From an uncultured cyanobacterium (GTDB lineage Bacteria; Cyanobacteriota; Cyanobacteriia; PCC-9006; JAAUQQ01), in contig OY970368.1 of NCBI GenBank assembly GCA_963718615.1, forward strand, positions 448,977 through 512,976: a DNA stretch of 64,000 bases, written 5' to 3'. Below are positions 1 to 64,000 of the stretch, piece after piece. The position numbers and the translations under genes are program-made. The notes under the pieces are model-generated. The model had not been told where the DNA came from, did not search any database, and worked only from the letters and a program-made list of their open reading frames with translations. Each line of letters opens with the position of its first letter. The stretch's first letter is position 1.

Positions 1-1737
1 CAACCCCGCCAATCCCATCAGCTCGGGCAAGCGATGGAGCAGTACGGCCCCCGCCAGCAAAAATAACAGAGCGATTTCAGAGAATGAAGGCTGATGCGTA
101 GTCCAGAGCTCAATACCGGGAGGCCGAAGATTCAGTTCGACCGAACGATGGGGACAGGCCTTAAGACAGGTCATGCAGAGAACGCAGTTGCGGTTGTCCG
201 TGAGCTGGGCGGGATGGGAATAGACGGGGCAGCCGCCGGTCGCTTGGCCTTCTCCCTCCGCTGGCCCGCCCTTATAACAATGGTAGGTTTCGCAAGTGGC
301 GGAGCAAATCCCCTGCTGGGCGCGCAGTTCAACCATGGAGAGCTTGGCAAATAGACCATTCATGCCACCAATGGGACAAAGATAGCGACACCAAAAGCGC
401 CGCTCAAACAGCAAAGAACAAATGATCGCGCCTGCCGTAATCAAAATCAGCAGCCAAGCGGACAGATAGGCCATATCTTCTAAATTCCAAAGTTCTTCCC
501 AAAGCAAAATCAATGCAAACCCGGCCCACAACAGCCAGCCGCCCCAGCGATCGGCCCAGCGACGGGGCCAGGGGAGGAGCGATCGCGGCCAAAGCTTCAA
601 CGAGAGCCACTGCACCACCTCGCCATAGATCATGAACGGACAAACCGCACACCATAATCGCCCCACAAAGGGGAAGCTCAGCAAAATCAGCGGCCACCAC
701 CAAGCCCAAAATAAGTTCAGCGCAAAGTTGGTGTCTCGCGTTTGGGGTCCCCAGAGCAAAAGGGCCACGGTCAGTGTATAAAATCCGAAGGTAAACCCGT
801 AGTTGAGGCGATCGGGCCACCAAGGACCATTGAGAAAGTTCCGCAGGCTGGGGTAGGCATTGAGCAAATTCCAGCGAAAGCGTTTGGCTCGACTTTCCAC
901 AGACCAAAAGACATCGGCGGTCAAGATCGCAGCGTAATCGGCCTGGACCACCGCCCGTTCGACGAGGCTTTCTAACTCGGTCAAGTTGCCGGGAAAATCG
1001 TAACTTTGCAACCGTCGCAGGGCTTCGGGGGTGAGTCGGGGTTTGGCTTGGCCCGTTTTGCGACAAGCACCTTTGAGATAATAGTTGACTTGCAACTCAA
1101 TGTCAGCCTTACGCACCCGCAGGGGCGGTACCTTGATCGACGTCGCACCTTGGGAAAAATCGCTCACCGCTCGTTCGGCAGTCATCAGGATCCACGCCGG
1201 ACTCCATGGAGTCACAGTTGTAGGTAGAAGATTTTCATTGGGCGTCGCGTTTGGGGATGGGGTGGTATTCTTCTCGGGGCGATCGCTCCCCTCATACTCC
1301 CCCGTCTGGACCAAGCGCAAAAGATTCGGTTTGAGAGCAGGGGAAATATCCTGTACATTGTTGAGCAACAAACTCCCGCTCCCCAAGGCCACCAGCAGCC
1401 CCGGTCGGTCCGATCGCCCCCACAATGCTTCCACCTCCCAAGCCTTGGCACAGTCAATCTGAATCATCGGGGCTTGCCGCTGGGGCACCGAGGTATAGTG
1501 AATCAGTGCCGCGAGGTTGTCTTTGTTGAGGCCGGGTTCTCCAAAGATAAAGATGGGCGATCGCCGCTCCCGATTTTGTTCTAAAGCTTGGGCCTGCTGC
1601 TGACTGGCCTGGCGCACCTGCTGCCGCAACCGTTTGGCATAACGACTTTGACCAATGATCCCCCGCTGGATGCGCGGCACCAAAAACGGGCGTAGGGCCT
1701 GTTCATACTCCAGCTGAACTAACGCGCTTTCATCCAT
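1..1737 (-). CDS. Membrane polyferredoxin (NapH/MauN-like 4Fe-4S) protein with an N-terminal degenerate sigma-54-interaction-type AAA+ domain; the 3' end runs off the window
   Basis: Absent from the ORF track because it is open at the window edge. Hand translation of the minus strand from the ATG at 1737 gives 579 uninterrupted codons: MDESALVQLEYEQALRPF..IFIFGEPGLNKDNLAALIH..SLLLNNVQDI..GRLWCAVCPFMIYGE..RFWCRYLCPIGGMNG..NCVLCMTCLKACPHRSVE. It contains CxxCP and CxxCxxCxxxCP motifs and several hydrophobic segments. Confidence 0.75.
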   Translation of the reverse strand, partial: MDESALVQLEYEQALRPFLVPRIQRGIIGQSRYAKRLRQQVRQASQQQAQALEQNRERRSPIFIFGEPGLNKDNLAALIHYTSVPQRQAPMIQIDCAKAWEVEALWGRSDRPGLLVALGSGSLLLNNVQDISPALKPNLLRLVQTGEYEGSDRPEKNTTPSPNATPNENLLPTTVTPWSPAWILMTAERAVSDFSQGATSIKVPPLRVRKADIELQVNYYLKGACRKTGQAKPRLTPEALRRLQSYDFPGNLTELESLVERAVVQADYAAILTADVFWSVESRAKRFRWNLLNAYPSLRNFLNGPWWPDRLNYGFTFGFYTLTVALLLWGPQTRDTNFALNLFWAWWWPLILLSFPFVGRLWCAVCPFMIYGEVVQWLSLKLWPRSLLPWPRRWADRWGGWLLWAGFALILLWEELWNLEDMAYLSAWLLILITAGAIICSLLFERRFWCRYLCPIGGMNGLFAKLSMVELRAQQGICSATCETYHCYKGGPAEGEGQATGGCPVYSHPAQLTDNRNCVLCMTCLKACPHRSVELNLRPPGIELWTTHQPSFSEIALLFLLAGAVLLHRLPELMGLAGL

Positions 1738-1755
1738 AGGGCCATTTTCACCATT

Positions 1756-2949
1756 TCAAGACGCCAAGGACGAGCGCTCCTGTTGTGTCAACACCTTTCT
1801 GTAGCAGGACTCGGTTTGCTTGGCTAACTTCTTCCAGCTAAACCGTCGCTCTAGCTCACTATAGGCCCGTTGTACCAAACGCTGGGTATCCACCCGATTT
1901 TCCAAAACGTCCAAAATTCCTTCGGCGAGGGATTGTGCATTATTGCGCACCGTAACAATCCCCGTTTCTCGATGGCGGACCACCTCGGGTAGGCCACCGG
2001 CATCGGACACCACCACGGGAACCCGCGCGGCAAAGCTCTCGAGGGCGACAATGCCAAAAGGTTCATAGAGGCTGGGGAAGACCGCACAGTCGGCGATCGC
2101 CTGGAAGCAATCCAAATCTTCCTCTGACATAAAACCAGTAAATAAACAGCGCTCCCCAATCCCCAGCTCGGCGGCCTGTTGCTTGAGTTGTTCGGTGTTG
2201 CCGCCCCCAATAATGACAACCTTTGCCTTGCCCTGGAGCTGCGCCAAAATCATCGGTGCTGCATTCAGCAAAACGCCAATTCCCTTTTCATAGGTAATGC
2301 GGCCTACGTAGTAAACAATTTTCTCATCATCGTTGGCAAAGCGCCGTCGAAACTGTTGGACCTCAAAGTCTGGCTCTAGCCGTTTCTTCTCAGGACGAAT
2401 CCCATTCGCCACAATGTCAATTAAATGGTTGGAATAGTGATGGCATTGACTCACCTCCCGCACCATATACTGCGTACAAACGATCACCCGCCAAGAGCGA
2501 TGGATCAAGGCCCGTTCCTTGTAGTCGACATAGCGCTGAGTATCGTTGTGTAAGCCGCTATTGCGGCCCTGTTCGGTTGCGTGGATGGTGCTGAGCAGCG
2601 GCAGGCCAAAATGGTGCTGTAGGGCGATCGCCCCATCCCCCACCAGCCAGTCATGGGCATGAATGAGATCAAAGGGTCCCTGTTGTAACAGAAGTTCTCC
2701 CCCCACATGGCCCATGCTTTGATTCATGTTGCCAATCCAGTGGAAGAAGTCATGGCCCCCGTCGACAGGTACCCGATAGACATGAATGCCTTCTACCACC
2801 TCATAGCTGGGCATGGGGGGAGAGGCTACAGTGATTAAGTGGATTTCATGGCCTAGGGCAACGAGTTCTGGATAGAGCTCTGCAACATGACGAGCAATGC
2901 CTCCCACGATTCGCGGGGGGAACTCCCAAGCCAGAACCAGAATTTTCAT
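1756..2949 (-). CDS. Glycosyltransferase family 4 (group 1)
   Basis: ORF 1756..3003, with the probable start at the ATG giving MKILVLAWEFPPRIVGGIARHV. The C-terminal half is typical GT-B (YVGRITYEKGI..., FPSLYEPFGIVALESFA). Confidence 0.85.
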   Translation of the reverse strand: MKILVLAWEFPPRIVGGIARHVAELYPELVALGHEIHLITVASPPMPSYEVVEGIHVYRVPVDGGHDFFHWIGNMNQSMGHVGGELLLQQGPFDLIHAHDWLVGDGAIALQHHFGLPLLSTIHATEQGRNSGLHNDTQRYVDYKERALIHRSWRVIVCTQYMVREVSQCHHYSNHLIDIVANGIRPEKKRLEPDFEVQQFRRRFANDDEKIVYYVGRITYEKGIGVLLNAAPMILAQLQGKAKVVIIGGGNTEQLKQQAAELGIGERCLFTGFMSEEDLDCFQAIADCAVFPSLYEPFGIVALESFAARVPVVVSDAGGLPEVVRHRETGIVTVRNNAQSLAEGILDVLENRVDTQRLVQRAYSELERRFSWKKLAKQTESCYRKVLTQQERSSLAS

Positions 2950-3166
2950 GAGCCGTTTCTTCCTCTGCGTACACCCATTGGGACCAGACCAATGACGCCA
3001 CACGCGACGTCAAACTAATGGGCCAATTTTTCCCCAAAAAGACGATTATCGAGCGGGATTCACAGAATGTTCCCATTGACTCGGTCAGGGTTCTTTCAGC
3101 TTACTCCCGGAATCGTTAATTGATTATTAATTTTCAAGGGTTACCGTTCAAGTGTTGATGACTAGT

Positions 3167-4786
3167 CTAGGGGGTCATCTCGCCCAAAGCCTGACTCCGA
3201 AAGGGATCCCAGTATGCTAGGGCCTCGGGATTGGATGGTGCCTGATGCTGAAGCAGGAGCACACCATCAGCCCAGGCCGTGAGTCCATAGCTGCCATCGC
3301 CCAGAGCTTGGTCAATGAGCTGAATCGAGCGGGTAAGATCGCCGCGATCGCCCTGAAAAGCAGGGGCATACCGACGAAACCGCCACAAGTCGACAGCGGC
3401 ATAGTCCACATTGACAATGGCTTGGGCGTCATTGCGTACCTGGAGGGACATGGGAAAACGTACCAATTCCCGACGGTTGGAGAGGTGGGGGACCAGATAG
3501 GTCGTTGCGGAGACGCTGGCCTCGGGTGGAATTTGCCGGAGAATCTGCTGGGCTTGGGCGGCATGCCGCCACTGCTCTGGCAGCGACACATAAACGGTCG
3601 GGTTGATCGCATCGGGAATTAAAAACGACAGGGTTTGGTTGGGATTGGAGGTCAGGGTGAAGAACAGCGAGAGTCCAATGCAAACGGCCCAAAATCGACG
3701 CATCCGCAGGGATTTGAACCGATCGGGTCGCTGTGCCCACCAGAGAATGACGCCATAGGCCAAACCGGGAACAATCGCCATGGCATAGCGAATGTTGATG
3801 GCTAGAACCGACTCGCCCTTGGCAATTAACAGCTTGAGCAGCGGAAACCCCGCAACGAGCCAGGAGGCCGGGGCGATCGCCGGGATAAATCCAAAGGGCA
3901 GCCACTGCCCCAGCAAATAGCGCGTCGTCTTGCCGACCGGCGTCACGAGCTCTTTGAGCAGGAGGAAGGGATTCATGACCATGCCCCGAAGAATATCCAG
4001 CGTCGACGCCTCATCGCCGGTGGCATATTGGCCAAACCGCTCCAACATAAATCGCTTGGAGACATCCGCTGAAAACTGAGGCATGCCCCAATTGGTCAGG
4101 ATCAGCATGTAGGACAGGGCATAGCCACATAGCCCTAGCCCCAGCCAAGGATGGCGGCGACTGACGAGCAAATAGAAGCCAATGCTAAACAGAACGATCC
4201 CCGAATCTTCTCGCACCCAAGGAATCAAAATCGCCATGGGGACATACAGCCACCACCAACGTTTTTCTAACCCCAGGAGCAGCGAAAAAACAAATAGTGG
4301 GATCTGGCAAATGTCGTGAAAATTGCCAATGGTGGGGCCAATGATAGCGTTGGCTCCGTAAAAACTGGTGGCGATCGCCGCTGCCGGTCCCGGCTCCAGA
4401 TAACAGCGAGCCAGCCGGTAGAGCACTAGCCCCGCTGCAGTTACCAAAGCCACCTGCAAGACCGACAGCGTCACCGGGGAGGGAAATAGACTATAGAGCG
4501 GTAGCCACAGCATCAGTGCCGGGGTAAAATGCTGCCCGAGCCGATGGTAGGCCACATCGGGAACTTCCCCCGCGTGGACCACATTGGTTGACAACTGCGA
4601 CGAGAGCGAGCTTTGGAAAAAACGACCGTGGCTGCTGTTCCAAAAAACCTGGTTAAAAATGCCCTGATCGTAGGATGCAGAAAAACCGTAATAGCGATGG
4701 ACGGTCAACAGCAATGTGATGAGAAGGAAGGCGATCGCAACCCCCTTCAGCCAACGCATCGGGTGTGCTCGCAGCAGATCCACCAT
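3167..4786 (-). CDS. Polytopic membrane protein, DUF2079-like
   Basis: ORF 3167..4888. The longest form starts at TTG; ATG candidates lie at 4786 and 4759. There are many hydrophobic helices and a YDQGIFNQVFWNSSHG motif that I remember as DUF2079-like. Confidence 0.65.
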   Translation of the reverse strand: MVDLLRAHPMRWLKGVAIAFLLITLLLTVHRYYGFSASYDQGIFNQVFWNSSHGRFFQSSLSSQLSTNVVHAGEVPDVAYHRLGQHFTPALMLWLPLYSLFPSPVTLSVLQVALVTAAGLVLYRLARCYLEPGPAAAIATSFYGANAIIGPTIGNFHDICQIPLFVFSLLLGLEKRWWWLYVPMAILIPWVREDSGIVLFSIGFYLLVSRRHPWLGLGLCGYALSYMLILTNWGMPQFSADVSKRFMLERFGQYATGDEASTLDILRGMVMNPFLLLKELVTPVGKTTRYLLGQWLPFGFIPAIAPASWLVAGFPLLKLLIAKGESVLAINIRYAMAIVPGLAYGVILWWAQRPDRFKSLRMRRFWAVCIGLSLFFTLTSNPNQTLSFLIPDAINPTVYVSLPEQWRHAAQAQQILRQIPPEASVSATTYLVPHLSNRRELVRFPMSLQVRNDAQAIVNVDYAAVDLWRFRRYAPAFQGDRGDLTRSIQLIDQALGDGSYGLTAWADGVLLLQHQAPSNPEALAYWDPFRSQALGEMTP

Positions 4787-4987
4787 AAGGCCAAGCTTCA
4801 GAATTGATAAAACACTGATCAAACTACCGTAAAAACTCTCCCACAAATCATTGCTCCTACACCAATGGTTGCCAAGCTCCTGAGTCAATACTGCTTACAC
4901 TCGTCCCAAAAACCCTTAAGATTTTCTTTATAAGCCGTTCGCTCCCAGGGACGATTGGGTCTCTACCGGAGAAACGATGGGGATAAT

Positions 4988-6145
4988 ATGGATATGAAGG
5001 AGGCCGTTCTAAACGAGACGCGAGACCGGAGTCCCTTACGGCTCATGCTGTTTGTCACGCATCGTGCCAAGGCCGATCCCCTCGCGAACGAGATTCGTCA
5101 GGCCCTTCTGGCTTTGGCCAAAGAAGAATGCTTTCACTTGGAAGTTATCCAGATTTCTGATCAGCCGTTTCTGGTGGAGTATTTTAGGCTAGTGGCGGTG
5201 CCTGCCTTAGTCAAAACCTATCCTGAACCAGTGCAGGTTTTTACGGGCAGTCATTTGATTCAGCAGTTGTCCTATTGGTGGCCTCGCTGGCAGTTGAATT
5301 GGCAAGATACAACTCCGACCTCGTTAATTTCTGCTGAGCTCGCCCTGCCCCCAGCGCTGCTACCGCCGGGAATTTCGGCCCGTGTTTTGCAGCTTTCGGA
5401 TGAGGTTTTTCGGCTCAAGCAAGAAAACGAAGCCCTGCAATCCCGGCTGCGGTTTCGCGATCGCATCATTGCTATGTTGGCCCATGACTTGCGATCGCCC
5501 CTGACCACTGCCGCCCTGGCTATGGAAACCATAGAAGCGGGGTTTAACCAAGCCGATCGCCGTCTCCCAGAAGCTACCGTGAGCCAACTGCTACGGCAAT
5601 CGCGCAGTCAGCTTCGTAAGCTAGATGACATGCTCAATGAGATGCTGCAAGCAGCCTGTGGCGAAGAAGAAGAATTTTTTATTCAGCCCCAACAGCTCGA
5701 CCTCCAGCAGCTTTGCCACGAAGTGGTTTCTCAGCTTACGAAGCAAATTGCGGCCCGATCCCAAACCCTGATTCTCGATATTCCTACGGATTTACCGCTG
5801 GTTTGTGCCGATCCGCAACGGATTCGTCAAGTGCTGCTCAATTTGTTTGACAATGCCATTAAGTACACCCCCCAAGGTGGAGAGCTGAGCCTAGCCTGTT
5901 TGCACCGCACCAGCCAAAAAGTGCAAGTCAGCCTCTGCGACACCGGTCCTGGGATTCCGGAGGAAGCGGAGACCATTATTTTTGATGACACCTTCCGCCT
6001 TCCTCGGGATTATAAAACCGATGGATATGGCATTGGTCTCTCCGTCTGTCGCCGCATTATCCGAGCCCACTACGGGCAAATCTGGGTGAGTCCACGCCAA
6101 CCCCAGGGTAGTTGCTTTCATTTTACGGTGCCGGTGCTGGTCTGA
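4988..6145 (+). CDS. sasA: Adaptive-response sensor histidine kinase SasA (KaiB-like N-terminal domain plus HisKA/HATPase)
   Basis: The N-terminus is a KaiB/thioredoxin-like fold (LRLMLFVTHRAKADPL..VPALVKTYPEP). The H-box is MLAHDLRSPLTT, followed by an N-box (LLNLFDNAIKYTP) and G-boxes (DTGPGIP, GYGIGLSV). The first in-frame ATG is at 4988; the track start at 4955 is TTG. Confidence 0.85.
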   Translation: MDMKEAVLNETRDRSPLRLMLFVTHRAKADPLANEIRQALLALAKEECFHLEVIQISDQPFLVEYFRLVAVPALVKTYPEPVQVFTGSHLIQQLSYWWPRWQLNWQDTTPTSLISAELALPPALLPPGISARVLQLSDEVFRLKQENEALQSRLRFRDRIIAMLAHDLRSPLTTAALAMETIEAGFNQADRRLPEATVSQLLRQSRSQLRKLDDMLNEMLQAACGEEEEFFIQPQQLDLQQLCHEVVSQLTKQIAARSQTLILDIPTDLPLVCADPQRIRQVLLNLFDNAIKYTPQGGELSLACLHRTSQKVQVSLCDTGPGIPEEAETIIFDDTFRLPRDYKTDGYGIGLSVCRRIIRAHYGQIWVSPRQPQGSCFHFTVPVLV

Positions 6146-6778
6146 TTTTGGGTAGCAAAAGTGACAGTTTATAGGGCAAACTAGGGAATTGTGATCGCGA
6201 TCGCCCTAGGTCATCTCTGAAAGTTTCTACGTGCCTTCTGTTTGCAAGTATCTTTTTTGGGGTATGCTTACGTATAAGCGCCGCAATTAGGCTTGAGTTC
6301 TAGGGCGATCGCAGCCCTAAGCGGCTATTTTGCAGAAAAAACCGTGGTTATACGGAGCAGTTGAGGTTCTGTACTGCGCTTCAAAAAAACCTTAGCAAAG
6401 CGAGATCTGCGCGTTTACCGAATGTGGGAAGCAGAAGCTTTTCGCAGATTTCGATTTTTCTCCGAGCTCTCTCGGAAACCCCAGTATTTCTCGGGATACT
6501 CATTCCCTGAAACCTACGGAAATCGGGTGTTTTACCCGAATATTACGGAGTTTTGAGTTCCGTGGTTTGGCGGATTGAGACCCCCGGCGGGAGTGATAGT
6601 TTAGGCTTACGGGATGATTCTCTGGGTCCCCGTTAGATTCTTTGTTCCTTTTGTGTTCCCATTGATGGGCGATCGCAGCATTAATCTGGATGCTAACTGG
6701 CTTATAGGGTGCGATCGTCTCCGGTTTTAGTCTGTGAATTTGTATCTCCAACAGTTCTCTTCGTTCGGTTTTGATCTT

Positions 6779-7057
6779 ATGTCTTACGAATCGCTCCGGC
6801 AGCAAGACGACGTCGAAAGCATCGGTGTTTATGAGTGCGAAGTTAGCCTCAAATTTCGCATGATTGAAGAGAAGAGTGTGTTTCAAGATCGTGAGCAACT
6901 CTTGGAAGTTCTCCTTGAAGCCTTTGGCTATGGCTCGGACGAATATTTAGAATCCCTGCATGTCCATGCCCAAGCGCGACCCTTGGCAGATACCGATGCT
7001 TCTCCTCAGCTTCGGCGTCAGCTTATTCGTCTCCGCAATTCCCGTGAGTTTCAGTAG
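6779..7057 (+). CDS. Small acidic hypothetical protein
   Basis: ORF 6734..7057, with the likely start at MSYESLRQQDD. The composition looks coding, but I do not recognise a family. Confidence 0.4.
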   Translation: MSYESLRQQDDVESIGVYECEVSLKFRMIEEKSVFQDREQLLEVLLEAFGYGSDEYLESLHVHAQARPLADTDASPQLRRQLIRLRNSREFQ

Positions 7058-7163
7058 GGGCAAGGCTTTAGGGGGTATTGCAGGCATTCTAGAAAAAAAT
7101 AAATGTCAGGGATTGACAATTGCACCCCCTCCTTTTTATATTAAGAACAGTCAAGCAAGTCCG

Positions 7164-7236
7164 GCCCCCATCGTCTAGAGGCCTAGGACACCTCCCTTTC
7201 ACGGAGGCGACGGGGATTCGAATTCCCCTGGGGGTA
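7164..7236 (+). tRNA. trnE: tRNA-Glu (anticodon UUC)
   Basis: GCCCCCATCGTCTAGAGGCCTAGGACACCTCCCTTTCACGGAGGCGACGGGGATTCGAATTCCCCTGGGGGTA folds as a cloverleaf. The anticodon loop is CT-TTC-AC and the T-loop is GGATTCGAATCC-like. The sequence is near identical to plastid and cyanobacterial trnE as I remember them. Confidence 0.95.
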
Positions 7237-7250
7237 TTTGCAAGGCTAAA

Positions 7251-7289
7251 CCCTGTAAGCGTTTCAGCGTTTGCAGGGTATTTGTTTTT
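7251..7289 (+). terminator. Putative intrinsic terminator after tRNA-Glu
   Basis: ccctgtaagcg-tttcag-cgtttgcaggg forms an 11-bp stem (including 2 G-U pairs) and is followed by tatttgttttt. Confidence 0.5.
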
Positions 7290-7600
7290 GGAATTTTTCT
7301 ACCCTGTTTGCTGCGCTTCAATCGTCCAGATTCACGACAACTTGATTCTATAGAAAGAGTCTTGGGCGAAATAGTTTTATTTTGAGGAAAACAGGCTCGA
7401 AAATTGCCAGATCTTAATTAATTTGCATTTAGGTCTTTGATCTTTTCCAGGGACTTGGGCATACTGTTGGCACAGGAAGTCAGTAGCCCCATGGTCGGGG
7501 GCTGCAAGGCCCGGATACCCATGAACAAGTATGGGTTGACCACTTGCTGACCACTTGCGGAGCAGGGTGCCCCATTAGGCTCCAGGCAAGGAAATGGTTT

Positions 7601-9037
7601 ATGAAAGACACCAGCTCGGCCCCGTGGAGATGTCGATGCCTCCCGCAATCGCTCCTCGAACCCGTGAGTGGATTGGATGGCTATTTGCAGCTTCGCGGCT
7701 CCACTGTGGAATGGTTTATCTACTTTCGGCAGGGGAAGATTGTCTATGCGACAAATTCCGTCGATCCACTAGAGCGGCTGGATCGTTATTTGCTAGGGCT
7801 GGGTCATGAGCTGCCCCGGCCTATTCCTGAGATCAAAGTACTGGTTCGGTCCTACTTTGAGGATGCTACGGCCCCGAAGTCCCATCTCACGTCCGATTAC
7901 CGAGCGATTGTGGAACTCGTTCGACAAGGCATCTTGGATCGGCTCATGGCGAGCACCTTAGCCAGCAAAATGACGGCGGAAGTGTTTGAAAGCTATTTGC
8001 TGCTGCCGGAAGCGGAGTATGGCATTCATCACGTCATCATGGCGAATTTGCCGAAGGTTTGCTCCCTCGAACCCAAGCATTTTGTGGAGCGGACTCAGAC
8101 CCGGCTCAAACTTTGGCGTACGCTCTTGCCTCGGATTAGCTCGCCCTATCAGCGTCCTTACCTGGCGGGGGAAGCGATCGCCTACCAAAAACTCTCTCCC
8201 AAATCAGTCAGTGCGCTAAGCCGGTTTTTGATGGGGTCCAATTTTCGTCAGCTCGGCCTGCGGCTCAATCAGGATGAACTGGTATTGGCCAAACGTTTAC
8301 TGCCCCTGATTAACAATGGCGTCGTGATCCTGCGGGATCCCGTCGCTCCCTTTGACCAGTTGCCCCGTTTTACGGTGCTGACGAAGCCGTCGACTGGTGC
8401 GATCGCCCCAAAACCCGAAACGACTCCCGAAACGCTTTCTGAAGCAACTCCTGAAGCAACTCCTGAACCAGCGCTTGCCGAGCCAGTCCCCCCCGAACCT
8501 GCTCTCCCCGAACCTGCTCCCCAAGCAGCGCCAGATCTAGCCCCTGGGGTTGCTGTGCCCGAGGATCTCCCTGAAATCGCGGAGGTTACAGGGGGATTAA
8601 TCAAACGTCCAACCACCTCGTTGGCCCCGCGACCGGTGCCGGTAACGGGTCACGAACTGGGCGATCGCGCCACCCTAGCCGATGAGATCCAAAAACATCT
8701 GGAGGACCAAGCGTTCTCGCTGGCCTTGATGGACGAGCCCGACGAAACCTTGCTTCGGCTCAGTTCGATGAACCCTGATTTTATTTTGCTAGACGCCACG
8801 ACACCGGAGGTGGATGGTTACCGGGTTTGTTCGCTGATCCGCAAATCGCCGATGTTGAAGCATGTGCCCATTGTAATGGTGATGGAGCAGGAAGGATTGA
8901 TGGAGCGGGCGAAGGCGAAACTGGCGGGGGCAACGGCCCATTTGCCCAAGTCTTTTTCCCAGGAAGAGCTTGCTCAGCTACTCTCCCGTCACCATGGCAA
9001 AACCAAGAAGGATGTGTTGATTTGCTTACTGCGCTAA
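7601..9037 (+). CDS. PatA/PixG-type response regulator (PATAN-like N-terminal domain, Pro/Glu/Ala-rich linker, C-terminal receiver-like domain)
   Basis: The N-terminal motif is WFIYFRQGKIVYATNSVDPLERLDRYL. The linker is PETTPETLSEATPEATPEPALAEPVPPEPALPEPAPQ. The C-terminus reads DFILLDATTPEVDGYRVCSLIR..VPIVMV..LPKSF. ATG at 7601. Confidence 0.75.
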   Translation: MKDTSSAPWRCRCLPQSLLEPVSGLDGYLQLRGSTVEWFIYFRQGKIVYATNSVDPLERLDRYLLGLGHELPRPIPEIKVLVRSYFEDATAPKSHLTSDYRAIVELVRQGILDRLMASTLASKMTAEVFESYLLLPEAEYGIHHVIMANLPKVCSLEPKHFVERTQTRLKLWRTLLPRISSPYQRPYLAGEAIAYQKLSPKSVSALSRFLMGSNFRQLGLRLNQDELVLAKRLLPLINNGVVILRDPVAPFDQLPRFTVLTKPSTGAIAPKPETTPETLSEATPEATPEPALAEPVPPEPALPEPAPQAAPDLAPGVAVPEDLPEIAEVTGGLIKRPTTSLAPRPVPVTGHELGDRATLADEIQKHLEDQAFSLALMDEPDETLLRLSSMNPDFILLDATTPEVDGYRVCSLIRKSPMLKHVPIVMVMEQEGLMERAKAKLAGATAHLPKSFSQEELAQLLSRHHGKTKKDVLICLLR

Positions 9038-9053
9038 AGCACAGGAGGAATTT

Positions 9054-9488
9054 TCAAGTTCTCAGCAGTCGCAACCCGCTGGCCATCGCCCCCACCGCTA
9101 AGCCAAATTGCCAAAGGCTGGTGGGACGCAGCATCACGCCGCCACTGACGACGACTAACACAATCGCAATTCCCATCACCCAGCCCCCGAGATAGCGGAT
9201 ATCCCCTTCTCCCAGAACCACCATCAAGATCCCGATGATCAGCGTCAATGAGGCTCCCGCAGCAGAGAAGTCGCGCCACCAGTAAGGCGAAATCCGGGTG
9301 GCAAAGATGATGTTTTCACCTAAAAAATAAAATCCTGACAGGACCAGGGCTATGCCAAGGAGTCGGATGAACATAAGCGATCGCCAAACAAGACCTATTC
9401 CCAAGGCTACCCACGTTGCCCCTTCGCTTGACCAAAATTTCCACATAAGTTGCAGTTCTAGGAAAACAGATTTTGCTACTCGGAACAT
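9054..9488 (-). CDS. Hypothetical membrane protein
   Basis: ORF 9054..9533. It has four hydrophobic segments (e.g. LLGIALVLSGFYFLG, GASLTLIIGILMVVLG). The start is uncertain. Confidence 0.45.
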   Translation of the reverse strand: MFRVAKSVFLELQLMWKFWSSEGATWVALGIGLVWRSLMFIRLLGIALVLSGFYFLGENIIFATRISPYWWRDFSAAGASLTLIIGILMVVLGEGDIRYLGGWVMGIAIVLVVVSGGVMLRPTSLWQFGLAVGAMASGLRLLRT

Positions 9489-9568
9489 AGAAATCGCGCT
9501 TAAATCATAAGGTGGGTCTCTTAATCGAGACACCAGCGCTCTATTTTCTGTTTGTGTTCAAGCTTTCC

Positions 9569-11686
9569 ATGATTAACCGTCTTGCTCAGGCTGCCAGCCT
9601 CTATCTGCGTAAACATGCTGAAAACCCCATTGACTGGTGGCCTTGGTGTGATCAAGCCCTTGCTAAAGCTCAGGCGGAAGATAAACCAATTTTTTTGTCC
9701 ATCGGTTACTCTAGCTGTCACTGGTGCACGGTTATGGAGGGTGAGGCGTTTTCGGATGGGGCGATCGCCCAGTTCCTCAACGAGCATTACATCGCCATTA
9801 AGGTCGATCGCGAAGAGCGCCCGGACCTCGACAGCATTTACATGCAGGCACTTCAAATGATGGTGGGTCAAGGGGGCTGGCCGCTCAATCTTTTTCTAAC
9901 ACCAGAGCAACGGATCCCGTTCTACAGCGGCACCTATTTTCCCCTAGAACCGCGCTATGGCCGACCCGGCTTTTTGCAAATTCTTCAGGCGTTGCATCGG
10001 CTTTACCACCAGGATAAAGCCAAGCTCAACACCATTACCCAAGAGCTCAGCGAGGCCCTGCGTCAGGAGGCCAGTTTAGCGCCAGGGACACTCGACCCCA
10101 CACTACTCCCCCAAGGCTTAGGCGTCAGTGCGCGGATTATCCAATCTCGTGGTCAAGCGGGTGGTCAAGCGGGCGGGCAAGGGAACCGCTTCCCGATGAT
10201 GCCCTATGCCCAAGCGGCACTCCATAGGCTGCGCTGGCCCGAGGGGGCGGAGCCCGTCCGTCAAGCCTGCAAGCAGCGGGGACTCGATTTAGCCCTGGGG
10301 GGAATTTTTGACGCTGTTGCTGGGGGATTCCATCGCTATACCGTTGACTCCACCTGGACAGTGCCCCATTTTGAAAAGATGCTCTACGACAATGGGCAGA
10401 TTCTGGAATACCTCGCCCATTTATGGCAGGCCGGACTCCAAGAACCGGCCTTTGAACGCGCTATGGACCGAACTGTGGGCTGGCTCCAGCGGGAGATGAC
10501 GGCTCCCGAGGGCTATTTCTATGCGGCTCAAGATGCCGATAGTTTTCCGTCGCCCAATGCCCCAGAGCCCGAGGAAGGAGCGTTTTATGTTTGGCGCTAT
10601 CAAGAGTTAGCCGAGCGGCTTTCTCCCTCAGAACTTATGGCACTCACCGAGGCTTTTACGGTGACCGAAGCGGGTAATTTCGAGGGGACGAACGTTTTGC
10701 AGCGACGGCAGCCAGGGGAACTGAGTGCGATCGCGGAGGCAGCACTGGATCAATTATTCGTGGCACGCTACGGGCAGCCCTCAACCCAATGCTCAGTTTT
10801 TCCACCCGCGCGTAGCAATGCCGCCGCTTGCCAGGGCCAGTGGCCGGGTCGGATTCCGGCGGTCACGGACACCAAAATGATTGTGGCTTGGAATAGCCTA
10901 ATGATTTCAGGTTTGGCGCAAGCGGCGGTCGCTTGGCAACGCCCAGAGATTTGGTATCAGGCCGCGAAGGCGGCGCAGTTTATCATTATCCACCAGTGGG
11001 CACCTGTCGCGACTGCGACAACGGCTCCGGCTAAGCGATTGCATCGGCTGAACTATGAAGGTGAGCCCCAAGTCTTGGCCCAGTCGGAGGACTATGCGCT
11101 CTTAATCAAAGCCTTGTTGGATTTACAACAGTCTGCCTTAAATCTGTTGATTTCGGCGGAGGAACAGATCCTGGATTGGCAAGCAGAAGCTGTGCGAGTT
11201 CAATCCGAATTCGATCAACATCTGTGGAGTGAGGAAGGTGGTTATTACAATACGGAGAGGCGGGCGGATCTGCTGATTCTAGAGCGTAGTTATGATGATC
11301 ATGCAACTCCTTCCGCCAATGGTATGGCGATCGCCAATTTGGTAAGGTTGTCAGCCTTAACCGGAAAGATGAACTATCTCAACCGAGCCGAACAAGCGCT
11401 CAGTGCCTTTAGCACCGTCCTACAAATCACCCCTCAGCGTTGTCCGAGCCTATTCGTTGCGTGGGATTGGCTGCTCCATTTTGCCCAGGTTCGCGCGGAA
11501 GAAGGAGTGCTAGGGGCCTTATCCTGGGGCTATGGGCCAACGCTGATGCTCCAGGCGATACAGCCTCCTAGCGGCACCGTGGGATTTATTTGCACGGGCC
11601 TATCCTGTGGCAATCCCCTAGAGACCCTAGAAGATTTACAGACGAGTCTACACCAGACTGATGGTTTGTTTTTGAGCATGAAATGA
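9569..11686 (+). CDS. Thioredoxin-domain protein, DUF255/YyaL-like
   Basis: NRLAQAASLYLRKHAENPIDWWPWCDQALAKAQAEDKPIFLSIGYSSCHWCTVME, followed by a long alpha-helical (six-hairpin-glycosidase-like) region. The probable ATG gives MINRLAQ. Confidence 0.85.
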   Translation: MINRLAQAASLYLRKHAENPIDWWPWCDQALAKAQAEDKPIFLSIGYSSCHWCTVMEGEAFSDGAIAQFLNEHYIAIKVDREERPDLDSIYMQALQMMVGQGGWPLNLFLTPEQRIPFYSGTYFPLEPRYGRPGFLQILQALHRLYHQDKAKLNTITQELSEALRQEASLAPGTLDPTLLPQGLGVSARIIQSRGQAGGQAGGQGNRFPMMPYAQAALHRLRWPEGAEPVRQACKQRGLDLALGGIFDAVAGGFHRYTVDSTWTVPHFEKMLYDNGQILEYLAHLWQAGLQEPAFERAMDRTVGWLQREMTAPEGYFYAAQDADSFPSPNAPEPEEGAFYVWRYQELAERLSPSELMALTEAFTVTEAGNFEGTNVLQRRQPGELSAIAEAALDQLFVARYGQPSTQCSVFPPARSNAAACQGQWPGRIPAVTDTKMIVAWNSLMISGLAQAAVAWQRPEIWYQAAKAAQFIIIHQWAPVATATTAPAKRLHRLNYEGEPQVLAQSEDYALLIKALLDLQQSALNLLISAEEQILDWQAEAVRVQSEFDQHLWSEEGGYYNTERRADLLILERSYDDHATPSANGMAIANLVRLSALTGKMNYLNRAEQALSAFSTVLQITPQRCPSLFVAWDWLLHFAQVRAEEGVLGALSWGYGPTLMLQAIQPPSGTVGFICTGLSCGNPLETLEDLQTSLHQTDGLFLSMK

Positions 11687-11882
11687 TTGAGTCGATCTCT
11701 GGGTTTATTCTGTTGAGACTGGAGCCTAAGTGATCTAGTTCATCAAGTCTTGTATCACAAATGCCCTTGAGGCGTTAATTCTCTCCCCATTTCGGGAACA
11801 AATGATAGGTAGATCACGGGTCTACGTTATCCCTGTTGCGGACCCATCGCCGTTGCATTGTGTGCAAGAGGTTCCCGATGTC

Positions 11883-13202
11883 ATGAGCAATTCTATTTCG
11901 ATCGATCCTCATCAGTCTGTATCTGCTGCTCAATCCTTGCAATCTCTGCTAGGTCAAAAGGCAACAGGTGAATTTTTGATTACGGCGGAGCCTGCTGGCG
12001 CTGTAAACGCATCCAGCTCAGTCAATACGGCTTGTCCCATCACTTGGCTGTTGTACTGCACCCAAGGACAGCTTAATTTTCTAACCAGTGCGGTGCGATC
12101 GCGATCGCGTCTGCAATACCTCCTTCAGCATTATGCGCCCAACCTGACCCTGCCCCAGTGGGAAACCTTTAGTTCAGATTACGATTACATGTGCTCGCTG
12201 TTAACAACCCAATCGTTGCCCCGGCAGCGGGTTCGCCAACTGCTTTCCATGTTTTCCGTAGAGGCGTTGGCCCAAATTCTGACGGCATCTAAGCTGACGA
12301 TTACACCCTTGAGTGCCGAGGTTCAGCTTCAGCCGCTGCTGATTGCATTGAATTTTCAAGAGGTGCTTCCTCGGCTTCAGGATTTGCTGCAAGAATGGCG
12401 GACGTTGCATCCAGAGGTACCATCGCTCTTTCACTGCCCTAGGCTGAAACGAGTCGAAGCGTTGCATCAGCTTGTGGCGAAAAATCCAACACAACGATGG
12501 TTGCAACAATTGATTGCTCAGGTTGCTCCAGATCGTTGTTTCTATGAGCTTGCCGCTCGCGATCGCCAAAATGCGATTGAGCTAGCCAAAAAGGTTCAGC
12601 CCCTCATCCAGCGTGGTCTGGTTGAGCTAACACCCCCACCCCCAGCCGATGCCCAACAGGGCACGGTCTCAGCAAACATGCTGCCGACAACCAATTTATC
12701 TCCGCCTGAGACAAGTTCTGGGGCAAGTTCTGGGGCAAGTCCTGGGATCAGTTCTTTCGAAGGTTTTCATAAAATTTCCCTAAGTAACACCAGTCAAGCG
12801 CCTGCCAAGTCTTTCAAAATTGCCTGCGTAGATGACAGTCCTACCATCCTCAAAGAAATCGAAAATTGCTTAAGTGGGGGTGTCGATGAGTTTTCTATTT
12901 TCCCGATTGTAAATTCCGTACAGGCGCTGATGTGGTTGAGACGAATTCAGCCAGACCTAATCTTGATGGATGTGGGCATGCCCGGCGTGAACGGCTATGA
13001 ACTCTGCCAGCTCATTCGCGGAAATAAGCAGTTTGCCGACATTCCCATCATCATGGTGACGGGTAACACGAGTGCGCTCGATCGGGAAAAAGCAATGAAG
13101 GTTGGGGCGTCAGATTATCTGACTAAACCTTTTACGCAAACCGGCTTGCTAGAGATGGTTAAACGTCATTTGAATCTCTCAAATGTTGGCGTTGGCTGTT
13201 AG
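11883..13202 (+). CDS. PatA-type response regulator, first gene of the chemosensory operon (PilG/PixG/HmpA-like)
   Basis: The PATAN-like motif is ITWLLYCTQGQLNFLTSAVRSRSRLQYLL. The C-terminal receiver reads KIACVDDSPTILKEI..LILMDVGMPGVNGYELC..IIMVTG..YLTKPF. Confidence 0.85.
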   Translation: MSNSISIDPHQSVSAAQSLQSLLGQKATGEFLITAEPAGAVNASSSVNTACPITWLLYCTQGQLNFLTSAVRSRSRLQYLLQHYAPNLTLPQWETFSSDYDYMCSLLTTQSLPRQRVRQLLSMFSVEALAQILTASKLTITPLSAEVQLQPLLIALNFQEVLPRLQDLLQEWRTLHPEVPSLFHCPRLKRVEALHQLVAKNPTQRWLQQLIAQVAPDRCFYELAARDRQNAIELAKKVQPLIQRGLVELTPPPPADAQQGTVSANMLPTTNLSPPETSSGASSGASPGISSFEGFHKISLSNTSQAPAKSFKIACVDDSPTILKEIENCLSGGVDEFSIFPIVNSVQALMWLRRIQPDLILMDVGMPGVNGYELCQLIRGNKQFADIPIIMVTGNTSALDREKAMKVGASDYLTKPFTQTGLLEMVKRHLNLSNVGVGC

Positions 13203-13246
13203 TTTAGCCTGCGATTGTTGATCAATATTCATTCTGGAGAAAAACC

Positions 13247-13615
13247 ATGGCCACTGTTTTAGTCGTTGACGATACCCCTTCTGAACTTCAGCTCATGTGT
13301 CACCACTTGCGCCAAGCGGGATATTTGGTGATTAGTGCCCAAAGCGCCGATGAAGGATTTACAAAAGCGCTGCAACAGAAACTGGACGCGATCGTGACCG
13401 ATATTGCCATGCCCGGTAAAAGTGGGTTTGATCTTTGCCGCAATCTCAAGGCAGAACCCGCAACCCAAAATGTGCCGATTGTGATTTGCTCTAGCAAAAA
13501 CCAGTCGATTGATAAACTTTGGGCCAAACGCCAAGGAGCAGCGGCTTATATTACGAAACCGTTTGATGGACAGAATCTCGTGGCTTCGGTGCAGTCTGTG
13601 CTAGGGCAAGGCTAA
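13247..13615 (+). CDS. CheY-like single-domain response regulator (PilH/PixH/HmpB-like)
   Basis: MATVLVVDDTPSELQLM..AIVTDIAMPGKSGFDLC..VICSSK..YITKPF. Confidence 0.9.
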   Translation: MATVLVVDDTPSELQLMCHHLRQAGYLVISAQSADEGFTKALQQKLDAIVTDIAMPGKSGFDLCRNLKAEPATQNVPIVICSSKNQSIDKLWAKRQGAAAYITKPFDGQNLVASVQSVLGQG

Positions 13616-14211
13616 TGGACCAGGCAACTGTTACCCCCCGACAGGACAGTAATCGGCAAGGCAGTAATCGGCAAGGCAGTCGTCGCCAGGGCAATGCTCG
13701 ACAGACCTATGTGAACTTCGAGATTACGGCGGAGACACCGGCTCTGCTCTCAACGGTCTATGCCAAGGAAGTCGTGGATGTCCCATTTTCCCAAGTGACG
13801 GCACTGCCCAATATGCCCGCGCCGGTTCTGGGGCTGCTCAACCGCCGCAGCCGCGTTATTTGGTTGGTTGATCTGGCACAGTTGCTGGGGTTACCGCCTT
13901 TGATGCCCACGACCGAGGTCTATCGCGTCATTGTGCTCAGCGTTCATGGGGAGGATTCGCAGGCTTCAGCATCATTGTCGTCAGACCTACCCTTGAGTTT
14001 GATGGCGATCGCCGTCCCCACCATTCGCGGCAGTGTCCGGATCTTGCCCGAGGCCATTCAGCCCCCCTCGGAACATTTATCACCCCTCTTACTGCCCTAT
14101 CTCGATGGATGTTTATCGATCAAACCTCCGCAACCTGAACTTCGCAATGAATTCACCCTCGTTCTCAACGCCAATCGAATCGCCACCTCACCGCTGCTGA
14201 TTCAAGCTTGA
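13615..14211 (+). CDS. CheW-like coupling protein (PilI/HmpC-like)
   Basis: Its start codon overlaps the stop codon of the cheY-like gene (ATG 13615-13617 vs TAA 13613-13615, 1-nt overlap). The CheW-type core is [47 protein letters not shown]. Confidence 0.8.
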
Positions 14212-14242
14212 GTTCATTCTTGTCCTTTCCCAGAGAATCACC

Positions 14243-16570
14243 ATGCAGACCCAGGATCCCAATGTCCTTCCCTCTTCGCCTGCTGCCGCCCCTGACAATA
14301 CTGGCTTTGTGAATTTAGGGGAGATGGCTGGGGGCACCGTGCCAACCCCCTTGGCCCTAGACTCAACCCTAGATAGTGCTGGAGATCAAGCGGGTATTCG
14401 AGCGTTGCTGCGGGGCAATGCGCTGCAAAACCGCCTGCTGACCACCTTTTTGCCCACGGCGCTGGTTCCCCTCTTGCTCGCGAGTGCGCTGGGGTATGGC
14501 ATCATTCGCAATCGCAACCAAGTCACGGCCAAAGTTCAGCTCCAAAACCAATCGCTCTTGGCCAGTGAAGCCACCCAGGATTTTTTGAACGATGCCTTCA
14601 AAACTCCTGCGAGTGTGGCCAGCAACCCCAGTATGCTCAACACCTTGCGCGCCAGTGCACAACAGGCGGAAGCGGAGAAGCTGCCGCAAAAGCCCCTAGA
14701 GCAACTTGAAGCAGACTTTGCCTCAACGCGATTGCTCAAGTTGGATCAAACCCTCAATACCACGCTGGATAAATTGGCAAAGGTGGGGGGATTGGCAGAG
14801 CTATTTATCACAGAACGCAACGGTTTGAACGTGGCCTATAGTCAGGCAACCTCTGACTTTGTCCAAAGTGATGAAGACTGGTGGAAAAACGGTAAGGCCC
14901 AGGGCCGCTGGATTAGTGACCCGGAGTTTGACGAATCTAGCCAATCGGTGAACGTCGATTTGGTGCAATCTGTAGTGGATGATCAGGGCCAGTTTTTAGG
15001 CGTGATCAAAGCGGGTTTGCCCTTCAATACCTTTAGCCGCATTGACGAATATCTCAACACTAAGAGTTTTAAAACCTCCGAGCAAATTCAGGTTCTGGAT
15101 ACTGGCGCAACTCAGTTGCTTAAAACGGTGACGGTTCAGGGCGCTGGAACGGTGAAAGAGGTGACAGGGGGAGAGGCGATCGCCCAACTCTCCGCCGCCC
15201 TTTCCCAACTCAATCCCCAAACGGTGCCGGATACCACCCAGTTGCAATCCGAATGGGAACGGCAGTATGGCGTACAGGGCTTAACGTTAACAACGCTGGG
15301 TTCTGATGACTCGCAATCCGCAAAGCTCTCGGCAACATTTCGCCAGGGCGATCGCCAATATGCCATGACGCCCATTGTGGGAACAGACTGGGTGGCGATC
15401 GCCTCCCTCAAAAACGCAGATATCAACGCCGCTAGTTCGCAGTTGCTCTTGGTCTTTCTGGGAACAGCGGTAGTTCTGGGGGGCATTGCCGCCTTATTAA
15501 CCCAGATTTTGGCGAAGCAACTCTCCTTGCCCCTCACCCAGGAAGTTCAGCGGCAGCAGGAGCAAACCGAAGCGATTCAAATGCAGTTGGTGGAGTTTCT
15601 CACCAGCGTTGAAGGCGCGGCCCAAGGGGACCTAACAGTTCACGCCGAGGTCAGCTCGGGGGATATGGGCACCGTGGCGGATTTCTTCAACCTAATTGTG
15701 GACAGTTTGCGGCAGATTCTGATTCAGGTGAAGCAATCGGCGGGTCAGGTGAACCAATCCGTTTCGGGGAATGAAGCCGCGATTCGCCAATTGGCCGACG
15801 AATCCCTCAAGCAAACGGAGGAAATCTCGAATACGCTCCAGTCCGTGGAAGCCATGGCCCAATCGATTCAGATGGTGGCGAGTAGTGCTAACCGGGCGGC
15901 GGAGGTGTCGCGATCGGCAGCGACTACCGCTTCAACCGGGGAAATCGCCATGGATAAAACCGTGGAAACGATTCTGAATCTGCGGGGTACGGTGGCGGAA
16001 ACTGCGAAGAAGGTGAAACGCTTGGGCGAGTCGTCCCAACAGATTTCCAAGGTGGTCGCGCTGATTAACCAGATTGCGCTCAAGACCAACCTCCTCGCGG
16101 TCAACGCCAGTATTGAGGCGGCACGGGCTGGGGAAGAGGGCGAAGGCTTCGCGGTAGTTGCGGAGGAAGTCGGGGCACTGGCGGAACAGTCGGCCACGGC
16201 CACCAAGGAAATTGAAAAAATTGTCGAAGGGATTCAAAAAGAAACCAACGAAGTGGTTGAAGCCATGGAGGTGGGAACGTCTCAGGTGGTTGAAGGCACC
16301 CGCTTAGTTGAGGATGCAAAAACCAGTTTGGTGGAAATCCTCAGCGTTTCCCGCCAAATTAATGAGCTCCTGCAATCGATTTCTGAGGCCACGGTGTCCC
16401 AGACCCAAACCTCCGACGAAGTGGCACAACTCATGCAAAAGATTACTCAGGTTTCGCGGCAAACGTCCGAATCTTCGCGGACGGTGTCGGACAATCTGCA
16501 GCAAACCGTGGAAATTGCCCAGGATCTTGAAATCGCTGTGGGTCAGTTTAAGGTCGGTACTGAGATCTAA
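14243..16570 (+). CDS. Methyl-accepting chemotaxis protein (PilJ/HmpD-like): two TM helices, an extracytoplasmic sensor of about 300 aa, HAMP and MA domains
   Basis: The signalling hairpin is [43 protein letters not shown] segments lie around [24 protein letters not shown] and [23 protein letters not shown]. No bilin-binding GAF region is evident. Confidence 0.9.
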
Positions 16571-16604
16571 TTGGGGGGGTCTAATTTGGGAGGCCTAATT
16601 TGGC

Positions 16605-19505
16605 ATGGGACAAGCAACTAGACGGGAAATGGGGCGGGAAACCGAGCAGGAACTCCGCCTGCAATTTCTGGAAGAAGCCCAAGAATATCTCAATACGATC
16701 GAGCGCTTTTTGATGGGCTTGGCAGCACGCCCGTTGGACTCTGCCCAGGCGGATGGGGCGCTGCGGGCGGCTCACTCGATCAAGGGTGGGTCGGCGCTGA
16801 TGGGGTTTCAAATCCTCAGTTCGTTGGCACACCATTTAGAGGATTTTCTCAAAATTCTCAAGGCTCGGCGTCAGACCATCCAGGTGGATGCGCCCCTAGA
16901 GAGCCTTTTGCTGGCGGCGTTGGATCAGTTGCGCCAGGAGAGCGATCGCCAACGTGCCGGAAAAATCCTCAACGCCGAAGCCCTCAAACCTCAACTCCAG
17001 CCGATTTTCGGCGGACTGCGTCGCCGCCTGGGGACGCTGCAACCGGAGGACGAGAATGCGCTCCTGTCCGAGGCGAGCGGCACAGATGTGGCAGCAACGC
17101 TGTTTGAGCAGGAAGTGGGGGGATTGCTGGATGATCTGGAGGCAAAGCTACAAACAGGCAATGAAGCGCTGATTGCTGCTGCCCTGACTGAACTGACCCA
17201 GGATCTGCAAGAGTTGGGCATCATGCTCAAACTCCAGGCCTTTGTGCGGTTGTGTGAAGCCGTGGCAACGCAGGCTCAGAAGACACCAGAGCGGGGATTG
17301 GCGATCGCCCAAGCCGCCCTCAAAGCTTGGCGCAAGGCCCATGCCATGGTGTTGGTGGGGCAAGCGGAGAATATTACGAGTCAGTTGGAGGGCTTTGAGG
17401 CAAGGCCAAAGGAAAGGTCAGAGGCAAGGCCAAAGGAAAGGTTAGAGGCAAGGGCCATGGAAACCCCTGCCGACGCCCCACCGCCCAGCCCGCCAATTCG
17501 CGAAAAAACCGTTCGGGTGCCGTTGCGATTGCTGGATCAACTGAGTGATTTGTTTGGAGAATTACTCATTGAGCGCAATGCTTTGAATTTGCGTCTTGAT
17601 CGCCTGCAAATCATGTCGGAGATTTTGCGCGATCGCGTCCAAGAGGTCGAACTATCCAACGATCAACTGCGACGCTTCTACGACCAAGTAGCAACGGAAA
17701 CGGCCATTACCCTAAGCGGCTATCCGGTGCGCGGTCACCAGCTCCAAGGCCGCCAGCCAGGGCATCTGCAATGGGGCCAGGGCAGTGCCACCCTCGATCA
17801 TCACTTCGATATCCTCGAAAAAGACCAGTACAGCAATCTGCATCTGCTCTCTCAAGATCAGATGGAAAACGTCGTGCGGTTGCAGGAGGTCAGCACCGAT
17901 ATTGACCTGGGTCTCTCGGAAGCTCGCCAAGCGGCTCGGAAGGTCAACCAAACCATTAAACAGCTCCAAAACCGGGTTACCCAATCGCGGATGCGGCCCC
18001 TTTCGGAACTGGTGAGTCGGTTTCCCCGTACGATTCGGGAATTGTCGTTGCGCTATGGCAAAACCGTGGAACTAGAGGTGATGGGGGGCACGACGCTGGT
18101 GGATCGGGCGATCGTCGAAGCCTTGGCGGACCCGCTGCTGCATCTGCTGCGCAATGCCTTTGACCACGGCATCGAATCCCCTGAGGCCCGACGGGCAGCG
18201 GGTAAGCCAGAGACAGGACGCATTGAAATTCGCGCCGCCCACCGAGGTCGCCAAACGCTGATCCAAATCCAGGACGATGGGGCAGGGATCAATCTTGAGA
18301 AGGTCCGGGCAAGGGCGCTCAAAATGGGCATTAGCGAAGCCCAACTGGCGCGATCCAGCGAAGCAGATTTGCTAGACCTGATTTTTGAACCAGGTTTTAG
18401 CACCGCTGACCAAGTCACGGATCTGTCGGGTCGTGGCGTGGGTATGGATGTGGTTCGCACCAATCTCAAGCAGATTCGAGGCGATGTTAAAGTCGAAACC
18501 CACGCCGGTCAAGGCACGACGTTTACGCTTTCAGTCCCGCTGACTCTCTCGGTGGTGCGAGTGCTGTTGGTGGAGAGCAATGATTTGCTCATGGCCATGC
18601 CCACGGATGTGATTGCGGAGATGGTCCTGCCCCATCCCGAAATGCTGCTCAGTGCTGCGGGACAGACCCTGCTCAACTGGAATGATTTGATGGTGCCGGT
18701 GCTCAACTTGGGTGACTGGCTCCCGTTTAATTGCCCCAAACGAGCTCTGGAAAGTGAACTAGCAACTAAAATCAATACGCCAACCATTTTGCTGATCCAT
18801 CGGGATAATAGCTGGGTAGGAATTCAGGTCGATCGCTTCCGGGCAGAACAGGAAGTTGCTATTCGCCCCATTGAGGGGCCGTTGGCATTGCCACCGGGCT
18901 GCACGGGCTCGACGATTTTGGGCAATGGTCGCGTGGTGCCGATTATGGATCCCATACAACTCCTGGGCTGGATGACGGGCTGTGATCTTCATCCCGCAAT
19001 GCCGGTGACTGCGAGGGGGAATTCAAGCTCCAATGGCAGTTCCAATGGCAGCTCCAATGGTAACGGCAATCTTGAGGCGATCGCCCCATTCCCATCCTCT
19101 ACGACCTCCACGACCTCCACGGCCTCACCCCCCGTCGTTATGGTGATCGATGATTCGATCAATGTGCGCCGCTTCTTGGCCTTGACGCTCGAAAAGTCAG
19201 GCTATCGTGTGGTTCAGGCCCGCGATGGTCAAGATGCCGTGGAAAAATTAGCCCAAGGGCTTACCGTTCACGGCATTGTCTGCGACTTAGAAATGCCCCG
19301 ACTAGATGGCTATGGGGTCCTGACCCACGTCCGTGAGCAATCCCAATTCAAGCGGTTGCCGGTCATTATGTTGACCTCTCGGAGCAGCGAGAAGCATCGG
19401 CAACTGGCGATGACCCTGGGGGCGACGGACTATTTCTCAAAGCCCTATAACGAACAAGCACTACTCAAACGTCTGCGTTCTGCCCTGGAGACTGCAACTC
19501 GATGA
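16605..19505 (+). CDS. Hybrid CheA histidine kinase (Hpt, dimerisation, HATPase, CheW-like and receiver domains; PilL/HmpE-like)
   Basis: Hpt is AAHSIKGGSALMGF. The kinase boxes are LLHLLRNAFDHGIE, DDGAGI and GRGVGMDVV. A CheW-like segment follows. The C-terminal receiver reads VMVIDDSINVRRF..VCDLEMPRLDG..MLTSR..YFSKPY. Confidence 0.9.
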   Translation: MGQATRREMGRETEQELRLQFLEEAQEYLNTIERFLMGLAARPLDSAQADGALRAAHSIKGGSALMGFQILSSLAHHLEDFLKILKARRQTIQVDAPLESLLLAALDQLRQESDRQRAGKILNAEALKPQLQPIFGGLRRRLGTLQPEDENALLSEASGTDVAATLFEQEVGGLLDDLEAKLQTGNEALIAAALTELTQDLQELGIMLKLQAFVRLCEAVATQAQKTPERGLAIAQAALKAWRKAHAMVLVGQAENITSQLEGFEARPKERSEARPKERLEARAMETPADAPPPSPPIREKTVRVPLRLLDQLSDLFGELLIERNALNLRLDRLQIMSEILRDRVQEVELSNDQLRRFYDQVATETAITLSGYPVRGHQLQGRQPGHLQWGQGSATLDHHFDILEKDQYSNLHLLSQDQMENVVRLQEVSTDIDLGLSEARQAARKVNQTIKQLQNRVTQSRMRPLSELVSRFPRTIRELSLRYGKTVELEVMGGTTLVDRAIVEALADPLLHLLRNAFDHGIESPEARRAAGKPETGRIEIRAAHRGRQTLIQIQDDGAGINLEKVRARALKMGISEAQLARSSEADLLDLIFEPGFSTADQVTDLSGRGVGMDVVRTNLKQIRGDVKVETHAGQGTTFTLSVPLTLSVVRVLLVESNDLLMAMPTDVIAEMVLPHPEMLLSAAGQTLLNWNDLMVPVLNLGDWLPFNCPKRALESELATKINTPTILLIHRDNSWVGIQVDRFRAEQEVAIRPIEGPLALPPGCTGSTILGNGRVVPIMDPIQLLGWMTGCDLHPAMPVTARGNSSSNGSSNGSSNGNGNLEAIAPFPSSTTSTTSTASPPVVMVIDDSINVRRFLALTLEKSGYRVVQARDGQDAVEKLAQGLTVHGIVCDLEMPRLDGYGVLTHVREQSQFKRLPVIMLTSRSSEKHRQLAMTLGATDYFSKPYNEQALLKRLRSALETATR

Positions 19506-20041
19506 AAAATACCTTAGTTCGGACTCGACGCCATCGCAAACGCGTTAAGGAAACGACAGTACAACTAATTACGTTTCAACTGCGCCAGGATTGGTTTGCG
19601 CTACCCATTACTGCCGTGGAGCGAGTGATTCCCCTGGAGGCGGTCTATGGCGAAGCCCATCAGTCGGGCATTGGCCTTACGGTTTACCAGGGTCAAGAAC
19701 TGGTGGTCGTAGATGTGGGCCAGCGGCTTTTTGGGGAAGCGGGTCAAGCAGAGGGCACGTTGCTGCATCTGGATGCCTCCCAACAGGATGTTTTGGATCA
19801 GGTCCAGTTGCTGTTGATTCTCAAGGCTCCGACGGGGAAGCCCATTGGCATTCCAATTGATTCTCGTCCGGTGTTGAAACGGGTGGTAGCGGAGGCGATC
19901 GCCCCCATCCCCCACGAATACCAAACCTCGGGGAAAATCCAATGTGTTAGTTCGCTCTCGGTCCAGGCGGCGGGCGAACCGCTGCTGTTTTTGCTGGATA
20001 CGGAGCAGTTGTTTGAGGCGTTGGCGTTGAGCTTGGTCTGA
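19502..20041 (+). CDS. Second CheW-like protein
   Basis: It overlaps the cheA stop by 4 bp (ATGA). Core sequence: QLITFQLRQDWFALPITAVERVIPLEAVYG..GLTVYQGQELVVVD. Confidence 0.7.
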   Translation: MKNTLVRTRRHRKRVKETTVQLITFQLRQDWFALPITAVERVIPLEAVYGEAHQSGIGLTVYQGQELVVVDVGQRLFGEAGQAEGTLLHLDASQQDVLDQVQLLLILKAPTGKPIGIPIDSRPVLKRVVAEAIAPIPHEYQTSGKIQCVSSLSVQAAGEPLLFLLDTEQLFEALALSLV

Positions 20042-20129
20042 CGGGTGAATTTTTCCTGTATATCCAGTGTGAACCCAAGCATGGGCTTTAGCATGGGGAC
20101 AGTGCTTGTCTTGGGGACTGGCTGGAACC

Positions 20130-22256
20130 ATGGTGCTGACAACAATCCTGATTTTGGCTGCGAACCCAAAGGATACGCAGAAGCTGCGCCTGGACCAAGA
20201 AGTCCGGGATATTGAGGAGGCGCTGCGACGGGCTCCGGCGGGACGCGATCGCTTTCAAGTCATCCAGTACTGGGCCGTCCGGCTGGATGATTTACGGCGA
20301 GCTTTGTTGGAGCATCAACCGCAGATTGTCCATTTTTCGGGGCATGGGGTGGGCGATCGCGGTCTAGTTTTCGAGGATGACCAAGGCAACAGCCAACTAG
20401 CCGACAGCCAAGGCATTGCTAATTTGCTGCGGCTGACGTCCAGCCTTGAATGTGTGGTCTTGAATGCCTGCTATTCCGAGGTTCAGGCTGAGGCGTTGGA
20501 AGCAGCCATATCGGGTTGTCTGATTGGCATGAATCAGGCGGTGGGGGATGAGGCGGCGCGGAAGTTTGCCATCGGGTTTTATGATGGACTGTTTTATGGG
20601 GAGTCCTATGAGCGGGCGTTTGAGTATGGCTTGACGGCGTTGGAGCTGGAGCGGTTGCCCCAGGTGCCGGTTTTGACTTGGGGACGGCGATCGCTCAATT
20701 CTGCCGATGTTTCTCCTCGGCGCGTTTTCATCAGCTACAAGCGCAATGCGCAACCGGATGCGGCCTTGGCCTTGCAGTTGGTGGAGGCTCTCAGCCACAA
20801 TCACCAGGTTTTTATCGATCAGCAGATGGCGGTGGGGGTGCGCTGGCGCGATCGCATCGCCCAAGAGATTCGCCAAGCGGATGCCATGGTGGTGTTGCTG
20901 TCTGAAATGTCGGTCCAGAGCGAAATGGTGGAGCTGGAGGTGAAGCTGGCCCAGGAGGGAGCCGCCAATGTTGGAAAGCCCACGGTGCTGCCGGTGCGGG
21001 TGCAGTACCGAGAGCCGTTTCAATATCCCCTCAGTGTCTACCTGGACCCGATCAACTGGGCTTTCTGGGAGGGACCGGAGGACACCTCGCGCTTGCTGGG
21101 AGAATTGCAGGCGGCGCTGCGCGGTGGCGATTTGCCGGTGGCGACGGCTCAGGCGAAGCAGGCCCTGCTGCAACCAACTGCGACTTCCACAATTCCGAGC
21201 CCCACGCCTTCGGCCCAGCCCCAAACCCAAGCGGCCTGCAACCCAGCGACGCTGGAGCAGCCGGAGGGGACGATGGATCCGGAGTCGGTGTTTTATGTGG
21301 AGCGTCCGGTGGATGCAGTGGCGTTGGAAACCATCGCTCAGTCAGGGGTGACGCTGACGATTAAGGGTCCGCGTCAGATGGGGAAAAGTTCGCTGCTGCT
21401 GCGCACCATTGAGGCGGCGCGGGATGCGGGAAAACAGGTGGTGTTTCTAGATTTTCAGTTGTTTGACCAAGCGGCGTTGCAGGATGCGGATACGTTCTAT
21501 CGGCAGTTTTGCTATTGCCTGACGGATGAGCTGAATTTGGACGACGAGGTAGAGCAATATTGGGCGCGACCTCTGGGGAATCCGCAGCGCTGTACCCGTT
21601 ACGTCGAGCGCCATATCCTTAAGCAAATTCAGGAGCCGATTGTGCTGGCGATGGATGAGGTGGAGCGGATGTTTGATACGCCGTTTCGCAATGACTTTTT
21701 CAGTATGTTGCGCAGTTGGCATAATCAGCGGGCGATGAAGCCGCTGTGGAAGCGGTTGGATTTGGCCTTGGTAACTTCGACGGAGCCCTATCAGCTAATT
21801 GCGGATTTAAATCAGTCGCCGTTTAATGTGGGGCAGGTGTTGCGGCTAGAGGATTTTTCGCCGGAGCAGGTGGTGGCGTTGAATCTGGCCCACGGGGAGC
21901 CCTTTGGGGCGGGGGAGGTGCAGAAGTTGATTGGGTTGTTGAATGGGCACCCCTATTTGACGCGGCGGGCGTTGTATTTGGTGGCGAGTGGACGGCTGGG
22001 GCCGGGGGAGCTGTTTGCCACGGCGGCGGATGAGCGGGGGCCGTTTGGCGATCATTTGCGCTATCACCTGTTCCGCATGTATGACCAACGGGAGCTGGTG
22101 GAAGGTTTTTTGGAGGTGTTGAAACGGCGGGACTGCGAAAATGAGCGGGTGTTTTTTCGGCTGAATGGGGCGGGGATTGTGATGCGCCAGGGTCATGATG
22201 TGGTTCCAAGGTGTCAGTTATATGCCGAATTTTTTGGAGACCATTTACGACAATAA
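20130..22256 (+). CDS. Caspase/CHAT-like domain + TIR domain + AAA-like (STAND-type) NTPase; no repeat or sensor domain
   Basis: ORF 20106..22256 with an ATG at 20130. The N-terminus reads ILILAANPKDTQKLRLDQEVRDIEEAL..IVHFSGHG..CVVLNACYS, giving a His/Cys dyad spaced as in caspase-fold CHAT domains. The TIR domain reads RRVFISYKRNAQPD..DAMVVLLSEMSVQSEMVELE. The NTPase reads FYVERPVD..IKGPRQMGKSSLLLR (Walker A), IVLAMDEVE (Walker B), SPFNVGQVLRLEDFS. Confidence 0.8.
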   Translation: MVLTTILILAANPKDTQKLRLDQEVRDIEEALRRAPAGRDRFQVIQYWAVRLDDLRRALLEHQPQIVHFSGHGVGDRGLVFEDDQGNSQLADSQGIANLLRLTSSLECVVLNACYSEVQAEALEAAISGCLIGMNQAVGDEAARKFAIGFYDGLFYGESYERAFEYGLTALELERLPQVPVLTWGRRSLNSADVSPRRVFISYKRNAQPDAALALQLVEALSHNHQVFIDQQMAVGVRWRDRIAQEIRQADAMVVLLSEMSVQSEMVELEVKLAQEGAANVGKPTVLPVRVQYREPFQYPLSVYLDPINWAFWEGPEDTSRLLGELQAALRGGDLPVATAQAKQALLQPTATSTIPSPTPSAQPQTQAACNPATLEQPEGTMDPESVFYVERPVDAVALETIAQSGVTLTIKGPRQMGKSSLLLRTIEAARDAGKQVVFLDFQLFDQAALQDADTFYRQFCYCLTDELNLDDEVEQYWARPLGNPQRCTRYVERHILKQIQEPIVLAMDEVERMFDTPFRNDFFSMLRSWHNQRAMKPLWKRLDLALVTSTEPYQLIADLNQSPFNVGQVLRLEDFSPEQVVALNLAHGEPFGAGEVQKLIGLLNGHPYLTRRALYLVASGRLGPGELFATAADERGPFGDHLRYHLFRMYDQRELVEGFLEVLKRRDCENERVFFRLNGAGIVMRQGHDVVPRCQLYAEFFGDHLRQ

Positions 22257-22346
22257 CCGTTATGCCCGTAGGGACGAACCGCCGTTCGTCCTTGCCAATA
22301 CCCAAGCAGCAGCCAGATCGAGATTAACCCAGGGATTAACAGCACC

Positions 22347-25300
22347 ATGAGTTCATCGATTTACACCACAGGCGGAACGGTCCAGGCGGGGGGCGGCATC
22401 TATCTGCCCCGCAAGGCGGATGATGAGCTGTTGCAGCTCTGCCGGGAGGGGCAGTTTGCCTATGTGTTGACGCCGAGACAGATGGGAAAGTCGAGTTTGA
22501 TGGTACGGACGGCGGAGCGGCTGGGGGAAGAAGGCGTTACGTCGGTGATTATTGACCTGACCAAGATTGGCACGGAGGTGACGGCGGAGCAATGGTATTT
22601 GGGGCTGCTGACGGAGATTGATGATGCGTTGATGTTGGAGACGGACATTTTTGACTGGTGGGCGGAGCGGCAGCATTTGGGTGTGACGCAGCGGCTGACG
22701 CGATTTTTTGAGGAGGTGCTGCTGGCGGAGGTGGCTGGGCAACTCGTGGTGTTTGTGGATGAGATTGACACGACGCTGAGTTTGGATTTTACGGACGACT
22801 TTTTTATTGCGATTCGCTATTTCTATGTGGGGCGGGCGAAGGCGGAGGCGTTGGGTCGGCTGTCGTTTGTGTTGATCGGGGTGGCGACACCGGGGGATTT
22901 GATTCGGGATCCGCAGCGGACGCCGTTTAATGTGGGGCGGCGGGTGGAGTTGACGGATTTTACGGCGGCGGAGGCGTTGCCTTTTGCCCAGGGGTTGGGG
23001 CCGCAGGGTGAGGAGGTTTTGGGCTGGGTGATGGAGTGGAGTGGGGGGCACCCGTATTTGACGCAGCGGTTGTGTCAGGGGGTGGCGGAGGCGGGGAGTG
23101 GTGTGGACGAAGGCTCTGTGAATCAGTTGGTGGAAAAACTATTTCTGGAGGGGGGAGAGCGGAACGACAATAATTTGTTGTTTGTGCGGGATATGTTGAC
23201 CCAGCGGACGCCGAATCGGAATGAGTCGGTGTATGAGGTGTTGATGACCTATCGGGATGTGTGGTTGGATAGGCAACCCGTGCTGGATGAGGAGCAGTCG
23301 CTGGTGAAGTCGCATCTGAAGCTGGCGGGGATTGTGCGGCGGGAGGCGGATCGGCAAGGGGCGCTGCGGGTGAGCAATGGGGTTTACCGGGCGGTGTTTG
23401 ACGAGGCTTGGGTGAAGGAACATCTCCCCACAAATTGGGTCAAGCGCTTGCAAAGGGCGCGGGCCGCTATTGCTGCATTGCTTGCGGTGACGTTGGTGGC
23501 GGTGCCGTTGGGGGTGTTGGCGGAGTATCGGCGGCGGGAGGCGGTGGAGCAGCGGGCGGAGGCGCAGAAACAAACGATTTTGGCTCAGGCTAATTCTTCG
23601 CGGGCTTTTTTGTTGGCGAATCAACCCTTGGAAGGCATGGTGGCGGCGGTGGCGGCTTGGCAGAAGGTGGAGGAAGAAGATTTGAGTACAGCAACGATGG
23701 CAGCACCAGCAAGGACTGCCCTAATGGGAGGAGCATACTATGAGCCAGGATTTAATCTGGGTCCTGTACAAGCAAAGCGGTTCTCTAAGCGTAGTTTTCG
23801 AGAAAAAAACTTTCTAGAAGGCCATGGCGATAGTGTCATAAGTGTGGCCTTTAGCCCCGATGGAGAGACGATTGCATCCGCCAGCTTGGATCGCACGGTC
23901 AAACTCTGGGATCGGCAGGGAAAGCTACTCAACACCCTAGAAGGCCATGGCGATAGTGTCATAAGTGTGGCCTTTAGCCCCGATGGAGAGACGATTGCAT
24001 CCGCCAGCGATGATCGCACGGTCAAACTCTGGGATCGGCAGGGAAAGCTGCTCAACACCCTAGAAGGCCATGGCTCTAGTGTCTGGAGTGTGGCCTTTAG
24101 CCCCGATGGAGAGACGATTGCATCCGCCAGCTTGGATCGCACGGTCAAACTCTGGGATCGGCAGGGAAAGCTGCTCAACACCCTAGAAGGCCATGGCAAT
24201 TGGGTCATAAGTGTGGCCTTTAGCCCCGATGGAGAGACGATTGCATCCGCCAGCTCAGATCGCACGGTCAAACTCTGGGATCGGCAGGGAAAGCTGCTCA
24301 ACACCCTAGAAGGCCATGGCAATTGGGTCATAAGTGTGGCCTTTAGCCCCGATGGAGAGACGATTGCATCCGCCAGCGATGATCGCACGGTCAAACTCTG
24401 GGATCGGCAGGGAAAGCTGCTCAACACCCTAGAAGGCCATGGCAATTGGGTCAGAAGTGTGGCCTTTAGCCCCGATGGAGAGACGATTGCATCCGCCAGC
24501 TTGGATCGCACGGTCAAACTCTGGGATCGGCAGGGAAAGCTGCTCAACACCCTAGAAGGTCATGGCAATTGGGTCATAAGTGTGGCCTTTAGCCCCGATG
24601 GAGAGACGATTGCATCCGCCAGCTTGGATCGCACGGTCAAACTCTGGGATCGGCAGGGAAAGCTGCTCAACACCCTAGAAGGCCATGGCAATTGGGTCAT
24701 AAGTGTGGCCTTTAGCCCCGATGGAGAGACGATTGCATCCGCCAGCTTGGATCGCACGGTCAAACTCTGGGATCGGCAGGGAAAGCTGCTCAACACCCTA
24801 GAAGGCCATGGCGATAGTGTCATAAGTGTGGCCTTTAGCCCCGATGGAGAGACGATTGCATCCGCCAGCGATGATCGCACGGTCAAACTCTGGGATCGGC
24901 AGGGAAAGCTGCTCAACACCCTAGAAGGCCATGGCGATAGTGTCATAAGTGTGGCCTTTAGCCCCGATGGAGAGACGATTGCATCCGCCAGCGATGATCG
25001 CACGGTCAAACTCTGGGATCGGCAGGGAAAGCTACTCAACACCCTAGAAGGCCATGGCAATTGGGTCATAAGTGTGGCCTTTAGCCCCGATGGAGAGACG
25101 ATTGCATCCGCCAGCTTGGATCGCACGGTCAAACTCTGGGATCGGCAGGGAAAGCTGCTCAACACCCTAGAAGGCCATGGCGATAGTGTCATAAGTGTGG
25201 CCTTTAGCCCCGATGGAGAGACGATTGCATCCGCCAGCGATGATCGCACGGTCAAACTCTGGGATCGGCAGGGAAAGCTGCTCAACACCCTAGAAGGCCA

Positions 25301-25625
25301 TGGCGATAGTGTCATAAGTGTGGCCTTTAGCCCCGATGGAGAGACGATTGCATCCGCCAGCGATGATCGCACGGTCAAACTCTGGGATCGGCAGGGAAAG
25401 CTGCTCAACACCCTAGAAGGCCATGGCTCTAGTGTCATAAGTGTGGCCTTTAGCCCCGATGGAGAAACGATTGCATCCGCCAGCTCAGATCGCACGGTCA
25501 AACTCTGGGATCGCGACCCGCAGAGGCTACTGGCTTGGCACTGCAACTGGCTCCGCGACTATTTGCTCCACAACCCCGATGGGCAAAAGGCAAAGGCAGA
25601 CGGCGTTTGTCGGGGCAGGCTCTAG
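22347..25625 (+). CDS. AAA-like (STAND-type) NTPase + single TM helix + 14 WD40 repeats
   Basis: The N-terminus reads IYTTGGTVQAGGGIYLPRKADDELLQLCREGQFAYVLTPRQMGKSSLMVR (Walker A), LVVFVDEID (Walker B), TPFNVGRRVELTDFT. The hydrophobic helix is AAIAALLAVTLVAVPLGVLA. It is followed by 14 units of LEGHGxxVxSVAFSPDGETIASASxDRTVKLWDRQGKLLNT. Confidence 0.85.
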   Translation: MSSSIYTTGGTVQAGGGIYLPRKADDELLQLCREGQFAYVLTPRQMGKSSLMVRTAERLGEEGVTSVIIDLTKIGTEVTAEQWYLGLLTEIDDALMLETDIFDWWAERQHLGVTQRLTRFFEEVLLAEVAGQLVVFVDEIDTTLSLDFTDDFFIAIRYFYVGRAKAEALGRLSFVLIGVATPGDLIRDPQRTPFNVGRRVELTDFTAAEALPFAQGLGPQGEEVLGWVMEWSGGHPYLTQRLCQGVAEAGSGVDEGSVNQLVEKLFLEGGERNDNNLLFVRDMLTQRTPNRNESVYEVLMTYRDVWLDRQPVLDEEQSLVKSHLKLAGIVRREADRQGALRVSNGVYRAVFDEAWVKEHLPTNWVKRLQRARAAIAALLAVTLVAVPLGVLAEYRRREAVEQRAEAQKQTILAQANSSRAFLLANQPLEGMVAAVAAWQKVEEEDLSTATMAAPARTALMGGAYYEPGFNLGPVQAKRFSKRSFREKNFLEGHGDSVISVAFSPDGETIASASLDRTVKLWDRQGKLLNTLEGHGDSVISVAFSPDGETIASASDDRTVKLWDRQGKLLNTLEGHGSSVWSVAFSPDGETIASASLDRTVKLWDRQGKLLNTLEGHGNWVISVAFSPDGETIASASSDRTVKLWDRQGKLLNTLEGHGNWVISVAFSPDGETIASASDDRTVKLWDRQGKLLNTLEGHGNWVRSVAFSPDGETIASASLDRTVKLWDRQGKLLNTLEGHGNWVISVAFSPDGETIASASLDRTVKLWDRQGKLLNTLEGHGNWVISVAFSPDGETIASASLDRTVKLWDRQGKLLNTLEGHGDSVISVAFSPDGETIASASDDRTVKLWDRQGKLLNTLEGHGDSVISVAFSPDGETIASASDDRTVKLWDRQGKLLNTLEGHGNWVISVAFSPDGETIASASLDRTVKLWDRQGKLLNTLEGHGDSVISVAFSPDGETIASASDDRTVKLWDRQGKLLNTLEGHGDSVISVAFSPDGETIASASDDRTVKLWDRQGKLLNTLEGHGSSVISVAFSPDGETIASASSDRTVKLWDRDPQRLLAWHCNWLRDYLLHNPDGQKAKADGVCRGRL
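23814..25535 (+). repeat. 14 tandem, in-frame 123-bp WD40-coding repeats with near-complete nucleotide identity
   Basis: The unit ctagaaggccatggc...ctcaacacc recurs every 123 nt (23814, 23937, ...). The differences I could see are confined to 4 codons per unit, plus about 4 isolated synonymous changes (cta/ctg, ggc/ggt, gag/gaa). Confidence 0.95.
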
Positions 25626-25651
25626 CCATTTCCCCAGTCGCCGCTGCAGCC

Positions 25652-25945
25652 CTATTGATCAAATAATCGCTCTACATCTCGGGAGCCGTGCAAAATTCGA
25701 ACAATCTCGATGCAGTTGGCTTGCACAAAATAAAAAACAATATACGGCTTCACCGGAAAACTCCTCAGTTCTGCCAACAACTCGTCCCGAAGCTTCCCCA
25801 TTTCCGGAAACTGCGCCAACATTGGCAAATGATCCAAGAGCTTCGCGATCGCCCGATCCGCTCCAATCTCATCCTGCTCAGCCAAATAAACCCAAATATC
25901 TTCCAAATCCTGCTCAGCTTCCCGAGAGAGTTGATAACGGTTCAT
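25652..25945 (-). CDS. parE: Type II toxin, RelE/ParE family
   Basis: MNRYQLSREAEQDLEDIWVYLAEQDEIGADRAIAKLLDHLPMLAQFPEMGKLRDELLAELRSFPVKPYIVFYFV..IEIVRILHGSRDV is a typical ParE-like sequence of 97 aa. It overlaps the upstream antitoxin by 4 bp. Confidence 0.85.
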   Translation of the reverse strand: MNRYQLSREAEQDLEDIWVYLAEQDEIGADRAIAKLLDHLPMLAQFPEMGKLRDELLAELRSFPVKPYIVFYFVQANCIEIVRILHGSRDVERLFDQ

Positions 25946-26247
25946 GCTTGCTCTTGCCGAGCCCGACCTCGCTCCCGAATCTTTGCCGCCAAATCTGGCA
26001 ACGTCTCATTCGTATACGCCGTAAACTGACCTGCTCTAAGCTGCTCAACCCCAAGCATCAGTGCCTGACGCAACTCCGTCAACTTTGCTTGCTCCTCCTC
26101 CGACAAAGGTTTAGCCCGTAGCTTTTCTGTCAGAGCCCTGCGCTCCTCATCTGTTAACGCTAGGATAATCTGCGCCAGAGAATCCACAAGCTGGGTGTTT
26201 ACAGGAGGGCCTCCACTGCTTGCCTGGGTCGCCGTGGCTTGAGTCAT
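25942..26247 (-). CDS. Type II antitoxin (ParD-like)
   Basis: 101 aa, directly upstream of the ParE-like gene with an ATGA overlap. The C-terminal part (LRQALMLGVEQLRAGQFTAYTNETLPDLAAKIRERG) resembles ParD-type antitoxins. Confidence 0.7.
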   Translation of the reverse strand: MTQATATQASSGGPPVNTQLVDSLAQIILALTDEERRALTEKLRAKPLSEEEQAKLTELRQALMLGVEQLRAGQFTAYTNETLPDLAAKIRERGRARQEQA

Positions 26248-26312
26248 TGCTAATCCATCCTCAACGCTATCTTTAATTGTAGCTTAGTCGGCTAGCAGCC
26301 CACTCACCGGAC

Positions 26313-26384
26313 GTAACAATACCCTGAGAGCTTCCGCCAATGGGTACGCTAGGGCAACACACAGGGTATGGCACAGACCGCTAA
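26313..26384 (+). pseudogene. Decayed 3' fragment of a second xisI-like gene
   Basis: caacacacagggtatggcacagaccgctaa (ending with TAA at 26382-84) matches the 3' end of the intact xisI (caacacacaggatatggcgcagacagctaa, ending at 27395) with 3 mismatches. The fragment translates as ..PPMGTLGQHTGYGTDR*, against ..HPPSVRQHTGYGADS* for the intact gene. An in-frame TGA lies just upstream. Confidence 0.45.
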
Positions 26385-26607
26385 TTCCACCATGACATCT
26401 GCCAGTGCAACTATTTACGCCACAACCCCACCGGCCAACAAGCCCGCGCCCGAGACGTCTGCCAGGGCAGGCTCTAACCCCACCCCTCACCTCAGCCCCA
26501 GACACCGGGGGTTTTGGTCTCATCCTGAAATCTGCATCTCTCCCCCACCAAACTCCCGGCGTTTCAGCCTCCAACTATGAATTCAGGGTTTGCATTACAC
26601 TAAAACC

Positions 26608-27024
26608 ATGCCAGCCAAAGACCTCTATCACGACGCTGTCAAATCAGCCCTGATTCAAGACGGGTGGACCATCACCGATGATCCACTCACCCTTAAGATT
26701 GGCGTTCGAAACCTAGCCATTGACCTAGGAGCCGAGAAACTCCTCGCAGCAGAACGTGGGCCAGACAAAATCGCAGTCGAAGTCAAAAGTTTCATTGGTC
26801 CTTCCCTCCTCTCCGAACTAGAAAAAGCCTGGGGACAGTTTTTCCTCTACGCCCGAACCCTTGCACGGCAAGAACCTGAACGCAACCTCTATCTAGCCGT
26901 AAACAATACAACCTTTGAAACCCTCTTTCAGGAAGAAGCCGGTCAGATCCTCCTTCAAGAGCCAGGATTTCGCTTACTCGTTGTTGATGTCGATCGCCAG
27001 GAAATAGTTCTATGGAAACCCTAG
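26608..27024 (+). CDS. xisH: XisH family protein
   Basis: MPAKDLYHDAVKSALIQDGWTITDDPLTLKIGVRNLAIDLGAEKLLAAERGPDKIAVEVKSF is a characteristic XisH sequence. ATG at 26608. Confidence 0.85.
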   Translation: MPAKDLYHDAVKSALIQDGWTITDDPLTLKIGVRNLAIDLGAEKLLAAERGPDKIAVEVKSFIGPSLLSELEKAWGQFFLYARTLARQEPERNLYLAVNNTTFETLFQEEAGQILLQEPGFRLLVVDVDRQEIVLWKP

Positions 27025-27395
27025 CCCAACCTCACAATTCCCCCAACACCCCAACGCCCCAAACCCTTGAGCAATGGTGTCAGGAAATCGAAAAGATTTT
27101 GCAATATTATGCTGATCTTCCCTATCGCTACGGAGAGGTTACAACGAGCGTTGTTGTTAGTGGCGATCGAAAAAACTTTCTCCTCATCAACGAAGGCTGG
27201 GAAGGCAATCGGCGAGTCTACGGCACCGTCGTCCATGCAGAAATCCGTAACGGAAAAATCTGGATTCATCACGACGGCACAGAGGAAGGCATCACCGAAG
27301 ACTTAGTCGCAGCAGGTGTCCCAAAAGATAACATTGTCCTAGCCTTTCATCCCCCCAGCGTGCGGCAACACACAGGATATGGCGCAGACAGCTAA
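27012..27395 (+). CDS. xisI: XisI family protein
   Basis: It overlaps xisH by 13 nt. Sequence: YADLPYRYGEVTTSVVVSGDRKNFLLINEGWEGNRRVYGTVVHAEIRNGKIWIHHDGTEEGITEDLVAAGVPKDNIVLAFHPP. Confidence 0.85.
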   Translation: METLAQPHNSPNTPTPQTLEQWCQEIEKILQYYADLPYRYGEVTTSVVVSGDRKNFLLINEGWEGNRRVYGTVVHAEIRNGKIWIHHDGTEEGITEDLVAAGVPKDNIVLAFHPPSVRQHTGYGADS

Positions 27396-27423
27396 AATTT
27401 GGGTTTCTACGTATCAAAGCATC

Positions 27424-27945
27424 CTATCCATTAGGCCAAAATCGCCAAGGCAACGTCATCACCAGGGGATGAAACCGATAGAGAAACCCACCAAAGGCAA
27501 GGCTTGCCATCGCCATCATCGCCAAAATTAAAAATTGCGGCCAGCCACAAATTCGCGCCATTTGTAAATCAAATCTCGCCAGCAAAATCACCCCGCCAAT
27601 CAACAACGCCTCCGCCACGATCGCCATGTGAATCAACAACAAAACGCTAAGAGAAGCGATCGCAATACTCGCCAAAAACATCCGACTATCCGACTCAAAT
27701 ACCCGCTTAAGCCAGCTTCGTCCCGCCGCAAAGGGCTGCGTAAACAACCCAATTCCAATCAGTGACAAACCATAGGCAGTCGGCCAAAAGCTCTGAGGAT
27801 AGCGTTCAAACAGCCAATAGTTGCGCCAGGGCTCTTGCCACGAAGCCCACTGCCAGCCAAAAAACACATAGGCCACAATCAGGAGCAGCAGAGACCCCAG
27901 AATGAGATGACGCACCTTTGGCAGCTCTTGCATAGCAGGCTTCAA
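27424..27945 (-). CDS. Hypothetical membrane protein
   Basis: 173-aa ORF with 4-5 hydrophobic segments. I do not recognise a family. Confidence 0.45.
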   Translation of the reverse strand: MKPAMQELPKVRHLILGSLLLLIVAYVFFGWQWASWQEPWRNYWLFERYPQSFWPTAYGLSLIGIGLFTQPFAAGRSWLKRVFESDSRMFLASIAIASLSVLLLIHMAIVAEALLIGGVILLARFDLQMARICGWPQFLILAMMAMASLAFGGFLYRFHPLVMTLPWRFWPNG

Positions 27946-27993
27946 CAGTGAGAATTAAGGATCAAAAGAAAAAGAAACAATTGCCACTAGACA

Positions 27994-28398
27994 TTATAAA
28001 TTGGTCGAAATTGCCTGCACAGGACAGGTGGGAATGCACTGTTCACAGACAATACAGCGCGATCGCGCAAAATTTAACCGCAAGGTTTCCGCATCCAAAC
28101 TCAACGCCTCCGTCGGACACACCCCCGTACAAAGACCGCAGTGAACACAAACCTCCTCATCCACCATTATCTCCTGACTGGCCAGGGACACTTGGATCTC
28201 TCGCGATCGCATCCAGCCTAGCGCCGCATCCAATTCGTCAATATCCCCCGAAAGTTCCAGCACCAGCTTCCCCACGCGATTGGGAGCCACCTGAGCCCGG
28301 ATAATATTAGCCGCCACATTGAAGTCCTTCGCCAACAAATAGGTAATCGGCATCTGAACCATACGACGGGGGAACGTCAGCATCACGCGCTTTTTCAT
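27994..28398 (-). CDS. NIL-domain 4Fe-4S ferredoxin-like protein
   Basis: The N-terminus (MKKRVMLTFPRRMVQMPITYLLAKDFNVAANIIRAQV) is NIL-like. It is followed by two clusters, CVHCGLCTGVCP and CIVCEQCIPTCP. Confidence 0.85.
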   Translation of the reverse strand: MKKRVMLTFPRRMVQMPITYLLAKDFNVAANIIRAQVAPNRVGKLVLELSGDIDELDAALGWMRSREIQVSLASQEIMVDEEVCVHCGLCTGVCPTEALSLDAETLRLNFARSRCIVCEQCIPTCPVQAISTNL

Positions 28399-28524
28399 AG
28401 AGTCCTTTCTGGGGGTCCTTTCTGGGAGGTCGTTTAGAGAGGAAAGGCTACGTTACAAGAACTTCGTTACAAGGGCTTCGCTAAACTGAGAAAAACCTAA
28501 GCGCAACATCAAAACAATAGACCC

Positions 28525-29163
28525 ATGCCTGTGGATTCTGCCTCCTCTGATTCTGTCTCCCCTGCGTCTTCCACCGCCACGCCACCCTCCGCCACGGCTG
28601 CCGCCGGCAGCAAACTGCGCAATCTGCTGATTGCCGTCAGCGCCATGGTCCTCAGCGTTCTGATTTTCATCGGGTTGCGGGTGCAAACGGCGGTGCCGAC
28701 CCTCGCGACCCTCGTAGCCCAGGCCGTCCCCCTGGAAACCGCTGTCACCAATGGTAAACCAACGCTCATTGAGTTTTACGCCGATTGGTGCACGAGCTGT
28801 CAGGCCATGGCTCCTACGGTGGCCAGCGTTGAGCAAACCTATGGCGATCGCGTCAATTTCGTCATGCTCAACGTCGACAACGACAAATGGCTACCAGAAA
28901 TCCTGGCCTACCGCGTAGACGGCATTCCCCATTTTGAGTTTCTCGATCGCCAAGCCCAGAGCATCGGAGCAACCCTGGGCGAGCAGCCCTTGCCGGTGTT
29001 AGCCGCCGATTTGGATGCCTTGCTTCAGGCTCAGGCCTTGCCCCAATCCCAGGCAGTGGGGGCCGTGTCGACGATCCAGGGCGATCGCCTCAGCACCCCA
29101 TCGAGTGGAACCCCAGGCCAAACTGATCCCCGCAGTCACGGAGCCCAAGTAAAAGCCCGATGA
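28525..29163 (+). CDS. Membrane-anchored thioredoxin-like protein (TxlA-like thiol:disulfide interchange)
   Basis: A TM anchor (LLIAVSAMVLSVLIFIGL) is followed by KPTLIEFYADWCTSCQAMAP (a WCxxC motif). Confidence 0.75.
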   Translation: MPVDSASSDSVSPASSTATPPSATAAAGSKLRNLLIAVSAMVLSVLIFIGLRVQTAVPTLATLVAQAVPLETAVTNGKPTLIEFYADWCTSCQAMAPTVASVEQTYGDRVNFVMLNVDNDKWLPEILAYRVDGIPHFEFLDRQAQSIGATLGEQPLPVLAADLDALLQAQALPQSQAVGAVSTIQGDRLSTPSSGTPGQTDPRSHGAQVKAR

Positions 29164-29179
29164 AAACCAGTCCCAATCC

Positions 29180-29629
29180 CTATCCCCGGTTTTTAATCTG
29201 CATCACCGCAATAATTTGCTCAACCATCTCCGTGGGGATTGCCAAGGCCACTTGAAGTTCGTTGAGAAACTGCTGTTCTTCCTCCGCAAAGACTCCATCC
29301 GCCAGCACCAAATCTGCGGCCACGGCAAACGCTGTTTCTCGCAGTTCCTCGGAAAGCGCCTCCTGGGCCGAGTTAAACAACGCCGCGACGCCCTCTTTCT
29401 GGAGCTTCGTCAAGAGGCGATCAAAGAGCCGCCGCATTTTGTCGTCAGAATAGTGCTCATAGAGCTTCATCCGGGACAGGATCAGGGGAATGCTTTGGGC
29501 TTCCTCTTCGGAGAGATAGCCATCGGAGGCCACTGCTGCCAAGGCGATCGCCGCAAACGTATCCGCTGCGCTTAGCGGCTCCTGGGTATTCGTCCCTTGG
29601 GAGCCTCGCATTTTGTCTAATAAACCCAT
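29180..29629 (-). CDS. TerB-like (tellurite-resistance family) protein
   Basis: The start is MGLLDKMRG. Core sequence: AAIALAAVASDGYLSEEEAQSI..TAFAVAADLVLADGVFAEEEQQFLNEL. Confidence 0.65.
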   Translation of the reverse strand: MGLLDKMRGSQGTNTQEPLSAADTFAAIALAAVASDGYLSEEEAQSIPLILSRMKLYEHYSDDKMRRLFDRLLTKLQKEGVAALFNSAQEALSEELRETAFAVAADLVLADGVFAEEEQQFLNELQVALAIPTEMVEQIIAVMQIKNRG

Positions 29630-29816
29630 GCTCTCTTGCCTCGATAACGTTCGACGTTTGCAACCGATTTGCACCCTCATGGTTGCTCAGCGCATCACGC
29701 CTGTAATAAGCCTGACTTTTCCCTTTGATAATGGCAAGGAATGTCCCGTCCTGGCGAGGCTCAACCGAACGTATAGAGACTGATTTATAATTTTCTTAAG
29801 GATCACATGAGGCAAA

Positions 29817-30197
29817 ATGGCCATGAGCGCTGGAAGATCAACCCGCCGGAAGCAAACCCCTGACGAAATGCCCAAAACCCAACCGGATACCGATAGCGCT
29901 GCAAATCCGGCAGCAGACCAGCCCACGGCAGAGACCCATCAGCCTCGGATCACCTCGCGCACAGCCCGATCGGCCTTGGCCTTGCACCAGCATCCATCCC
30001 ACAGCATGGACAATCGCCCGGTTGACCCCAGCCCCATCCAAATCAGCCATACAGTGCGCATGGCGGGTCAGCGTCCCATTGGCGTTTCCAATCACAAAAA
30101 CGGGGTCAATTTTTCCCAGTCCCCGTCGATCATGAATCGTCCCATCGCCCCGAATTCCACACCCGAAGACGATTCGCTGATTGAATATCTCGACTAA
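29817..30197 (+). CDS. Hypothetical Pro/Thr/Ser-rich protein
   Basis: 126-aa ORF only. The sequence is low complexity with no recognised family. Confidence 0.3.
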   Translation: MAMSAGRSTRRKQTPDEMPKTQPDTDSAANPAADQPTAETHQPRITSRTARSALALHQHPSHSMDNRPVDPSPIQISHTVRMAGQRPIGVSNHKNGVNFSQSPSIMNRPIAPNSTPEDDSLIEYLD

Positions 30198-30261
30198 GAA
30201 TCTTTCGACGAATATTTCGACTACGCGTATCTCAACTAAACCTTTGGATTAACGGAGCCCT

Positions 30262-30939
30262 GTGGCTGCATCGGATTCTACTCAGGTTTTGAAACAATTG
30301 CCCATTGCCGTCGGCATCCTCGGCGGTAGTCTGTTGCTTCTCAACCGTTTGCTGACCCCTACCCTGCTCAGCTCCCAGTCGCGCTCGGATGCCCTCGGGA
30401 TCATCCTCAGCGCGCTTTTAGTATTGACGGGTTTGCTCTGGCAGCAGGTGCAGCCCCAGCCCCCGGAAGCCGTAGACCTAGCGGGCTCCCAAGGATTTGA
30501 TCTGGCAGAGGATTTGCCAGCGGAGGTGCGGGCGGAGTTGGCCTGGGCTTCGAAGCTGCTGCTCACCAATACGGTGACGGGATCCGTGGTGATTTGGTAT
30601 GGCGATCGCCCCCTGCTCCGTCGCGGTATCCTGGGTCCTCAGCCCCTCAATCGGCTCGGCACCATCACCCAGCGAGTCTTGACGACGCAGAAGCCCATTT
30701 ATCTAGTCGATTTAAAGCTCTATCCGGGTCGCATTGAATTTGATTATTTACCTCACAATACCCAAGGGGTGATTTGCCAGCCCTTAGGAGAAGCTGGGGT
30801 GATGATCCTGGGCGCAAACGCGCCGCGCAGCTATACTCAGCAGGATGAAAACTGGATTGAGGCGATCGCCGAAAAGCTCTCGGTCACCCTCAGCCAGGTT
30901 GATTCAGCCGTTCCATCAGGCAGTGAGGCAAGCCCATGA
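30262..30939 (+). CDS. Membrane protein, possibly the DUF2930 / cofactor-assembly-of-complex-C (CCB) family
   Basis: GTG start. Two N-terminal TM helices (LPIAVGILGGSLLLLNRLL, LGIILSALLVLTGLLW) precede a soluble domain. The family assignment is from memory only. Confidence 0.45.
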   Translation: MAASDSTQVLKQLPIAVGILGGSLLLLNRLLTPTLLSSQSRSDALGIILSALLVLTGLLWQQVQPQPPEAVDLAGSQGFDLAEDLPAEVRAELAWASKLLLTNTVTGSVVIWYGDRPLLRRGILGPQPLNRLGTITQRVLTTQKPIYLVDLKLYPGRIEFDYLPHNTQGVICQPLGEAGVMILGANAPRSYTQQDENWIEAIAEKLSVTLSQVDSAVPSGSEASP

Positions 30940-31355
30940 ACTCCAATAATCTACGGGGAATGCAACTCCGAGGTCTCGTCGTTTGGCTCGTGGCGTTGCT
31001 ATTGCTGGTTGGCATAGGATCGATCGTGCCGAAATGGCTGGTCAACCTCATCTTTGTTTTAATTGGCCTTGCATTTTTGGCTCCGGTCGTCGGCTTCTTG
31101 GGCCTACGGTGGTGGTTACAGCGCAATCTGATCGAAGACGCTTGTCCCGTCTGCGGTGCCCCCCTGAGCGGTCTCAAAACCTTACAGATTCAATGTCCAA
31201 GCTGTGGTACCCCTCTTCAGGTCAGCAACGGTAAGCTCCAGCGCATTAATCCCCCCGGTACCATCGATGTTGATGTGGTCGATGTTTCCGCCCAGGTGAT
31301 CGAAAGTCAGATTTTAGATAGCCAGGTCGTGGATAGCCCGTTTAGCGAGGATTGA
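30936..31355 (+). CDS. Membrane protein with a zinc-ribbon motif
   Basis: 4-bp overlap with the upstream gene. Two TM helices are followed by CPVCGAPLSG..QCPSCGTPL. Confidence 0.5.
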   Translation: MNSNNLRGMQLRGLVVWLVALLLLVGIGSIVPKWLVNLIFVLIGLAFLAPVVGFLGLRWWLQRNLIEDACPVCGAPLSGLKTLQIQCPSCGTPLQVSNGKLQRINPPGTIDVDVVDVSAQVIESQILDSQVVDSPFSED

Positions 31356-31389
31356 GCGACCCGAGCAGCGACCCTTTTAAAGCTTCCGT

Positions 31390-32436
31390 TCAACGATTCA
31401 GAGAAATCAACGCTTCGGGTTTGACTACCCCTTCTTCCGTGATGATCCCAGCAATTAATGAAGCCGGGGTGACATCAAAGGCAGGGTTATAGAACTCTGT
31501 GCCCGCCGGACAAATCACTGTTTCGCCAATTTGAGCAATTTCACTGGGATCACGCTCTTCAATGGGAATTTCACGACCATCGCGAAGTGAAAAATCGACG
31601 GTTGAAAGGGGGGCTGCAACGAAAAATGGAATCTCGTGGGCCTTGGCCACCAGCGCCAAACTATAGGTCCCAATTTTATTCGCTGTATCCCCATTAGCGG
31701 CGATCCGGTCTGCTCCCACAATCACCACATCTACCAGGCCCTCCTTCATACAGTGGGCCGCCATGCCATCGGTAATGAGCGTTACCGGGATCTTTTCCTG
31801 GACACATTCCCAGGCGGTGAGCTTAGCACCCTGGAGCCGGGGCCGGGTTTCGTCAGCATAGACCCGCTCCAGGCGTCCCTCCCGCCAGGCCGAGCGCACC
31901 ACGCCGAGGGCAGTGCCATAGCCTGCGGTGGCCAAGGCTCCCGTGTTGCAGTGGGTGAGGATGCGCAATTTCTCCGGGGTTTCCGGTAAGACCGTGAGCC
32001 CCTGTTCGCCAATGCGATAGCAGGTTTGCAAATCCGACAGATGAATTTCTTGGGCCGATTGTAACAACGCGGCCTGGATCGTTTCGACTTTACCGATGGT
32101 GCTCTGGGCCACGGTCATCATGCGATCGATCGCCCAGAAAAGATTCACCGCCGTCGGTCGGGTGGCCCGTAACAGCGCTGCAATTTCTTCAAGTTTCGTC
32201 AAAAACGTAGCTCGATCACCCGTCTGAATTTCCCGTGCCCCCAAATAAACTCCGTAGGCCGCTGCCACACCAATGGCCGGAGCTCCCCGGACAATCATTC
32301 GACGGATAGCTTCAGCCATATCGCCGCTGCGCCGAATCTCAACCAAACTATATTCTCGGGGGAGGCGAGTTTGATCAATTAATAGAACGTGGTCGTCCTG
32401 CCACAGAATCGGATAGACATGGCTTACTTCAGACAT
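31390..32436 (-). CDS. mtnA: S-methyl-5-thioribose-1-phosphate isomerase
   Basis: [95 protein letters not shown]. Confidence 0.9.
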
Positions 32437-32775
32437 TTTGGCGGCGGGGGAGGCGTCTGGCAACACGGCAGAATAACGGAATAAGAAGGATTATGAACAG
32501 TCAAAAAGCGCTTGGATACAGAAGTCAGCGGAAGTAGAACGACCCACCAAGCAGAGAACTGGACCCAACGGGCAAATGCTCTGGATTTCCTTAAGCTTTG
32601 TCTAAAATGTTCCGAGTTCGGGTCAGGATACGATTATATTATGGTGCTTAAACCGTGCCTATTTTTCGGGCATGGATATTGATCAGGGATCCGCCTGTCA
32701 ACTCATCCAAAATCATAAAAGCTTTTTTGCATCTTTTTTCGCTTTTTCTCGCCTCTTTCATTGAATTTATTTCCC

Positions 32776-34383
32776 ATGACTGCTTTGGATCCAAGCCCTC
32801 CGTTCTTTGCGGTGACGACACCGGTTTACTACGTGAATGCAGCTCCCCATGTGGGCAGCGCTTACACAACGATGGCGGTGGATGCGCTTTGCCGCTATCG
32901 GCGCTTGCGGGGTGATTCGGTCTTGATGATCACGGGGACCGATGAACATGGGCAAAAGATTCAGCGCACCGCCGAACAGCGGGGGTTGCAACCCCAGGCA
33001 CACTGCGATGAGATTGTGGCCAGTTTTCAGCAGCTTTGGCAACAGCTCAATATTCAGTACGATCGCTTCAGCCGCACGACCGCTCCCCGTCACCAGGCGA
33101 TCGTCGAAGCGTTTTACAAGCGGGTCGAAGCCAACGGCGATATTTATCTAGGGCAACAGCAAGGCTATTACTGCGTTGGCTGCGAAGAATTCAAAGAAGA
33201 GCGGGATCTACTAGAGGACCAATACTGTCCACTCCATCCCAATCAAAAGGCGGAATGGCGTGACGAAGAAAACTATTTCTTTCGACTCTCCCAATACCAG
33301 GAGAAACTAGAAGCCCTCTACGAAACCCACCCTGAGTTTATTCAGCCCGTCAGCCGCCGCAATGAGGTGCTGAGCTTTGTCAAGCAGGGGCTCCAGGATT
33401 TTTCGATCTCTCGGGTGAATTTGGACTGGGGCTTTCCGATTCCTGGCAATCCTAAACATACGTTTTATGTGTGGTTTGATGCGCTGTTGGCCTATGTGAC
33501 GGCCCTCCTTGATCCCGAGGATGAACCCACGCTGGAAAATGCCTTGGCCCGATGGTGGCCGATCAATCTCCATGTCATTGGCAAAGATATTTTGCGGTTC
33601 CATGCAGTTTATTGGCCTGCGATGGTGATGTCGGCGGGACTGCCACTGCCCGATCGCGTTTTTGCTCATGGTTTCCTGACAAAGGATGGCCGAAAAATGG
33701 GTAAAGGCGTCGGCAATACGATTGATCCTGTGGCGTTGCTGGATGAGTTTGGGGCGGATGCCGTTCGCTACTACTTCTTGAAAGAAATTGAGTTTGGTCG
33801 GGATGGGGATTTTGGCCGCACGCGGTTTATTCACACGCTCAACGCTGACTTAGCCAATGATTTGGGCAACTTAGTTAACCGCACGCTAAATATGGCCAAG
33901 CGCTATTGTAATCAAGCGGTGCCATCGGTGTCGGGCGATCGCTTCTCCCCCGACCATGAGCTCAAAACCCTGGGGATCACCCTGGGCGATCGCGCTGCCC
34001 ATGCCTACGATGCCTTGGCCTTCAGCGAAGCCTGCACAGCCGCTTTAGCCTTGGCCCAGGCGAGCAACAAATTTCTCGATCAGCAGGCTCCTTGGACCCG
34101 ATATAAGGAGGGGGATCAGCAGGCCGTCGAGGAAATTTTGTATGCCGTACTGGAGTCTGTACGGCTTGTGGCCTACGTTCTCTCGCCGATTGTCCCTCGG
34201 CTGAGTACGGCCATTTATCAACAGCTTGGGTTTGAGGGAGATTTTGATGATGCCGGGGTGGGCGATCGCTTCCCCTATGCTGACCATAACCAGTGGGGGG
34301 CGCTTCCTGCTCACCAAACTCTGCAAAACCCAACCCCCGTGTTCCCTAAAATTGAAGTTCCCGTCGAAGTTCCCGACGTGTGA
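32776..34383 (+). CDS. metG: Methionine--tRNA ligase
   Basis: FAVTTPVYYVNAAPHVGSAYTTMAVDALCRYRRLRGDSVLMITGTDEHGQKIQ (HxGx class I motif), a KMSKS-like GRKMGKGVGN, and a CxxC..CPLH zinc knuckle. Confidence 0.95.
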   Translation: MTALDPSPPFFAVTTPVYYVNAAPHVGSAYTTMAVDALCRYRRLRGDSVLMITGTDEHGQKIQRTAEQRGLQPQAHCDEIVASFQQLWQQLNIQYDRFSRTTAPRHQAIVEAFYKRVEANGDIYLGQQQGYYCVGCEEFKEERDLLEDQYCPLHPNQKAEWRDEENYFFRLSQYQEKLEALYETHPEFIQPVSRRNEVLSFVKQGLQDFSISRVNLDWGFPIPGNPKHTFYVWFDALLAYVTALLDPEDEPTLENALARWWPINLHVIGKDILRFHAVYWPAMVMSAGLPLPDRVFAHGFLTKDGRKMGKGVGNTIDPVALLDEFGADAVRYYFLKEIEFGRDGDFGRTRFIHTLNADLANDLGNLVNRTLNMAKRYCNQAVPSVSGDRFSPDHELKTLGITLGDRAAHAYDALAFSEACTAALALAQASNKFLDQQAPWTRYKEGDQQAVEEILYAVLESVRLVAYVLSPIVPRLSTAIYQQLGFEGDFDDAGVGDRFPYADHNQWGALPAHQTLQNPTPVFPKIEVPVEVPDV

Positions 34384-34604
34384 GCCCAACTCACTGGCCT
34401 TGACCTTTAAGGTTGGGGCCGGTCTGATCAACTCAGGTTCGATTTTCTTTTTAACTTTCCTTCTTCAAAGCCAAGCTTCCACCCTTTGGATGTCTAAGCT
34501 TTGACTTTTTTCAAAACCCTTAATTTCAAAACCTCTGTCTTACAAAGTACCTAACTCTTTTAGCCTTTTCATAAAAACGAGGATAAAAAACCGTGTTGCA
34601 CCCC

Positions 34605-35210
34605 ATGGAGCGGGATTCAATTTTTACGCCTGAGCAAGTTCTCGAAAACCGAGGACGGGTTGCTATTTTTATTGACGGTTCAAACTTGTTCTATGCTGCT
34701 CTCCAGCTGGGAATTGAAATTGATTACACTAAGCTGCTCAGCCGCCTAACGGGAGGCTCTCGGCTCTTGCGTTCGTTTTTCTATACGGGGGTCGATCGCA
34801 GCAACGAAAAACAGCAGGGTTTTTTGCTGTGGATGCGTCGCAATGGCTACCGCGTCATTTCTAAGGACCTGGTCCAGCTTCCCGATGGCTCCAAGAAGGC
34901 CAATTTGGATGTGGAGATTGCCGTAGACATGATGGCCTTGGTGGGATCCTATGATACAGCCGTTCTCGTGAGTGGCGACGGAGACCTGGCCTATGCCGTT
35001 GATGCGGTGAGCTATCGGGGGGTGCGGGTGGAGGTGGTCAGCCTGCGCTCGATGACCAGCGATAGCTTGATTAATGTGGCCGATCGCTATGTGGATTTGG
35101 AAAGCATCAAAGACGAAATTCAAAAAACCCCTCGCCAGGGCTATACCTATCGTCCGTTAGAAGGCTCAGAACCCACCGATAAGGGTGAGGAAAAACCGCC
35201 CCTGCCGTAG
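34605..35210 (+). CDS. NYN-domain protein (LabA/DUF88-like)
   Basis: RVAIFIDGSNLFYAALQLGIEIDYTKLL..ANLDVEIAVDMMAL..AVLVSGDGDLAYAVDAV..GVRVEVVS. Confidence 0.85.
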   Translation: MERDSIFTPEQVLENRGRVAIFIDGSNLFYAALQLGIEIDYTKLLSRLTGGSRLLRSFFYTGVDRSNEKQQGFLLWMRRNGYRVISKDLVQLPDGSKKANLDVEIAVDMMALVGSYDTAVLVSGDGDLAYAVDAVSYRGVRVEVVSLRSMTSDSLINVADRYVDLESIKDEIQKTPRQGYTYRPLEGSEPTDKGEEKPPLP

Positions 35211-35258
35211 TCCAAAGCCATCGATTACACTGGGAGGGCTCAAAATTCACCGCGTCCC

Positions 35259-36425
35259 TTGGCTCTTTTGAATCGGTTTCTCTCTGTCAGATGGGCTCGA
35301 ACCACCGGGTTTGGCCTCTTGCTGCTAGTGCTGCTCGCAGGTCAGAGCTGTTCGTGGTTGCGCCGCCCCAAGCCAGTGGCTCCCGTGGAAAGCAATCCGT
35401 CCGATGCCTTGGTGTTTGAGAATGTCTCCTTGGAGCAGGCTGACGAGGCTGGCAATTTGCTCTGGCGACTCAAGGCAACCCAGGCGACCTACAGCGAAAG
35501 CGGTAAACAGGCCAAGGTTGATCAGCCTCGGGGGAAACTCTTTCAGGGGGGTAAAGAAGTTTATGAAGTAGAAGCCAAGCAGGGGGAGGTCAACCAGGAT
35601 GGGGAGACGGTTTTTCTGCGCCAGAATGTGAGGGTTCAGGATTTACGCGATGGGGCAACGATACGGGCTGACGAAGCAGAATGGCATCCCCAGGAAGAGG
35701 TTTTGATCCTGCGCCAAAATGTGGTCGGCACAAAGGCGGATCTGGAAATTAAGGCCCAGGAGGGCACCTGGCGCAGCAAAAATAATGAAGTTCAGCTGAA
35801 AGGGGCTCCGGTTTTGGCAACGCTGGGCAAGCAGCGGCTGAAGCTACAAACGGAAAATTTGCTTTGGAAAGTGGCGGAGGAGCGGGTGGTGGGCGATCGC
35901 CCCCTAGATATCCAGCAATTTGCCGAAAAGGATCCCACTCAAATGATTCGCCGCGCCACCTCCCAATCGGGCGAAGCGTTACTGCCAACCCAAGAAGTTA
36001 TTCTGCGACAGGCGGCCCATTTGGTTTTGACCGAGCCCCCCTTAGATATTTTTGGAGATGCGATCCGCTGGCAAACGCAAAAAAATCAGGTGATGAGCGA
36101 AGCGCCGCTCAGGGTGGTCCATCGCTTGGAGAAAACGACGATTTCGGGCGATCGCGGTCAGGCGGATTTGACCAACCAAGTTGTCACCATGACCGGCAAT
36201 GTCAAGGGCATTTCGGAACTGCGCCAAGCTCGCCTGGGGGCCGATCGCCTCACCTGGAATACAGCCAGCCAGGATGTGGAAGGGACGGGGAATGTCAGCT
36301 ATGACCAGGCCGAGCCGCCGCTGTCGCTATCGGGACCGACGGCCAAGGGCAATCTCAATGATGAAACGATGGTGGTGAGCGGGGGCCAGGTGAAGACGAT
36401 TATTATTCCCGTAGATAATCCCTAG
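35259..36425 (+). CDS. LptC/OstA-like periplasmic LPS-transport family protein
   Basis: An N-terminal signal/anchor is followed by repeated beta-rich segments typical of OstA/LptC folds (LWRLKATQATYSESGKQAKVDQPRGKLFQGG..). The assignment is at family level only. Confidence 0.55.
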   Translation: MALLNRFLSVRWARTTGFGLLLLVLLAGQSCSWLRRPKPVAPVESNPSDALVFENVSLEQADEAGNLLWRLKATQATYSESGKQAKVDQPRGKLFQGGKEVYEVEAKQGEVNQDGETVFLRQNVRVQDLRDGATIRADEAEWHPQEEVLILRQNVVGTKADLEIKAQEGTWRSKNNEVQLKGAPVLATLGKQRLKLQTENLLWKVAEERVVGDRPLDIQQFAEKDPTQMIRRATSQSGEALLPTQEVILRQAAHLVLTEPPLDIFGDAIRWQTQKNQVMSEAPLRVVHRLEKTTISGDRGQADLTNQVVTMTGNVKGISELRQARLGADRLTWNTASQDVEGTGNVSYDQAEPPLSLSGPTAKGNLNDETMVVSGGQVKTIIIPVDNP

Positions 36426-37582
36426 GCCAGTAATTGGGCGACCTGTTGGGCGAGGGCCGTTTGGCTAAATTTGGCCAGGGCTTCTTGGCGCAGCCAGTCC
36501 CCTTGGCAACGCGGATCGGTTCCCTGCAAGAGTTCGAGACAGGCACTGGCAACCGCCTCCGGATCCCGGTGGGGTACCTGCCAGCCGACACGACCATCCT
36601 GAACGGGGTCCGCTGAGCCATCGTCATCCCCCGAAAGCACCGGCACACCGCAGGCCATCGCCTCCAAATAAACAATGCCGAAGCCTTCCTGGGAGGGCAT
36701 GATATAGGCATCGGCTAAGCGATAATGGTCCACCAAATCCTTCGTTGCCACAAACCCAGCAAACACCACATGGTCCGCTACGCCCAAGTCCTGGGCCAAC
36801 TGGGCCAACCGAGGCTGGTCATCACCCCGGCCAATCACCAGATATTTCACCGCAGGCTCCACGGGCAAAATCTTCGGCAAGGCCCGTATCGTTACATCAA
36901 CGCCCTTGTAAATATCGCCGGACCAGAGCCGCGCCACGGTCATGAGCACCTTGGCATCGGCTAAACCGTAGCGAGTGACTAGGGTTTCTGATTTTGGACC
37001 TGGCGTGAAGCGATCGCCATCCACCACACAGGGCAACATTTTCACCCGCTCCGTTGGAATTCCATTGGCGGCACAGAGGCGATCGCGACTATACCGACTA
37101 ATCGTCCAAATATCCTCCGCCTCCCGCAGTCCCCGCTGCATCCCAGGGCTGACCGGCTGCCAGACTTCTTTGCCGTAGGTGACAACGGTGTAGGGCAAGT
37201 TGAGTAACTGACACAGAGGCCGAATCAGTGGAGTCAGAAAGACGTGACCGCAAATTAGCCGCCGGGGGCGATCGCGCACCAAGCTCGAAAATAGCTCCGC
37301 CGCCAGCCGCAGTCGTCCAATCTGGGCGGTCGGAGATTTGCAGTAGTGGAATTCTAGGCGCGGATGGCCTTCGAAGGGATTGGGGGCGGTGGCGGAACTG
37401 GGGCGATCGCGCAACAAAAAGATATCAGCGGTGTGGGCTTCGTCCCCCTCCAGGTAGGCATTCAGCACATCCTTGATATAGGACTGAATCCCGCCCTCCT
37501 GGGAAAAGATTTCCAGAAAGACGAAGGTGTGGTGCTTGAGCGCGGCTGTTTCTAGCACTGTTTCTCCCACTGCGGTTCCCAT
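36422..37582 (-). CDS. Glycosyltransferase family 4 (group 1)
   Basis: ORF 36422..37669, with the likely ATG giving MGTAVGETV. The C-terminal GT-B motifs are VIGRGDDQPRL.., IMPSQEGFGIVYLEAMACGVPVL. There is a 4-bp overlap with the convergent lptC-like stop. Confidence 0.8.
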   Translation of the reverse strand: MGTAVGETVLETAALKHHTFVFLEIFSQEGGIQSYIKDVLNAYLEGDEAHTADIFLLRDRPSSATAPNPFEGHPRLEFHYCKSPTAQIGRLRLAAELFSSLVRDRPRRLICGHVFLTPLIRPLCQLLNLPYTVVTYGKEVWQPVSPGMQRGLREAEDIWTISRYSRDRLCAANGIPTERVKMLPCVVDGDRFTPGPKSETLVTRYGLADAKVLMTVARLWSGDIYKGVDVTIRALPKILPVEPAVKYLVIGRGDDQPRLAQLAQDLGVADHVVFAGFVATKDLVDHYRLADAYIMPSQEGFGIVYLEAMACGVPVLSGDDDGSADPVQDGRVGWQVPHRDPEAVASACLELLQGTDPRCQGDWLRQEALAKFSQTALAQQVAQLLA

Positions 37583-37760
37583 AAATTTCACTCTCTGCCG
37601 TAACCTGTCTCGATTCAAAGGCTGGAATAAACAGGCACAATGACCCGTGGTGAGATGCTGCTCATGCATTTAGGGTGCCCAGGCAGAGAGGCGTTGGCAA
37701 CGGCAGGGTGGGCTTTGCTGCGGGAAAACAGTCAGGGAAACGGCTAGGGAAATGGGTATG

Positions 37761-37791
37761 AAAAAGGGCTGGGTGCGATCGCACCCAGCCC
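37761..37791 (-). terminator. Intrinsic terminator of petBD
   Basis: A perfect 26-nt palindrome, gggctgggtGCGATCGCacccagccc (37766-37791), lies 46 nt after the petD stop. On the minus strand it is followed by TTTTT. The hairpin apex is a HIP1 site. Confidence 0.6.
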
Positions 37792-37836
37792 TCTTCTTAA
37801 ATTGCATTCTAATTGCAAATTTGGTCTTGACAGCCC

Positions 37837-38319
37837 CTAGAACAAACCCAGGGTCAAAGACTGGTCAATGGGGAACGTCGCCCCCGCACCCAACCACAGC
37901 GTCACAACCGTTCCAAAAAGGAACATCGCAGTCGCCACCGGGCGGCGGAAGGGATTTTGAAACTTGTTGACCCCTTCAATGAAGGGAATCGCCATCAAGC
38001 CCAGGGGAATCGCACTCTGGAGCATAATACCCAGTAGTTTATTGGGCACCACGCGCAGAATTTGAAACGCCGGATACAGATACCACTCGGGCAAAATTTC
38101 CAGGGGCGTTGCAAAGGGATCAGCGGGTTCGCCAATCAGGGCTGGGTCTAGCACCGCCAAACCAACCACACAGGCGATCGTCCCAGCGATGACCACCGGG
38201 AAGATATAGAGCAAATCATTGGGCCAAGCGGGTTCACCATAGTAGTTGTGACCCATGCCCTTGGCCAACTTGGCGCGGAGAATCGGATCGGTCAGATCCG
38301 GCTTCTTAATAATGGACAT
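37837..38319 (-). CDS. petD: Cytochrome b6-f complex subunit IV
   Basis: [43 protein letters not shown]...[13 protein letters not shown] is a full-length, canonical PetD. Confidence 0.97.
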
Positions 38320-38373
38320 GATGGGAGGATCTCCTTCGAGAACAGAAATTTACCCATCCCTCATCGGGATGGC

Positions 38374-39021
38374 TTACAGGGGACCCGAAATACCTTGCTT
38401 CCGGATCATCAGGAAGTGCATCAGCATGAACACCGCCAACAGCCAAGGCAAAACAAAAGTGTGCAAGCTGTAAAAGCGAGTCAACGTCGGTTGACCCACA
38501 CTTTGGCCACCGCGCAGCAATTCAACCATCAGGCTGCCCACCACCGGAATCGCCTCAGGCACACCCGACACAATCTTGACCGCCCAGTAACCGACTTGGT
38601 CCCAGGGCAAAGAATAGCCAGTCACACCAAAGGTCACCGTGATGACCGCCATGATCACACCCGTCACCCAAGTCAACTCGCGGGGGCGCTTGAAACCACC
38701 GGTCAGGTAAACCCGGAAAACATGGAGGATCATCATCAGCACCATCATGCTGGCAGACCAGCGGTGGATGGAACGAATCAACCAGCCAAAGTTGACCTCG
38801 TTCATCAGGTACTGAATCGAGCTGAATGCCTCAGTAACCGTGGGTTTGTAATAGAACGTCATTGCAAATCCAGTGGCAAACTGGATGATGAAGCAAGTGA
38901 GCGTGATTCCACCAAGGCAATAAAAAATATTTACGTGGGGAGGAACGTACTTACTGGTGATGTCTTCGCTAATCGCTTGAATCTCCAGGCGTTCCTCGAA
39001 CCAGTCGTAGACCTTCGCCAT
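38374..39021 (-). CDS. petB: Cytochrome b6
   Basis: [44 protein letters not shown]...[14 protein letters not shown] is a canonical PetB. Confidence 0.97.
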
Positions 39022-39224
39022 GAGACCGAGTTCCTAAAAATGCATGTTTGTCCATACAAAATGTAACATGGCAGGAAGGGCCTAGGGGGCCGGAGTGACG
39101 GGAAATTCGGGAATTGTTAGGGTGGCCTGAGGGGGAGAAAAATGGGAAGCATCACTGAATTCTGAGAAAGAATCGAAGAAATGGGCCGCAGCCGAAGGTA
39201 AAAACTGCCGCTACAATCTGTTAC

Positions 39225-40487
39225 ATGATGAAACTTGCGCTCAGAATTACTCTGGTTCTGCTGCTTCAGCTTGCGGTTTTCTCGGGCTGGATGCCTTCGG
39301 CCCAAGCGCTGACGGAAGAACAGCAGCTATATAACGAAGCTTGGCGTATTGTCAGCCGAGCCTATGTGGATGAGTCTTTTAACGGACAAAACTGGTGGCT
39401 GCTGCGCCAAAAGACGTTGCGCAAGGGATTGTCGGATCGAGAACAAACCTACGGGGCGATTCAGTCTTCCTTGGCAATGCTGGAGGATCCCTTTACCCGG
39501 CTTCTTCGTCCCGACCAGTATCACAATCTTCAGGTGACGACGTCCGGTGAATTAACGGGGGTTGGGCTTCAGATTGCTAAGGAGTCGGACACCGGGATGC
39601 TATTGGTGATTGCCCCGGTGGAAGGCTCTCCCGCAGAAGCCGCAGGCATTCGACCCAAGGACCAGATCCTGTCGATTAATGGGGTGCCGACCAACGACAT
39701 GGACCTCGACGATGCGGCCTCTCGCATGCGTGGGGCTGTGGGTTCACCGGTGACGCTGACGATTCAGCGGGCGAAAGCAGATCCAACAGATGTGGTGGTG
39801 GTCCGACAGCGGATTTCGCTCAACCCCGTGGTGGCGGCACTGAAGCAAGACCCGTTGCCCATTGGGTATTTGCGGCTGAGTCAGTTTAATGCCAATGCGG
39901 TGGAGGATTTGACCAAGGCGTTGAAAAAGCTCGATCGCCAGGGAGCCCAAGCCTATATCCTCGACCTGCGCAATAACCCTGGTGGTTTGCTCCAAGCGGG
40001 AGTTGCCATTTCGCGGCTGTGGATCAATGACGGACCAATTGTTTATACGGTCGATCGCCGAGGGATTTTGGATAGCTTCTGGGCCGATGGCTCGGCGGTG
40101 ACCCAAGCGCCGTTGGTGGTTTTGGTGAATGAAGGGACCGCCAGCGCTAGCGAGATTTTGGCTGGAGCCTTGCAGGACACAGGACGGGCTCAGCTCGTGG
40201 GTCAGCGTACGTTTGGCAAGGGGCTGATTCAGTCGCTGTTTGAGCTCTCCGATGGCGCGGGGCTGGCGGTGACGGTGGCCAAGTATGAGACACCCAACCA
40301 TCGGGATATTAATAAGCTGGGGATTGAGCCGGATCTGGCGGTGGAAACGGAGGGATTGACGCGGGAGGCGATCGCCACCTCCGCCGACCCCCAATACCAA
40401 GCCGCAGTCGAGCTCCTCACCCAGCAAGTCGGCACCGCCCTGGTGACCCAGCCGGCCCCCCAGCCGGTTCTTGCAGATGCGGCCTGA
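39225..40487 (+). CDS. Carboxyl-terminal processing protease (S41 family, Ctp)
   Basis: A signal peptide and a PDZ segment (GVGLQIAKESDTGMLLVIAPVEGSPAEAAGIRPKDQILSING) are followed by the catalytic region (LVNEGTASASEILAGAL..TFGKGLIQ). Confidence 0.9.
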   Translation: MMKLALRITLVLLLQLAVFSGWMPSAQALTEEQQLYNEAWRIVSRAYVDESFNGQNWWLLRQKTLRKGLSDREQTYGAIQSSLAMLEDPFTRLLRPDQYHNLQVTTSGELTGVGLQIAKESDTGMLLVIAPVEGSPAEAAGIRPKDQILSINGVPTNDMDLDDAASRMRGAVGSPVTLTIQRAKADPTDVVVVRQRISLNPVVAALKQDPLPIGYLRLSQFNANAVEDLTKALKKLDRQGAQAYILDLRNNPGGLLQAGVAISRLWINDGPIVYTVDRRGILDSFWADGSAVTQAPLVVLVNEGTASASEILAGALQDTGRAQLVGQRTFGKGLIQSLFELSDGAGLAVTVAKYETPNHRDINKLGIEPDLAVETEGLTREAIATSADPQYQAAVELLTQQVGTALVTQPAPQPVLADAA

Positions 40488-41784
40488 CGGCACCCGCGTT
40501 TACCACGACCCCCTCCACGGGGGAATTTCGTTGAGTGCCAAGGATCCATCCGAACGTTTATTAATTGAACTGGTAGATACGCCGGAGTTTCAGCGGCTGC
40601 GGCGAATTCGTCAATTGGGTCCGGCGAGCCTGACCTTCCATGGGGCCGAGGCTTCAAGGTTTACCCATTCTCTAGGCGTGATGGCCGTGGCCCGTCGTGC
40701 CTTTGATCTGTTGGCCACCCACTATGGGGAACTGTTGCCCCACCGAACGACGGTGCTCTGTGCGGCGCTACTCCACGACATTGGCCATGGTCCCTTTAGC
40801 CACACGGCGGAGGATATTTTTGGCGGACATCACGAGGCTTGGACGGCGCGGATTTTGCTGGAATCGCCCGTGATCAATCCGCTGTTGCGGACGATGGACC
40901 CGGATTTGCCGGAGATTATCATCGCCACGTACCGGAAACAGCATCCGCTGCCCTTGGTGAGCCAGTTGATTTCGAGTCAGTTGGATTGCGATCGCCTCGA
41001 CTATCTCATGCGGGACAGCTACTACACGGGGGCATCCTACGGTCAGTTGGATCTCGATCGCATTCTCAGTGCCCTACGCTATGACCCCCAGCGGCGGGAG
41101 GTGGTGGTGGCGGCGAAGGGGCAGGCGTCGATTGAGCATTATTTGATTGTGCGATCGCTCATGTACGACCAGATCTATAATCACCCCAAAAATATCGCGG
41201 TGGTTTGGGGCCTAAAACAGGCGTTTCGTCGTGCTAAGGAGATTGCGGAAACCCAGGGTGTGGAAGCGCTAGGAGCGGATGAGACGCTGACGGCTTGGTT
41301 GCAGAGTGCAGCGATGAGCAATTTGCCGCTGGCGGATTATTTGGCGGCGGATGATCATGTGTTTCATTATCATTTGCAGCGTTGGCAGCGGCATTCGGAC
41401 GCGATTTTGGCGGATCTCTGTCGGCGCTATGTGGATCGGGATTTGTTTAAGGTGAAGGAAATTTCTGAGCTGGAGAAGCCTGCACAACAGGTGCTGCTGC
41501 AAGCCATTCGGGGGCAGATCGACCGATCTCCAGGCCAGTTGAGGGACAATCAAGGCAGCTATTATGCCGGACTAGAGGTGGCATTTAGTCGGGGGTATCA
41601 ACCCTATCGCCAGGGAATTCGGGTAGAGACGCCGGCGGGTAATCGGGAAATTGGGGAGCTGTCGCCGCTGATTCGGGCGTTGGTGCAGATTCGGCAGAAG
41701 ACTTGGCTGGTTTATCCCCGTGAGTTTGGCAGGGATATCTGCCTCCAAGCCGAGACACCGGGTATTTTGGAAACCCCGGTCTGA
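40477..41784 (+). CDS. HD-domain phosphohydrolase (COG1078-like)
   Basis: YHDPLHGGISL..EFQRLRRIRQLG..RFTHSLGV..LLHDIGHGPFSH..DCDRLDYLMRDSYYTG. The start overlaps the ctp stop. Confidence 0.8.
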   Translation: MRPDGTRVYHDPLHGGISLSAKDPSERLLIELVDTPEFQRLRRIRQLGPASLTFHGAEASRFTHSLGVMAVARRAFDLLATHYGELLPHRTTVLCAALLHDIGHGPFSHTAEDIFGGHHEAWTARILLESPVINPLLRTMDPDLPEIIIATYRKQHPLPLVSQLISSQLDCDRLDYLMRDSYYTGASYGQLDLDRILSALRYDPQRREVVVAAKGQASIEHYLIVRSLMYDQIYNHPKNIAVVWGLKQAFRRAKEIAETQGVEALGADETLTAWLQSAAMSNLPLADYLAADDHVFHYHLQRWQRHSDAILADLCRRYVDRDLFKVKEISELEKPAQQVLLQAIRGQIDRSPGQLRDNQGSYYAGLEVAFSRGYQPYRQGIRVETPAGNREIGELSPLIRALVQIRQKTWLVYPREFGRDICLQAETPGILETPV

Positions 41785-41836
41785 GATCCCGCAAAGATCT
41801 TGCACCGAGATTCATGCCGTAAGCCAACCGATCCAG

Positions 41837-42772
41837 TCATCCCTTGCCCAAACTCCGCTCCGCCAGCCAATCCACCCAATCCTGCACCGTTTCAAACGCC
41901 AACAGCCCCTCACTTAACGCCTCCAATTCATCGCCAGAAAGCTGAGCAATCTGTGCCTCGATCGCCGGGGGAATCTCCCCAAACTTGCGGCTAAACTGAC
42001 GCAGGAGGAGCGATCGCTGCCCCCGCAAAATTCCCTCCTGCAATCCTTCTTCCCGAGAAGTCTCTACCACATTGTTCAAGTCGCGATAATACTTCAGGCT
42101 ATTTTGATAGGTATCCTGCTCCTCAGGGGTAAAATTTGCAATTTCTGCCACTTCAAATAACTCATTAAAAATCTCCTCTTGTAGCAGTTGAGGCGGATCA
42201 CTCAAATTTGCCAGATTCTTTAATAAAAACATCCATCGATCAAAGTGGGAGCTAAGCTGGTCAAGGGTTTTCTGAAATTTCGGCAATTCAATGTAGATAA
42301 ACTTGAGCTTGTCATAGAAAACTTTGCACTGCTGATCCTTCAACTCAACCCAATGTACGATCTCAGCAGAGTCCCTATCTTCATCAAACACAAAATCTAA
42401 AATTCCAACGGCATAAACAGGGGCTAGTTTATAGTTCCAATCGCCTTTTAAGGCTTGCTCTTGAATGGGAAACGTCGCGTAGTAAACACTTCGATCCTTG
42501 AAGAAATTCTGCTTTGCCTTTTGAATCTCAACGATAAATCGCTCTCCATTCATTCCTTGACAATAGATATCAAAAATTGCCTTGCGATCGATTGGCGTAT
42601 TTCCCAGATTCTCATTGTTTTTGAATGTCACATCCTCAATCTGGCGATTCTGAGGCAATAGGGTATTCAAAAAATCAATCAGCAACCGCTTATGGGGCTC
42701 CGTGCCAAACACCCGCTTGAAGCCAAAATCGGTCAGTAAGTTGATGTACTTGTCTTGTAGCGGATAAGCCAT
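41837..42772 (-). CDS. Rpn-family recombination-promoting nuclease / PD-(D/E)xK putative transposase
   Basis: MAYPLQDKYINLLTDFGFKRVFGTEPHKRLLIDFLNTLLP..IFDIYCQGMNGERFIVEIQK.. plus a C-terminal DUF4351-like tail (LLRQFSRKFGEIPPAIEAQIAQLSGDELEAL). Confidence 0.8.
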   Translation of the reverse strand: MAYPLQDKYINLLTDFGFKRVFGTEPHKRLLIDFLNTLLPQNRQIEDVTFKNNENLGNTPIDRKAIFDIYCQGMNGERFIVEIQKAKQNFFKDRSVYYATFPIQEQALKGDWNYKLAPVYAVGILDFVFDEDRDSAEIVHWVELKDQQCKVFYDKLKFIYIELPKFQKTLDQLSSHFDRWMFLLKNLANLSDPPQLLQEEIFNELFEVAEIANFTPEEQDTYQNSLKYYRDLNNVVETSREEGLQEGILRGQRSLLLRQFSRKFGEIPPAIEAQIAQLSGDELEALSEGLLAFETVQDWVDWLAERSLGKG

Positions 42773-42883
42773 CACCAGAGTGCCTGCCAAAATCACGTCT
42801 CAGCCCACTCTATTTTAGCGACAAGCCCCTTCCATCCTGAAGTGGATGTGAGATCTCACCCCATAGACAAACGTTGTTTGTCT

Positions 42884-44179
42884 CTACAAGGAAATCTCCG
42901 CCAAATCTTCGTTGAGCACGTCAAAGGTTTTCCGCGACTCAGAAGGCTCCACCCGCGTATTAGCCTCGACTGCGGACGCTCGATCTGCCAACACATCCTG
43001 CGGACGCTGTTCTGAGATGTGAATCTGCACCAAATCCTGAAACGCCTCCACAGACCGCAGCCGCTTGAAATCCGCATCCACCCGCGCAATCTCCCGGTAG
43101 ATCTCCGGCTGCGCGTCAATGACTTGCTTCAAATCATCCAGGGCTTCTGCAAACTCCCCGATCAGCGCATGACAACTGGCCCGATTGTAAAGACAGTCCC
43201 AGTGGTCTGGCTGCTGCTGGAGCGCCCAATCATAACTCTCGATCGCCTTACGATATTTCCCAATTTGAGCCAAGGCCACACCGCGATAGTAGGCCGCACT
43301 GGCCAAATCTGGCTTGAGCAACAAGGCTTCTTCGTAGCTGGCGATCGCATCCCGATAGCGATTCAAATTCCCCAGGGCATTCCCGCGATTTTCCCAGACT
43401 TCCGGATAGTTGGGCTGTAGCGTCAGCACCCGGTCATAGCTGACCAGCGCCGACTCATAGCGCTCCAAGTTATAGAGCACATTGGCTCGACCATTCCAGG
43501 CTTCCAGACTGCTAGGGCGCAGCAAAATCGCCTGTTCGTAGCTATCCAGCGCTTCTTCGTTGCGGCCCAACGCAAACAGCAAATAGGCGCGGTTGCGCCA
43601 GGATGGGTAGTAGGTGGCATCCTTGGCGATCGCCCGTTCAAAATCCTGTAGTGCCGTCTCCCATTTGCCCATCTGCCCCAGGAGAAAGCCACGGTTATTC
43701 AGGGCTTTAGCAAAATCCGGCTGCAAACTCAAGGCTTGGTCATAGTTCGCCAGGGATTCCTCCAGCCGATCCAGCTTGCGCAGGACCACCCCACGACCAT
43801 TCCAGGTTTCTGCCGATTGGGGCGCAAGGGCCGACGCATATTCCCAGTTTTGCAATGCTTCTTCATAATGGCCCATGCGATCGAGCACTTCCGCTCGCTG
43901 AATCCAAGCATCCGCACATTCCGCATTCAGCGTCAGACAACAGTTATAGCTCGCCAAGGCTTCATCGTACTGGCGCAACCGCATCAACAGAATGCCTCGC
44001 TGAATCCAAGCTTCCAGATTCTTCGGATTCATCGCCACCTGCCGATCCCACTCCAGCAGGCGCTCCCGCAGTAGCTCCGCACGCCGTTCCGCATGGTTGG
44101 GAGTTACTCGGATCTTGTCGATGTCAATCTTTTCCTGCGCTTCAGAAATTTCAGCGCGAGGCACACCAGGCCGAATCAT
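42884..44179 (-). CDS. TPR-repeat protein
   Basis: About 10 consecutive 34-aa TPR units (..AWIQRGILLMRLRQYDEALASYNCCLTLNAECADAW.. etc.). ATG at 44179; the longest ORF starts at TTG 44209. Confidence 0.8.
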   Translation of the reverse strand: MIRPGVPRAEISEAQEKIDIDKIRVTPNHAERRAELLRERLLEWDRQVAMNPKNLEAWIQRGILLMRLRQYDEALASYNCCLTLNAECADAWIQRAEVLDRMGHYEEALQNWEYASALAPQSAETWNGRGVVLRKLDRLEESLANYDQALSLQPDFAKALNNRGFLLGQMGKWETALQDFERAIAKDATYYPSWRNRAYLLFALGRNEEALDSYEQAILLRPSSLEAWNGRANVLYNLERYESALVSYDRVLTLQPNYPEVWENRGNALGNLNRYRDAIASYEEALLLKPDLASAAYYRGVALAQIGKYRKAIESYDWALQQQPDHWDCLYNRASCHALIGEFAEALDDLKQVIDAQPEIYREIARVDADFKRLRSVEAFQDLVQIHISEQRPQDVLADRASAVEANTRVEPSESRKTFDVLNEDLAEISL

Positions 44180-44439
44180 AACGTCAGAATCCGTCGGGAT
44201 GGAAAGCAAGCAAACTGGGGAATGAGCCCTGTGATGATTGCCCTGTGATGATTATTTAAAAAGGTTGTTCACCCTATCGTTCGCTGTCAAGTTTATGCAC
44301 CCGATAGGTACCTTACCGCATTTCTCCGGGAAAGCGGGAGATTACTGAGATATCAAATGGGAATTGGGGTGGCTTCCGAGAGATTACGGGAATTGATATT
44401 GATTAAGAAGGTTGCACTGCGGCGATCGCTCAACGATAC

Positions 44440-45240
44440 CTATCGACTGATAATCCCAGACCACTGCACCTGCTTTTTCTGGGTGCGGCGATAGGAAAAG
44501 AAATAGTCCGGTGTTTGAAACGTGCAGTGGGGGGCGATCGCCACCTGTTCCGCCGCCAACCCCAACCGGGCCAATTGCAGCCCATTCACCCGACGGACAT
44601 CGAGCTTGACCTTACCGGGTTCTGGATCCGACAAAATGGGCGATTGGGGTAAGGCTTGTAAGGCTTCCAGAATCTGCTCGTCTTCCTGCTGATCAGCTCC
44701 GTCAATGAGGCTGCGGCCCGTTTGCACGGCTACGGCTACAGCCACTTGATAGACTTCCCCTGCGATCGCCGGCCCCAAAGCCACCCGCAAATCACCAATC
44801 TGACTCCCTTGGGACTGGAGCTGAGCGATCGCCACCGGCACAATTTTCGCCGCCGTCCCCCGCCAGCCCGCATGGACCGCCGCCACCTGCCCCGTGCTAG
44901 CATCCGCAATTAAGGCTGGCGTACAATCCGCGCTACAGACCCAAACCGATTGCTGGGCCTGGGTTGAAACCAATCCATCCGCTGGATCAAATTCCGCCTC
45001 TTCTTCCTCGTCCACAGCAATCGGGACCACATCCGCCGTGCACAACACCTGGTTCCCATGGACCTGCTTGACTCGATACACTGGCACCTCAGGGTTTAGA
45101 GCTGCGACCAAACGACCGGGGCGATCGGGCGACCATTGCTGGGTGAAAAAACCGTGCTGCCAATCGTTTAATAATTCACAGGTCAAAAACGGACGACCTT
45201 CGTAAACTTGCCAATGCCATTGCTCCATCTCCAAACTCAT
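44440..45240 (-). CDS. pgeF: Peptidoglycan editing factor PgeF (YfiH / laccase-domain protein)
   Basis: VKQVHGNQVL..SADCTPALI..HAGWRGT..CTFQTPDYFFSYRR. Confidence 0.85.
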   Translation of the reverse strand: MSLEMEQWHWQVYEGRPFLTCELLNDWQHGFFTQQWSPDRPGRLVAALNPEVPVYRVKQVHGNQVLCTADVVPIAVDEEEEAEFDPADGLVSTQAQQSVWVCSADCTPALIADASTGQVAAVHAGWRGTAAKIVPVAIAQLQSQGSQIGDLRVALGPAIAGEVYQVAVAVAVQTGRSLIDGADQQEDEQILEALQALPQSPILSDPEPGKVKLDVRRVNGLQLARLGLAAEQVAIAPHCTFQTPDYFFSYRRTQKKQVQWSGIISR

Positions 45241-45263
45241 TATTTAGCTCCTTTGATTCCCCA

Positions 45264-46118
45264 ATGGTGCAGTTTAGGACAGAACAACTAGAAGCGGAAC
45301 TGAAGTGGCTGTGGCCGGAGGGAATGCCCTTTGGGCCGACGCTGCATGTTTATGAAGAACTGGGGTCTACGAGCGATCGCCTCAACAACTTGCTGAAAAC
45401 CGGAGCACCCGCCGGAACCACCGTCCTCGCCCAAACCCAAACCCAGGGCAGAGGGCAACAGGGTCGCACCTGGGTGTCTGCGTCGGGAGGACTGTACCTC
45501 TCCATGGCCCTCGCCTGCCGCTGTCCCGCCCAAGAAGCGGCTCGCCTCACCCTCGGCAACGCCTGGGGAGTTGCAACCGCCTTGCGAGAGCAGGCCATTC
45601 CCGTTGCGCTAAAATGGCCCAACGATATTTTGCTGGAGCGTCGCAAGCTGGGTGGAATCCTGACGGAGAGCCGATTGCGGGGGGGAGAAATTTATCAGGC
45701 CGTCGTTGGGGTTGGACTGAATTGGGCCAATGATGTTCCCGAGCCTGGAATTATTCTTCAACCTTTCCTGGCGAAGACCCAAAACCTGCGAATAACGTCC
45801 CTGGAAACTCTGGCAGCGGTCGTTCTGCGCGGTTTAGCACTGGGTTACCAAAAATGGCAAGCAAGGGACGTACCTTTATCAAATCTCCTGGAAGACTATG
45901 AAAAGTTCGTCAATCTTCAGGGTCGGCCTGTTGAAGTTTGTAATCAGTGGGGAAAGATTATTGGGATATCCTCTGTGGGAGAAATAAAAGTTCAGTTCGA
46001 TGGACCTGTTGCAGATTTACCTTCCACGGTTGTCAATGGGGCTAAACCATGCGCTGGGCAGAACCTTCGACCCATTCTGAGATTTCCCCCCGGCTCAATT
46101 AACTTGGGTTACGATTAA
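45264..46118 (+). CDS. birA: Biotin--[acetyl-CoA-carboxylase] ligase
   Basis: QTQGRGQQGRTWVSASGGLYLSMAL..KWPNDILLERRKLGGILTE. Confidence 0.85.
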   Translation: MVQFRTEQLEAELKWLWPEGMPFGPTLHVYEELGSTSDRLNNLLKTGAPAGTTVLAQTQTQGRGQQGRTWVSASGGLYLSMALACRCPAQEAARLTLGNAWGVATALREQAIPVALKWPNDILLERRKLGGILTESRLRGGEIYQAVVGVGLNWANDVPEPGIILQPFLAKTQNLRITSLETLAAVVLRGLALGYQKWQARDVPLSNLLEDYEKFVNLQGRPVEVCNQWGKIIGISSVGEIKVQFDGPVADLPSTVVNGAKPCAGQNLRPILRFPPGSINLGYD

Positions 46119-46177
46119 AACGGCCTAGCCAGACTTCATCAAACGTAAACATTAAAACGTAAGTGATATAGCGAGTA

Positions 46178-47953
46178 ATGACACCTCAACCGTCCAAGGA
46201 TTACGCCAACGCCTTGCAGCGTCAGCGCCTGTTTAAATCACTCGGCTGCATCGGGAGCTTAGGTCTCTTAAGTAGTGGCTTAATGAGTGGGATGGCCTTG
46301 TCTGAAGAAGCGCGCGATGCCGCTCAGACAAATTCCAAGGACGTTGCCTCGGTGGTCGTTCCGCAACTGCTGGCCCAGTTAGAGTCTGATCCCAGTATTG
46401 AATCTGCCCCTGAGCCTCCAGCATTTTCCAGCGAGGCGGTCGATCTCGCACCGCCCCCCGCCCCGGTGGAAGCGGCTCCAGCGGAGCCTGTCCCGGTGGA
46501 AGCCCCCATTCCTGCGCCCGAAATCGAGCCCCCCGTCGTTAATCTTGCCCCCGAGGATTTGGCTCCACCCAGCTCAGAAAGCTATGAGGAGCAGATCATT
46601 TCTCCGATTAATGATGCTGCGGCGATCCAGGGCAGCAACACGATGATTGACTCAACGGATCTCTATTCAACGGGCGCAACCCAGCGGGGTACGGTTCAGC
46701 AGGTCCAGCCCCAGGTCGTCGTGACCGATCGCAGCAACGGCTGCCAGCAGACCCTCCAAGCCAATGGACTAGCGGGGAATTGTGGCTCAACGGCGATCGC
46801 CCCCACAGCCAAGGGCAACAACGCAGCCCAATCCAGCGGCAATCCAGGCGCTAACCTCGCGAATTCCAGCCCCACAGGCGCAAGAGGCAACATTGCTGCG
46901 GATGCACCGAACGTGCAATTTACCGGCGCACATCCCGCACCCAATGCCCCTGCGACCACCCAAGTGGCGGGCGACGCTTCTTATCAAGGCGGCTACAGCG
47001 TCACCTTCCCTGGCAAAATGCAAAATCCGCTACAAATGGCGGTTCAAAGCCTCGGCCAAACCCTGTCTCAATCTGTCGATGTGGCGAGTTACTATGCTCG
47101 GACGGTTCGGCCTTTGGGCCTGCGGGGGAATGGCGATCGCCAACTCCTATTCCCCCTTTCGGTACCCGCACCGATTTCTTCAGTCTTTGGCTGGCGACTG
47201 CACCCCATTGCCAATAGCTGGCGTTTCCATAGCGGGACTGACCTCGCAGCGGATCAGGGCACGCCGGTGGTGGCGGCGCTCTCGGGCCAAGTCAGCACCG
47301 CAGATTTTGTCGGGGGTTATGGATTGACAGTGGTCATTGACCATGTTGGCGGCCAAAGTGAAACCCTGTATGGTCACCTTTCAGAAATCTTTGTGCGTCC
47401 TGGCCAGGTGGTTCGCCAAGGGGAAGTGATTGGTCGCGTTGGCAGCACCGGCAACTCTACGGGTCCCCATTTGCACTTTGAGGTTCGCCAGTTCGATCCG
47501 AACAGTGGTTGGGTGGCGGTTGACCCCGGTCGCTATTTGGAAGGTGCAGTGGCGCAACTGATGAATGTCTTGCGTAACGAGCCGGTTCAGACGGCGCAGC
47601 TGAGCCCAATTCCCCTGGCCCAAAGCATTCCCATCCAGCTGAAGCAGGGTCAGCCTAATCTCTCGACAGGACTGATGCCGCTGCTCCAGCAGACCGCTGT
47701 ACAAAAACCCGTACAGCCCACAACGCCGCTGGAACGGGCAGTGGTTCAAGTGGTGAAGTCCCTGGAAACCCAGCCGAATCTGTCCCCTACTCCTATTCAG
47801 CCCCCAACAGCGACGCGCCCCGGTACACCCGTTTCTTCTGCGCAGCCGCGCATTGCTCCGCAGCCGATAGCGACGCTGCCTCAGGTCCCGGTCGTCAGCC
47901 AAGCAGCCTTAGCGGATACCCCGACATTACAAGCTCCACAGCCCATTCGCTAA
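46178..47953 (+). CDS. M23-family metallopeptidase with a long Pro/Ala-rich N-terminal region
   Basis: FGWRLHPIANSWRFHSGTDLAADQGTPVVAALSGQV..YGHLSEIFV..GSTGNSTGPHLHFEV. Confidence 0.85.
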   Translation: MTPQPSKDYANALQRQRLFKSLGCIGSLGLLSSGLMSGMALSEEARDAAQTNSKDVASVVVPQLLAQLESDPSIESAPEPPAFSSEAVDLAPPPAPVEAAPAEPVPVEAPIPAPEIEPPVVNLAPEDLAPPSSESYEEQIISPINDAAAIQGSNTMIDSTDLYSTGATQRGTVQQVQPQVVVTDRSNGCQQTLQANGLAGNCGSTAIAPTAKGNNAAQSSGNPGANLANSSPTGARGNIAADAPNVQFTGAHPAPNAPATTQVAGDASYQGGYSVTFPGKMQNPLQMAVQSLGQTLSQSVDVASYYARTVRPLGLRGNGDRQLLFPLSVPAPISSVFGWRLHPIANSWRFHSGTDLAADQGTPVVAALSGQVSTADFVGGYGLTVVIDHVGGQSETLYGHLSEIFVRPGQVVRQGEVIGRVGSTGNSTGPHLHFEVRQFDPNSGWVAVDPGRYLEGAVAQLMNVLRNEPVQTAQLSPIPLAQSIPIQLKQGQPNLSTGLMPLLQQTAVQKPVQPTTPLERAVVQVVKSLETQPNLSPTPIQPPTATRPGTPVSSAQPRIAPQPIATLPQVPVVSQAALADTPTLQAPQPIR

Positions 47954-47975
47954 CGAGCTGCGGAGGAGTGGCTTT

Positions 47976-48563
47976 CTAATAGGGGCAGGTGTTAGCACCA
48001 TTGCCACTTTCCTCTCGCATGGCCCCTAAGATCGTTTCAATGACGACACAGCGACGGCTATTCGGTTGATCGGGGAGTTGAACCGAGACGTAGAGGGGCA
48101 CTTGAATATTGTTGCCTAGGGTATCGAGGGCGATGCTTCCATCAAAGTTAAACACGATGCGTTCAAGGTCGGTGCCTGCACTATCTGAGGCGCTGAGGGT
48201 GAGCTCTGTTCCGTCTTCATTTCCTAACTTTTGTTCGCTAATATAACCAATTTTGGCTGCATCAACTGCGCCCGTTCCATTGGGCCTTGCTCCTTTGGCG
48301 GAAAAGCGTTTGATGGATTGTGCGTTGGCGTCAATTTCAATGCCGTAGGAGGTTCGTTTGGCGATCGCCGAAGACTGAGCCTCTCTCAAATATTGCAATA
48401 GCTCTGTACGGGCTTCTCCCACCCGTTGACGATTCATAAAGGCTAACCAGCTTGGGGCGGCGATCGCCGCCAAAACCCCAGCAATCACAACAACAACCAG
48501 CACTTCTGTGAGCGTAAATCCCTGTTCTGGATGAAGGGGCTGGGTTGGGAATAATTTTTTCAT
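47976..48563 (-). CDS. Type IV pilin-like pseudopilin (GspH/FimT-like; HpsD-like)
   Basis: Prepilin signature MKKLFPTQPLHPEQG/FTLTEVLVVVVIAGVLAAIAAP. It is the last gene of the hpsA-like operon. Confidence 0.7.
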   Translation of the reverse strand: MKKLFPTQPLHPEQGFTLTEVLVVVVIAGVLAAIAAPSWLAFMNRQRVGEARTELLQYLREAQSSAIAKRTSYGIEIDANAQSIKRFSAKGARPNGTGAVDAAKIGYISEQKLGNEDGTELTLSASDSAGTDLERIVFNFDGSIALDTLGNNIQVPLYVSVQLPDQPNSRRCVVIETILGAMREESGNGANTCPY

Positions 48564-48648
48564 GAATGAGGCGCTCCTGAAGTTGTGGCAGGGTTCACGT
48601 GAATTAAGGGAAAAATTCTCGTAATGGTTTTGAATATGTATGGTTGTT

Positions 48649-49791
48649 TTATCGAGTTCTATCAATCACCCCTCGCATACTAATTTGGGTTTCCATGGTC
48701 GGCAAGAAGCTATCACTTTGTACGCCACCCCGTCCTTTAGCATTACCGCGTAAATATACAATCACATCTTGAACTTCGCCAGTTCTAGGATTACCAATTC
48801 GCTCACGAGGAGGGGTAGCCGTATCATTGGGATCAATTTCTCTTGTGTTGCGAATACAGACAAAAAAGCTAGGATTGGGATTAGTTCCTTTGACAGGGGT
48901 CATTAAATAGTCATTATCTTGAGGGCGGCTATTATCTTTGTAGCCCGGACAATCAGACCGTTCAGCAAAGCCGTTGGTTTTTCTTTCCTGGGTCGATGTA
49001 TCAACAAAATCAACTAACGTTGAGGGAATGCCTGCATCAGCAGGTGGAAAACTGCCGTTGATGTTAGGACACTTATTTGAATCTTGGCAGTTATCTTTAT
49101 TGGTTCCAGAAACCTGTATGGGCCAAGACACAAAATCTCCCAGTTCCGCCGGATCCACATAGCCCGCATTTCTCGTTAGGGTATTGATATTGCTGTATTT
49201 TTCGAGCTCATAGCGAACGATCCGAGAGTTCCCCTTCCAGATACCGTTCGGATTGGTCGCGTTATTATTAGGGACTTCAAAATAAGCAACGAAACTATAG
49301 GCTCGGCGCTGGAGCCGTAGATTGTCGCATTCTTTTTTCTTGGGATCTGTAGCACCAAAACCCGCACAAACGGCTGCGCTGGGTGGGTCTAAGGGTTTGG
49401 GTTTCCAAAAGGCTAACGCCGGTCTGTAGGTGCCGTTATCAATACCGGTTTTAAGATTCGTGGGTAAGAAGTTTTTGTAGCTGGGCTGCGATGTTGGGTC
49501 TTCAGGATGGGCAGAGTCATCGTAGATATAAACTGCTTGCCGAACATCACTCGCGATGTAGTCTAATGAAAGTTGCATTTCTCGCTGCGTTTCAGTTCTG
49601 CTAGATTCGCGTTGTTCTGTACCGACTAATTCAACCACTAAGCTCAACAAAGCAGAAACAATAATACTGCCAATAATCACAACCACGAGTAGCTCGGTAA
49701 GCGTGAAGCCATGGGGCGAATTGGGAGAGAGGGGCGATCGCCCTCGCCGATAGTCCGATAAGTTTAAAAACAGTTTATTCAGCTTACCCAT
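48649..49791 (-). CDS. Pseudopilin (HpsC-like)
   Basis: MGKLNKLF..SPNSPHG/FTLTELLVVVIIGSIIVSALL is an N-terminal methylation-type motif. The start is chosen at ATG 49791. Confidence 0.65.
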   Translation of the reverse strand: MGKLNKLFLNLSDYRRGRSPLSPNSPHGFTLTELLVVVIIGSIIVSALLSLVVELVGTEQRESSRTETQREMQLSLDYIASDVRQAVYIYDDSAHPEDPTSQPSYKNFLPTNLKTGIDNGTYRPALAFWKPKPLDPPSAAVCAGFGATDPKKKECDNLRLQRRAYSFVAYFEVPNNNATNPNGIWKGNSRIVRYELEKYSNINTLTRNAGYVDPAELGDFVSWPIQVSGTNKDNCQDSNKCPNINGSFPPADAGIPSTLVDFVDTSTQERKTNGFAERSDCPGYKDNSRPQDNDYLMTPVKGTNPNPSFFVCIRNTREIDPNDTATPPRERIGNPRTGEVQDVIVYLRGNAKGRGGVQSDSFLPTMETQISMRGVIDRTR

Positions 49792-49856
49792 GGTTCTTTC
49801 CATCCTTGATAACCGGCCCAACAGAAGCAACTAACGAATTTGACAATCGTTTTTCT

Positions 49857-50546
49857 CTAGTTGTACTTTTGGTTGATGTAATTATTCATCTCTGTCAATC
49901 CACCTGTTTGGCTGCCTCGACTCATTTCGGTGTACATCACAACCAAGGGACGAGTCGATCTTTGTTTAGTACCGGATGTAAAACCGACTGAAGCCGGTTC
50001 AGTTTGCAACGCAGCTACAGGATTCTGGCTTGCATCAAATGCCTCGCTGCTATAAACCCGCACGCCCATATTGAAGGCAATGGTTTCTCCCTCTTCAGGC
50101 CAACCTGCATCTCGAAAAGTTTGGACATAGAGACCATTGCTCGCGGCTGATTGATAGACGCTCGTGGCTGAAACACAAGTGGCTTCCCCAGGGGCTTCTC
50201 CCGCACAAAATTGGGTTGGCGCACCCATTTCTTGAAGATTTTTGGGGCTAATGGTGTCAGGAGCCTCTGGGGGTAAGCGTCCTGAGGTTTCAAGGTCAGC
50301 AAAGGTTTCACTTCCCATCATCAATAACCGCACTCGCTCAATCTCCGCCTGAGCCACTTGCAGCGCTTGCTCGGTACGCCGATTATTCACACGGGTCCCC
50401 ACCGCCAGAAAAACCGGCGGTGTGATAACGGTCACCACGACAGTAATAATAATCATGGCAACCAAAGCTTCAAGCAGGGTTAAGCCGCTGTCGTTCTGAG
50501 ACGGTTGAGCCTGGTGTTTGGCTTTGGCCTGGTGCAGCGGCTTCAT
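49857..50546 (-). CDS. Pseudopilin (HpsB-like)
   Basis: ..QPSQNDSG/LTLLEALVAMIIITVVVTVITPPVF is a prepilin-type motif. The start is uncertain (GTG at 50648 is the longest; ATG at 50546 is preferred). Confidence 0.6.
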   Translation of the reverse strand: MKPLHQAKAKHQAQPSQNDSGLTLLEALVAMIIITVVVTVITPPVFLAVGTRVNNRRTEQALQVAQAEIERVRLLMMGSETFADLETSGRLPPEAPDTISPKNLQEMGAPTQFCAGEAPGEATCVSATSVYQSAASNGLYVQTFRDAGWPEEGETIAFNMGVRVYSSEAFDASQNPVAALQTEPASVGFTSGTKQRSTRPLVVMYTEMSRGSQTGGLTEMNNYINQKYN

Positions 50547-50668
50547 GATCCCGAGGACCTGGGCTGCTCTAATCAATTTTCGATGCGCTAAGCCAACTGT
50601 GCTGACCATGGTGCTTGCCTTGTAAACCATCTTGAACGAACGATACACCCTAACCCCATTGTTCCCGT

Positions 50669-53600
50669 TTAGTTACAAGCGGCTGTCGGGTCAATTTTCT
50701 CCTGGCCAAACGATCCGCCATCCGGGACGGCACATCTCAGCAGGCTGATATAGGGATCATCCACCGGCAGTTCCCGATAGAACTCACTGCGAATATTGGA
50801 ACGCCCTGCAAAACGATTCGCAACCGGCGAAGGCTGGACATATTGCAAGGCCACGTCATACCCCCAACGCCGACCGGCTGGCCAGTAGTAGGTTGACCAA
50901 TATTCATTGTTGGCATCAGGATTTTCTGTGGGTTCCCAGGAATCTTGATCGTAGGGTGCTGTGGCTGAAGTATTAAAGTTAAGCTGGAACAATGAACCGG
51001 AAAACCAAAGATTGGTTGCATTAGCGCCGTTTGAGTTGGTCGGTTCCCAGTTCTCAATCAGGCGTGGGAAATTATGTAGACCGCCATTGCTCTGAGCACT
51101 GCGAGAAGGGATAGTGCCACTCACAATCAGGGAGTTAATGAATGTTTCTTGGGCTGTAATGAGCTTGCCGTTACGGTTTAGCTCCGAGACGCCAGCGATT
51201 TGATTTCGAGTCTTTTTGAATGAAATAAAGGCCCGGTTATCACCAACCCCATACTCTTTCTCAAGATATCCAACCGTTGCACAGGGAACGCGAGAGACGG
51301 GGGGATTATTTTGCGGTAGGGGTGCTAGGGGGGTGGCAGGAGCCGTGAGGCAATAGACCGGGAAGCCTCGCTTGGAAATCTTGATCGGGGGAATTGCAAC
51401 GGTTGCGTTATCGGGATAGACAAAGCCATCCTCGCGGACCCAGGCTAATGTTGCTGTGTCCTTAGGAAAGTTAAGGGCATGGAATGAAGTGGTGGCAGCG
51501 GGTTGACGTATTCCTTGGGAGACTGAGCCATCTTTGTCCCCGGTGAAGGCGTTGCTCAAAAACGTCACTGCATCCGCAACGACTTCGCTAGCGCGCCATC
51601 GGTCCCCCTTCACAGAATCCGCAAACTTCTCGTTTAACTGGGTGCGGTCATAGAAGTTCCCCCAGTCTGCATTGAGTTTGTCAGCGGGTAAAAACTCCTC
51701 GATATTCTGCGCTGTGCCGTTGTCACTATGGAGATTGAAGTTGCCTTGGATGTAAACGGCGTTATCGGAAATAAACGAGATACCGCGAGCATCTTCCACG
51801 GGTGCTCCAACACGGGTCAGATCGCTGCCATTTTTGAGGCGGAAACCATGGGGCCGTCGTGCGGGGTCAGCGTAGAAATCAACGGGTTTGGGACTCAGGC
51901 CATTGAGGGGATTGACGGGCGGATCCTGTTCATTGGTCGTACCAAAGGCTGCCGCATTCATTCGATAGTTGGCGTTAGCGGTCCCGCCTAGAATCGCTCT
52001 CCAAGCGGTTTTCCAAGCTGCCTCATCTGGGTTGACTTTTTTGGGTCGGGCAATGCCATCTTCGCGCAGGGCATCTTCACGGAATGCATAGAAGGCTGCA
52101 CCGGTCCGGGTTGGGGAGTCTTGCGGGTCTACGATTTCAGGGAGGGGCATCCAGTAGTCGGTTGCGGTTTTGCCGCGCAGTTCATTAGTGCCGCTGATCT
52201 GTGTCCGGCGCAGAAGATCTAGGTCCAGGTCCAAAACCCGAACGCCCATGTGCTGACGACCATCAAAGATCGCTTTATCGAGCAGTGTGGTGCGATGTTC
52301 TATTCTTGTTCCGACTGAGGTGATTTCAACCACCTTATTGACAGTTTGCGCAGCTGAGCCTGCCCCTGAAGGAAGCTGCCATGCGCCTGAGGATCTAGGA
52401 CTGAGGGCAATGGCACCAATGCCTTGGTTGGCATTATCGACTACTTTATACTCGACACCCGTATTGGTTGTGATGCCATATTCATTGTTGAAATCGGATG
52501 TGCTTGGTGGTGTAGAAAGGGGTTCTGTGAGCTCAAGACCTTCGCTGGTATAGGGCTCTGCCTCAGGCTGGGTAAAATTACAATCTGGACTTCCTGGTGT
52601 GCAACCAACTTTCTCGCCTTTTTGGTCATGGTCATATTTGGGGAAGAGATAGAAGAGAGACGGATATTTAGGTGCGCGGGGGCAGAAGGTAAAAGCTAGG
52701 GCCAGAAAATCTCGCTCTTGGGCGGCAGTTGTAGGCTCACCTAGGCCGAAGTAGTTACTACCCTTATAATCGCATTGCAGCGGGATTGCTTGACCTCTAC
52801 TGAGTCCACTAACACCTAAAATTGCAAGCTGGCTAGCGCCCGAAGCACTTCGGCCTCGGCCATAGGTGTTACCATCAGTCCCCGTGGCTGTGTCATTAAT
52901 ATATTTAATCGGATAGGTTTGGGTGGCAAAACCCATGAGGCGATCGCGATTCACCTGCTCTTTCGCCACCATCCGTTTGAGCAAATTGCGCTCGTCCTCT
53001 GTAATTTCAGGCGGCAGAGCATCAATCAAAACGTCAGGGGGAACAGAGCGAGCGGGAGCGGTCGTGTCGTAGGCTTTCAGGGAACTCGTGGCGCCCCGAT
53101 AAATCTCTTCTCCTTGAGCATCCGAAACAACCAAATAGTTGGAATCTGTTGTGCTATCTAAAGGAATTTTCCCATTATTGCTGGCGGTTTTGGTAATTTC
53201 GTAGAGTGCGCCGTTGTTAATGAGTTTGCTATCGCGCAATGCCTGCCAAGCCGGATCATTGTAATCATCAAACCCTTCTTCAACATTCTGCACGTTATAG
53301 GCCAACATCCCCAACGTACAGCTTGCGGTTTGCAGCGTGGTCCGATCCGCTAAACTTAAGTCCTCATAACTCTGTCCATTCTCTAGGAAACCAATGGCCC
53401 GCCGCAGATTGGAAAAATCTCCCCACATCGTATGAATGGGATAGGGATGGGTCGCTGCATTGGCTGCTCCACTCACATCTTGGACCGGTGGAAACGCACC
53501 CTTTGGATCGCCCGAGAAATAGGCAAGATTGCGTAAACCAGTCCTTAAAGCACTACTAGAACTAGAAATATCCGACTCAAACGTGGTCTTGGCCATTGGG

Positions 53601-55711
53601 GCAAATTCCCAACCATTCGTTCCTTGACCATTCAAGAAATCGACCTTGAGCTTATTTGGATCATTCTCTAGATAGTTGAAGGTCGTACTATTTTCAATCG
53701 TTTTAGGCGTACCAGGATGGGCCGTCGTTGCAACACAGGCAACCGGATATTCTCCACCATCCTTCAGGTAATGATAAACCGCCGTACTTTGAACCGCTGC
53801 CAAATTATCCCGTAGGGTTTTCCACTGCATCAGCTCATTCTGACGGGTGGCCATAGTACTGCCGACTCCCGGATTGGCTGGTGGAGGATAAAGCGGATCA
53901 AAGTCGACCCGACCATTACCGTTGTAATCAATATCAGGCACGCCATCCTGATTCGTATCTACTTCTGTTATCCAACCATTCACATTACCCAGCTCCAGGC
54001 GCTGCCCCACAATAAAGCGTACACCTTGGGCCTTGGCCCGCCGTTCCCAATAGCCATCTAAACCATAGCTTTCTTCATCAGTTTTGTTGTCAACCGGTGG
54101 CGTATCTCGGGTTAAACGTAGGAGTTTTTTCTCTTTATCTTCTGCATCTGTACCATCGACTGTAGCCAGTGTAATCGAATTCAGATCGGGGTCAGAAATA
54201 TCGTTGTCTGGCGTTTTAAGAATAGGGTCTTCACTATAGAGTGGCTTAGGTCCCCAACGATTGTCTGCTCGATAGGTATCATCAACAAATGGAATCGCTT
54301 GATATTCATTAAAAGGACGCTGAAAACCCACCCAAGCCTTATCTTTCCAAGCGCCATCTCGGTACACCGCCGGGTTCTCATCTTTCCGGGTGCGGCTAAT
54401 GCCTTCCGTCAGCAAGAGGACCGGATCTAGGGCGATATCCACAGGCGAATTTGTCGTATCCAGAATCGAGTCGTTAGTATTCTCAATCAAATCGGACTTC
54501 GTTCCAGGTGCATATCCTTCATGGCGATAAATGGTTACCTCACCCCCAAACTTCTTAGCGTTATTGCCCGCATCCCGAAGACTACCAATCACAAACTGTC
54601 CCTGAAACTCCTTCTCTCCATTCACCCCTACACCACTTGCTTTCTTTGTTTTATCAATGACAGCCTGAGTAATATCAGACGTGACAATGACGGAGTTTTC
54701 TTTGGTGTATACACAAGAACCAGGGGATGAAACCGGGTATAACTCCAAAAGACTCTTACCGCTGATCTTGCCACTACCAATGAAGTAGCTTCCAGCAGTA
54801 TTCATCGCTCCATTCCAGCGAAATGGAGTACCCGGAGCAATTTCCATATCGTTCCGGAACCAAGCCCCCCACTTATTCCCTAAGTTGGCTTGCTTATCCT
54901 GTTGCATCTCTAAAGTTGCAGCAGTTTTATTTGGATTGTCAGGACCTGGAATGGCAATGGCATAAACCTGAATTGCCTTCCGCAAATTGGCCCCTGTAAC
55001 CTTTTGCCAGCCTTGGTAGGGGGATCGATCAATCTTGTCACAGGCAGGGTTACCTGCACCGTCTGACAAGTTAATCGGTCCTGTCCGCACCACTAAACTG
55101 TTAGCTTTGTCTTGATCATCATTTTCAATTTTGATCGTTTGCGCACCGTCAATGCGACTTGCGCGGGAGACGATTGAATATACAACTTTTACATCGTCAC
55201 TGGTGTCGTTTTCTTTGCCTTGAGAATCAAAGTTAAAAACCCAGGCATTGTCGAGTCCTGAAGTGGTTTCCGAACCATCTGTCAATGTAGCGATATTGAG
55301 GCGCGTTTCGTCAGGAAGCGTATAGCGAGCATTGCTTTTGATTGTGCTTTCAATATCTCCTTCCGAAGGCAAAACCGGAATGCTTTCTTCTGTAAAAAGA
55401 TATTCAAGCTTCGCCTTGGCCCGTTCAATGGCAGGCGTCGCCGCATTATAAACCTGACGCTGCTGACGCTGGCCAATCACCTGGTTCGTACGGTTGCCAG
55501 TGCGGAAAATGAGAATCCCCAGGATCAAGCTCAACATGAGCAACAGCAACGTCACCGTGGGTAGGATAAAACCAGCCTGCGTACCTGGTGAGTGACTAAT
55601 CAAACTACTACGCCAGAGCCAAAACCGATCCTTCGGCGTCAGGGTCTGGTCAAGCCGGAGGGCAGACTTCAACAGGTTTTCGAGAGACTGGATGAACCGT
55701 TGTTTTGCCAT
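50669..55711 (-). CDS. Very large (1680 aa) secreted or surface protein with a pilin-like N-terminal helix; HpsA-like (hormogonium polysaccharide secretion locus)
   Basis: The N-terminus ..GTQAGFILPTVTLLLLMLSLILGILIF is followed by a long Asn/Asp/Thr/Gly-rich region. Its size and its position upstream of three pseudopilin genes match the hpsA-D arrangement described in Nostoc punctiforme. This is recalled from the literature and was not searched. Confidence 0.6.
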   Translation of the reverse strand: MAKQRFIQSLENLLKSALRLDQTLTPKDRFWLWRSSLISHSPGTQAGFILPTVTLLLLMLSLILGILIFRTGNRTNQVIGQRQQRQVYNAATPAIERAKAKLEYLFTEESIPVLPSEGDIESTIKSNARYTLPDETRLNIATLTDGSETTSGLDNAWVFNFDSQGKENDTSDDVKVVYSIVSRASRIDGAQTIKIENDDQDKANSLVVRTGPINLSDGAGNPACDKIDRSPYQGWQKVTGANLRKAIQVYAIAIPGPDNPNKTAATLEMQQDKQANLGNKWGAWFRNDMEIAPGTPFRWNGAMNTAGSYFIGSGKISGKSLLELYPVSSPGSCVYTKENSVIVTSDITQAVIDKTKKASGVGVNGEKEFQGQFVIGSLRDAGNNAKKFGGEVTIYRHEGYAPGTKSDLIENTNDSILDTTNSPVDIALDPVLLLTEGISRTRKDENPAVYRDGAWKDKAWVGFQRPFNEYQAIPFVDDTYRADNRWGPKPLYSEDPILKTPDNDISDPDLNSITLATVDGTDAEDKEKKLLRLTRDTPPVDNKTDEESYGLDGYWERRAKAQGVRFIVGQRLELGNVNGWITEVDTNQDGVPDIDYNGNGRVDFDPLYPPPANPGVGSTMATRQNELMQWKTLRDNLAAVQSTAVYHYLKDGGEYPVACVATTAHPGTPKTIENSTTFNYLENDPNKLKVDFLNGQGTNGWEFAPMAKTTFESDISSSSSALRTGLRNLAYFSGDPKGAFPPVQDVSGAANAATHPYPIHTMWGDFSNLRRAIGFLENGQSYEDLSLADRTTLQTASCTLGMLAYNVQNVEEGFDDYNDPAWQALRDSKLINNGALYEITKTASNNGKIPLDSTTDSNYLVVSDAQGEEIYRGATSSLKAYDTTAPARSVPPDVLIDALPPEITEDERNLLKRMVAKEQVNRDRLMGFATQTYPIKYINDTATGTDGNTYGRGRSASGASQLAILGVSGLSRGQAIPLQCDYKGSNYFGLGEPTTAAQERDFLALAFTFCPRAPKYPSLFYLFPKYDHDQKGEKVGCTPGSPDCNFTQPEAEPYTSEGLELTEPLSTPPSTSDFNNEYGITTNTGVEYKVVDNANQGIGAIALSPRSSGAWQLPSGAGSAAQTVNKVVEITSVGTRIEHRTTLLDKAIFDGRQHMGVRVLDLDLDLLRRTQISGTNELRGKTATDYWMPLPEIVDPQDSPTRTGAAFYAFREDALREDGIARPKKVNPDEAAWKTAWRAILGGTANANYRMNAAAFGTTNEQDPPVNPLNGLSPKPVDFYADPARRPHGFRLKNGSDLTRVGAPVEDARGISFISDNAVYIQGNFNLHSDNGTAQNIEEFLPADKLNADWGNFYDRTQLNEKFADSVKGDRWRASEVVADAVTFLSNAFTGDKDGSVSQGIRQPAATTSFHALNFPKDTATLAWVREDGFVYPDNATVAIPPIKISKRGFPVYCLTAPATPLAPLPQNNPPVSRVPCATVGYLEKEYGVGDNRAFISFKKTRNQIAGVSELNRNGKLITAQETFINSLIVSGTIPSRSAQSNGGLHNFPRLIENWEPTNSNGANATNLWFSGSLFQLNFNTSATAPYDQDSWEPTENPDANNEYWSTYYWPAGRRWGYDVALQYVQPSPVANRFAGRSNIRSEFYRELPVDDPYISLLRCAVPDGGSFGQEKIDPTAACN

Positions 55712-56085
55712 GGGATCGTGACCTCACCACAGATGGGACCGTTTCGTTGAGAAAATGTGTAGAGTTCTGAAGTGGTTCAATTAAGAACACCCACCGGAAC
55801 AAACGATCCGCTGGCGATTTGCACCCCACTCCGACTCCTAGCGGTAGCATTGACCAGAAAGTAAATGACTTTGGGTTCCGCCGCACCCGCATAGTATGCA
55901 AAGATCCTACCCACTTTTCAAGTCAGAGAGATCATCGCTCTTCAGAGAAAATACGGCTTTACGGAAACCTCAAATTACCGTTCGGAATTCTACCTTCTCT
56001 GTACTGTAGCGAATCAAATTTGAATTGGGGGTCCTCGAAACCGAAATTCAGAGCGCCTCAATCGCTAGATATCGCTCGATGGGGT

Positions 56086-56685
56086 CTATACTCCGACCAA
56101 AATAGCCCCGATCGCCAGCAACAATCCCGCAAAAAGAACAGCACTCAGCAGAATTTGCCAAGGGGGCCTATACAGAATCTTCAAGCTGGTTTGCTCTGGG
56201 TTTTCTAGGAAAGCTTTGATCGTTTCTCGGGTCTGTCTTGCCCTCGTCTGGCTGACGCTGTAGGTTGCAAAGGGGATTTCTTCATCGTAGGTATAGAGAA
56301 ACGTACGGTAGACAAAGCCAGGGCGGAAGTCCTGTAGGTTTAGCTCTACGCCAGCTAGCTGATGGATTGCACGCGATCGCCAAGGAATCCCAATCAAACT
56401 CGCCCCCCGCAACCGACAATCCGGAAAAGTCCCAGCCCCACCACGATGACAGCTCAAACTCACCCAGAGCGGCAAGATTAAAATCAAGCTCCCCAGCAAA
56501 AGAACTCCCGTGGCTAGCAACAGGCTGCCAGCCGCCTGCCGGATGGTTTGAGGCGATCGCTTCATGTTTCCCGCTTTGCCATTGCGTCCGACCTGTTCTC
56601 TCTTGGCCCGCTCTCTCTGGGTCCGTTCTCTCTTGACCCGTTCTCTCTTGGCCCGTTCTAGGTTAACCCATTTGTTTTTGTCCAT
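56086..56685 (-). CDS. Hypothetical membrane protein with an N-terminal (K/R)ER repeat
   Basis: 199-aa ORF. Two TM segments (AAGSLLLATGVLLLGSLILILPLWV and ILLSAVLFAGLLLAIGAILVGV). The N-terminus LERAKRERVKRERTQRERAKREQ is encoded by 15-bp tandem repeats. An alternative start is at MKRSPQ (56568). Confidence 0.45.
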   Translation of the reverse strand: MDKNKWVNLERAKRERVKRERTQRERAKREQVGRNGKAGNMKRSPQTIRQAAGSLLLATGVLLLGSLILILPLWVSLSCHRGGAGTFPDCRLRGASLIGIPWRSRAIHQLAGVELNLQDFRPGFVYRTFLYTYDEEIPFATYSVSQTRARQTRETIKAFLENPEQTSLKILYRPPWQILLSAVLFAGLLLAIGAILVGV

Positions 56686-56911
56686 TTTTAGTGTACCCAG
56701 TCCCTAGGAATTGCAGGGATGGGGGGCCGTTTGGGAGGGGTTCGGATCCCGCGATCGCCTATAATCAAATCTTGCTTACTCAAGGCCCAAACGGGCCAGC
56801 GCCAGTCCCCAACGTCCTTCAGGACCTACCATGACGGCCCTTGTAGTCGGCAGTTTTGAAACAATCCGCATCATTTAAAAAAGCGTTTTAAGGCAAGCGA
56901 GGTTTAAGAAC

Positions 56912-57973
56912 ATGGCTGGAGAACAGGTCCCCTACCTATTGCGGGCAGCCCGTGGGGAAAAAGTCGATCGTCCCCCTGTGTGGATGATGCGCCAAGCGGG
57001 GCGCTATATGAAGGAATACCGCGACCTGCGCGACAAATATCCCTCGTTCCGGGAGCGGTCTGAGAATCCGGATCTGGCGATCGAAATCTCACTTCAGCCC
57101 TTCCGTGCCTTTCGCCCCGATGGGGTCATCATGTTCTCCGACATTTTGACACCGCTACCGGGCATGGGCATTCCCTTCGACATCATTGAAAAGCGCGGTC
57201 CGATCATTGACCCGCCCATTCGCAGCAAGGAACAAATCGACCAGATGCGTCCCCTTGATCCAGAGGAATCGCTGCCCTTTATCCGCACCATTCTCGAAAC
57301 CCTGCGTCAGGAAGTCGGCAATGAAGCCACGGTTTTGGGCTTCGTCGGTTCCCCCTGGACCCTCGCCGCCTACGCCATTGAAGGCAAGAGCTCAAAAGAT
57401 TACACCGTGATCAAGAGCATGGCCTTCTCAGAACCGGAGCTGCTGCACAAACTGCTCGGAAACATCGCCGATTCGATCGCCACCTACGTCCGCTACCAAA
57501 TCGATTGTGGTGCCCAGGTCGTGCAGTTGTTTGATTCCTGGGCCGGTCAGCTCAGCCCCGCTGACTACGATGTCTTTGCGCAGCCCTATCAGCAGCGTAT
57601 TATCCAGCAGGTCAAAGAAACCCATCCCGATACCCCCCTAATTCTCTATATCAATGGCAGTGCCGGGATCCTAGAGCGGATGGGTCAATCGGGAGTAGAC
57701 ATTGTCAGCGTAGACTGGACAGTGGATATGGCCGATGCTCGTCGTCGATTGGGTCCGAATGTGGGCGTTCAGGGCAATATTGACCCCTGTGTCCTGTTTG
57801 GCTCTAAGCCCTTTATTCGCGAGCGGATTCTGGAAACCGTGCGCAAAGCGGGAGGCAATCGCCATATTCTTAACCTGGGTCATGGCATTTTGCCCGGAAC
57901 ACCGGAGGAAAATGCTGCATTCTTCTTTGAGACAGCCAAGCAGGTGGATCAACTCCTGGCGGTCAGTCGGTAA
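56912..57973 (+). CDS. hemE: Uroporphyrinogen decarboxylase
   Basis: [50 protein letters not shown]. Confidence 0.95.
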
Positions 57974-58003
57974 GCCTGTTATTGAGTTCTGGGACGGTGA
58001 GGT

Positions 58004-58981
58004 GTGACCCCAAAGCAAATTTTAATCACGGGTGCGAGTGGTTGCATTGGTCATTACTTCACCGAACAGCTCATTCACAAAACGGACCATGAGCTTTATA
58101 TCCTGGCGCGCAATCCGGCCAAGCTCCGGTTTGACGTCGATGCGCGCCCTGGGATCCATGTTGTCGCCGCCGATCTGCGCGAAATCGACCAGTACGGCGA
58201 CCTGCTGAGTCGGATTAACGTCGCGATTCTGGCGGCGACATCCTGGGGTGGCGTCGAAGAATCCTATGAGATTAATGTCGCCAAAACCTTAGCATTGATT
58301 GAACGGCTTGACCCAGCGGTGTGCGAGCAGGTGCTGTATTTTTCAACGGAAAGTATTTTGGACCAGGAAAACCAGCTTTTGCCCGAGGCAGGAGAGCTGG
58401 GGACGGATTATATTCGCACCAAATATATCTGTTTCCAGGGGCTGGAGAAATTGGCGATCGCCCCCAAAATCACCGCACTCTTTCCCACGCTGGTCTTTGG
58501 CGGAGACGATCGCAAGCCCTATTCTCACCTCACCGAGGGCTTTCCCCAGATTTTAAGCTGGCTGTGGCTGATTCGTTTTCTTTCGGCGGATGGCAGCTTC
58601 CACTTCATGCATGGCTACGATATTGCCCAGGTCGTCTGCCATCTGGTCGATCACCCCGAGGCTTCCCCTGCTGCCAGTCAAGCGTCTGCCGTTCGCAAGG
58701 TGGTTTTAGGCAATGCGCCCATGACGGTGAACCAAACCATTCGGGAGGCCTGTCGCTATTTTGGCAAACGGATTTATTTTCGGGTGCCGCTAAAAGCGGG
58801 GCTAGCGGAGTTTTTTATCCGCGTCTTTCGGATTCAGGTTGGCCCCTGGGATTGGTTTTGCATTCGCTATCGCCATTTTGTCCATCGCAATCCGGTCAGT
58901 CCTGCGACCTTTGGCCTGCAACCCTACGCCCAAACCCTATCGGACATCTTAAAAATCTATGGGTTTGGCCTCAAAGGTTAG
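58004..58981 (+). CDS. NAD(P)-dependent epimerase/dehydratase family (SDR) protein
   Basis: GTG start. It has a Rossmann motif (ILITGASGCIGHYF) and a YxxxK-like YIRTKYI. Confidence 0.75.
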   Translation: MTPKQILITGASGCIGHYFTEQLIHKTDHELYILARNPAKLRFDVDARPGIHVVAADLREIDQYGDLLSRINVAILAATSWGGVEESYEINVAKTLALIERLDPAVCEQVLYFSTESILDQENQLLPEAGELGTDYIRTKYICFQGLEKLAIAPKITALFPTLVFGGDDRKPYSHLTEGFPQILSWLWLIRFLSADGSFHFMHGYDIAQVVCHLVDHPEASPAASQASAVRKVVLGNAPMTVNQTIREACRYFGKRIYFRVPLKAGLAEFFIRVFRIQVGPWDWFCIRYRHFVHRNPVSPATFGLQPYAQTLSDILKIYGFGLKG

Positions 58982-58992
58982 CTGCCCTGCGG

Positions 58993-59580
58993 CTAAAACG
59001 TCGAGCCGGGTTGTTGAAGAAATTCCAGCTCTTCCGGCGTGCTGGCACGGCCCAGAGTGGCATTGCGGTGAGGAAACCGGCCAAATCGCTGAATCACGTC
59101 CCGGTGGCGATAGGCGTACTCAATCGGACTTTGGCTTTGGGGGTCCGATCGCAACTGCTCAAACAACGCCACGGCCTGATTTTGATCCTCTAAGTTTTCA
59201 CTATGCTCAAAGGGCAAATACATAAACCAGCGCTGGACCGGTAAAAGCTGCTGGTCAAAGCCCTGGGAAATAGCCGATTGGGCGATCGCCACTGCCTTTT
59301 CATCCGTCGCAAAAGCCCGAGGATCCCGCCGAAATAGATTGCGGGGGAACTGATCCAGAACAATCAGTAGGGCCAAGCAGCTGAGGGGAAAATCTTGCCA
59401 AGCATCTAGGGCTCCGGCGGCGGCCTGTTGGTAGGTGGGGAGAAAGCGATCGCTAATTTCCTGATCAAACGTCGGATTTTTGATAAACCAAGCCTTGCGC
59501 TCCTGCCCATACGTAGACGAGTCCGGCGCACCAAACCAAAACGCTAAAATCTCTGTAGACTTGGCCATGCTTTTTTCCAC
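58993..59580 (-). CDS. DUF924 family protein
   Basis: ILAFWFG..W..LIVLDQFPRNLFR..FMYLPFEHSE..YAYRHRDVIQRFGRFPHRN. Confidence 0.85.
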   Translation of the reverse strand: MEKSMAKSTEILAFWFGAPDSSTYGQERKAWFIKNPTFDQEISDRFLPTYQQAAAGALDAWQDFPLSCLALLIVLDQFPRNLFRRDPRAFATDEKAVAIAQSAISQGFDQQLLPVQRWFMYLPFEHSENLEDQNQAVALFEQLRSDPQSQSPIEYAYRHRDVIQRFGRFPHRNATLGRASTPEELEFLQQPGSTF

Positions 59581-59585
59581 GGGTT

Positions 59586-59639
59586 CAAATCAAGGGACAG
59601 GAGCAAATCAAGGGACAGGAGCAAATCAAGAGACGGAAT
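59586..59639. repeat. 18-bp tandem repeat, 2 perfect copies plus 1 degenerate copy
   Basis: caaatcaagggacaggag x2, then caaatcaagagacggaat. It lies between the DUF924 start and the phosphatase stop. Confidence 0.8.
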
Positions 59640-60127
59640 CAAATTCCAAATCCCTGCTCTTTAGTAATTTGTTTCAACAGACCCTGGCAAGCATCCATTA
59701 ATAAATTAATCACATCATCAAAACCGTCGGCCCCACCATAATAAGGATCTGGGACCTCTTGATCGGGGTGCTCCGTGCAAAAATTGCACATCATTTTGAC
59801 CTTGTGACGGAATTTTCCCGCCGGGTCCAAGGCCAAAATGCCCTGATAATTGCTGCGGTCCATGGCCAAAATCAGGTCAAATTCTTCTAGGTCATGACGG
59901 TCAAGCTGGCGCGATCGCCCCAACATCTTGATGCCCCGCGCCGTCGCCGCTGCCGTCATTCGCCGATCGGGCCGATCGCCAACGTGATAGCCCGAGGTGC
60001 CTGCTGAGTCGCAGTAGATGCGATCGCTCAACCCCGCTTCCTCAATGAGGTGATTCATAATGTTTTCTGCCGAGGGCGAGCGGCAAATATTACCGAGACA
60101 AACAAACAGCAACTTGTAAGGCGTCAT
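59639..60127 (-). CDS. Low-molecular-weight protein-tyrosine phosphatase
   Basis: MTPYKLLFVCLGNICRSPSAENIM (CX5R(S) P-loop) ..DPYYG. Confidence 0.9.
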   Translation of the reverse strand: MTPYKLLFVCLGNICRSPSAENIMNHLIEEAGLSDRIYCDSAGTSGYHVGDRPDRRMTAAATARGIKMLGRSRQLDRHDLEEFDLILAMDRSNYQGILALDPAGKFRHKVKMMCNFCTEHPDQEVPDPYYGGADGFDDVINLLMDACQGLLKQITKEQGFGI

Positions 60128-60233
60128 GGCATCCAATCGGGTCATCACCAAAAAGTAAACCAAAAAGTAAGGGGTCTGACCTTGCCAAACCCCCATCATC
60201 ATTCTCAAACAGGTTGAATCGATTGCCTAGAGA

Positions 60234-60569
60234 TTAGAATCCAGGAATATTCAAACCGCTGGTTAGCTCTTCCATCCGGCCCCGCATGGTATCCGTAGAC
60301 TTTTGATAGGCTTCCTTCATCGCTGCCGTGACGAGATCCGAGAGGACTTCGGGACCTTCGGCGATCGCATCCGCCGCAATCTCCGTCCGCAGGGGCTCTT
60401 GGTTCCCACTCAGATAAACCTTGACCAGACCACCACCAGCCTGACCTTCAATTTCCATTTTCTCCAGCTCTTCCTGGAGTTGCTTAGCACCTTCTTGGAC
60501 CTGCTGGGCTTTCTTAAAAGCCTCTGCCAGCTCCTTCATTTTGCCAAGGCCAAATCCTTTTCCGGTCAT
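60234..60569 (-). CDS. YbaB/EbfC family nucleoid-associated protein
   Basis: [59 protein letters not shown]. Confidence 0.9.
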
Positions 60570-60673
60570 AGCGTTTTTCTTCAGGGGTAAATTTGCCCAA
60601 CTCACTCTAACACTTCTCAGGCGCTTCGGCCTAGAGTTGCGATGTTGCCCAGGGGCTCCAGGCGAGCAAAGCC

Positions 60674-61606
60674 CTAGACCCCTTGAAATTCGCCCATCAT
60701 CTTGACTTCTGGGTGCAGCAACAAAGACCAGCGCTCTGCCACCTCGGTTTGCACATGGCGAATCAGCTCAAAAATATCTTGAGCCGTTGCACCACCGCAG
60801 TTCAAAATAAAATTCGCATGGCGCTGCGCCACTTGGGCATGGCCAATTTGATAGCCCTTCAGACCACTTTGTTCAATCAACCACCCCGCGCTGTGGGCCT
60901 GGGGGTTGCGGAAGACACTGCCACAACTGGGGCGATCGTAGGGTTGGCTAGATTTCCGCTGGCGCAGGGCATGGTTAGTCTCCACCAAAACCTGCTCAGG
61001 ATCCCCATCTGGCAAAAATTCCAGGGTCGCTTCCAGAACAATATAAGGATTCTCTTGCAGGGCTGAGGTGCGATAGCTATAGCTTAATTGCTCCGGCGTC
61101 CAGTGTTCGACACCATCGGGTCCCAGCACTTTGACACTGACCACCCGTTCGGCCATGCAGCCCCCGTGGGCTCCCGCATTCATCACCACGGCCCCCCCGA
61201 TGGTCCCTGGAATCCCCACCGCCCATTCAAACCCTCGCCATCCTCGCCGAGCCAAGCGCCGGGAAAGGGCCGGTAGGGGAACACCAGCGGAAACGGTGGC
61301 CTGTCCTAGGGATTCGTCAAACAGGGACTGCTTGAGAAATCGCGTTGAGATGACCAGACCCGGAAGTCCTGAATCACTAATCAGCAGATTAGAGCCAGAC
61401 CCAAGGGCCGTAACGGGAAGCCCTTCGGCCTCGGCCCATTGAACACAGGCAGCCAAACCATCTAAATCTCGGGGTTCTGCATACCATTCCGCTGCACCGC
61501 CGACTCGAAACGAAGTAAACGGCGCGAGGGCAACTTGACGACGAATATAGGTCTGAGAGGAGGCCTCCAGAATCAAAGGCTGTTCCTGAGTGATGAGTTG
61601 GGGCAT
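60674..61606 (-). CDS. murB: UDP-N-acetylmuramate dehydrogenase
   Basis: [56 protein letters not shown] at 61606 (TTG at 61621 is the longest). Confidence 0.9.
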
Positions 61607-61643
61607 GGGACTCACAGTCAATGGCAGATGGAATAGAGAATCT

Positions 61644-63167
61644 CTAATGACCTAAGGAGAAATATTCCACGAGGTCCGGAATAATCTGGTTGAGATTTCC
61701 TGCTCCCAGGAACAGCGCTAAGTCCTTGGATTGAAGGGTGGCCTTGAGTCGCTCTCGCACATCATCTAAGGACGGACAGTAGCGAACATTCGGATGGACT
61801 TCAGCAATGGCATCAACCAGCTTTTGTCCCCCAGCTAGTCCGGGGTCCCGCTCTCCTGCGCTGTAAATTTCACACACAATCACTTCATCCGCATCTCCAA
61901 AGCAATGGGCGAAATCATCCAGCAGGGCCTGGGTGCGGCTGAAGCGATGGGGCTGAAAAACCGCCACGATTCGCTCAGGCAGAACGGGCAAACGAGTGGT
62001 CTTGGTTTGCAACTGAAGTCGTGCTGCCGCTAGGGTGACGCTGAGCTCACTGGGATGGTGAGCGTAGTCATCGACAAAGACAATGTCCTGGGCATGGCCG
62101 CGATACTCAAACCGGCGACGGGCTCCTTCGTAGTTGGCGATCGCCGCCGCAATCACCGCAAACTCCAACCCCAAATGCCGACCCACGGCCACCGCCGCCA
62201 GGGCATTGCTCAGATTGTGGGTTCCCAGCAAATTGACCTGCAACTCTCCCAGAACCACACCGCGCTCCCAGACCCGCGCCCGAGTCCCGCTGCCGGAATA
62301 GTCGATTTTGTCGACGCTGTAGTCTGCGTTGGAGTCTTGATTGAGGCTATAGCTCAGGGTCAAGGGCATGTGCTCCCGCACATTTTTGCAGTCCACACAG
62401 CCCACCAACATCTGGCAATGGTCTGCAAACTGGCGGAAGGTCGAAATCACCTGTTCTAAACTGCTGTAGTGATCCGGGTGATCCAATTCAATATTAGTGA
62501 TGACCCCCAGATAGCTGTTGAATTTGACCAGAGAACCATCAGATTCATCGGCCTCTGCCACCAAACAGTCGCTTTGGCCAAGACGGGCATTGCCCCCCAG
62601 GGCATTGACTTCGCCTCCGATCACAACGGTTGGGTCCAACCCGGCCTGGGTCAAAAGATGGCCAATCATACCGCTGGTCGTCGTCTTACCATGGGTGCCC
62701 GCTACGGAAACACTTCGATGGGTGGACTGGATCAACGCTGCTAAAATATCTGATCGATGGAAAATCGGACAGCCCAGCTCCAGCGCTGCATTGTATTCCG
62801 GATTATCCGGATGAATCGCAGTGGAGCACACCACTTGGGGGAGGTAATCCGTATCGATCGCCTTCATCTGGGGAACCGCAACCACTGCGGTCTGCACCAG
62901 GGTCGCTGTGCCGCCGAGCTCAAAATTTTCTGGAAAACAGGGGGGTTCAGCCACTGGCTGGAAATAGGACAAATTATCGGCATTTTGTCCCCAGAAGAGG
63001 TGGACGCCAAGCCTCTCCAATCGTTCCGTTATGTGCGATCGCCGCAGGTCCGAACCAGAGACAGGAAGCTTTCGCTCCGCTAGGACTTGAGCCAGGGCTG
63101 ACATCCCAATTCCACCTACACCAATGAAGTGAAAGGGCCTGCCGCTAAAATCGACAGCTTGCATCAT
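61644..63167 (-). CDS. murC: UDP-N-acetylmuramate--L-alanine ligase
   Basis: [44 protein letters not shown]. Confidence 0.9.
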
Positions 63168-63922
63168 TTCTGCTCCTCGCATTACCACACCACAGCAAGG
63201 TTAAAGACAGGGTCTAGGGTTGATTGGTTCAGCGACCTAGGTCACCGCCCGTGAAGCGACTCACTTCAATAACATTCAAAGACCTGTCTCAAGATTCTAG
63301 GAGTCGGGTGCTTCCTATTCAGGCGATATCATATCAGGGTTTGCTAAATTGCGATAATGATTCGTAACATCGCCCGAAATCGCTCTAAAGAAAGTGTTTT
63401 CGGACTTTCAGGCATCAGCAAAGAGGCTCATCTGGCTTGCCATTCTAGACATTCAACCCTGCTAGGTACCCCGAAGGAAGGGAAAGCCGTGAAGGGCAGT
63501 GGGCGAATCTGCGACCGTTTTAGATGACTTTTTTAGATGACTTTGCTGAAACTGTTCCACTAGTCCAATGTCCGTTCCGTCCTGGTTTTCCTCCGGATAA
63601 ACTAGGTTTTTCTTAAAGGAGACCTGGCAGCGCGCTGGGAAAAGCAAAACAAACAAAGAAGACCCTTGAGACTGAGCAACGGACTCAGCATGACCCGAAG
63701 GTTTGTGCTCAGATTAACGAGGGGATCAAAAATTTGTCTTCGCTAAAATTGCTGAATCCTGACCTGCGGTTTTCCGGCAAGTTTCCGATCAGAGTACTCC
63801 TGGGACATCCTGAAAGAGCAGGGTTTTCCTCGGAAAATTCGAGTTCGCTTAACGCAGCCTTTAGGATATGATGAGTGCAATCAATAGGTATTTACACTTG
63901 TAGTTAACTGAGGGCTGACGCA

Positions 63923-64000
63923 GTGATTCGAGTCGCGATCAATGGGTTCGGGCGTATCGGGCGCAATTTTTTGCGTTGCTGGCTGGAGCGTGAAAACAGC
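63923..64000 (+). CDS. gap: Glyceraldehyde-3-phosphate dehydrogenase, 5' end only (runs off the window)
   Basis: Not in the ORF track. GTG at 63923 opens [26 protein letters not shown], the canonical GAPDH N-terminal Rossmann motif, over the 26 codons up to the window end. Confidence 0.8.

Follow-up and report, generated by a model that had tools for sequence, protein, structure and literature searches.

Two neighbouring genes of an uncultured cyanobacterium encode paralogous NTPases, one joined to enzymatic domains and the other to a repeat sensor, and the question they raise is whether their products make up one NLR-like receptor divided over two polypeptides. The genes, called A and B, were analysed within a stretch of 64,000 nucleotides, referred to below as the window. 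A preliminary description had placed them on the same strand, 90 bp apart, with A composed of a CHAT-like module, a TIR domain and an NTPase, and B of the same NTPase module followed by a TM helix and 14 WD40 repeats. It was correct in each detail examined: two ORFs of one orientation are separated by 90 nt, the CHAT, TIR and AAA_35 assignments are all supported by Pfam, and a hydrophobic 19-mer and 14 WD40 stretches follow the NTPase of B (Table 1). The ATG retained for A agrees with the N-terminus of its homologues (MxKKILILAANPK). A qualification concerns the CHAT match, which extends over no more than the catalytic half of PF12770, so that the protease of A is a short caspase-fold module.

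Table 1. Features of the A/B locus (positions are those of the window; res, residues of the encoded protein).
Feature	Position	Strand	Basis
Gene A, 708 aa: CHAT-like protease, TIR, A-type AAA_35 NTPase; no sensor domain	20130..22256	+	
Short caspase-fold (CHAT-like) protease module, res 1-185	20130..20684	+	Pfam CHAT PF12770, 2.5e-10, res 43-161
Putative CHAT dyad, His72 (HFSGHG) and Cys114 (LNACYS)	20343-20345; 20469-20471	+	motif
TIR domain, res 196-335	20715..21134	+	TIR_2 PF13676, 2.8e-19, res 199-314
Putative catalytic Glu270 of TIR (SEMVxxE)	20937-20939	+	
P/Q/S/T-rich TIR-NTPase linker, low confidence, res 336-377	21135..21260	+	pLDDT 36-45 for res 350-370
A-type AAA_35 NTPase (NBD, helical, winged-helix), res 378-708	21261..22256	+	AAA_35 PF14516, 3.1e-109, res 378-703
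A NTPase motifs: Walker A; Walker B D509/E510	21366-21392; 21654-21659	+	
A-B spacer, 90 nt, with perfect 12-bp hairpin (22268-22295), no T-run	22257..22346	+	
Gene B, 1092 aa: B-type AAA_35 NTPase, TM helix, helical stalk, 14 WD40 blades; no effector	22347..25625	+	
B-type AAA_35 NTPase, res 1-360	22347..23426	+	AAA_35, 1.4e-31, res 10-249
B NTPase motifs: Walker A; Walker B D138/E139	22470-22496; 22758-22763	+	
Arg191 in RTPFN, specific to B paralogue	22917-22919	+	
Predicted single TM helix, res ~370-392	23454..23522	+	Kyte-Doolittle 2.55, hydrophobic 19-mer res 373-391
Helical stalk/linker, TM to propellers, res 393-489	23523..23813	+	AF2 helices 364-423, 429-443, 449-464, lower pLDDT
14 tandem 123-nt WD40 units (two 7-bladed propellers' worth), res 490-1063	23814..25535	+	

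The NTPase modules of A and B are 31% identical over 251 residues (E = 4e-29). The motifs RQxGK(S/T)S (Walker A), DE (Walker B), (S/T)PFN.G and GHPYL are common to both and invariant, or nearly so, across 70 A/B pairs. All NTPase motifs of A were found in 70/70 A-type proteins; the Walker lysine and the Asp-Glu pair were present in every one of the 70 B-type proteins and Arg191 in 69 of them, the corresponding site of A being Gln562. Judged by these residues, both NTPases look active. Their description as STAND-type holds at the level of the fold, which runs from an NBD through a helical to a winged-helix domain, but AAA_35 lies outside the classic STAND families. The nearest solved folds are archaeal, of the Arch_ATPase type, and ORC/Cdc6, then CED-4, plant NLRs and Avs: Foldseek matched the NTPase of A (AF2 model, pLDDT 86) to 2qen, ORC/Cdc6 and CED-4, and B (pLDDT 84) to 2fna, ORC/Cdc6, Sr35, CED-4, Roq1, Avs4/Avs3 and RPP1. 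For A as a whole, which terminates 5 residues past the NTPase match, the closest PDB fold was the tetramer core of the plant TIR-NLR RPP1 (E = 1e-11).

The two enzymatic modules of A have intact catalytic motifs. His72 and Cys114 of the protease are invariant in 30 homologues, and the module was matched at domain level by the PADLOC models chat and SAVED_CHAT. Its similarity to the SAVED-CHAT structure 8tl0 was found both by profile (E = 8.8e-25) and by fold of the protease domain (Foldseek 2e-9, rmsd about 3 A, 30% identity). The TIR domain can be aligned to those of SARM1 and Cat1; Glu270 is invariant among the homologues aligned and, by motif register, would be equivalent to SARM1 E642, at the (S)xWCxxE position. 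Since His72, Cys114 and Glu270 are invariant, and since the solved structures nearest to these modules belong to enzymes that oligomerisation switches on, A is probably competent as an effector. More than 2000 homologues of A were recovered at E <= 1e-10, and the best 120 of them all have the CHAT-TIR-NTPase architecture, none with repeats. Across the family the N-terminal enzyme is swappable (CHAT, Pkinase, trypsin or ParA-like), and the TIR domain is constant.

Gene B carries the candidate sensor. TRF found 13.8 copies of the 123-bp unit with a 96% match, and units 1 to 13 are 96% identical as DNA. Variation among the units is restricted to codons 6, 7, 9 and 25, where multi-nucleotide swaps are seen (D/N/S, S/W, I/W/R and L/D/S); elsewhere only 2 synonymous variants occur. 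By the WD40 hotspot rule these positions presumably lie on the top face of the propellers. Those same positions are the variable ones in WD40 arrays elsewhere among the B partners, which together with the confinement to four codons per blade points to diversification of a sensor. Such hotspot variability has been reported for prokaryotic WD40 proteins of the highly repetitive kind (Hu et al. 2017, PMC5587647). The C-terminus of B is itself swappable behind a constant NTPase-TM part: WD40, CHASE2, CHASE2 with kinase, FGE-sulfatase, TPR, GUN4, DUF4384 or CHAT. The enzymes among these (CHAT, kinase) suggest that B is not a pure sensor everywhere.

The preliminary description gave too little weight to the TM helix of B, which has an equivalent hydrophobic helix in 62/68 B partners. 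In the AF2 model it lies within a continuous helix of 60 residues (364-423). The charge on its flanks, with K+R at 3.4 before the helix and 2.4 after it, and D+E at 1.35 against 2.44, favours an N-in/C-out orientation, the bias being modest. The helix scored lowest or was absent in L047 (CHAT) and L050 (kinase), the B partners having a cytoplasmic-type enzyme domain only, and partners of the CHASE2 type have the expected extra TM helices. The helix thus probably places the sensor across the membrane from the NTPase, and export of a WD40 array by a single signal-anchor helix is plausible. A sensor so placed, behind a conserved TM helix, would set the system apart from the cytoplasmic sensors of Avs or NLRs.

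The division of effector and sensor between two genes, as proposed, was borne out in 240 homologues (the best 120 A-type and the best 120 B-type): A-type proteins are without repeats and B-type ones without TIR, 118 of 120 B homologues being NTPases with or without WD40 and lacking TIR and CHAT, and no fused single-chain form was found among the 240. A B-type gene directly adjoins the A-type gene in 71 of the 75 evaluable loci of other species, 68 times co-directionally and 3 times head-to-head. The reverse look-up from four B-type homologues gave in each case a (TIR-)AAA_35 gene upstream, ending 8 nt inside B. The checks set out in the preliminary description, profile support for the domains and conservation of the pairing, thus favour its interpretation. 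This 8-nt stop/start overlap, which suggests coupled translation, is the commonest arrangement (18 loci), versus a 90-nt spacer here. The closest homologue of A (70% identity) also belongs to a pair, in a different genomic context, and the flanks held no third conserved gene, the best flanking family reaching 8/86 loci. Mean identity is 56% within A, 56% within B and 26% between them; the two types are thus old paralogous lineages that co-diverge. The correlation of their divergences (Mantel r = 0.93, reached by 0/2000 permutations) is expected for any jointly inherited genes and shows co-inheritance, not interaction.

We consider it probable that A and B constitute a self-contained, membrane-associated, split two-gene NLR-like conflict module, serving immunity or cell death, with B as the part that senses and that nucleates A. 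B would be the receptor, with a cytoplasmic NTPase, the single TM helix and helical stalk, and a variable ligand-binding C-terminus, its two hypervariable propellers most likely lying across the membrane from the NTPase. A would be the soluble executor, in which the NTPase is combined with a constant TIR domain, one that consumes NAD+ or makes a signal, and with an exchangeable enzyme, here the CHAT protease. Ligand on the sensor of B would release its NTPase, which would then bind and nucleate the NTPase of A at the membrane's inner face, by contacts between the two paralogous NODs. The resulting oligomer of A would gather the TIR and protease domains and switch both on, and NAD+ loss or signalling, with proteolysis, would lead to growth arrest or cell death.

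Alternatively, B may be a guard or inhibitor that keeps a constitutively competent A inactive in a hetero-complex, A being freed when B is lost, modified or released under the influence of a ligand. This is the restraint logic of the plant pairs RGA5/RGA4 or CHS3/CSA1, or of a toxin-antitoxin pair. Coupling through the 8-nt overlap and strict co-inheritance are what a toxin and its restrainer need, and the gene interrupted by IS insertions at L088 is A, not B; yet the intact motifs of B, and its putative Arg finger, absent from A, fit active nucleation better than a passive clamp. Resting-state hetero-complexes are documented in paired plant NLRs (PMC11298796). No adjacent partner was found for the A-type gene at four loci (L048, L053, L055 and L061); at L053 and L055 this orphan A is seemingly intact, which would be hard to tolerate for a lethal unrestrained toxin, although B may be encoded elsewhere. 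We regard restraint by B as unlikely.

A role other than anti-phage immunity, as a module for transmembrane signalling or regulated cell death in filamentous bacteria, is also rather improbable. B would then report an extracytoplasmic cue (envelope state, a molecule of a neighbour or kin, or a small ligand via CHASE2), which A would turn into nucleotide signals made by its TIR domain, and into limited proteolysis, in development, allorecognition or stress. In favour of this, the predicted location of the sensor is extracytoplasmic, and CHASE2, present in some partners, is a classic environmental receptor domain. Highly conserved WD40 repeats with hypervariable positions are a hallmark of fungal allorecognition NLRs (HET-E/NWD), which the repeats of B resemble; the prokaryotic hotspot pattern is that of PMC5587647. 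Carriers are mainly filamentous cyanobacteria and Chloroflexota, and the pair of the window sits amid housekeeping genes, outside any obvious defence island, flanked upstream by a Che-like operon and downstream by genes for XisH/XisI, ferredoxin and thioredoxin. Against this, the swapping of effectors and sensors is a modularity typical of conflict systems, whose usual signature also includes the carriage on plasmids (relatives in 75 plasmid records, at up to 6 places in one record), the multiple copies in several genomes and the patchy spread over distant phyla found here. No relative was found in phage records, which weighs against the conflict module instead. The two readings overlap, as altruistic death of an infected filament cell would count as both.

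Independent function of the two genes, their adjacency being a residue of tandem duplication, is very improbable and close to refuted: A and B are paralogous and tandem duplicates are common, but the duplication is older than the spread over at least six phyla (26% identity between types versus 56% within), yet adjacency is kept in 95% of loci, and each protein lacks precisely what the other carries.

Returning to the proposed split receptor, we compared it with known systems. No system-level PADLOC model exists for the pair, which gave domain-level matches only, and neither A nor B was matched by the Avs or NACHT models. The searchable literature yielded no published description, and the pair recurs across six or more phyla of bacteria; it therefore looks like the bacterial equivalent of the paired immune receptors, sensor and helper, that plants and animals have. 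NAIP/NLRC4, RGA5/RGA4, RRS1/RPS4, CHS3/CSA1 and sensor-NRC likewise consist of two paralogous NOD-type NTPases dividing recognition from cell-death output. The plant pairs are often neighbouring genes too, and A resembles a TIR-NLR minus its repeats, as its RPP1 match indicates. These pairs have NACHT or NB-ARC domains, whereas A and B are bacterial, have AAA_35 and are only predicted to interact; moreover B has a membrane anchor and a sensor that is probably external, and A has two enzymes, a protease and a TIR.

The preliminary description knew of no characterised system with this architecture; PADLOC and the literature agree, but it missed the nSTAND2 operon, the only conceptual precedent that we found, which differs from the A/B pair. 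nSTAND2 is a predicted mobile bacterial two-gene operon with paralogous STAND-like NTPase cores and variable effectors (Kaur, Iyer, Burroughs, Aravind 2021, eLife e70394; PMC8195603), predicted by its authors to form a toroidal hetero-multimer (PMC8195603). As in A/B, both its products have the NTPase core. [quoted passage not shown] Assignment of A and B to the nSTAND2 family was rejected, the AAA_35 motifs being absent from the published nSTAND2 alignment and Pfam giving AAA_35 only for A and B.

Single-chain systems use the same vocabulary. Conflict systems of multicellular bacteria combine caspase or TIR effectors with WD40, TPR or FGS sensors (Kaur et al. 2020, PMC7159879). These, Avs/AVAST and bNACHT have the tripartite plan of effector, NTP switch and repeat sensor, share TIR, caspase-like, trypsin and kinase, and WD40, TPR and FGE-sulfatase domains with the A/B family, and are likewise enriched in filamentous bacteria. 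Single-chain STANDs are one polypeptide, whereas A/B is split over two, each with its own NTPase, and has a conserved TM helix between NTPase and sensor. The closest solved relatives of the enzymes of A, namely SAVED-CHAT (of type III CRISPR), Cat1 and SARM1, are activated by filament or ring assembly, as are TIR-NLR resistosomes, and this mode is proposed for A; A lacks a SAVED or CARF nucleotide sensor, so that its NTPase oligomer, not a cyclic-nucleotide ligand, would be the activator. HET-E/NWD and the highly repetitive prokaryotic WD40 proteins (PMC5587647) share with B near-identical blades and few variable positions, but the fungal NLRs are single-chain and cytoplasmic, in contrast to B, whose array follows a TM helix and whose NTPase is not itself joined to an effector.

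Finally, the hairpin of the A-B spacer (dG -26.5 kcal/mol, z -3.25) occurs once in the window.

The relatives of gene A were scanned in one genome per prokaryotic species. At least 598 were found and 80 loci were fetched; partners were called using HMMs derived from the alignment of A, and only the 75 loci with enough flanking DNA were counted. The A-type gene was directly followed by a gene opening with a divergent AAA_35 domain in 68 loci, and in 3 others this gene lay head-to-head upstream, for a total of 71 paired loci among 75 (L050, a locus in which the start of B was set from HMM coordinates, is counted among them). Four A-type loci, L048, L053, L055 and L061, had no adjoining partner. 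The commonest geometry was an 8-nt stop/start overlap (18 loci). Reverse look-ups gave the same picture: for 4 of 4 B-type homologues on long contigs, a TIR-AAA_35 gene ends 8 nt into the B-type gene, one of these four A genes being disrupted by two IS copies. The pairing that the preliminary description had put forward from the window is thus found in other genomes as well. No third component emerged, as no family recurred in the flanks (the best, a Ser/Thr kinase, was present at 8 of 86 loci), and around the closest A homologue (70% identity) the pair sits in a neighbourhood different from that of the window.

Carriers belong to the Cyanobacteria, Chloroflexota, Acidobacteriota, Rhodothermales, KSB1 and Verrucomicrobiota. 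Relatives were present on 75 plasmid records, and none was found in phage records. Across 70 pairs, mean identity was 56% for A-A and for B-B comparisons, and 26% (maximum 32%) for A-B comparisons. The distance matrices of A and B correlated with r = 0.93 (0.81 in the main clade), values reached by 0 of 2000 permutations. The correlation shows that A and B have been inherited together as a unit since before their spread over those phyla, though it is not in itself proof of contact. We conclude that A and B form a real, conserved two-gene system, apparently an undescribed one.

A few arrangements departed from the usual pair. Two tandem B-type genes stand behind one A gene at locus L070, and two database proteins (entry P0126) are made up of a tandem pair of B-type NTPase modules. 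At locus L092, on a Chlorohelix plasmid, a large AAA-like gene precedes the A-type gene. In Calothrix sp. NIES-2098 (locus L004), a 65-aa ORF overlaps A at its end and the CHASE2-type B at its start; it was seen in no other locus.

Coordinates are collected in the table below. The preliminary description had read the locus as two co-directional genes 90 nt apart, the first combining a CHAT-like module, a TIR domain and an NTPase without repeats, the second an NTPase, a transmembrane helix and 14 WD40 repeats without effector, the two NTPases being paralogous. It proved accurate, since the ORFs, domains, hydrophobic segment and repeats were as described, and the two NTPase modules are 31% identical over 251 residues (E = 4e-29).

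Coordinates of the features of the A-B locus and of related loci (nucleotides of the window unless stated otherwise)
Feature	Position	Value or remark
Gene A	20130-22256 (+)	708 aa
CHAT in A	residues 43-161	Pfam 2.5e-10
TIR_2 in A	residues 199-314	Pfam 2.8e-19
AAA_35 in A	residues 378-703	Pfam 3.1e-109
Gene B	22347-25625 (+)	1092 aa
AAA_35 in B	residues 10-249	1.4e-31
Hydrophobic 19-mer in B	residues 373-391	
tRNA-Glu (UUC)	7164-7236	
Chemotaxis-like operon	13615-20041 (+)	ends 88 nt before A
Region of positive GC skew	20000-23800	GC content 0.57-0.62
Spacer hairpin	22268-22295	perfect 12 bp, GC-rich
XisH/XisI pair	26590-27395	8.3e-52, 3.2e-35
Kinase-TIR-AAA_35 relative, Chloroflexota	L046, 6759-7988	EAD7 hint at N-terminus
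Two tandem B-type genes	L070, 10179-14921	
AAA-like gene and A-type gene, Chlorohelix plasmid	L092, NZ_CP128402.1, 193667-200303	
65-aa ORF, Calothrix sp. NIES-2098	L004, 8135-8332	

Profile search of the A protein gave three Pfam domains, and its C-terminus lies 5 residues past the end of the NTPase. More than 2000 homologues of A were found at E <= 1e-10, and the best 120 all shared these three domains at a length of about 700 aa. The one reservation on the preliminary description concerns CHAT, whose match to the Pfam model is confined to its catalytic half. In the solved SAVED-CHAT filament 8tl0, the protease domain nevertheless matches this module (profile E = 8.8e-25; Foldseek rmsd about 3 Å, 30% identity), and the His-Cys dyad (HFSGH72G and LNAC114YS) was unchanged in 30 homologues. 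By dyad context and homology to 8tl0, the module qualifies as a caspase-fold CHAT protease, with predicted activity. In the TIR domain, E270 was unchanged across homologues and lies within SEMVxxE, where the register would place it; the HMMER alignment with SARM1 ends just short of this motif, and E270 is a putative catalytic residue equivalent to SARM1 E642 (the (S)xWCxxE position) by motif register only. Assignment to Thoeris was not obtained: NCBIfam ThcB4 reached 36.9 bits (cut-off 220), Pfam ThsB_TIR stayed below its cut-off, and no ThsA-like gene was present among the window genes neighbouring A and B. The TIR domain is constant among A-type proteins. Cyanobacterial A-type proteins have the short CHAT ahead of it, and those from elsewhere a full-length CHAT, a Ser/Thr kinase, a trypsin-like peptidase, a ParA/MinD-like P-loop domain, or nothing. 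In the Chloroflexota kinase-TIR-AAA_35 relative, a sub-threshold match (E = 0.0026; 18 bits, cut-off 32) hinted at EAD7, an effector-associated domain of the conflict-system network (Kaur et al. 2020).

Both NTPases belong to AAA_35 (PF14516), with 365 bits for A and 110 bits for the N-terminus of B at a curated cut-off of 27; the generic AAA_22/14/16 and ATPase_2 matches were all below cut-offs. The Walker A Lys and the Walker B Asp-Glu were kept in 70 of 70 A-type and 70 of 70 B-type proteins. The (S/T)PFN.G and GHPYL motifs are retained in both paralogues, GHPYL (GxP) being invariant. AlphaFold2 models of A (pLDDT 86) and of B 1-480 (pLDDT 84) both contained an alpha/beta NBD, a helical bundle and, at the C-terminal end, a unit made of a helix and a beta-hairpin; in B, the NBD, helical domain and winged-helix-like unit are followed by a continuous 60-residue helix containing the hydrophobic segment. 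The best fold for the A model was the RPP1 TIR-NLR tetramer core (1e-11, about 580 columns), then SAVED-CHAT, the archaeal ATPase 2qen, ORC/Cdc6 and CED-4. The top PDB folds for B were the archaeal AAA+ protein 2fna and ORC/Cdc6, then Sr35, CED-4, Roq1, Avs4/Avs3 and RPP1. Arch_ATPase-type 2fna/2qen and ORC/Cdc6 rank equal to or above CED-4, Sr35, Roq1, RPP1 and Avs3/4.

The preliminary description had called these NTPases STAND-type. This holds for the fold, as the P-loop NBD, GxP helical domain and winged helix of the structural definition (in the sense of Leipe et al. 2004) are all present. It does not hold for chain organisation, since effector, NTPase and repeats lie on two separate genes throughout the 240 homologues, none of which unites effector, NTPase and sensor as a single polypeptide, nor for clade membership: no named STAND clade (NACHT, NB-ARC/AP-ATPase, SWACOS, MalT, nSTAND1-3) was matched by A or B at Pfam E <= 0.1. 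As modelled, AAA_35 is an ORC/Cdc6-STAND-type NOD module outside every named STAND clade. Identity with nSTAND2 is ruled out, because the published nSTAND2 alignment is unrelated in its motifs (PMC8195603). A search of the supplements of that paper for AAA_35 motifs gave 0 matches; the search covered nSTAND1 and nSTAND3 only in part, which makes the verdict on identity with those two less certain.

One residue separates the paralogues. The position preceding (S/T)PFN is Gln in 67 of 70 A-type and Arg in 69 of 70 B-type proteins, and the AlphaFold2 model places this B-specific Arg between NBD strands 4 and 5. In AAA+ initiators and clamp loaders, the arginine finger (box VII / SRC motif) occupies what we take to be the equivalent site. 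The B-type Arg is thus a putative arginine finger; if this assignment is right, only B would supply a finger to the nucleotide site of its neighbour, giving the assembly an intrinsic asymmetry.

Gene B opens directly with its AAA_35 domain. The NTPase and the strongly hydrophobic helix are the constant part of B-type proteins (the helix was found in 62 of 68), and the C-terminus is exchangeable: mostly WD40, often with 14 blades, and otherwise CHASE2, CHASE2 plus kinase, kinase, FGE-sulfatase, TPR, GUN4, DUF4384, DUF2610 or CHAT. Around the helix, Lys plus Arg averaged 3.4 before versus 2.4 after, and Asp plus Glu 1.35 before versus 2.44 after. CHASE2 partners carry extra TM helices at the expected place, and L047 and L050, the loci whose B partners have a cytoplasmic-type enzyme C-terminus only, showed the weakest hydrophobic segment or none. 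Based on the constancy of the helix, its flanking charges, the CHASE2 helices and these two loci, we favour, with moderate confidence, a predicted N-in/C-out receptor topology for B-type proteins. A conserved membrane helix opens the possibility that bacteria couple outside sensing to an NLR-type death switch.

The WD40 array of B comprises 14 stretches (a 123-bp unit repeated 13.8 times with 96% match), and units 1-13 are 96% identical in DNA. Amino-acid variation between units is limited to codons 6, 7, 9 and 25 of 41, mostly as multi-nucleotide codon replacements, with only two synonymous variants elsewhere. In other B partners, internal conservation of the WD40 arrays was 0.72-0.93 in 10 of 12 cases (0.60 and 0.51 in the remaining two), and the most variable positions were 6, 7, 9, 25 and 27. 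Fungal HET-E/NWD receptors show the same pattern, with the variable positions lining the top face of the propeller. It has also been reported for highly repetitive prokaryotic WD40 proteins (PMC5587647). Judged from its repeats, the sensor of B is diversifying. Exchangeable sensors with four hypervariable codons per WD40 blade make up a natural library of recognition surfaces, which could be mined or re-targeted.

The preliminary description knew of no characterised system with this architecture, and neither the PADLOC models nor the searchable literature provided one. No assignment to Avs/AVAST, bNACHT or another PADLOC-modelled system was obtained. A gave domain-level matches only (chat, SAVED_CHAT, SAVED-TIR, ThsB) plus a weak P-loop match to PDC-S01 (4.7e-6, 79 residues), B matched one generic repeat model, and a known defence system was rejected as all PADLOC and NCBIfam matches were domain-level or sub-threshold. 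In the searchable literature, no relevant paper on PF14516/AAA_35 was found, none naming the accession, and no paired or two-gene bacterial STAND/NLR system for AAA_35; the family goes unmentioned in Kaur 2020, Kaur 2021, the 2024 DGR paper and the 2026 STAND survey. Among published proposals, the nSTAND2 two-gene operon, a predicted toroidal hetero-multimer with one eroded or dead NTP-binding paralogue and GT4/HEPN effectors, comes closest (PMC8195603). The A-B pair differs in NTPase family and was rejected as an nSTAND2 system: the nSTAND2 alignment is devoid of AAA_35 motifs, Walker motifs are intact in both paralogues (70 of 70), and the effectors are TIR and CHAT. Within the NLR-like conflict theme, the pair is set apart by two paralogous AAA_35 NTPases, a membrane-spanning sensor partner and a double-enzyme executor. 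It resembles sensor/helper NLR pairs in proposed function, is a member of none of those families, and is known here from linkage and domain complementarity.

We propose that B would act as a membrane receptor in which ligand binding releases the B NOD; the released NOD would nucleate the paralogous A NOD, and the A oligomer would gather TIR (Glu270) and caspase-fold (His72/Cys114) domains into activating proximity. Proximity is needed for activity in the solved relatives (SAVED-CHAT filament, Cat1, SARM1, RPP1). NAD+ would then be consumed, or nucleotide signals made, and proteolysis would occur alongside, with arrest or death as the outcome. Speculatively, fusion may be absent because the two proteins are needed in unequal amounts, with a small number of B seeding many A in the manner of NAIP/NLRC4. 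In one, less likely, rival reading, B would be a restraining guard of A rather than its nucleator. In another, also less likely, the pair would be a non-immune transmembrane signalling or allorecognition module. That A and B, linked at 71 of 75 loci, function independently is nearly excluded.

To our knowledge, the NLR-like immune systems characterised in bacteria to date are single proteins sensing phage parts intracellularly. Taking B as receptor and A as executor, we tentatively suggest, as a possibility somewhat short of probable, a widespread undescribed bacterial "transmembrane split NLR": an extracytoplasmic hypervariable sensor (WD40, CHASE2, FGE-sulfatase, TPR) would signal through one TM helix to an AAA_35 module, the one partner with a putative arginine finger, which would nucleate a paralogous cytoplasmic AAA_35 protein with TIR and a second enzyme, the whole originating before the split of several phyla. 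If true, it would unite TLR-like outside sensing and TIR output with sensor/helper assembly of the NAIP/NLRC4 kind. If the recognition/execution pair holds, sensor/helper receptor pairs were not invented by plants and animals, and the pair would give a simple two-gene model of one NOD nucleating another. The proposal is also a first functional hypothesis for AAA_35, a family of thousands of members.

At the window locus, the spacer between A and B contains a hairpin (101-nt spacer region, dG -26.5 kcal/mol, z = -3.25). It was rejected as a repeated element or a terminator, being unique in the window and having no T-run. With this hairpin in place of the usual 8-nt overlap, the B:A expression ratio may be set differently here. 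Upstream lies a chemotaxis-like operon (CheW, an MCP with dCache, a CheA-CheY hybrid kinase with Hpt, HATPase_c, CheW and receiver domains, and a second CheW), and about 1 kb downstream of B an overlapping XisH/XisI pair. A functional tie to the Che-like operon was rejected, as flanks differ in all other loci. With no recurring flanking family and a different neighbourhood around the closest homologue, this comparison of loci indicates that operon and XisH/XisI are incidental. Further on, the other strand encodes a NIL-ferredoxin protein, a thioredoxin, a TerB-like protein, CCB2/CCB4 and an IF-2B-family protein. The tRNA-Glu is the sole Rfam/ARAGORN match in the 64-kb window. Finally, only A and the NTPase-coding stretch of B show a strong GC skew, between +0.2 and +0.46 (upstream it is about 0 to +0.1, downstream negative), along with a slight rise in GC content; such a composition may be typical of the gene family or a trace of horizontal acquisition.

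Follow-up and report, generated by a model that had tools for sequence, protein, structure and literature searches.

Why a bacterial gene should carry fourteen almost identical WD40 repeats, with their few differences gathered on the same codons, is the question raised by a locus in the window analyzed here, a stretch of 64,000 nt from an uncultured cyanobacterium (positions are counted from its first nucleotide). The explanation that we favor as a whole, with a probability of about 0.7, is a WRAP-family cassette with hypervariable propellers, encoded by a recombining array and probably acting in a pathway that would lead from ligand binding to cell death. On sequence grounds, the 1.7-kb array locus forms the sensor half of an immune-receptor-like cassette, which is made up of two cyanobacterial genes and belongs to the WRAP (Npun_R6612) family. 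This kind of cassette has already been published, and the present locus is a clear further example of it and no new type of system.

The sensor protein and its repeat array

The sensor gene and the parts discussed first are the following:
22347..25625, + strand: sensor gene, 1092 aa, with AAA_35 NTPase, hydrophobic helix, linker, 14 WD40 blades and a Cys-pair tail (from the ORF and its translation)
22347..23441, + strand: P-loop NTPase module, aa 1-365, with Walker A PRQMGKSS, Walker B VVFVDEID, a helical lid and a winged-helix-like end
23793..23813, + strand: non-amplified first beta-strand SFREKNF, directly preceding the array
23814..25513, + strand: amplified WD40 array, aa 490-1056, 13.8 copies of 123 bp, or 14 blades
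25514..25622, + strand: C-terminal tail DPQRLLAWHCNWLRDYLLHNPDGQKAKADGVCRGRL, unique sequence with two conserved cysteines, C1066 and C1088

The N-terminus of the sensor protein, MSSSIYTTGGTVQ, aligns with the N-termini of orthologues, and an identical protein (P0154) is recorded on a contig of 6,095,823 bp. The NTPase starts at residue 10 and is recognized as Pfam AAA_35 at 1.4e-31. Its AlphaFold model, built from a 52-sequence alignment, has a mean pLDDT of 89.3, and a Foldseek search of this model against the PDB returns ORC/Cdc6, the archaeal AAA+ protein 2fna (TM 0.51), CED-4 (0.53), Avs4, RPP1 and MalT. These matches span TM 0.4-0.53, with ORC/Cdc6 scoring equal to the STAND proteins. 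The module may be described as ORC/Cdc6-STAND-like, a label within which the fold search does not separate STAND from ORC/Cdc6.

The array itself was delimited with Tandem Repeats Finder, which reports a single array at 23814-25513 with a period of 123, 13.8 copies, 96% matches and 0 indels, in frame within the ORF 22347-25625. A preliminary description of this DNA had listed fourteen near-identical 123-bp units ending at 25535; the units are found as described, but the repeat stops 22 nt earlier, at 25513. Units 1-13 are complete, and unit 14 keeps the repeat for 100 nt before the unique tail begins. Pfam WD40 marks 14 stretches in the array, and the 14 units share a median pairwise identity of 0.93 at the amino-acid level and 0.96 at the nucleotide level, units 2, 9, 12 and 13 being identical. 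The array matches PDB 2YMU, the Npun_R6612 WRAP structure with two 7-bladed propellers, at E = 3.8e-274 over 289 residues; by this homology, it is taken to fold as two seven-bladed WD40 propellers.

The sequences on both sides of the array are also shared with relatives. The non-amplified first strand is kept as FREKTY, FREKNQ or FRERNR, and as KERNR in 2YMU, while FREKNF in the window is unlike the LLNT end of the array's own unit. A conserved, non-repeated first strand has been reported in WRAP homologues (PMC9218822), and the window protein has it likewise. The tail is 64-86% identical among orthologues, and 47 of 97 relatives carry its CxW..Y...C motif; the sensor protein has 4 Cys in total. 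Two helices are placed in the tail by a low-confidence structure model.

The partner gene and the family of the cassette

Directly upstream of the sensor gene lies a second gene that encodes the candidate effectors:
20106..22256, + strand: partner gene, 716 aa, with CHAT (caspase-like protease), TIR and AAA_35 NTPase
22272..22291, + strand: stem-loop with a perfect 8-bp stem and 4-nt loop, GGACGAAC-CGCC-GTTCGTCC, read from the sequence

The same pairing is found in 12/12 related loci examined, where the gene pair is constant and the genomic surroundings differ; in Calothrix PCC 7507, for instance, the cassette is flanked by transposase, integrase and resolvase genes. Pfam assigns AAA_35 (3e-109), TIR_2 (3e-19) and CHAT (2.5e-10) to the partner, which has neither a repeat domain nor a hydrophobic helix over its 716 aa. 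Its caspase-like His/Cys motifs HFSGHG and LNAC(Y/H)S, its TIR motifs FISYKR and SEMV, and its NTPase motifs GPRQMGKSS (Walker A) and LAMDEVE (Walker B) are kept across 9 orthologues. The partner NTPase is a second, divergent paralogue of that of the sensor. The stem-loop occupies part of the 90-nt intergenic gap between the two genes; it is followed by no T-run, and a terminator scan between both genes gave no terminator-like site. A short distance upstream of the sensor gene, and in the same orientation, is an MCP-CheA-CheW cluster.

The closest known system is WRAP of Nostoc punctiforme (Npun_R6612). Both have 14 near-identical 41-residue WD40 blades C-terminal of an NTPase, and in both an upstream, co-oriented gene encodes TIR and a second NTPase, in WRAP optionally with an N-terminal caspase domain (PMC9218822). 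WRAP carries a STAND-type ATPase N-terminally on the same polypeptide, a position held in the window by the AAA_35 P-loop NTPase with Walker A and B. Unlike WRAP, the window protein almost lacks a coiled coil between helix and propellers. This bacterial counterpart and the "Highly-Repetitive WD40" proteins with variable hotspots, both in print, were absent from the preliminary description. The latter were catalogued by Hu et al. 2017 (PMC5587647) as proteins with internal identity of at least 0.7, about half of them prokaryotic, with low dS and diversity focused at predicted hotspot sites. The window array, at 0.93, falls within the range of contiguous-repeat identity (at least 0.7) used there; that work is a catalogue and does not deal with gene pairs, within-array recombination or membrane topology.

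A further likeness is that to the fungal HET-D, HET-E and HNWD proteins (PMC1805685; Chevanne 2010, PMC2873952; Dyrka 2014, PMC4986451), which share with the window near-identical WD40 repeats, repeat shuffling by unequal crossing-over or conversion, and the logic of an NTPase coupled to a death effector. Nevertheless, the fungal proteins have a NACHT NTPase and a HET effector on the same polypeptide, whereas the window has AAA_35 and places its effectors, CHAT and TIR, on a separate partner. In addition, the fungal HET family is subject to RIP and to exchange among ten paralogous loci, and HET-type proteins are cytosolic, while a membrane helix separates NTPase from repeats in the window protein. 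A Pfam scan of sensor aa 1-488 gave AAA_35 and a weak AAA_22 only, with no NACHT, and neither HET nor another effector precedes the NTPase at residue 10. Membership in the fungal HET-E/HNWD family was rejected, as NACHT and HET domains are absent; the resemblance is one of analogy.

Bacterial STAND/NLR-like defense proteins characterized by experiment (Avs, bNACHT) are similar in the NTPase fold (Avs4, CED-4, RPP1, MalT), in a C-terminal repeat sensor and in TIR and protease effectors. They are cytosolic single proteins, in contrast to the window pair, and none of their PADLOC models matches the sensor NTPase. A profile search with PADLOC-DB 2.0 gave 0 matches to defense-system models for the sensor N-terminus; for the partner, it gave only the generic chat, SAVED_CHAT and TIR models and weak PDC-S01 matches (~5e-6).

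It might be argued that the sensor is a housekeeping scaffold or signaling component, for example one tied to the adjacent chemotaxis-like cluster, in which the variable positions tune the binding of endogenous partners. WD40 propellers are indeed generic interaction platforms, the MCP-CheA-CheW genes are close by, no defense phenotype is known and the system is absent from PADLOC. We consider this improbable, given that the surroundings outside the cassette differ in every locus, with mobile-element genes in Calothrix PCC 7507, and that the invariable companion is a CHAT-TIR protein, with domains typical of cell-suicide effectors. Fast turnover and hypervariable contact residues, described below, would also be unexpected for a fixed endogenous partner.

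Variation and evolution of the array

The hypervariable codons are at unit nt 16-21, 25-27 and 73-75 (codons 6, 7, 9 and 25), and the array has one further feature of note:
Codons 6-7: DS (GATAGT) in 6 units, NW (AATTGG) in 6 units, SS (TCTAGT) in 2 units
Codon 9: I (ATA) in 12 units, W (TGG) in unit 3, R (AGA) in unit 6
Codon 25: L (TTG) in 6 units, D (GAT) in 6 units, S (TCA) in 2 units
24675..25412, + strand: segmental duplication of three units, with units 11-13 repeating units 8-10 (NW-I-L, DS-I-D, DS-I-D)

The concentration of variation in these four codons is real and far from chance. The preliminary description had confined non-synonymous variation to them and counted about four synonymous differences; alignment of the units with tabulation of each site bears out both points, with exactly the alleles listed and synonymous changes at four sites: nt 9 (unit 7), nt 54 (unit 14), nt 114 (units 1 and 10) and, at the array boundary, nt 102 (unit 14). 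The differences are clustered and not spread evenly, as the four codons, which make up 12 nt, contain 10/12 variable sites in nt 1-99 (hypergeometric P = 2.7e-10). Units differ pairwise by 36% inside codons 6, 7, 9 and 25 vs 0.33% outside; inside, codons often differ by 2-3 bases, and outside, all differences are synonymous. For the scaffold, that is, the unit outside the four codons, pN = 0 and pS = 0.014-0.016, and the probability that all three scaffold variants are synonymous by chance under neutrality is 0.015. Hot-codon pN is 0.38, or 19-25 times scaffold pS. A similar focus is found across the family: in 45 relatives whose blades are at least 70% identical to one another, entropy within each protein peaks at positions 25 (1.98), 7 (1.90), 9 (1.89), 6 (1.53) and 27 (1.26).

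According to Wu et al. 2012 (PMC3419727), WD40 hotspots include R1 of the fingerprint [VLI]-R1-R2-[VLI], R1-2 two residues earlier, and D-1, the residue preceding the Asp of the DHSW tetrad. Applied to the unit LEGHG-x6-x7-V-x9-S-V...S-x25-D, this rule identifies R1-2 with codon 7, R1 with codon 9 and D-1 with codon 25, and codon 6 (R1-3) adjoins R1-2. The secondary structure assigned by DSSP to a low-confidence AlphaFold model (pLDDT 57) agrees: positions 6-7 belong to the d-a loop, position 9 lies where strand a starts and position 25 where strand b ends. Thus, the earlier placement of the variable codons on the ligand-facing top face is supported, by sequence rules and homology as distinct from measured geometry, and each propeller would combine an invariant scaffold with a combinatorial binding surface. 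The variable site of WRAP, Trp/Arg/Asn in SSV-x-GV, corresponds to unit position 9 (R1). The HET-E-like signature pointed out earlier proves to be precise as an analogy: in HET-D/E repeats, codons 7, 9, 25 and 27 are positively selected, while 8 and 26 are under purifying selection (Paoletti 2007, PMC1805685), and hot codons 7, 9 and 25 of the window are three of those four. Codon 27, the fourth, varies across the present family but is invariant in the window array.

Comparison of the units shows recent, continuing unequal recombination, which keeps the blades near-identical. The evidence for this is unit gain and loss, the three-unit duplication and crossovers inside units. Units 8-10 and 11-13 are one synonymous base apart, and the longest exact direct repeat, which starts at 24666, spans 368 nt and recurs 369 nt further on. 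DS/NW and L/D are found in all four combinations (four gametes, codon 6-7 block vs codon 25), and L differs from D by 3 nt, which points to the intra-unit crossovers. The closest orthologue, L012, has 12 blades with 80% mutual identity vs 96% in the window array, and its flanks are 73% identical in nucleotides; homogenization of the window array therefore postdates the split of the lineages. Together with the ratio of hot pN to scaffold pS, these observations are in line with the earlier proposals of homogenization or shuffling with diversification and of a hot spot for unequal recombination. New mutation under selection and retention of older hot-site alleles during scaffold homogenization are not separated by the data; several hot-site codons are common to the window array and its orthologues. 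Another paralogue with highly repetitive WD40 blades (P0213) is recorded on a contig of equal length, 6,095,823 bp, and its blades differ at many scaffold positions.

Such arrays have been read as one-event amplifications by Pereira & Lupas. A recent amplification from a single blade, followed by neutral drift with the variable codons as unconstrained surface positions, would fit the very low scaffold pS (0.015) and the older, diverged arrays of the closest orthologues, yet it is unlikely here. Drift cannot account for a minimum of 14 substitutions within the 12 hot-codon nt when the 111 nt of the scaffold have 3 (P = 2.7e-10), nor for the multi-nucleotide alleles AATTGG and GAT, each of which recurs unchanged in six units. 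Across four arrays compared, hot-codon pN is saturated at 0.32-0.46 irrespective of array age, while scaffold pS goes from 0.017 to 0.36. Both the four-gamete pattern and the three-unit duplication are at odds with a single event. The WRAP array has 10 amino-acid differences, mostly one Trp-to-Arg change, and 0 synonymous ones, whereas in the window array the codon 6-7 block, codon 9 and codon 25 have three alleles each, with 2-3-nt differences, in addition to a few synonymous variants, recombinant combinations and the duplication. The window array is therefore at a later stage, with more diversification, and it speaks against amplification in a single event.

That the length, order or variants of the array come from repeat mis-assembly is very unlikely. 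The risk of assembly collapse raised earlier does exist: exact repeats reach 368 nt, four units are identical, related short-read assemblies are broken or gapped inside their arrays (with N-gaps in those of L005 and L009) and many database relatives are partial. Nevertheless, the contig that encodes the protein is 6.1 Mb long (implying an assembly at chromosome scale and probably from long reads), the reading frame is intact with 0 indels, and 14 blades is both the modal count in full-length relatives and the count in crystal structure 2YMU; moreover, unlike random errors, the variants are in-frame codon replacements at positions hypervariable in the family. Least probable of all is that a diversity-generating retroelement (DGR) or other site-directed mechanism writes the four-codon variation, since, although DGRs diversify STAND-type conflict-system sensor domains in multicellular bacteria including cyanobacteria (PMC10907252) and the 36% vs 0.3% contrast appears targeted, no reverse transcriptase or template repeat was found in the ~35 of 42 window ORFs of at least 200 aa and a few shorter ones scanned, the changes are not adenine-specific (G/T/A, A/C, A/T, T/G and others), the usual targets have a C-type lectin or Ig-like fold in which one repeat varies, vs 14 tandem blades, and fungal proteins without a DGR vary at the same positions.

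Proposed mechanism and membrane topology

For the WRAP-type cassette, domain content and analogy suggest an immune role in four steps. Ligands would bind at the variable top faces of the propellers, and binding would free the sensor NTPase for nucleotide-dependent oligomerization. The oligomer would then recruit the partner through the latter's paralogous NTPase, bringing together CHAT protease and TIR NADase, with growth arrest or cell death as the outcome, in a defense or non-self response. The division of the cassette into sensor and effector presumably resembles the paired sensor/helper NLRs of plants and animals.

One segment of the sensor bears on where these steps would take place:
23463..23519, + strand: predicted transmembrane helix, aa 373-391, AAIAALLAVTLVAVPLGVL (Kyte-Doolittle)

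The 19-residue Kyte-Doolittle mean is 2.55 at aa 373-391, the sole peak in the protein. A hydrophobic peak is present in 79/97 full-length relatives, of which 72 have one and 7 have two, the first at a median of ~aa 380. The 15 residues preceding the relatives' helix hold a mean of 3.47 K+R and those following it 2.13, the N-terminal side being richer in 55 and poorer in 8. The NTPase is predicted to be cytoplasmic and the propellers outside the cytoplasmic membrane. The predicted extracytoplasmic propellers are the least-described feature of the cassette, and the literature searched on the family, to which Dunin-Horkawicz et al. 2014 did not belong, held no mention of a membrane-spanning topology.

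A fuller reading makes the cassette a transmembrane NLR-like receptor pair, with the propellers in the periplasm or thylakoid lumen, non-self detection, hetero-oligomerization, cell death and a strain-private array. It is tentative and somewhat unlikely; what plausibility it has is due to the one strong hydrophobic helix with a positive-inside bias in most relatives, the Cys pair and sister architectures in which AAA_35 is fused to CHASE2, an extracytoplasmic sensor domain. If it is true, the propellers would detect non-self outside the membrane, such as phage parts during entry or molecules of neighboring filaments, and the signal would pass through a single helix to the cytoplasmic AAA_35 NTPase, which would hetero-oligomerize with the soluble CHAT-TIR-AAA_35 partner. 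A disulfide-stapled tail may stabilize the double propeller, and unequal recombination would continually rebuild the array, giving each strain a private recognition surface.

Anatomy of the array and position of its variable codons

The window contains a single long tandem array, detected by Tandem Repeats Finder with a period of 123, 13.8 copies, 96% matches and no indels. It is in frame with an ORF for a protein of 1092 aa, called the sensor here, and the minus-strand ORFs that lie within it are regarded as by-products of a stop-free repeat and not as genes.

22347-25625 (+): sensor gene
23814-25513: tandem array of WD40 units, in frame with the sensor gene
23738-24550 and 24560-25546 (-): ORFs within the array

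The array was divided into fourteen 123-nt units starting at 23814. Units 1-13 are full-length, while unit 14 matches the repeat for 100 nt and then passes into a unique tail. Once cut in this way, the units agree exactly with the amino-acid differences that a preliminary description had read at codons 6-7, 9 and 25, here called the hot codons; the rest of the unit is the scaffold.

Amino acids at the hot codons, with the number of units carrying each
Codons 6-7: DS, 6; NW, 6; SS, 2
Codon 9: I, 12; W, 1; R, 1
Codon 25: L, 6; D, 6; S, 2

The same description restricted non-synonymous change to these four codons, and the counts bear this out. Unit nt 1-99 contain 12 variable sites, 10 of them within the 12 nt that make up the hot codons (hypergeometric P = 2.7e-10). 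Pairwise divergence between units is 36% within the hot codons versus 0.33% elsewhere, and the minimal steps between alleles amount to at least 14 substitutions in 12 nt, compared with 3 in 111 nt. In the scaffold, pN is 0 and pS is 0.014-0.016, with all three variants synonymous (neutral probability 0.015). The synonymous scaffold variants, each carried by one or two units, are at unit nt 9, 54 and 114, with a further one at nt 102 on the array edge.

[quoted passage not shown] Three top-face hotspots have been derived from 36 WD40 crystal structures, namely R1, which is a position in the fingerprint [VLI]-R1-R2-[VLI]; R1-2, two residues ahead of R1; and D-1, the residue immediately ahead of the Asp of the DHSW tetrad (Wu et al. 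2012, PMC3419727). When this rule is applied to the unit, LEGHG-x6-x7-V8-x9-S10-V11...S24-x25-D26, codon 9 is R1, codon 7 is R1-2 and codon 25 is D-1, with codon 6 (R1-3) adjoining R1-2. An AlphaFold model of the WD region, made from a single sequence without an alignment, is poor (mean pLDDT 57). Consequently, the face was assigned by sequence rules, DSSP periodicity and homology to PDB 2YMU. The strands of this low-confidence model are periodic, with strand a at unit positions 8/9-13, b at 20-25, c at 28-32, and d at 38-41 plus 1-4 of the next unit. From this pattern, positions 6-7 would be in the d-a loop, 9 would open strand a, and 25 would end strand b beside the b-c turn. The top face of a WD40 propeller is formed by the d-a and b-c connections. 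Sequence rule and homology together place the variation of the array on the predicted top face, as had been proposed.

Recombination, history and family-wide behavior of the array

The alleles of codons 6-7 and 25 occur in the combinations DS-L, DS-D, NW-L and NW-D, plus NW-S, SS-L and SS-S. Since L (TTG) and D (GAT) differ at all three bases, recurrent mutation is implausible at codon 25, and the four combinations of DS or NW with L or D therefore call for conversion or crossing-over in the stretch from unit nt 21 to 73. In addition, units 8-10 (NW-I-L, DS-I-D, DS-I-D) are duplicated as units 11-13, and the copies differ by one synonymous base; a 368-nt exact repeat is found at a shift of 369 within 24666-25412. 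This duplication is a multi-unit event of the sort that unequal recombination generates. Together with the recombinant units and a ratio of hot-codon pN to scaffold pS of 19-25, it upholds the earlier view that homogenization or shuffling is combined with diversification. A DGR origin of the variation was rejected, as the variation is not adenine-specific and no RT domain was found in about 35 of the 42 ORFs of at least 200 aa, plus a few shorter ones, in the 64-kb window.

Related loci in other genomes help with dating the array. The closest orthologue with DNA, from an ENA metagenome bin (L012), has the same linker and tail as the window sensor and is 73% identical in the flanking NTPase region. 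Its 12 blades share only 80% nucleotide identity with each other, and the best of them matches the window consensus at 108/123 nt. Two further orthologues (L004 and L008; proteins of ~1,230 aa) likewise carry long arrays of diverged blades. Because the blades of these three loci are diverged, the window array was homogenized or re-amplified after the lineages split. Orthologues also carry several of the codons found at the hot sites (TCA and GAT at 25; TGG at 7 and 9; AGA at 9; GAT, AAT and TCT at 6). A part of this repertoire may predate the scaffold seen today, or may have arisen repeatedly.

For the wider family, an HMM was made from the window unit and ungapped blades were taken from 269 relatives. 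The modal blade number of full-length relatives is 14. A highly repetitive set was defined as the 45 proteins with a median inter-blade identity of at least 0.7.

Mean within-protein entropy by unit position, 45 proteins
Position 25: 1.98
Position 7: 1.90
Position 9: 1.89
Position 6: 1.53
Position 27: 1.26
Position 2: 1.08
Each remaining position: < 0.8

Variation at the hot positions is, thus, a property of the family and extends beyond the window array. The same behavior is observed at the DNA level in four arrays of increasing age: the contact sites reach saturation at a stage when the scaffold has hardly diverged.

Scaffold pS and hot-codon pN in four arrays
Window: pS 0.017, pN 0.32
L014: pS 0.06, pN 0.46
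L013 (Calothrix sp. PCC 7507): pS 0.26, pN 0.41
L012: pS 0.36, pN 0.40

The reading frame of the array is intact and its blade number is canonical. An identical sensor protein is recorded on a contig of 6,095,823 bp, from which it follows that the assembly is chromosome-scale. The order of the units can be proved only by array-spanning reads, because units are identical and the 368-nt repeat is exact. Related short-read assemblies gap or truncate at the array; for instance, Leptothoe scaffolds L005 and L009 contain runs of N within their WD40 arrays, in line with the suggestion that such arrays are hot spots for assembly collapse. Exact-pattern scans of JGI metagenomes for the repeat scaffold gave 0 matches, and a genome scan gave no relative above 75% identity, so that same-species sequence was not found in these genome and metagenome collections. 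A contig of equal length (6,095,823 bp) encodes what is probably a second NTPase-helix-WD40 protein of the same genome (P0213, 1300 aa). Its near-identical blades have a median identity of 0.85 and vary at positions 6, 7, 25 and 27, some with a small insertion.

The sensor-partner cassette and its predicted topology

The N-terminus of the sensor carries a P-loop NTPase (AAA_35, Pfam 1.4e-31; Walker A PRQMGKSS, Walker B VVFVDEID). It is followed by a hydrophobic segment (aa 373-391), a linker of ~100 residues, the fourteen blades, and a 36-residue tail with two conserved cysteines. A PDB sequence search with the NTPase gave only chance-level matches, and so a fold search was used; a literature search on AAA_35 returned nothing relevant. 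The AlphaFold model of aa 1-365, from a 52-sequence alignment, has a pLDDT of 89. Its Foldseek matches include ORC/Cdc6 and the archaeal AAA+ protein 2fna (TM 0.51) and, among STAND proteins, CED-4 (0.53), Avs4, RPP1 and MalT. On this model, the sensor N-terminus is a predicted NTPase, lid and winged-helix module of ORC/STAND type.

A partner gene, which the preliminary description did not include, precedes the sensor gene by 90 nt on the same strand. No terminator-like site was found between the two.

20106-22256 (+): partner gene, 716 aa
22272-22291 (+): spacer hairpin with a perfect 8-bp stem and 4-nt loop (GGACGAAC CGCC GTTCGTCC), no T-run after it

The partner combines CHAT (caspase-like) and TIR_2 domains with a second AAA_35, 27-31% identical to that of the sensor. 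Orthologues retain its TIR and Walker motifs and, as HFSGHG and LNAC(Y/H)S, the caspase-like dyad. In the J06648_16 bin (L003/L001, 7105-7368 versus 7298-9331), the CHAT part is split over two frames, by a frameshift or a sequencing error. The gene pair is present in 12/12 related loci (L001/L003, L002, L004-L010, L012, L013 and L014); in L012 and L014, sensor and partner genes share an 8-nt overlap. The neighborhood is a different one in each locus examined, with genes for transposase, integrase and resolvase on the flanks of the cassette in Calothrix sp. PCC 7507 (L013). Judged from this gene context, the pair behaves as a self-contained and movable cassette. Its GC content (0.56-0.58) is similar to that of its surroundings, with no sign of a compositional island.

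In the window, a chemotaxis-like cluster (11802-20041, +) lies just upstream of the cassette, an adjacency that is not conserved in other genomes. No Pfam domain matches the 1680-aa ORF listed below, which lies just upstream of, and on the same strand as, the pilin-like protein and two other domain-less ORFs; it may encode a large pilus- or surface-associated protein.

4955-6145 (+): histidine kinase with N-terminal KaiB-like domain, layout like SasA
11802-13202 (+): response-regulator protein, chemotaxis-like cluster
14243-16570 (+): MCP with Cache domain, same cluster
16605-19505 (+): hybrid CheA with Hpt, CheW and receiver domains, same cluster
19502-20041 (+): CheW, overlapping CheA by 4 nt, same cluster
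26590-27395 (+): XisH/XisI pair (Pfam 8e-52 and 3e-35), ORFs overlapping by 13 nt, 1 kb downstream of the cassette
41837-44209 (-): PD-(D/E)XK 'transposase' family gene with DUF4351, adjoining a 441-aa TPR-repeat protein
48649-49830 (-): protein with prokaryotic N-terminal methylation (pilin-like) motif
50669-55711 (-): 1680-aa ORF

The least-described feature of the sensor is its topology. Averaged over 19 residues, the Kyte-Doolittle hydropathy of the hydrophobic segment (window 23463-23519) reaches 2.55; the sensor has no other such peak. A peak is present in 79/97 full-length relatives, the first at about residue 380 (median). Basic residues in the flanking 15 average 3.47 on the N-terminal side versus 2.13 after the segment; the N-terminal side has more of them in 55 proteins and fewer in 8. 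A cytoplasmic NTPase followed by a single helix would place the WD40 propellers outside the cytoplasmic membrane, and this is the topology predicted here. Other features are consistent with external propellers. For instance, the tail cysteines C1066 and C1088 (window 25542-25610) are a conserved pair and represent two of the four in the sensor. Sister architectures join the AAA_35 NTPase to CHASE2, an extracytoplasmic sensor domain. Most relatives also have a long, Q/E/A-rich coiled coil from the helix to the propellers, which is nearly absent in the window sensor and whose stalk-like character would likewise be consistent with this layout. For other STAND-type conflict systems, there are predictions of sensors in the periplasm (PMC10907252). 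No mention of a membrane helix was found in the WRAP papers examined.

Known relatives, proposed mechanism and meaning

[quoted passage not shown] 2014), and its operon is conserved in cyanobacteria and includes a TIR protein that may also carry a caspase domain. The gene arrangement in the window is the one described for this operon. Literature description and architecture suggest that the WRAP NTPase is AAA_35; a protein search with the 2YMU sequence for full-length Npun_R6612 gave short WD40 proteins only. Furthermore, 305 'Highly-Repetitive' WD40 proteins have been catalogued, about half of them prokaryotic, with diversity at predicted hotspot sites (Hu et al. 2017, PMC5587647). Thus, the system is already described and the window array is a new example of it, of a cassette type that is not among the PADLOC systems. 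This member stands out by the unusually marked difference in variability between its scaffold and its contact sites, by direct traces of continuing recombination and by the predicted membrane-spanning layout.

The difference from Npun_R6612 is one of degree. Of the ten amino-acid differences in the Npun_R6612 array, six are Trp-to-Arg at R1, and there is no synonymous difference. By contrast, the window array shows three alleles at the codon 6-7 block, at codon 9 and at codon 25 alike, as well as multi-nucleotide differences, recombinant units and a duplicated segment. In the published account, the WRAP propellers of close homologues each arose by a separate amplification, 'in one event' (Pereira & Lupas, PMC9218822). 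The window array agrees with this account in its lineage-specific amplification and departs from it in requiring more than one event. The likeness to fungal HET-E repeats that had been put forward also holds: in HET-D/E, positive selection is found at codons 7, 9, 25 and 27, beside conserved 8 and 26 (PMC1805685), in the same register as the hot codons. HET-E is an analogue of the window system.

Architecture, conservation of the pair, intact catalytic motifs and recombination within the array are the observed features of the cassette. In the mechanism proposed, a ligand would bind the variable top faces of the propellers and license nucleotide-dependent oligomerization of the sensor NTPase. 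The partner would then join this assembly by way of its paralogous NTPase, bringing together the CHAT protease and the TIR NADase and leading to arrest or death. The same logic underlies NLR, Apaf-1 and Avs proteins as well as sensor/helper NLR pairs.

In effect, the array is a very clean natural case of a recognition surface diversified on an invariant scaffold: the scaffold has zero amino-acid change, and the four contact positions are near saturation and recombined between blades. The locus is also an indicator of assembly quality and is likely to be a hotspot of variation between strains. With its intact array and effector motifs in a chromosome-scale assembly, this member is a good start for asking whether the role is anti-phage or in kin recognition, and it suits asking whether the sensor and effector NTPases pair and whether the sensor acts across the membrane. 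TIR, caspase-like and NTPase domains are core parts of eukaryotic innate immunity, and a signature best studied in fungal allorecognition genes is extended here to a bacterial cassette that combines them.
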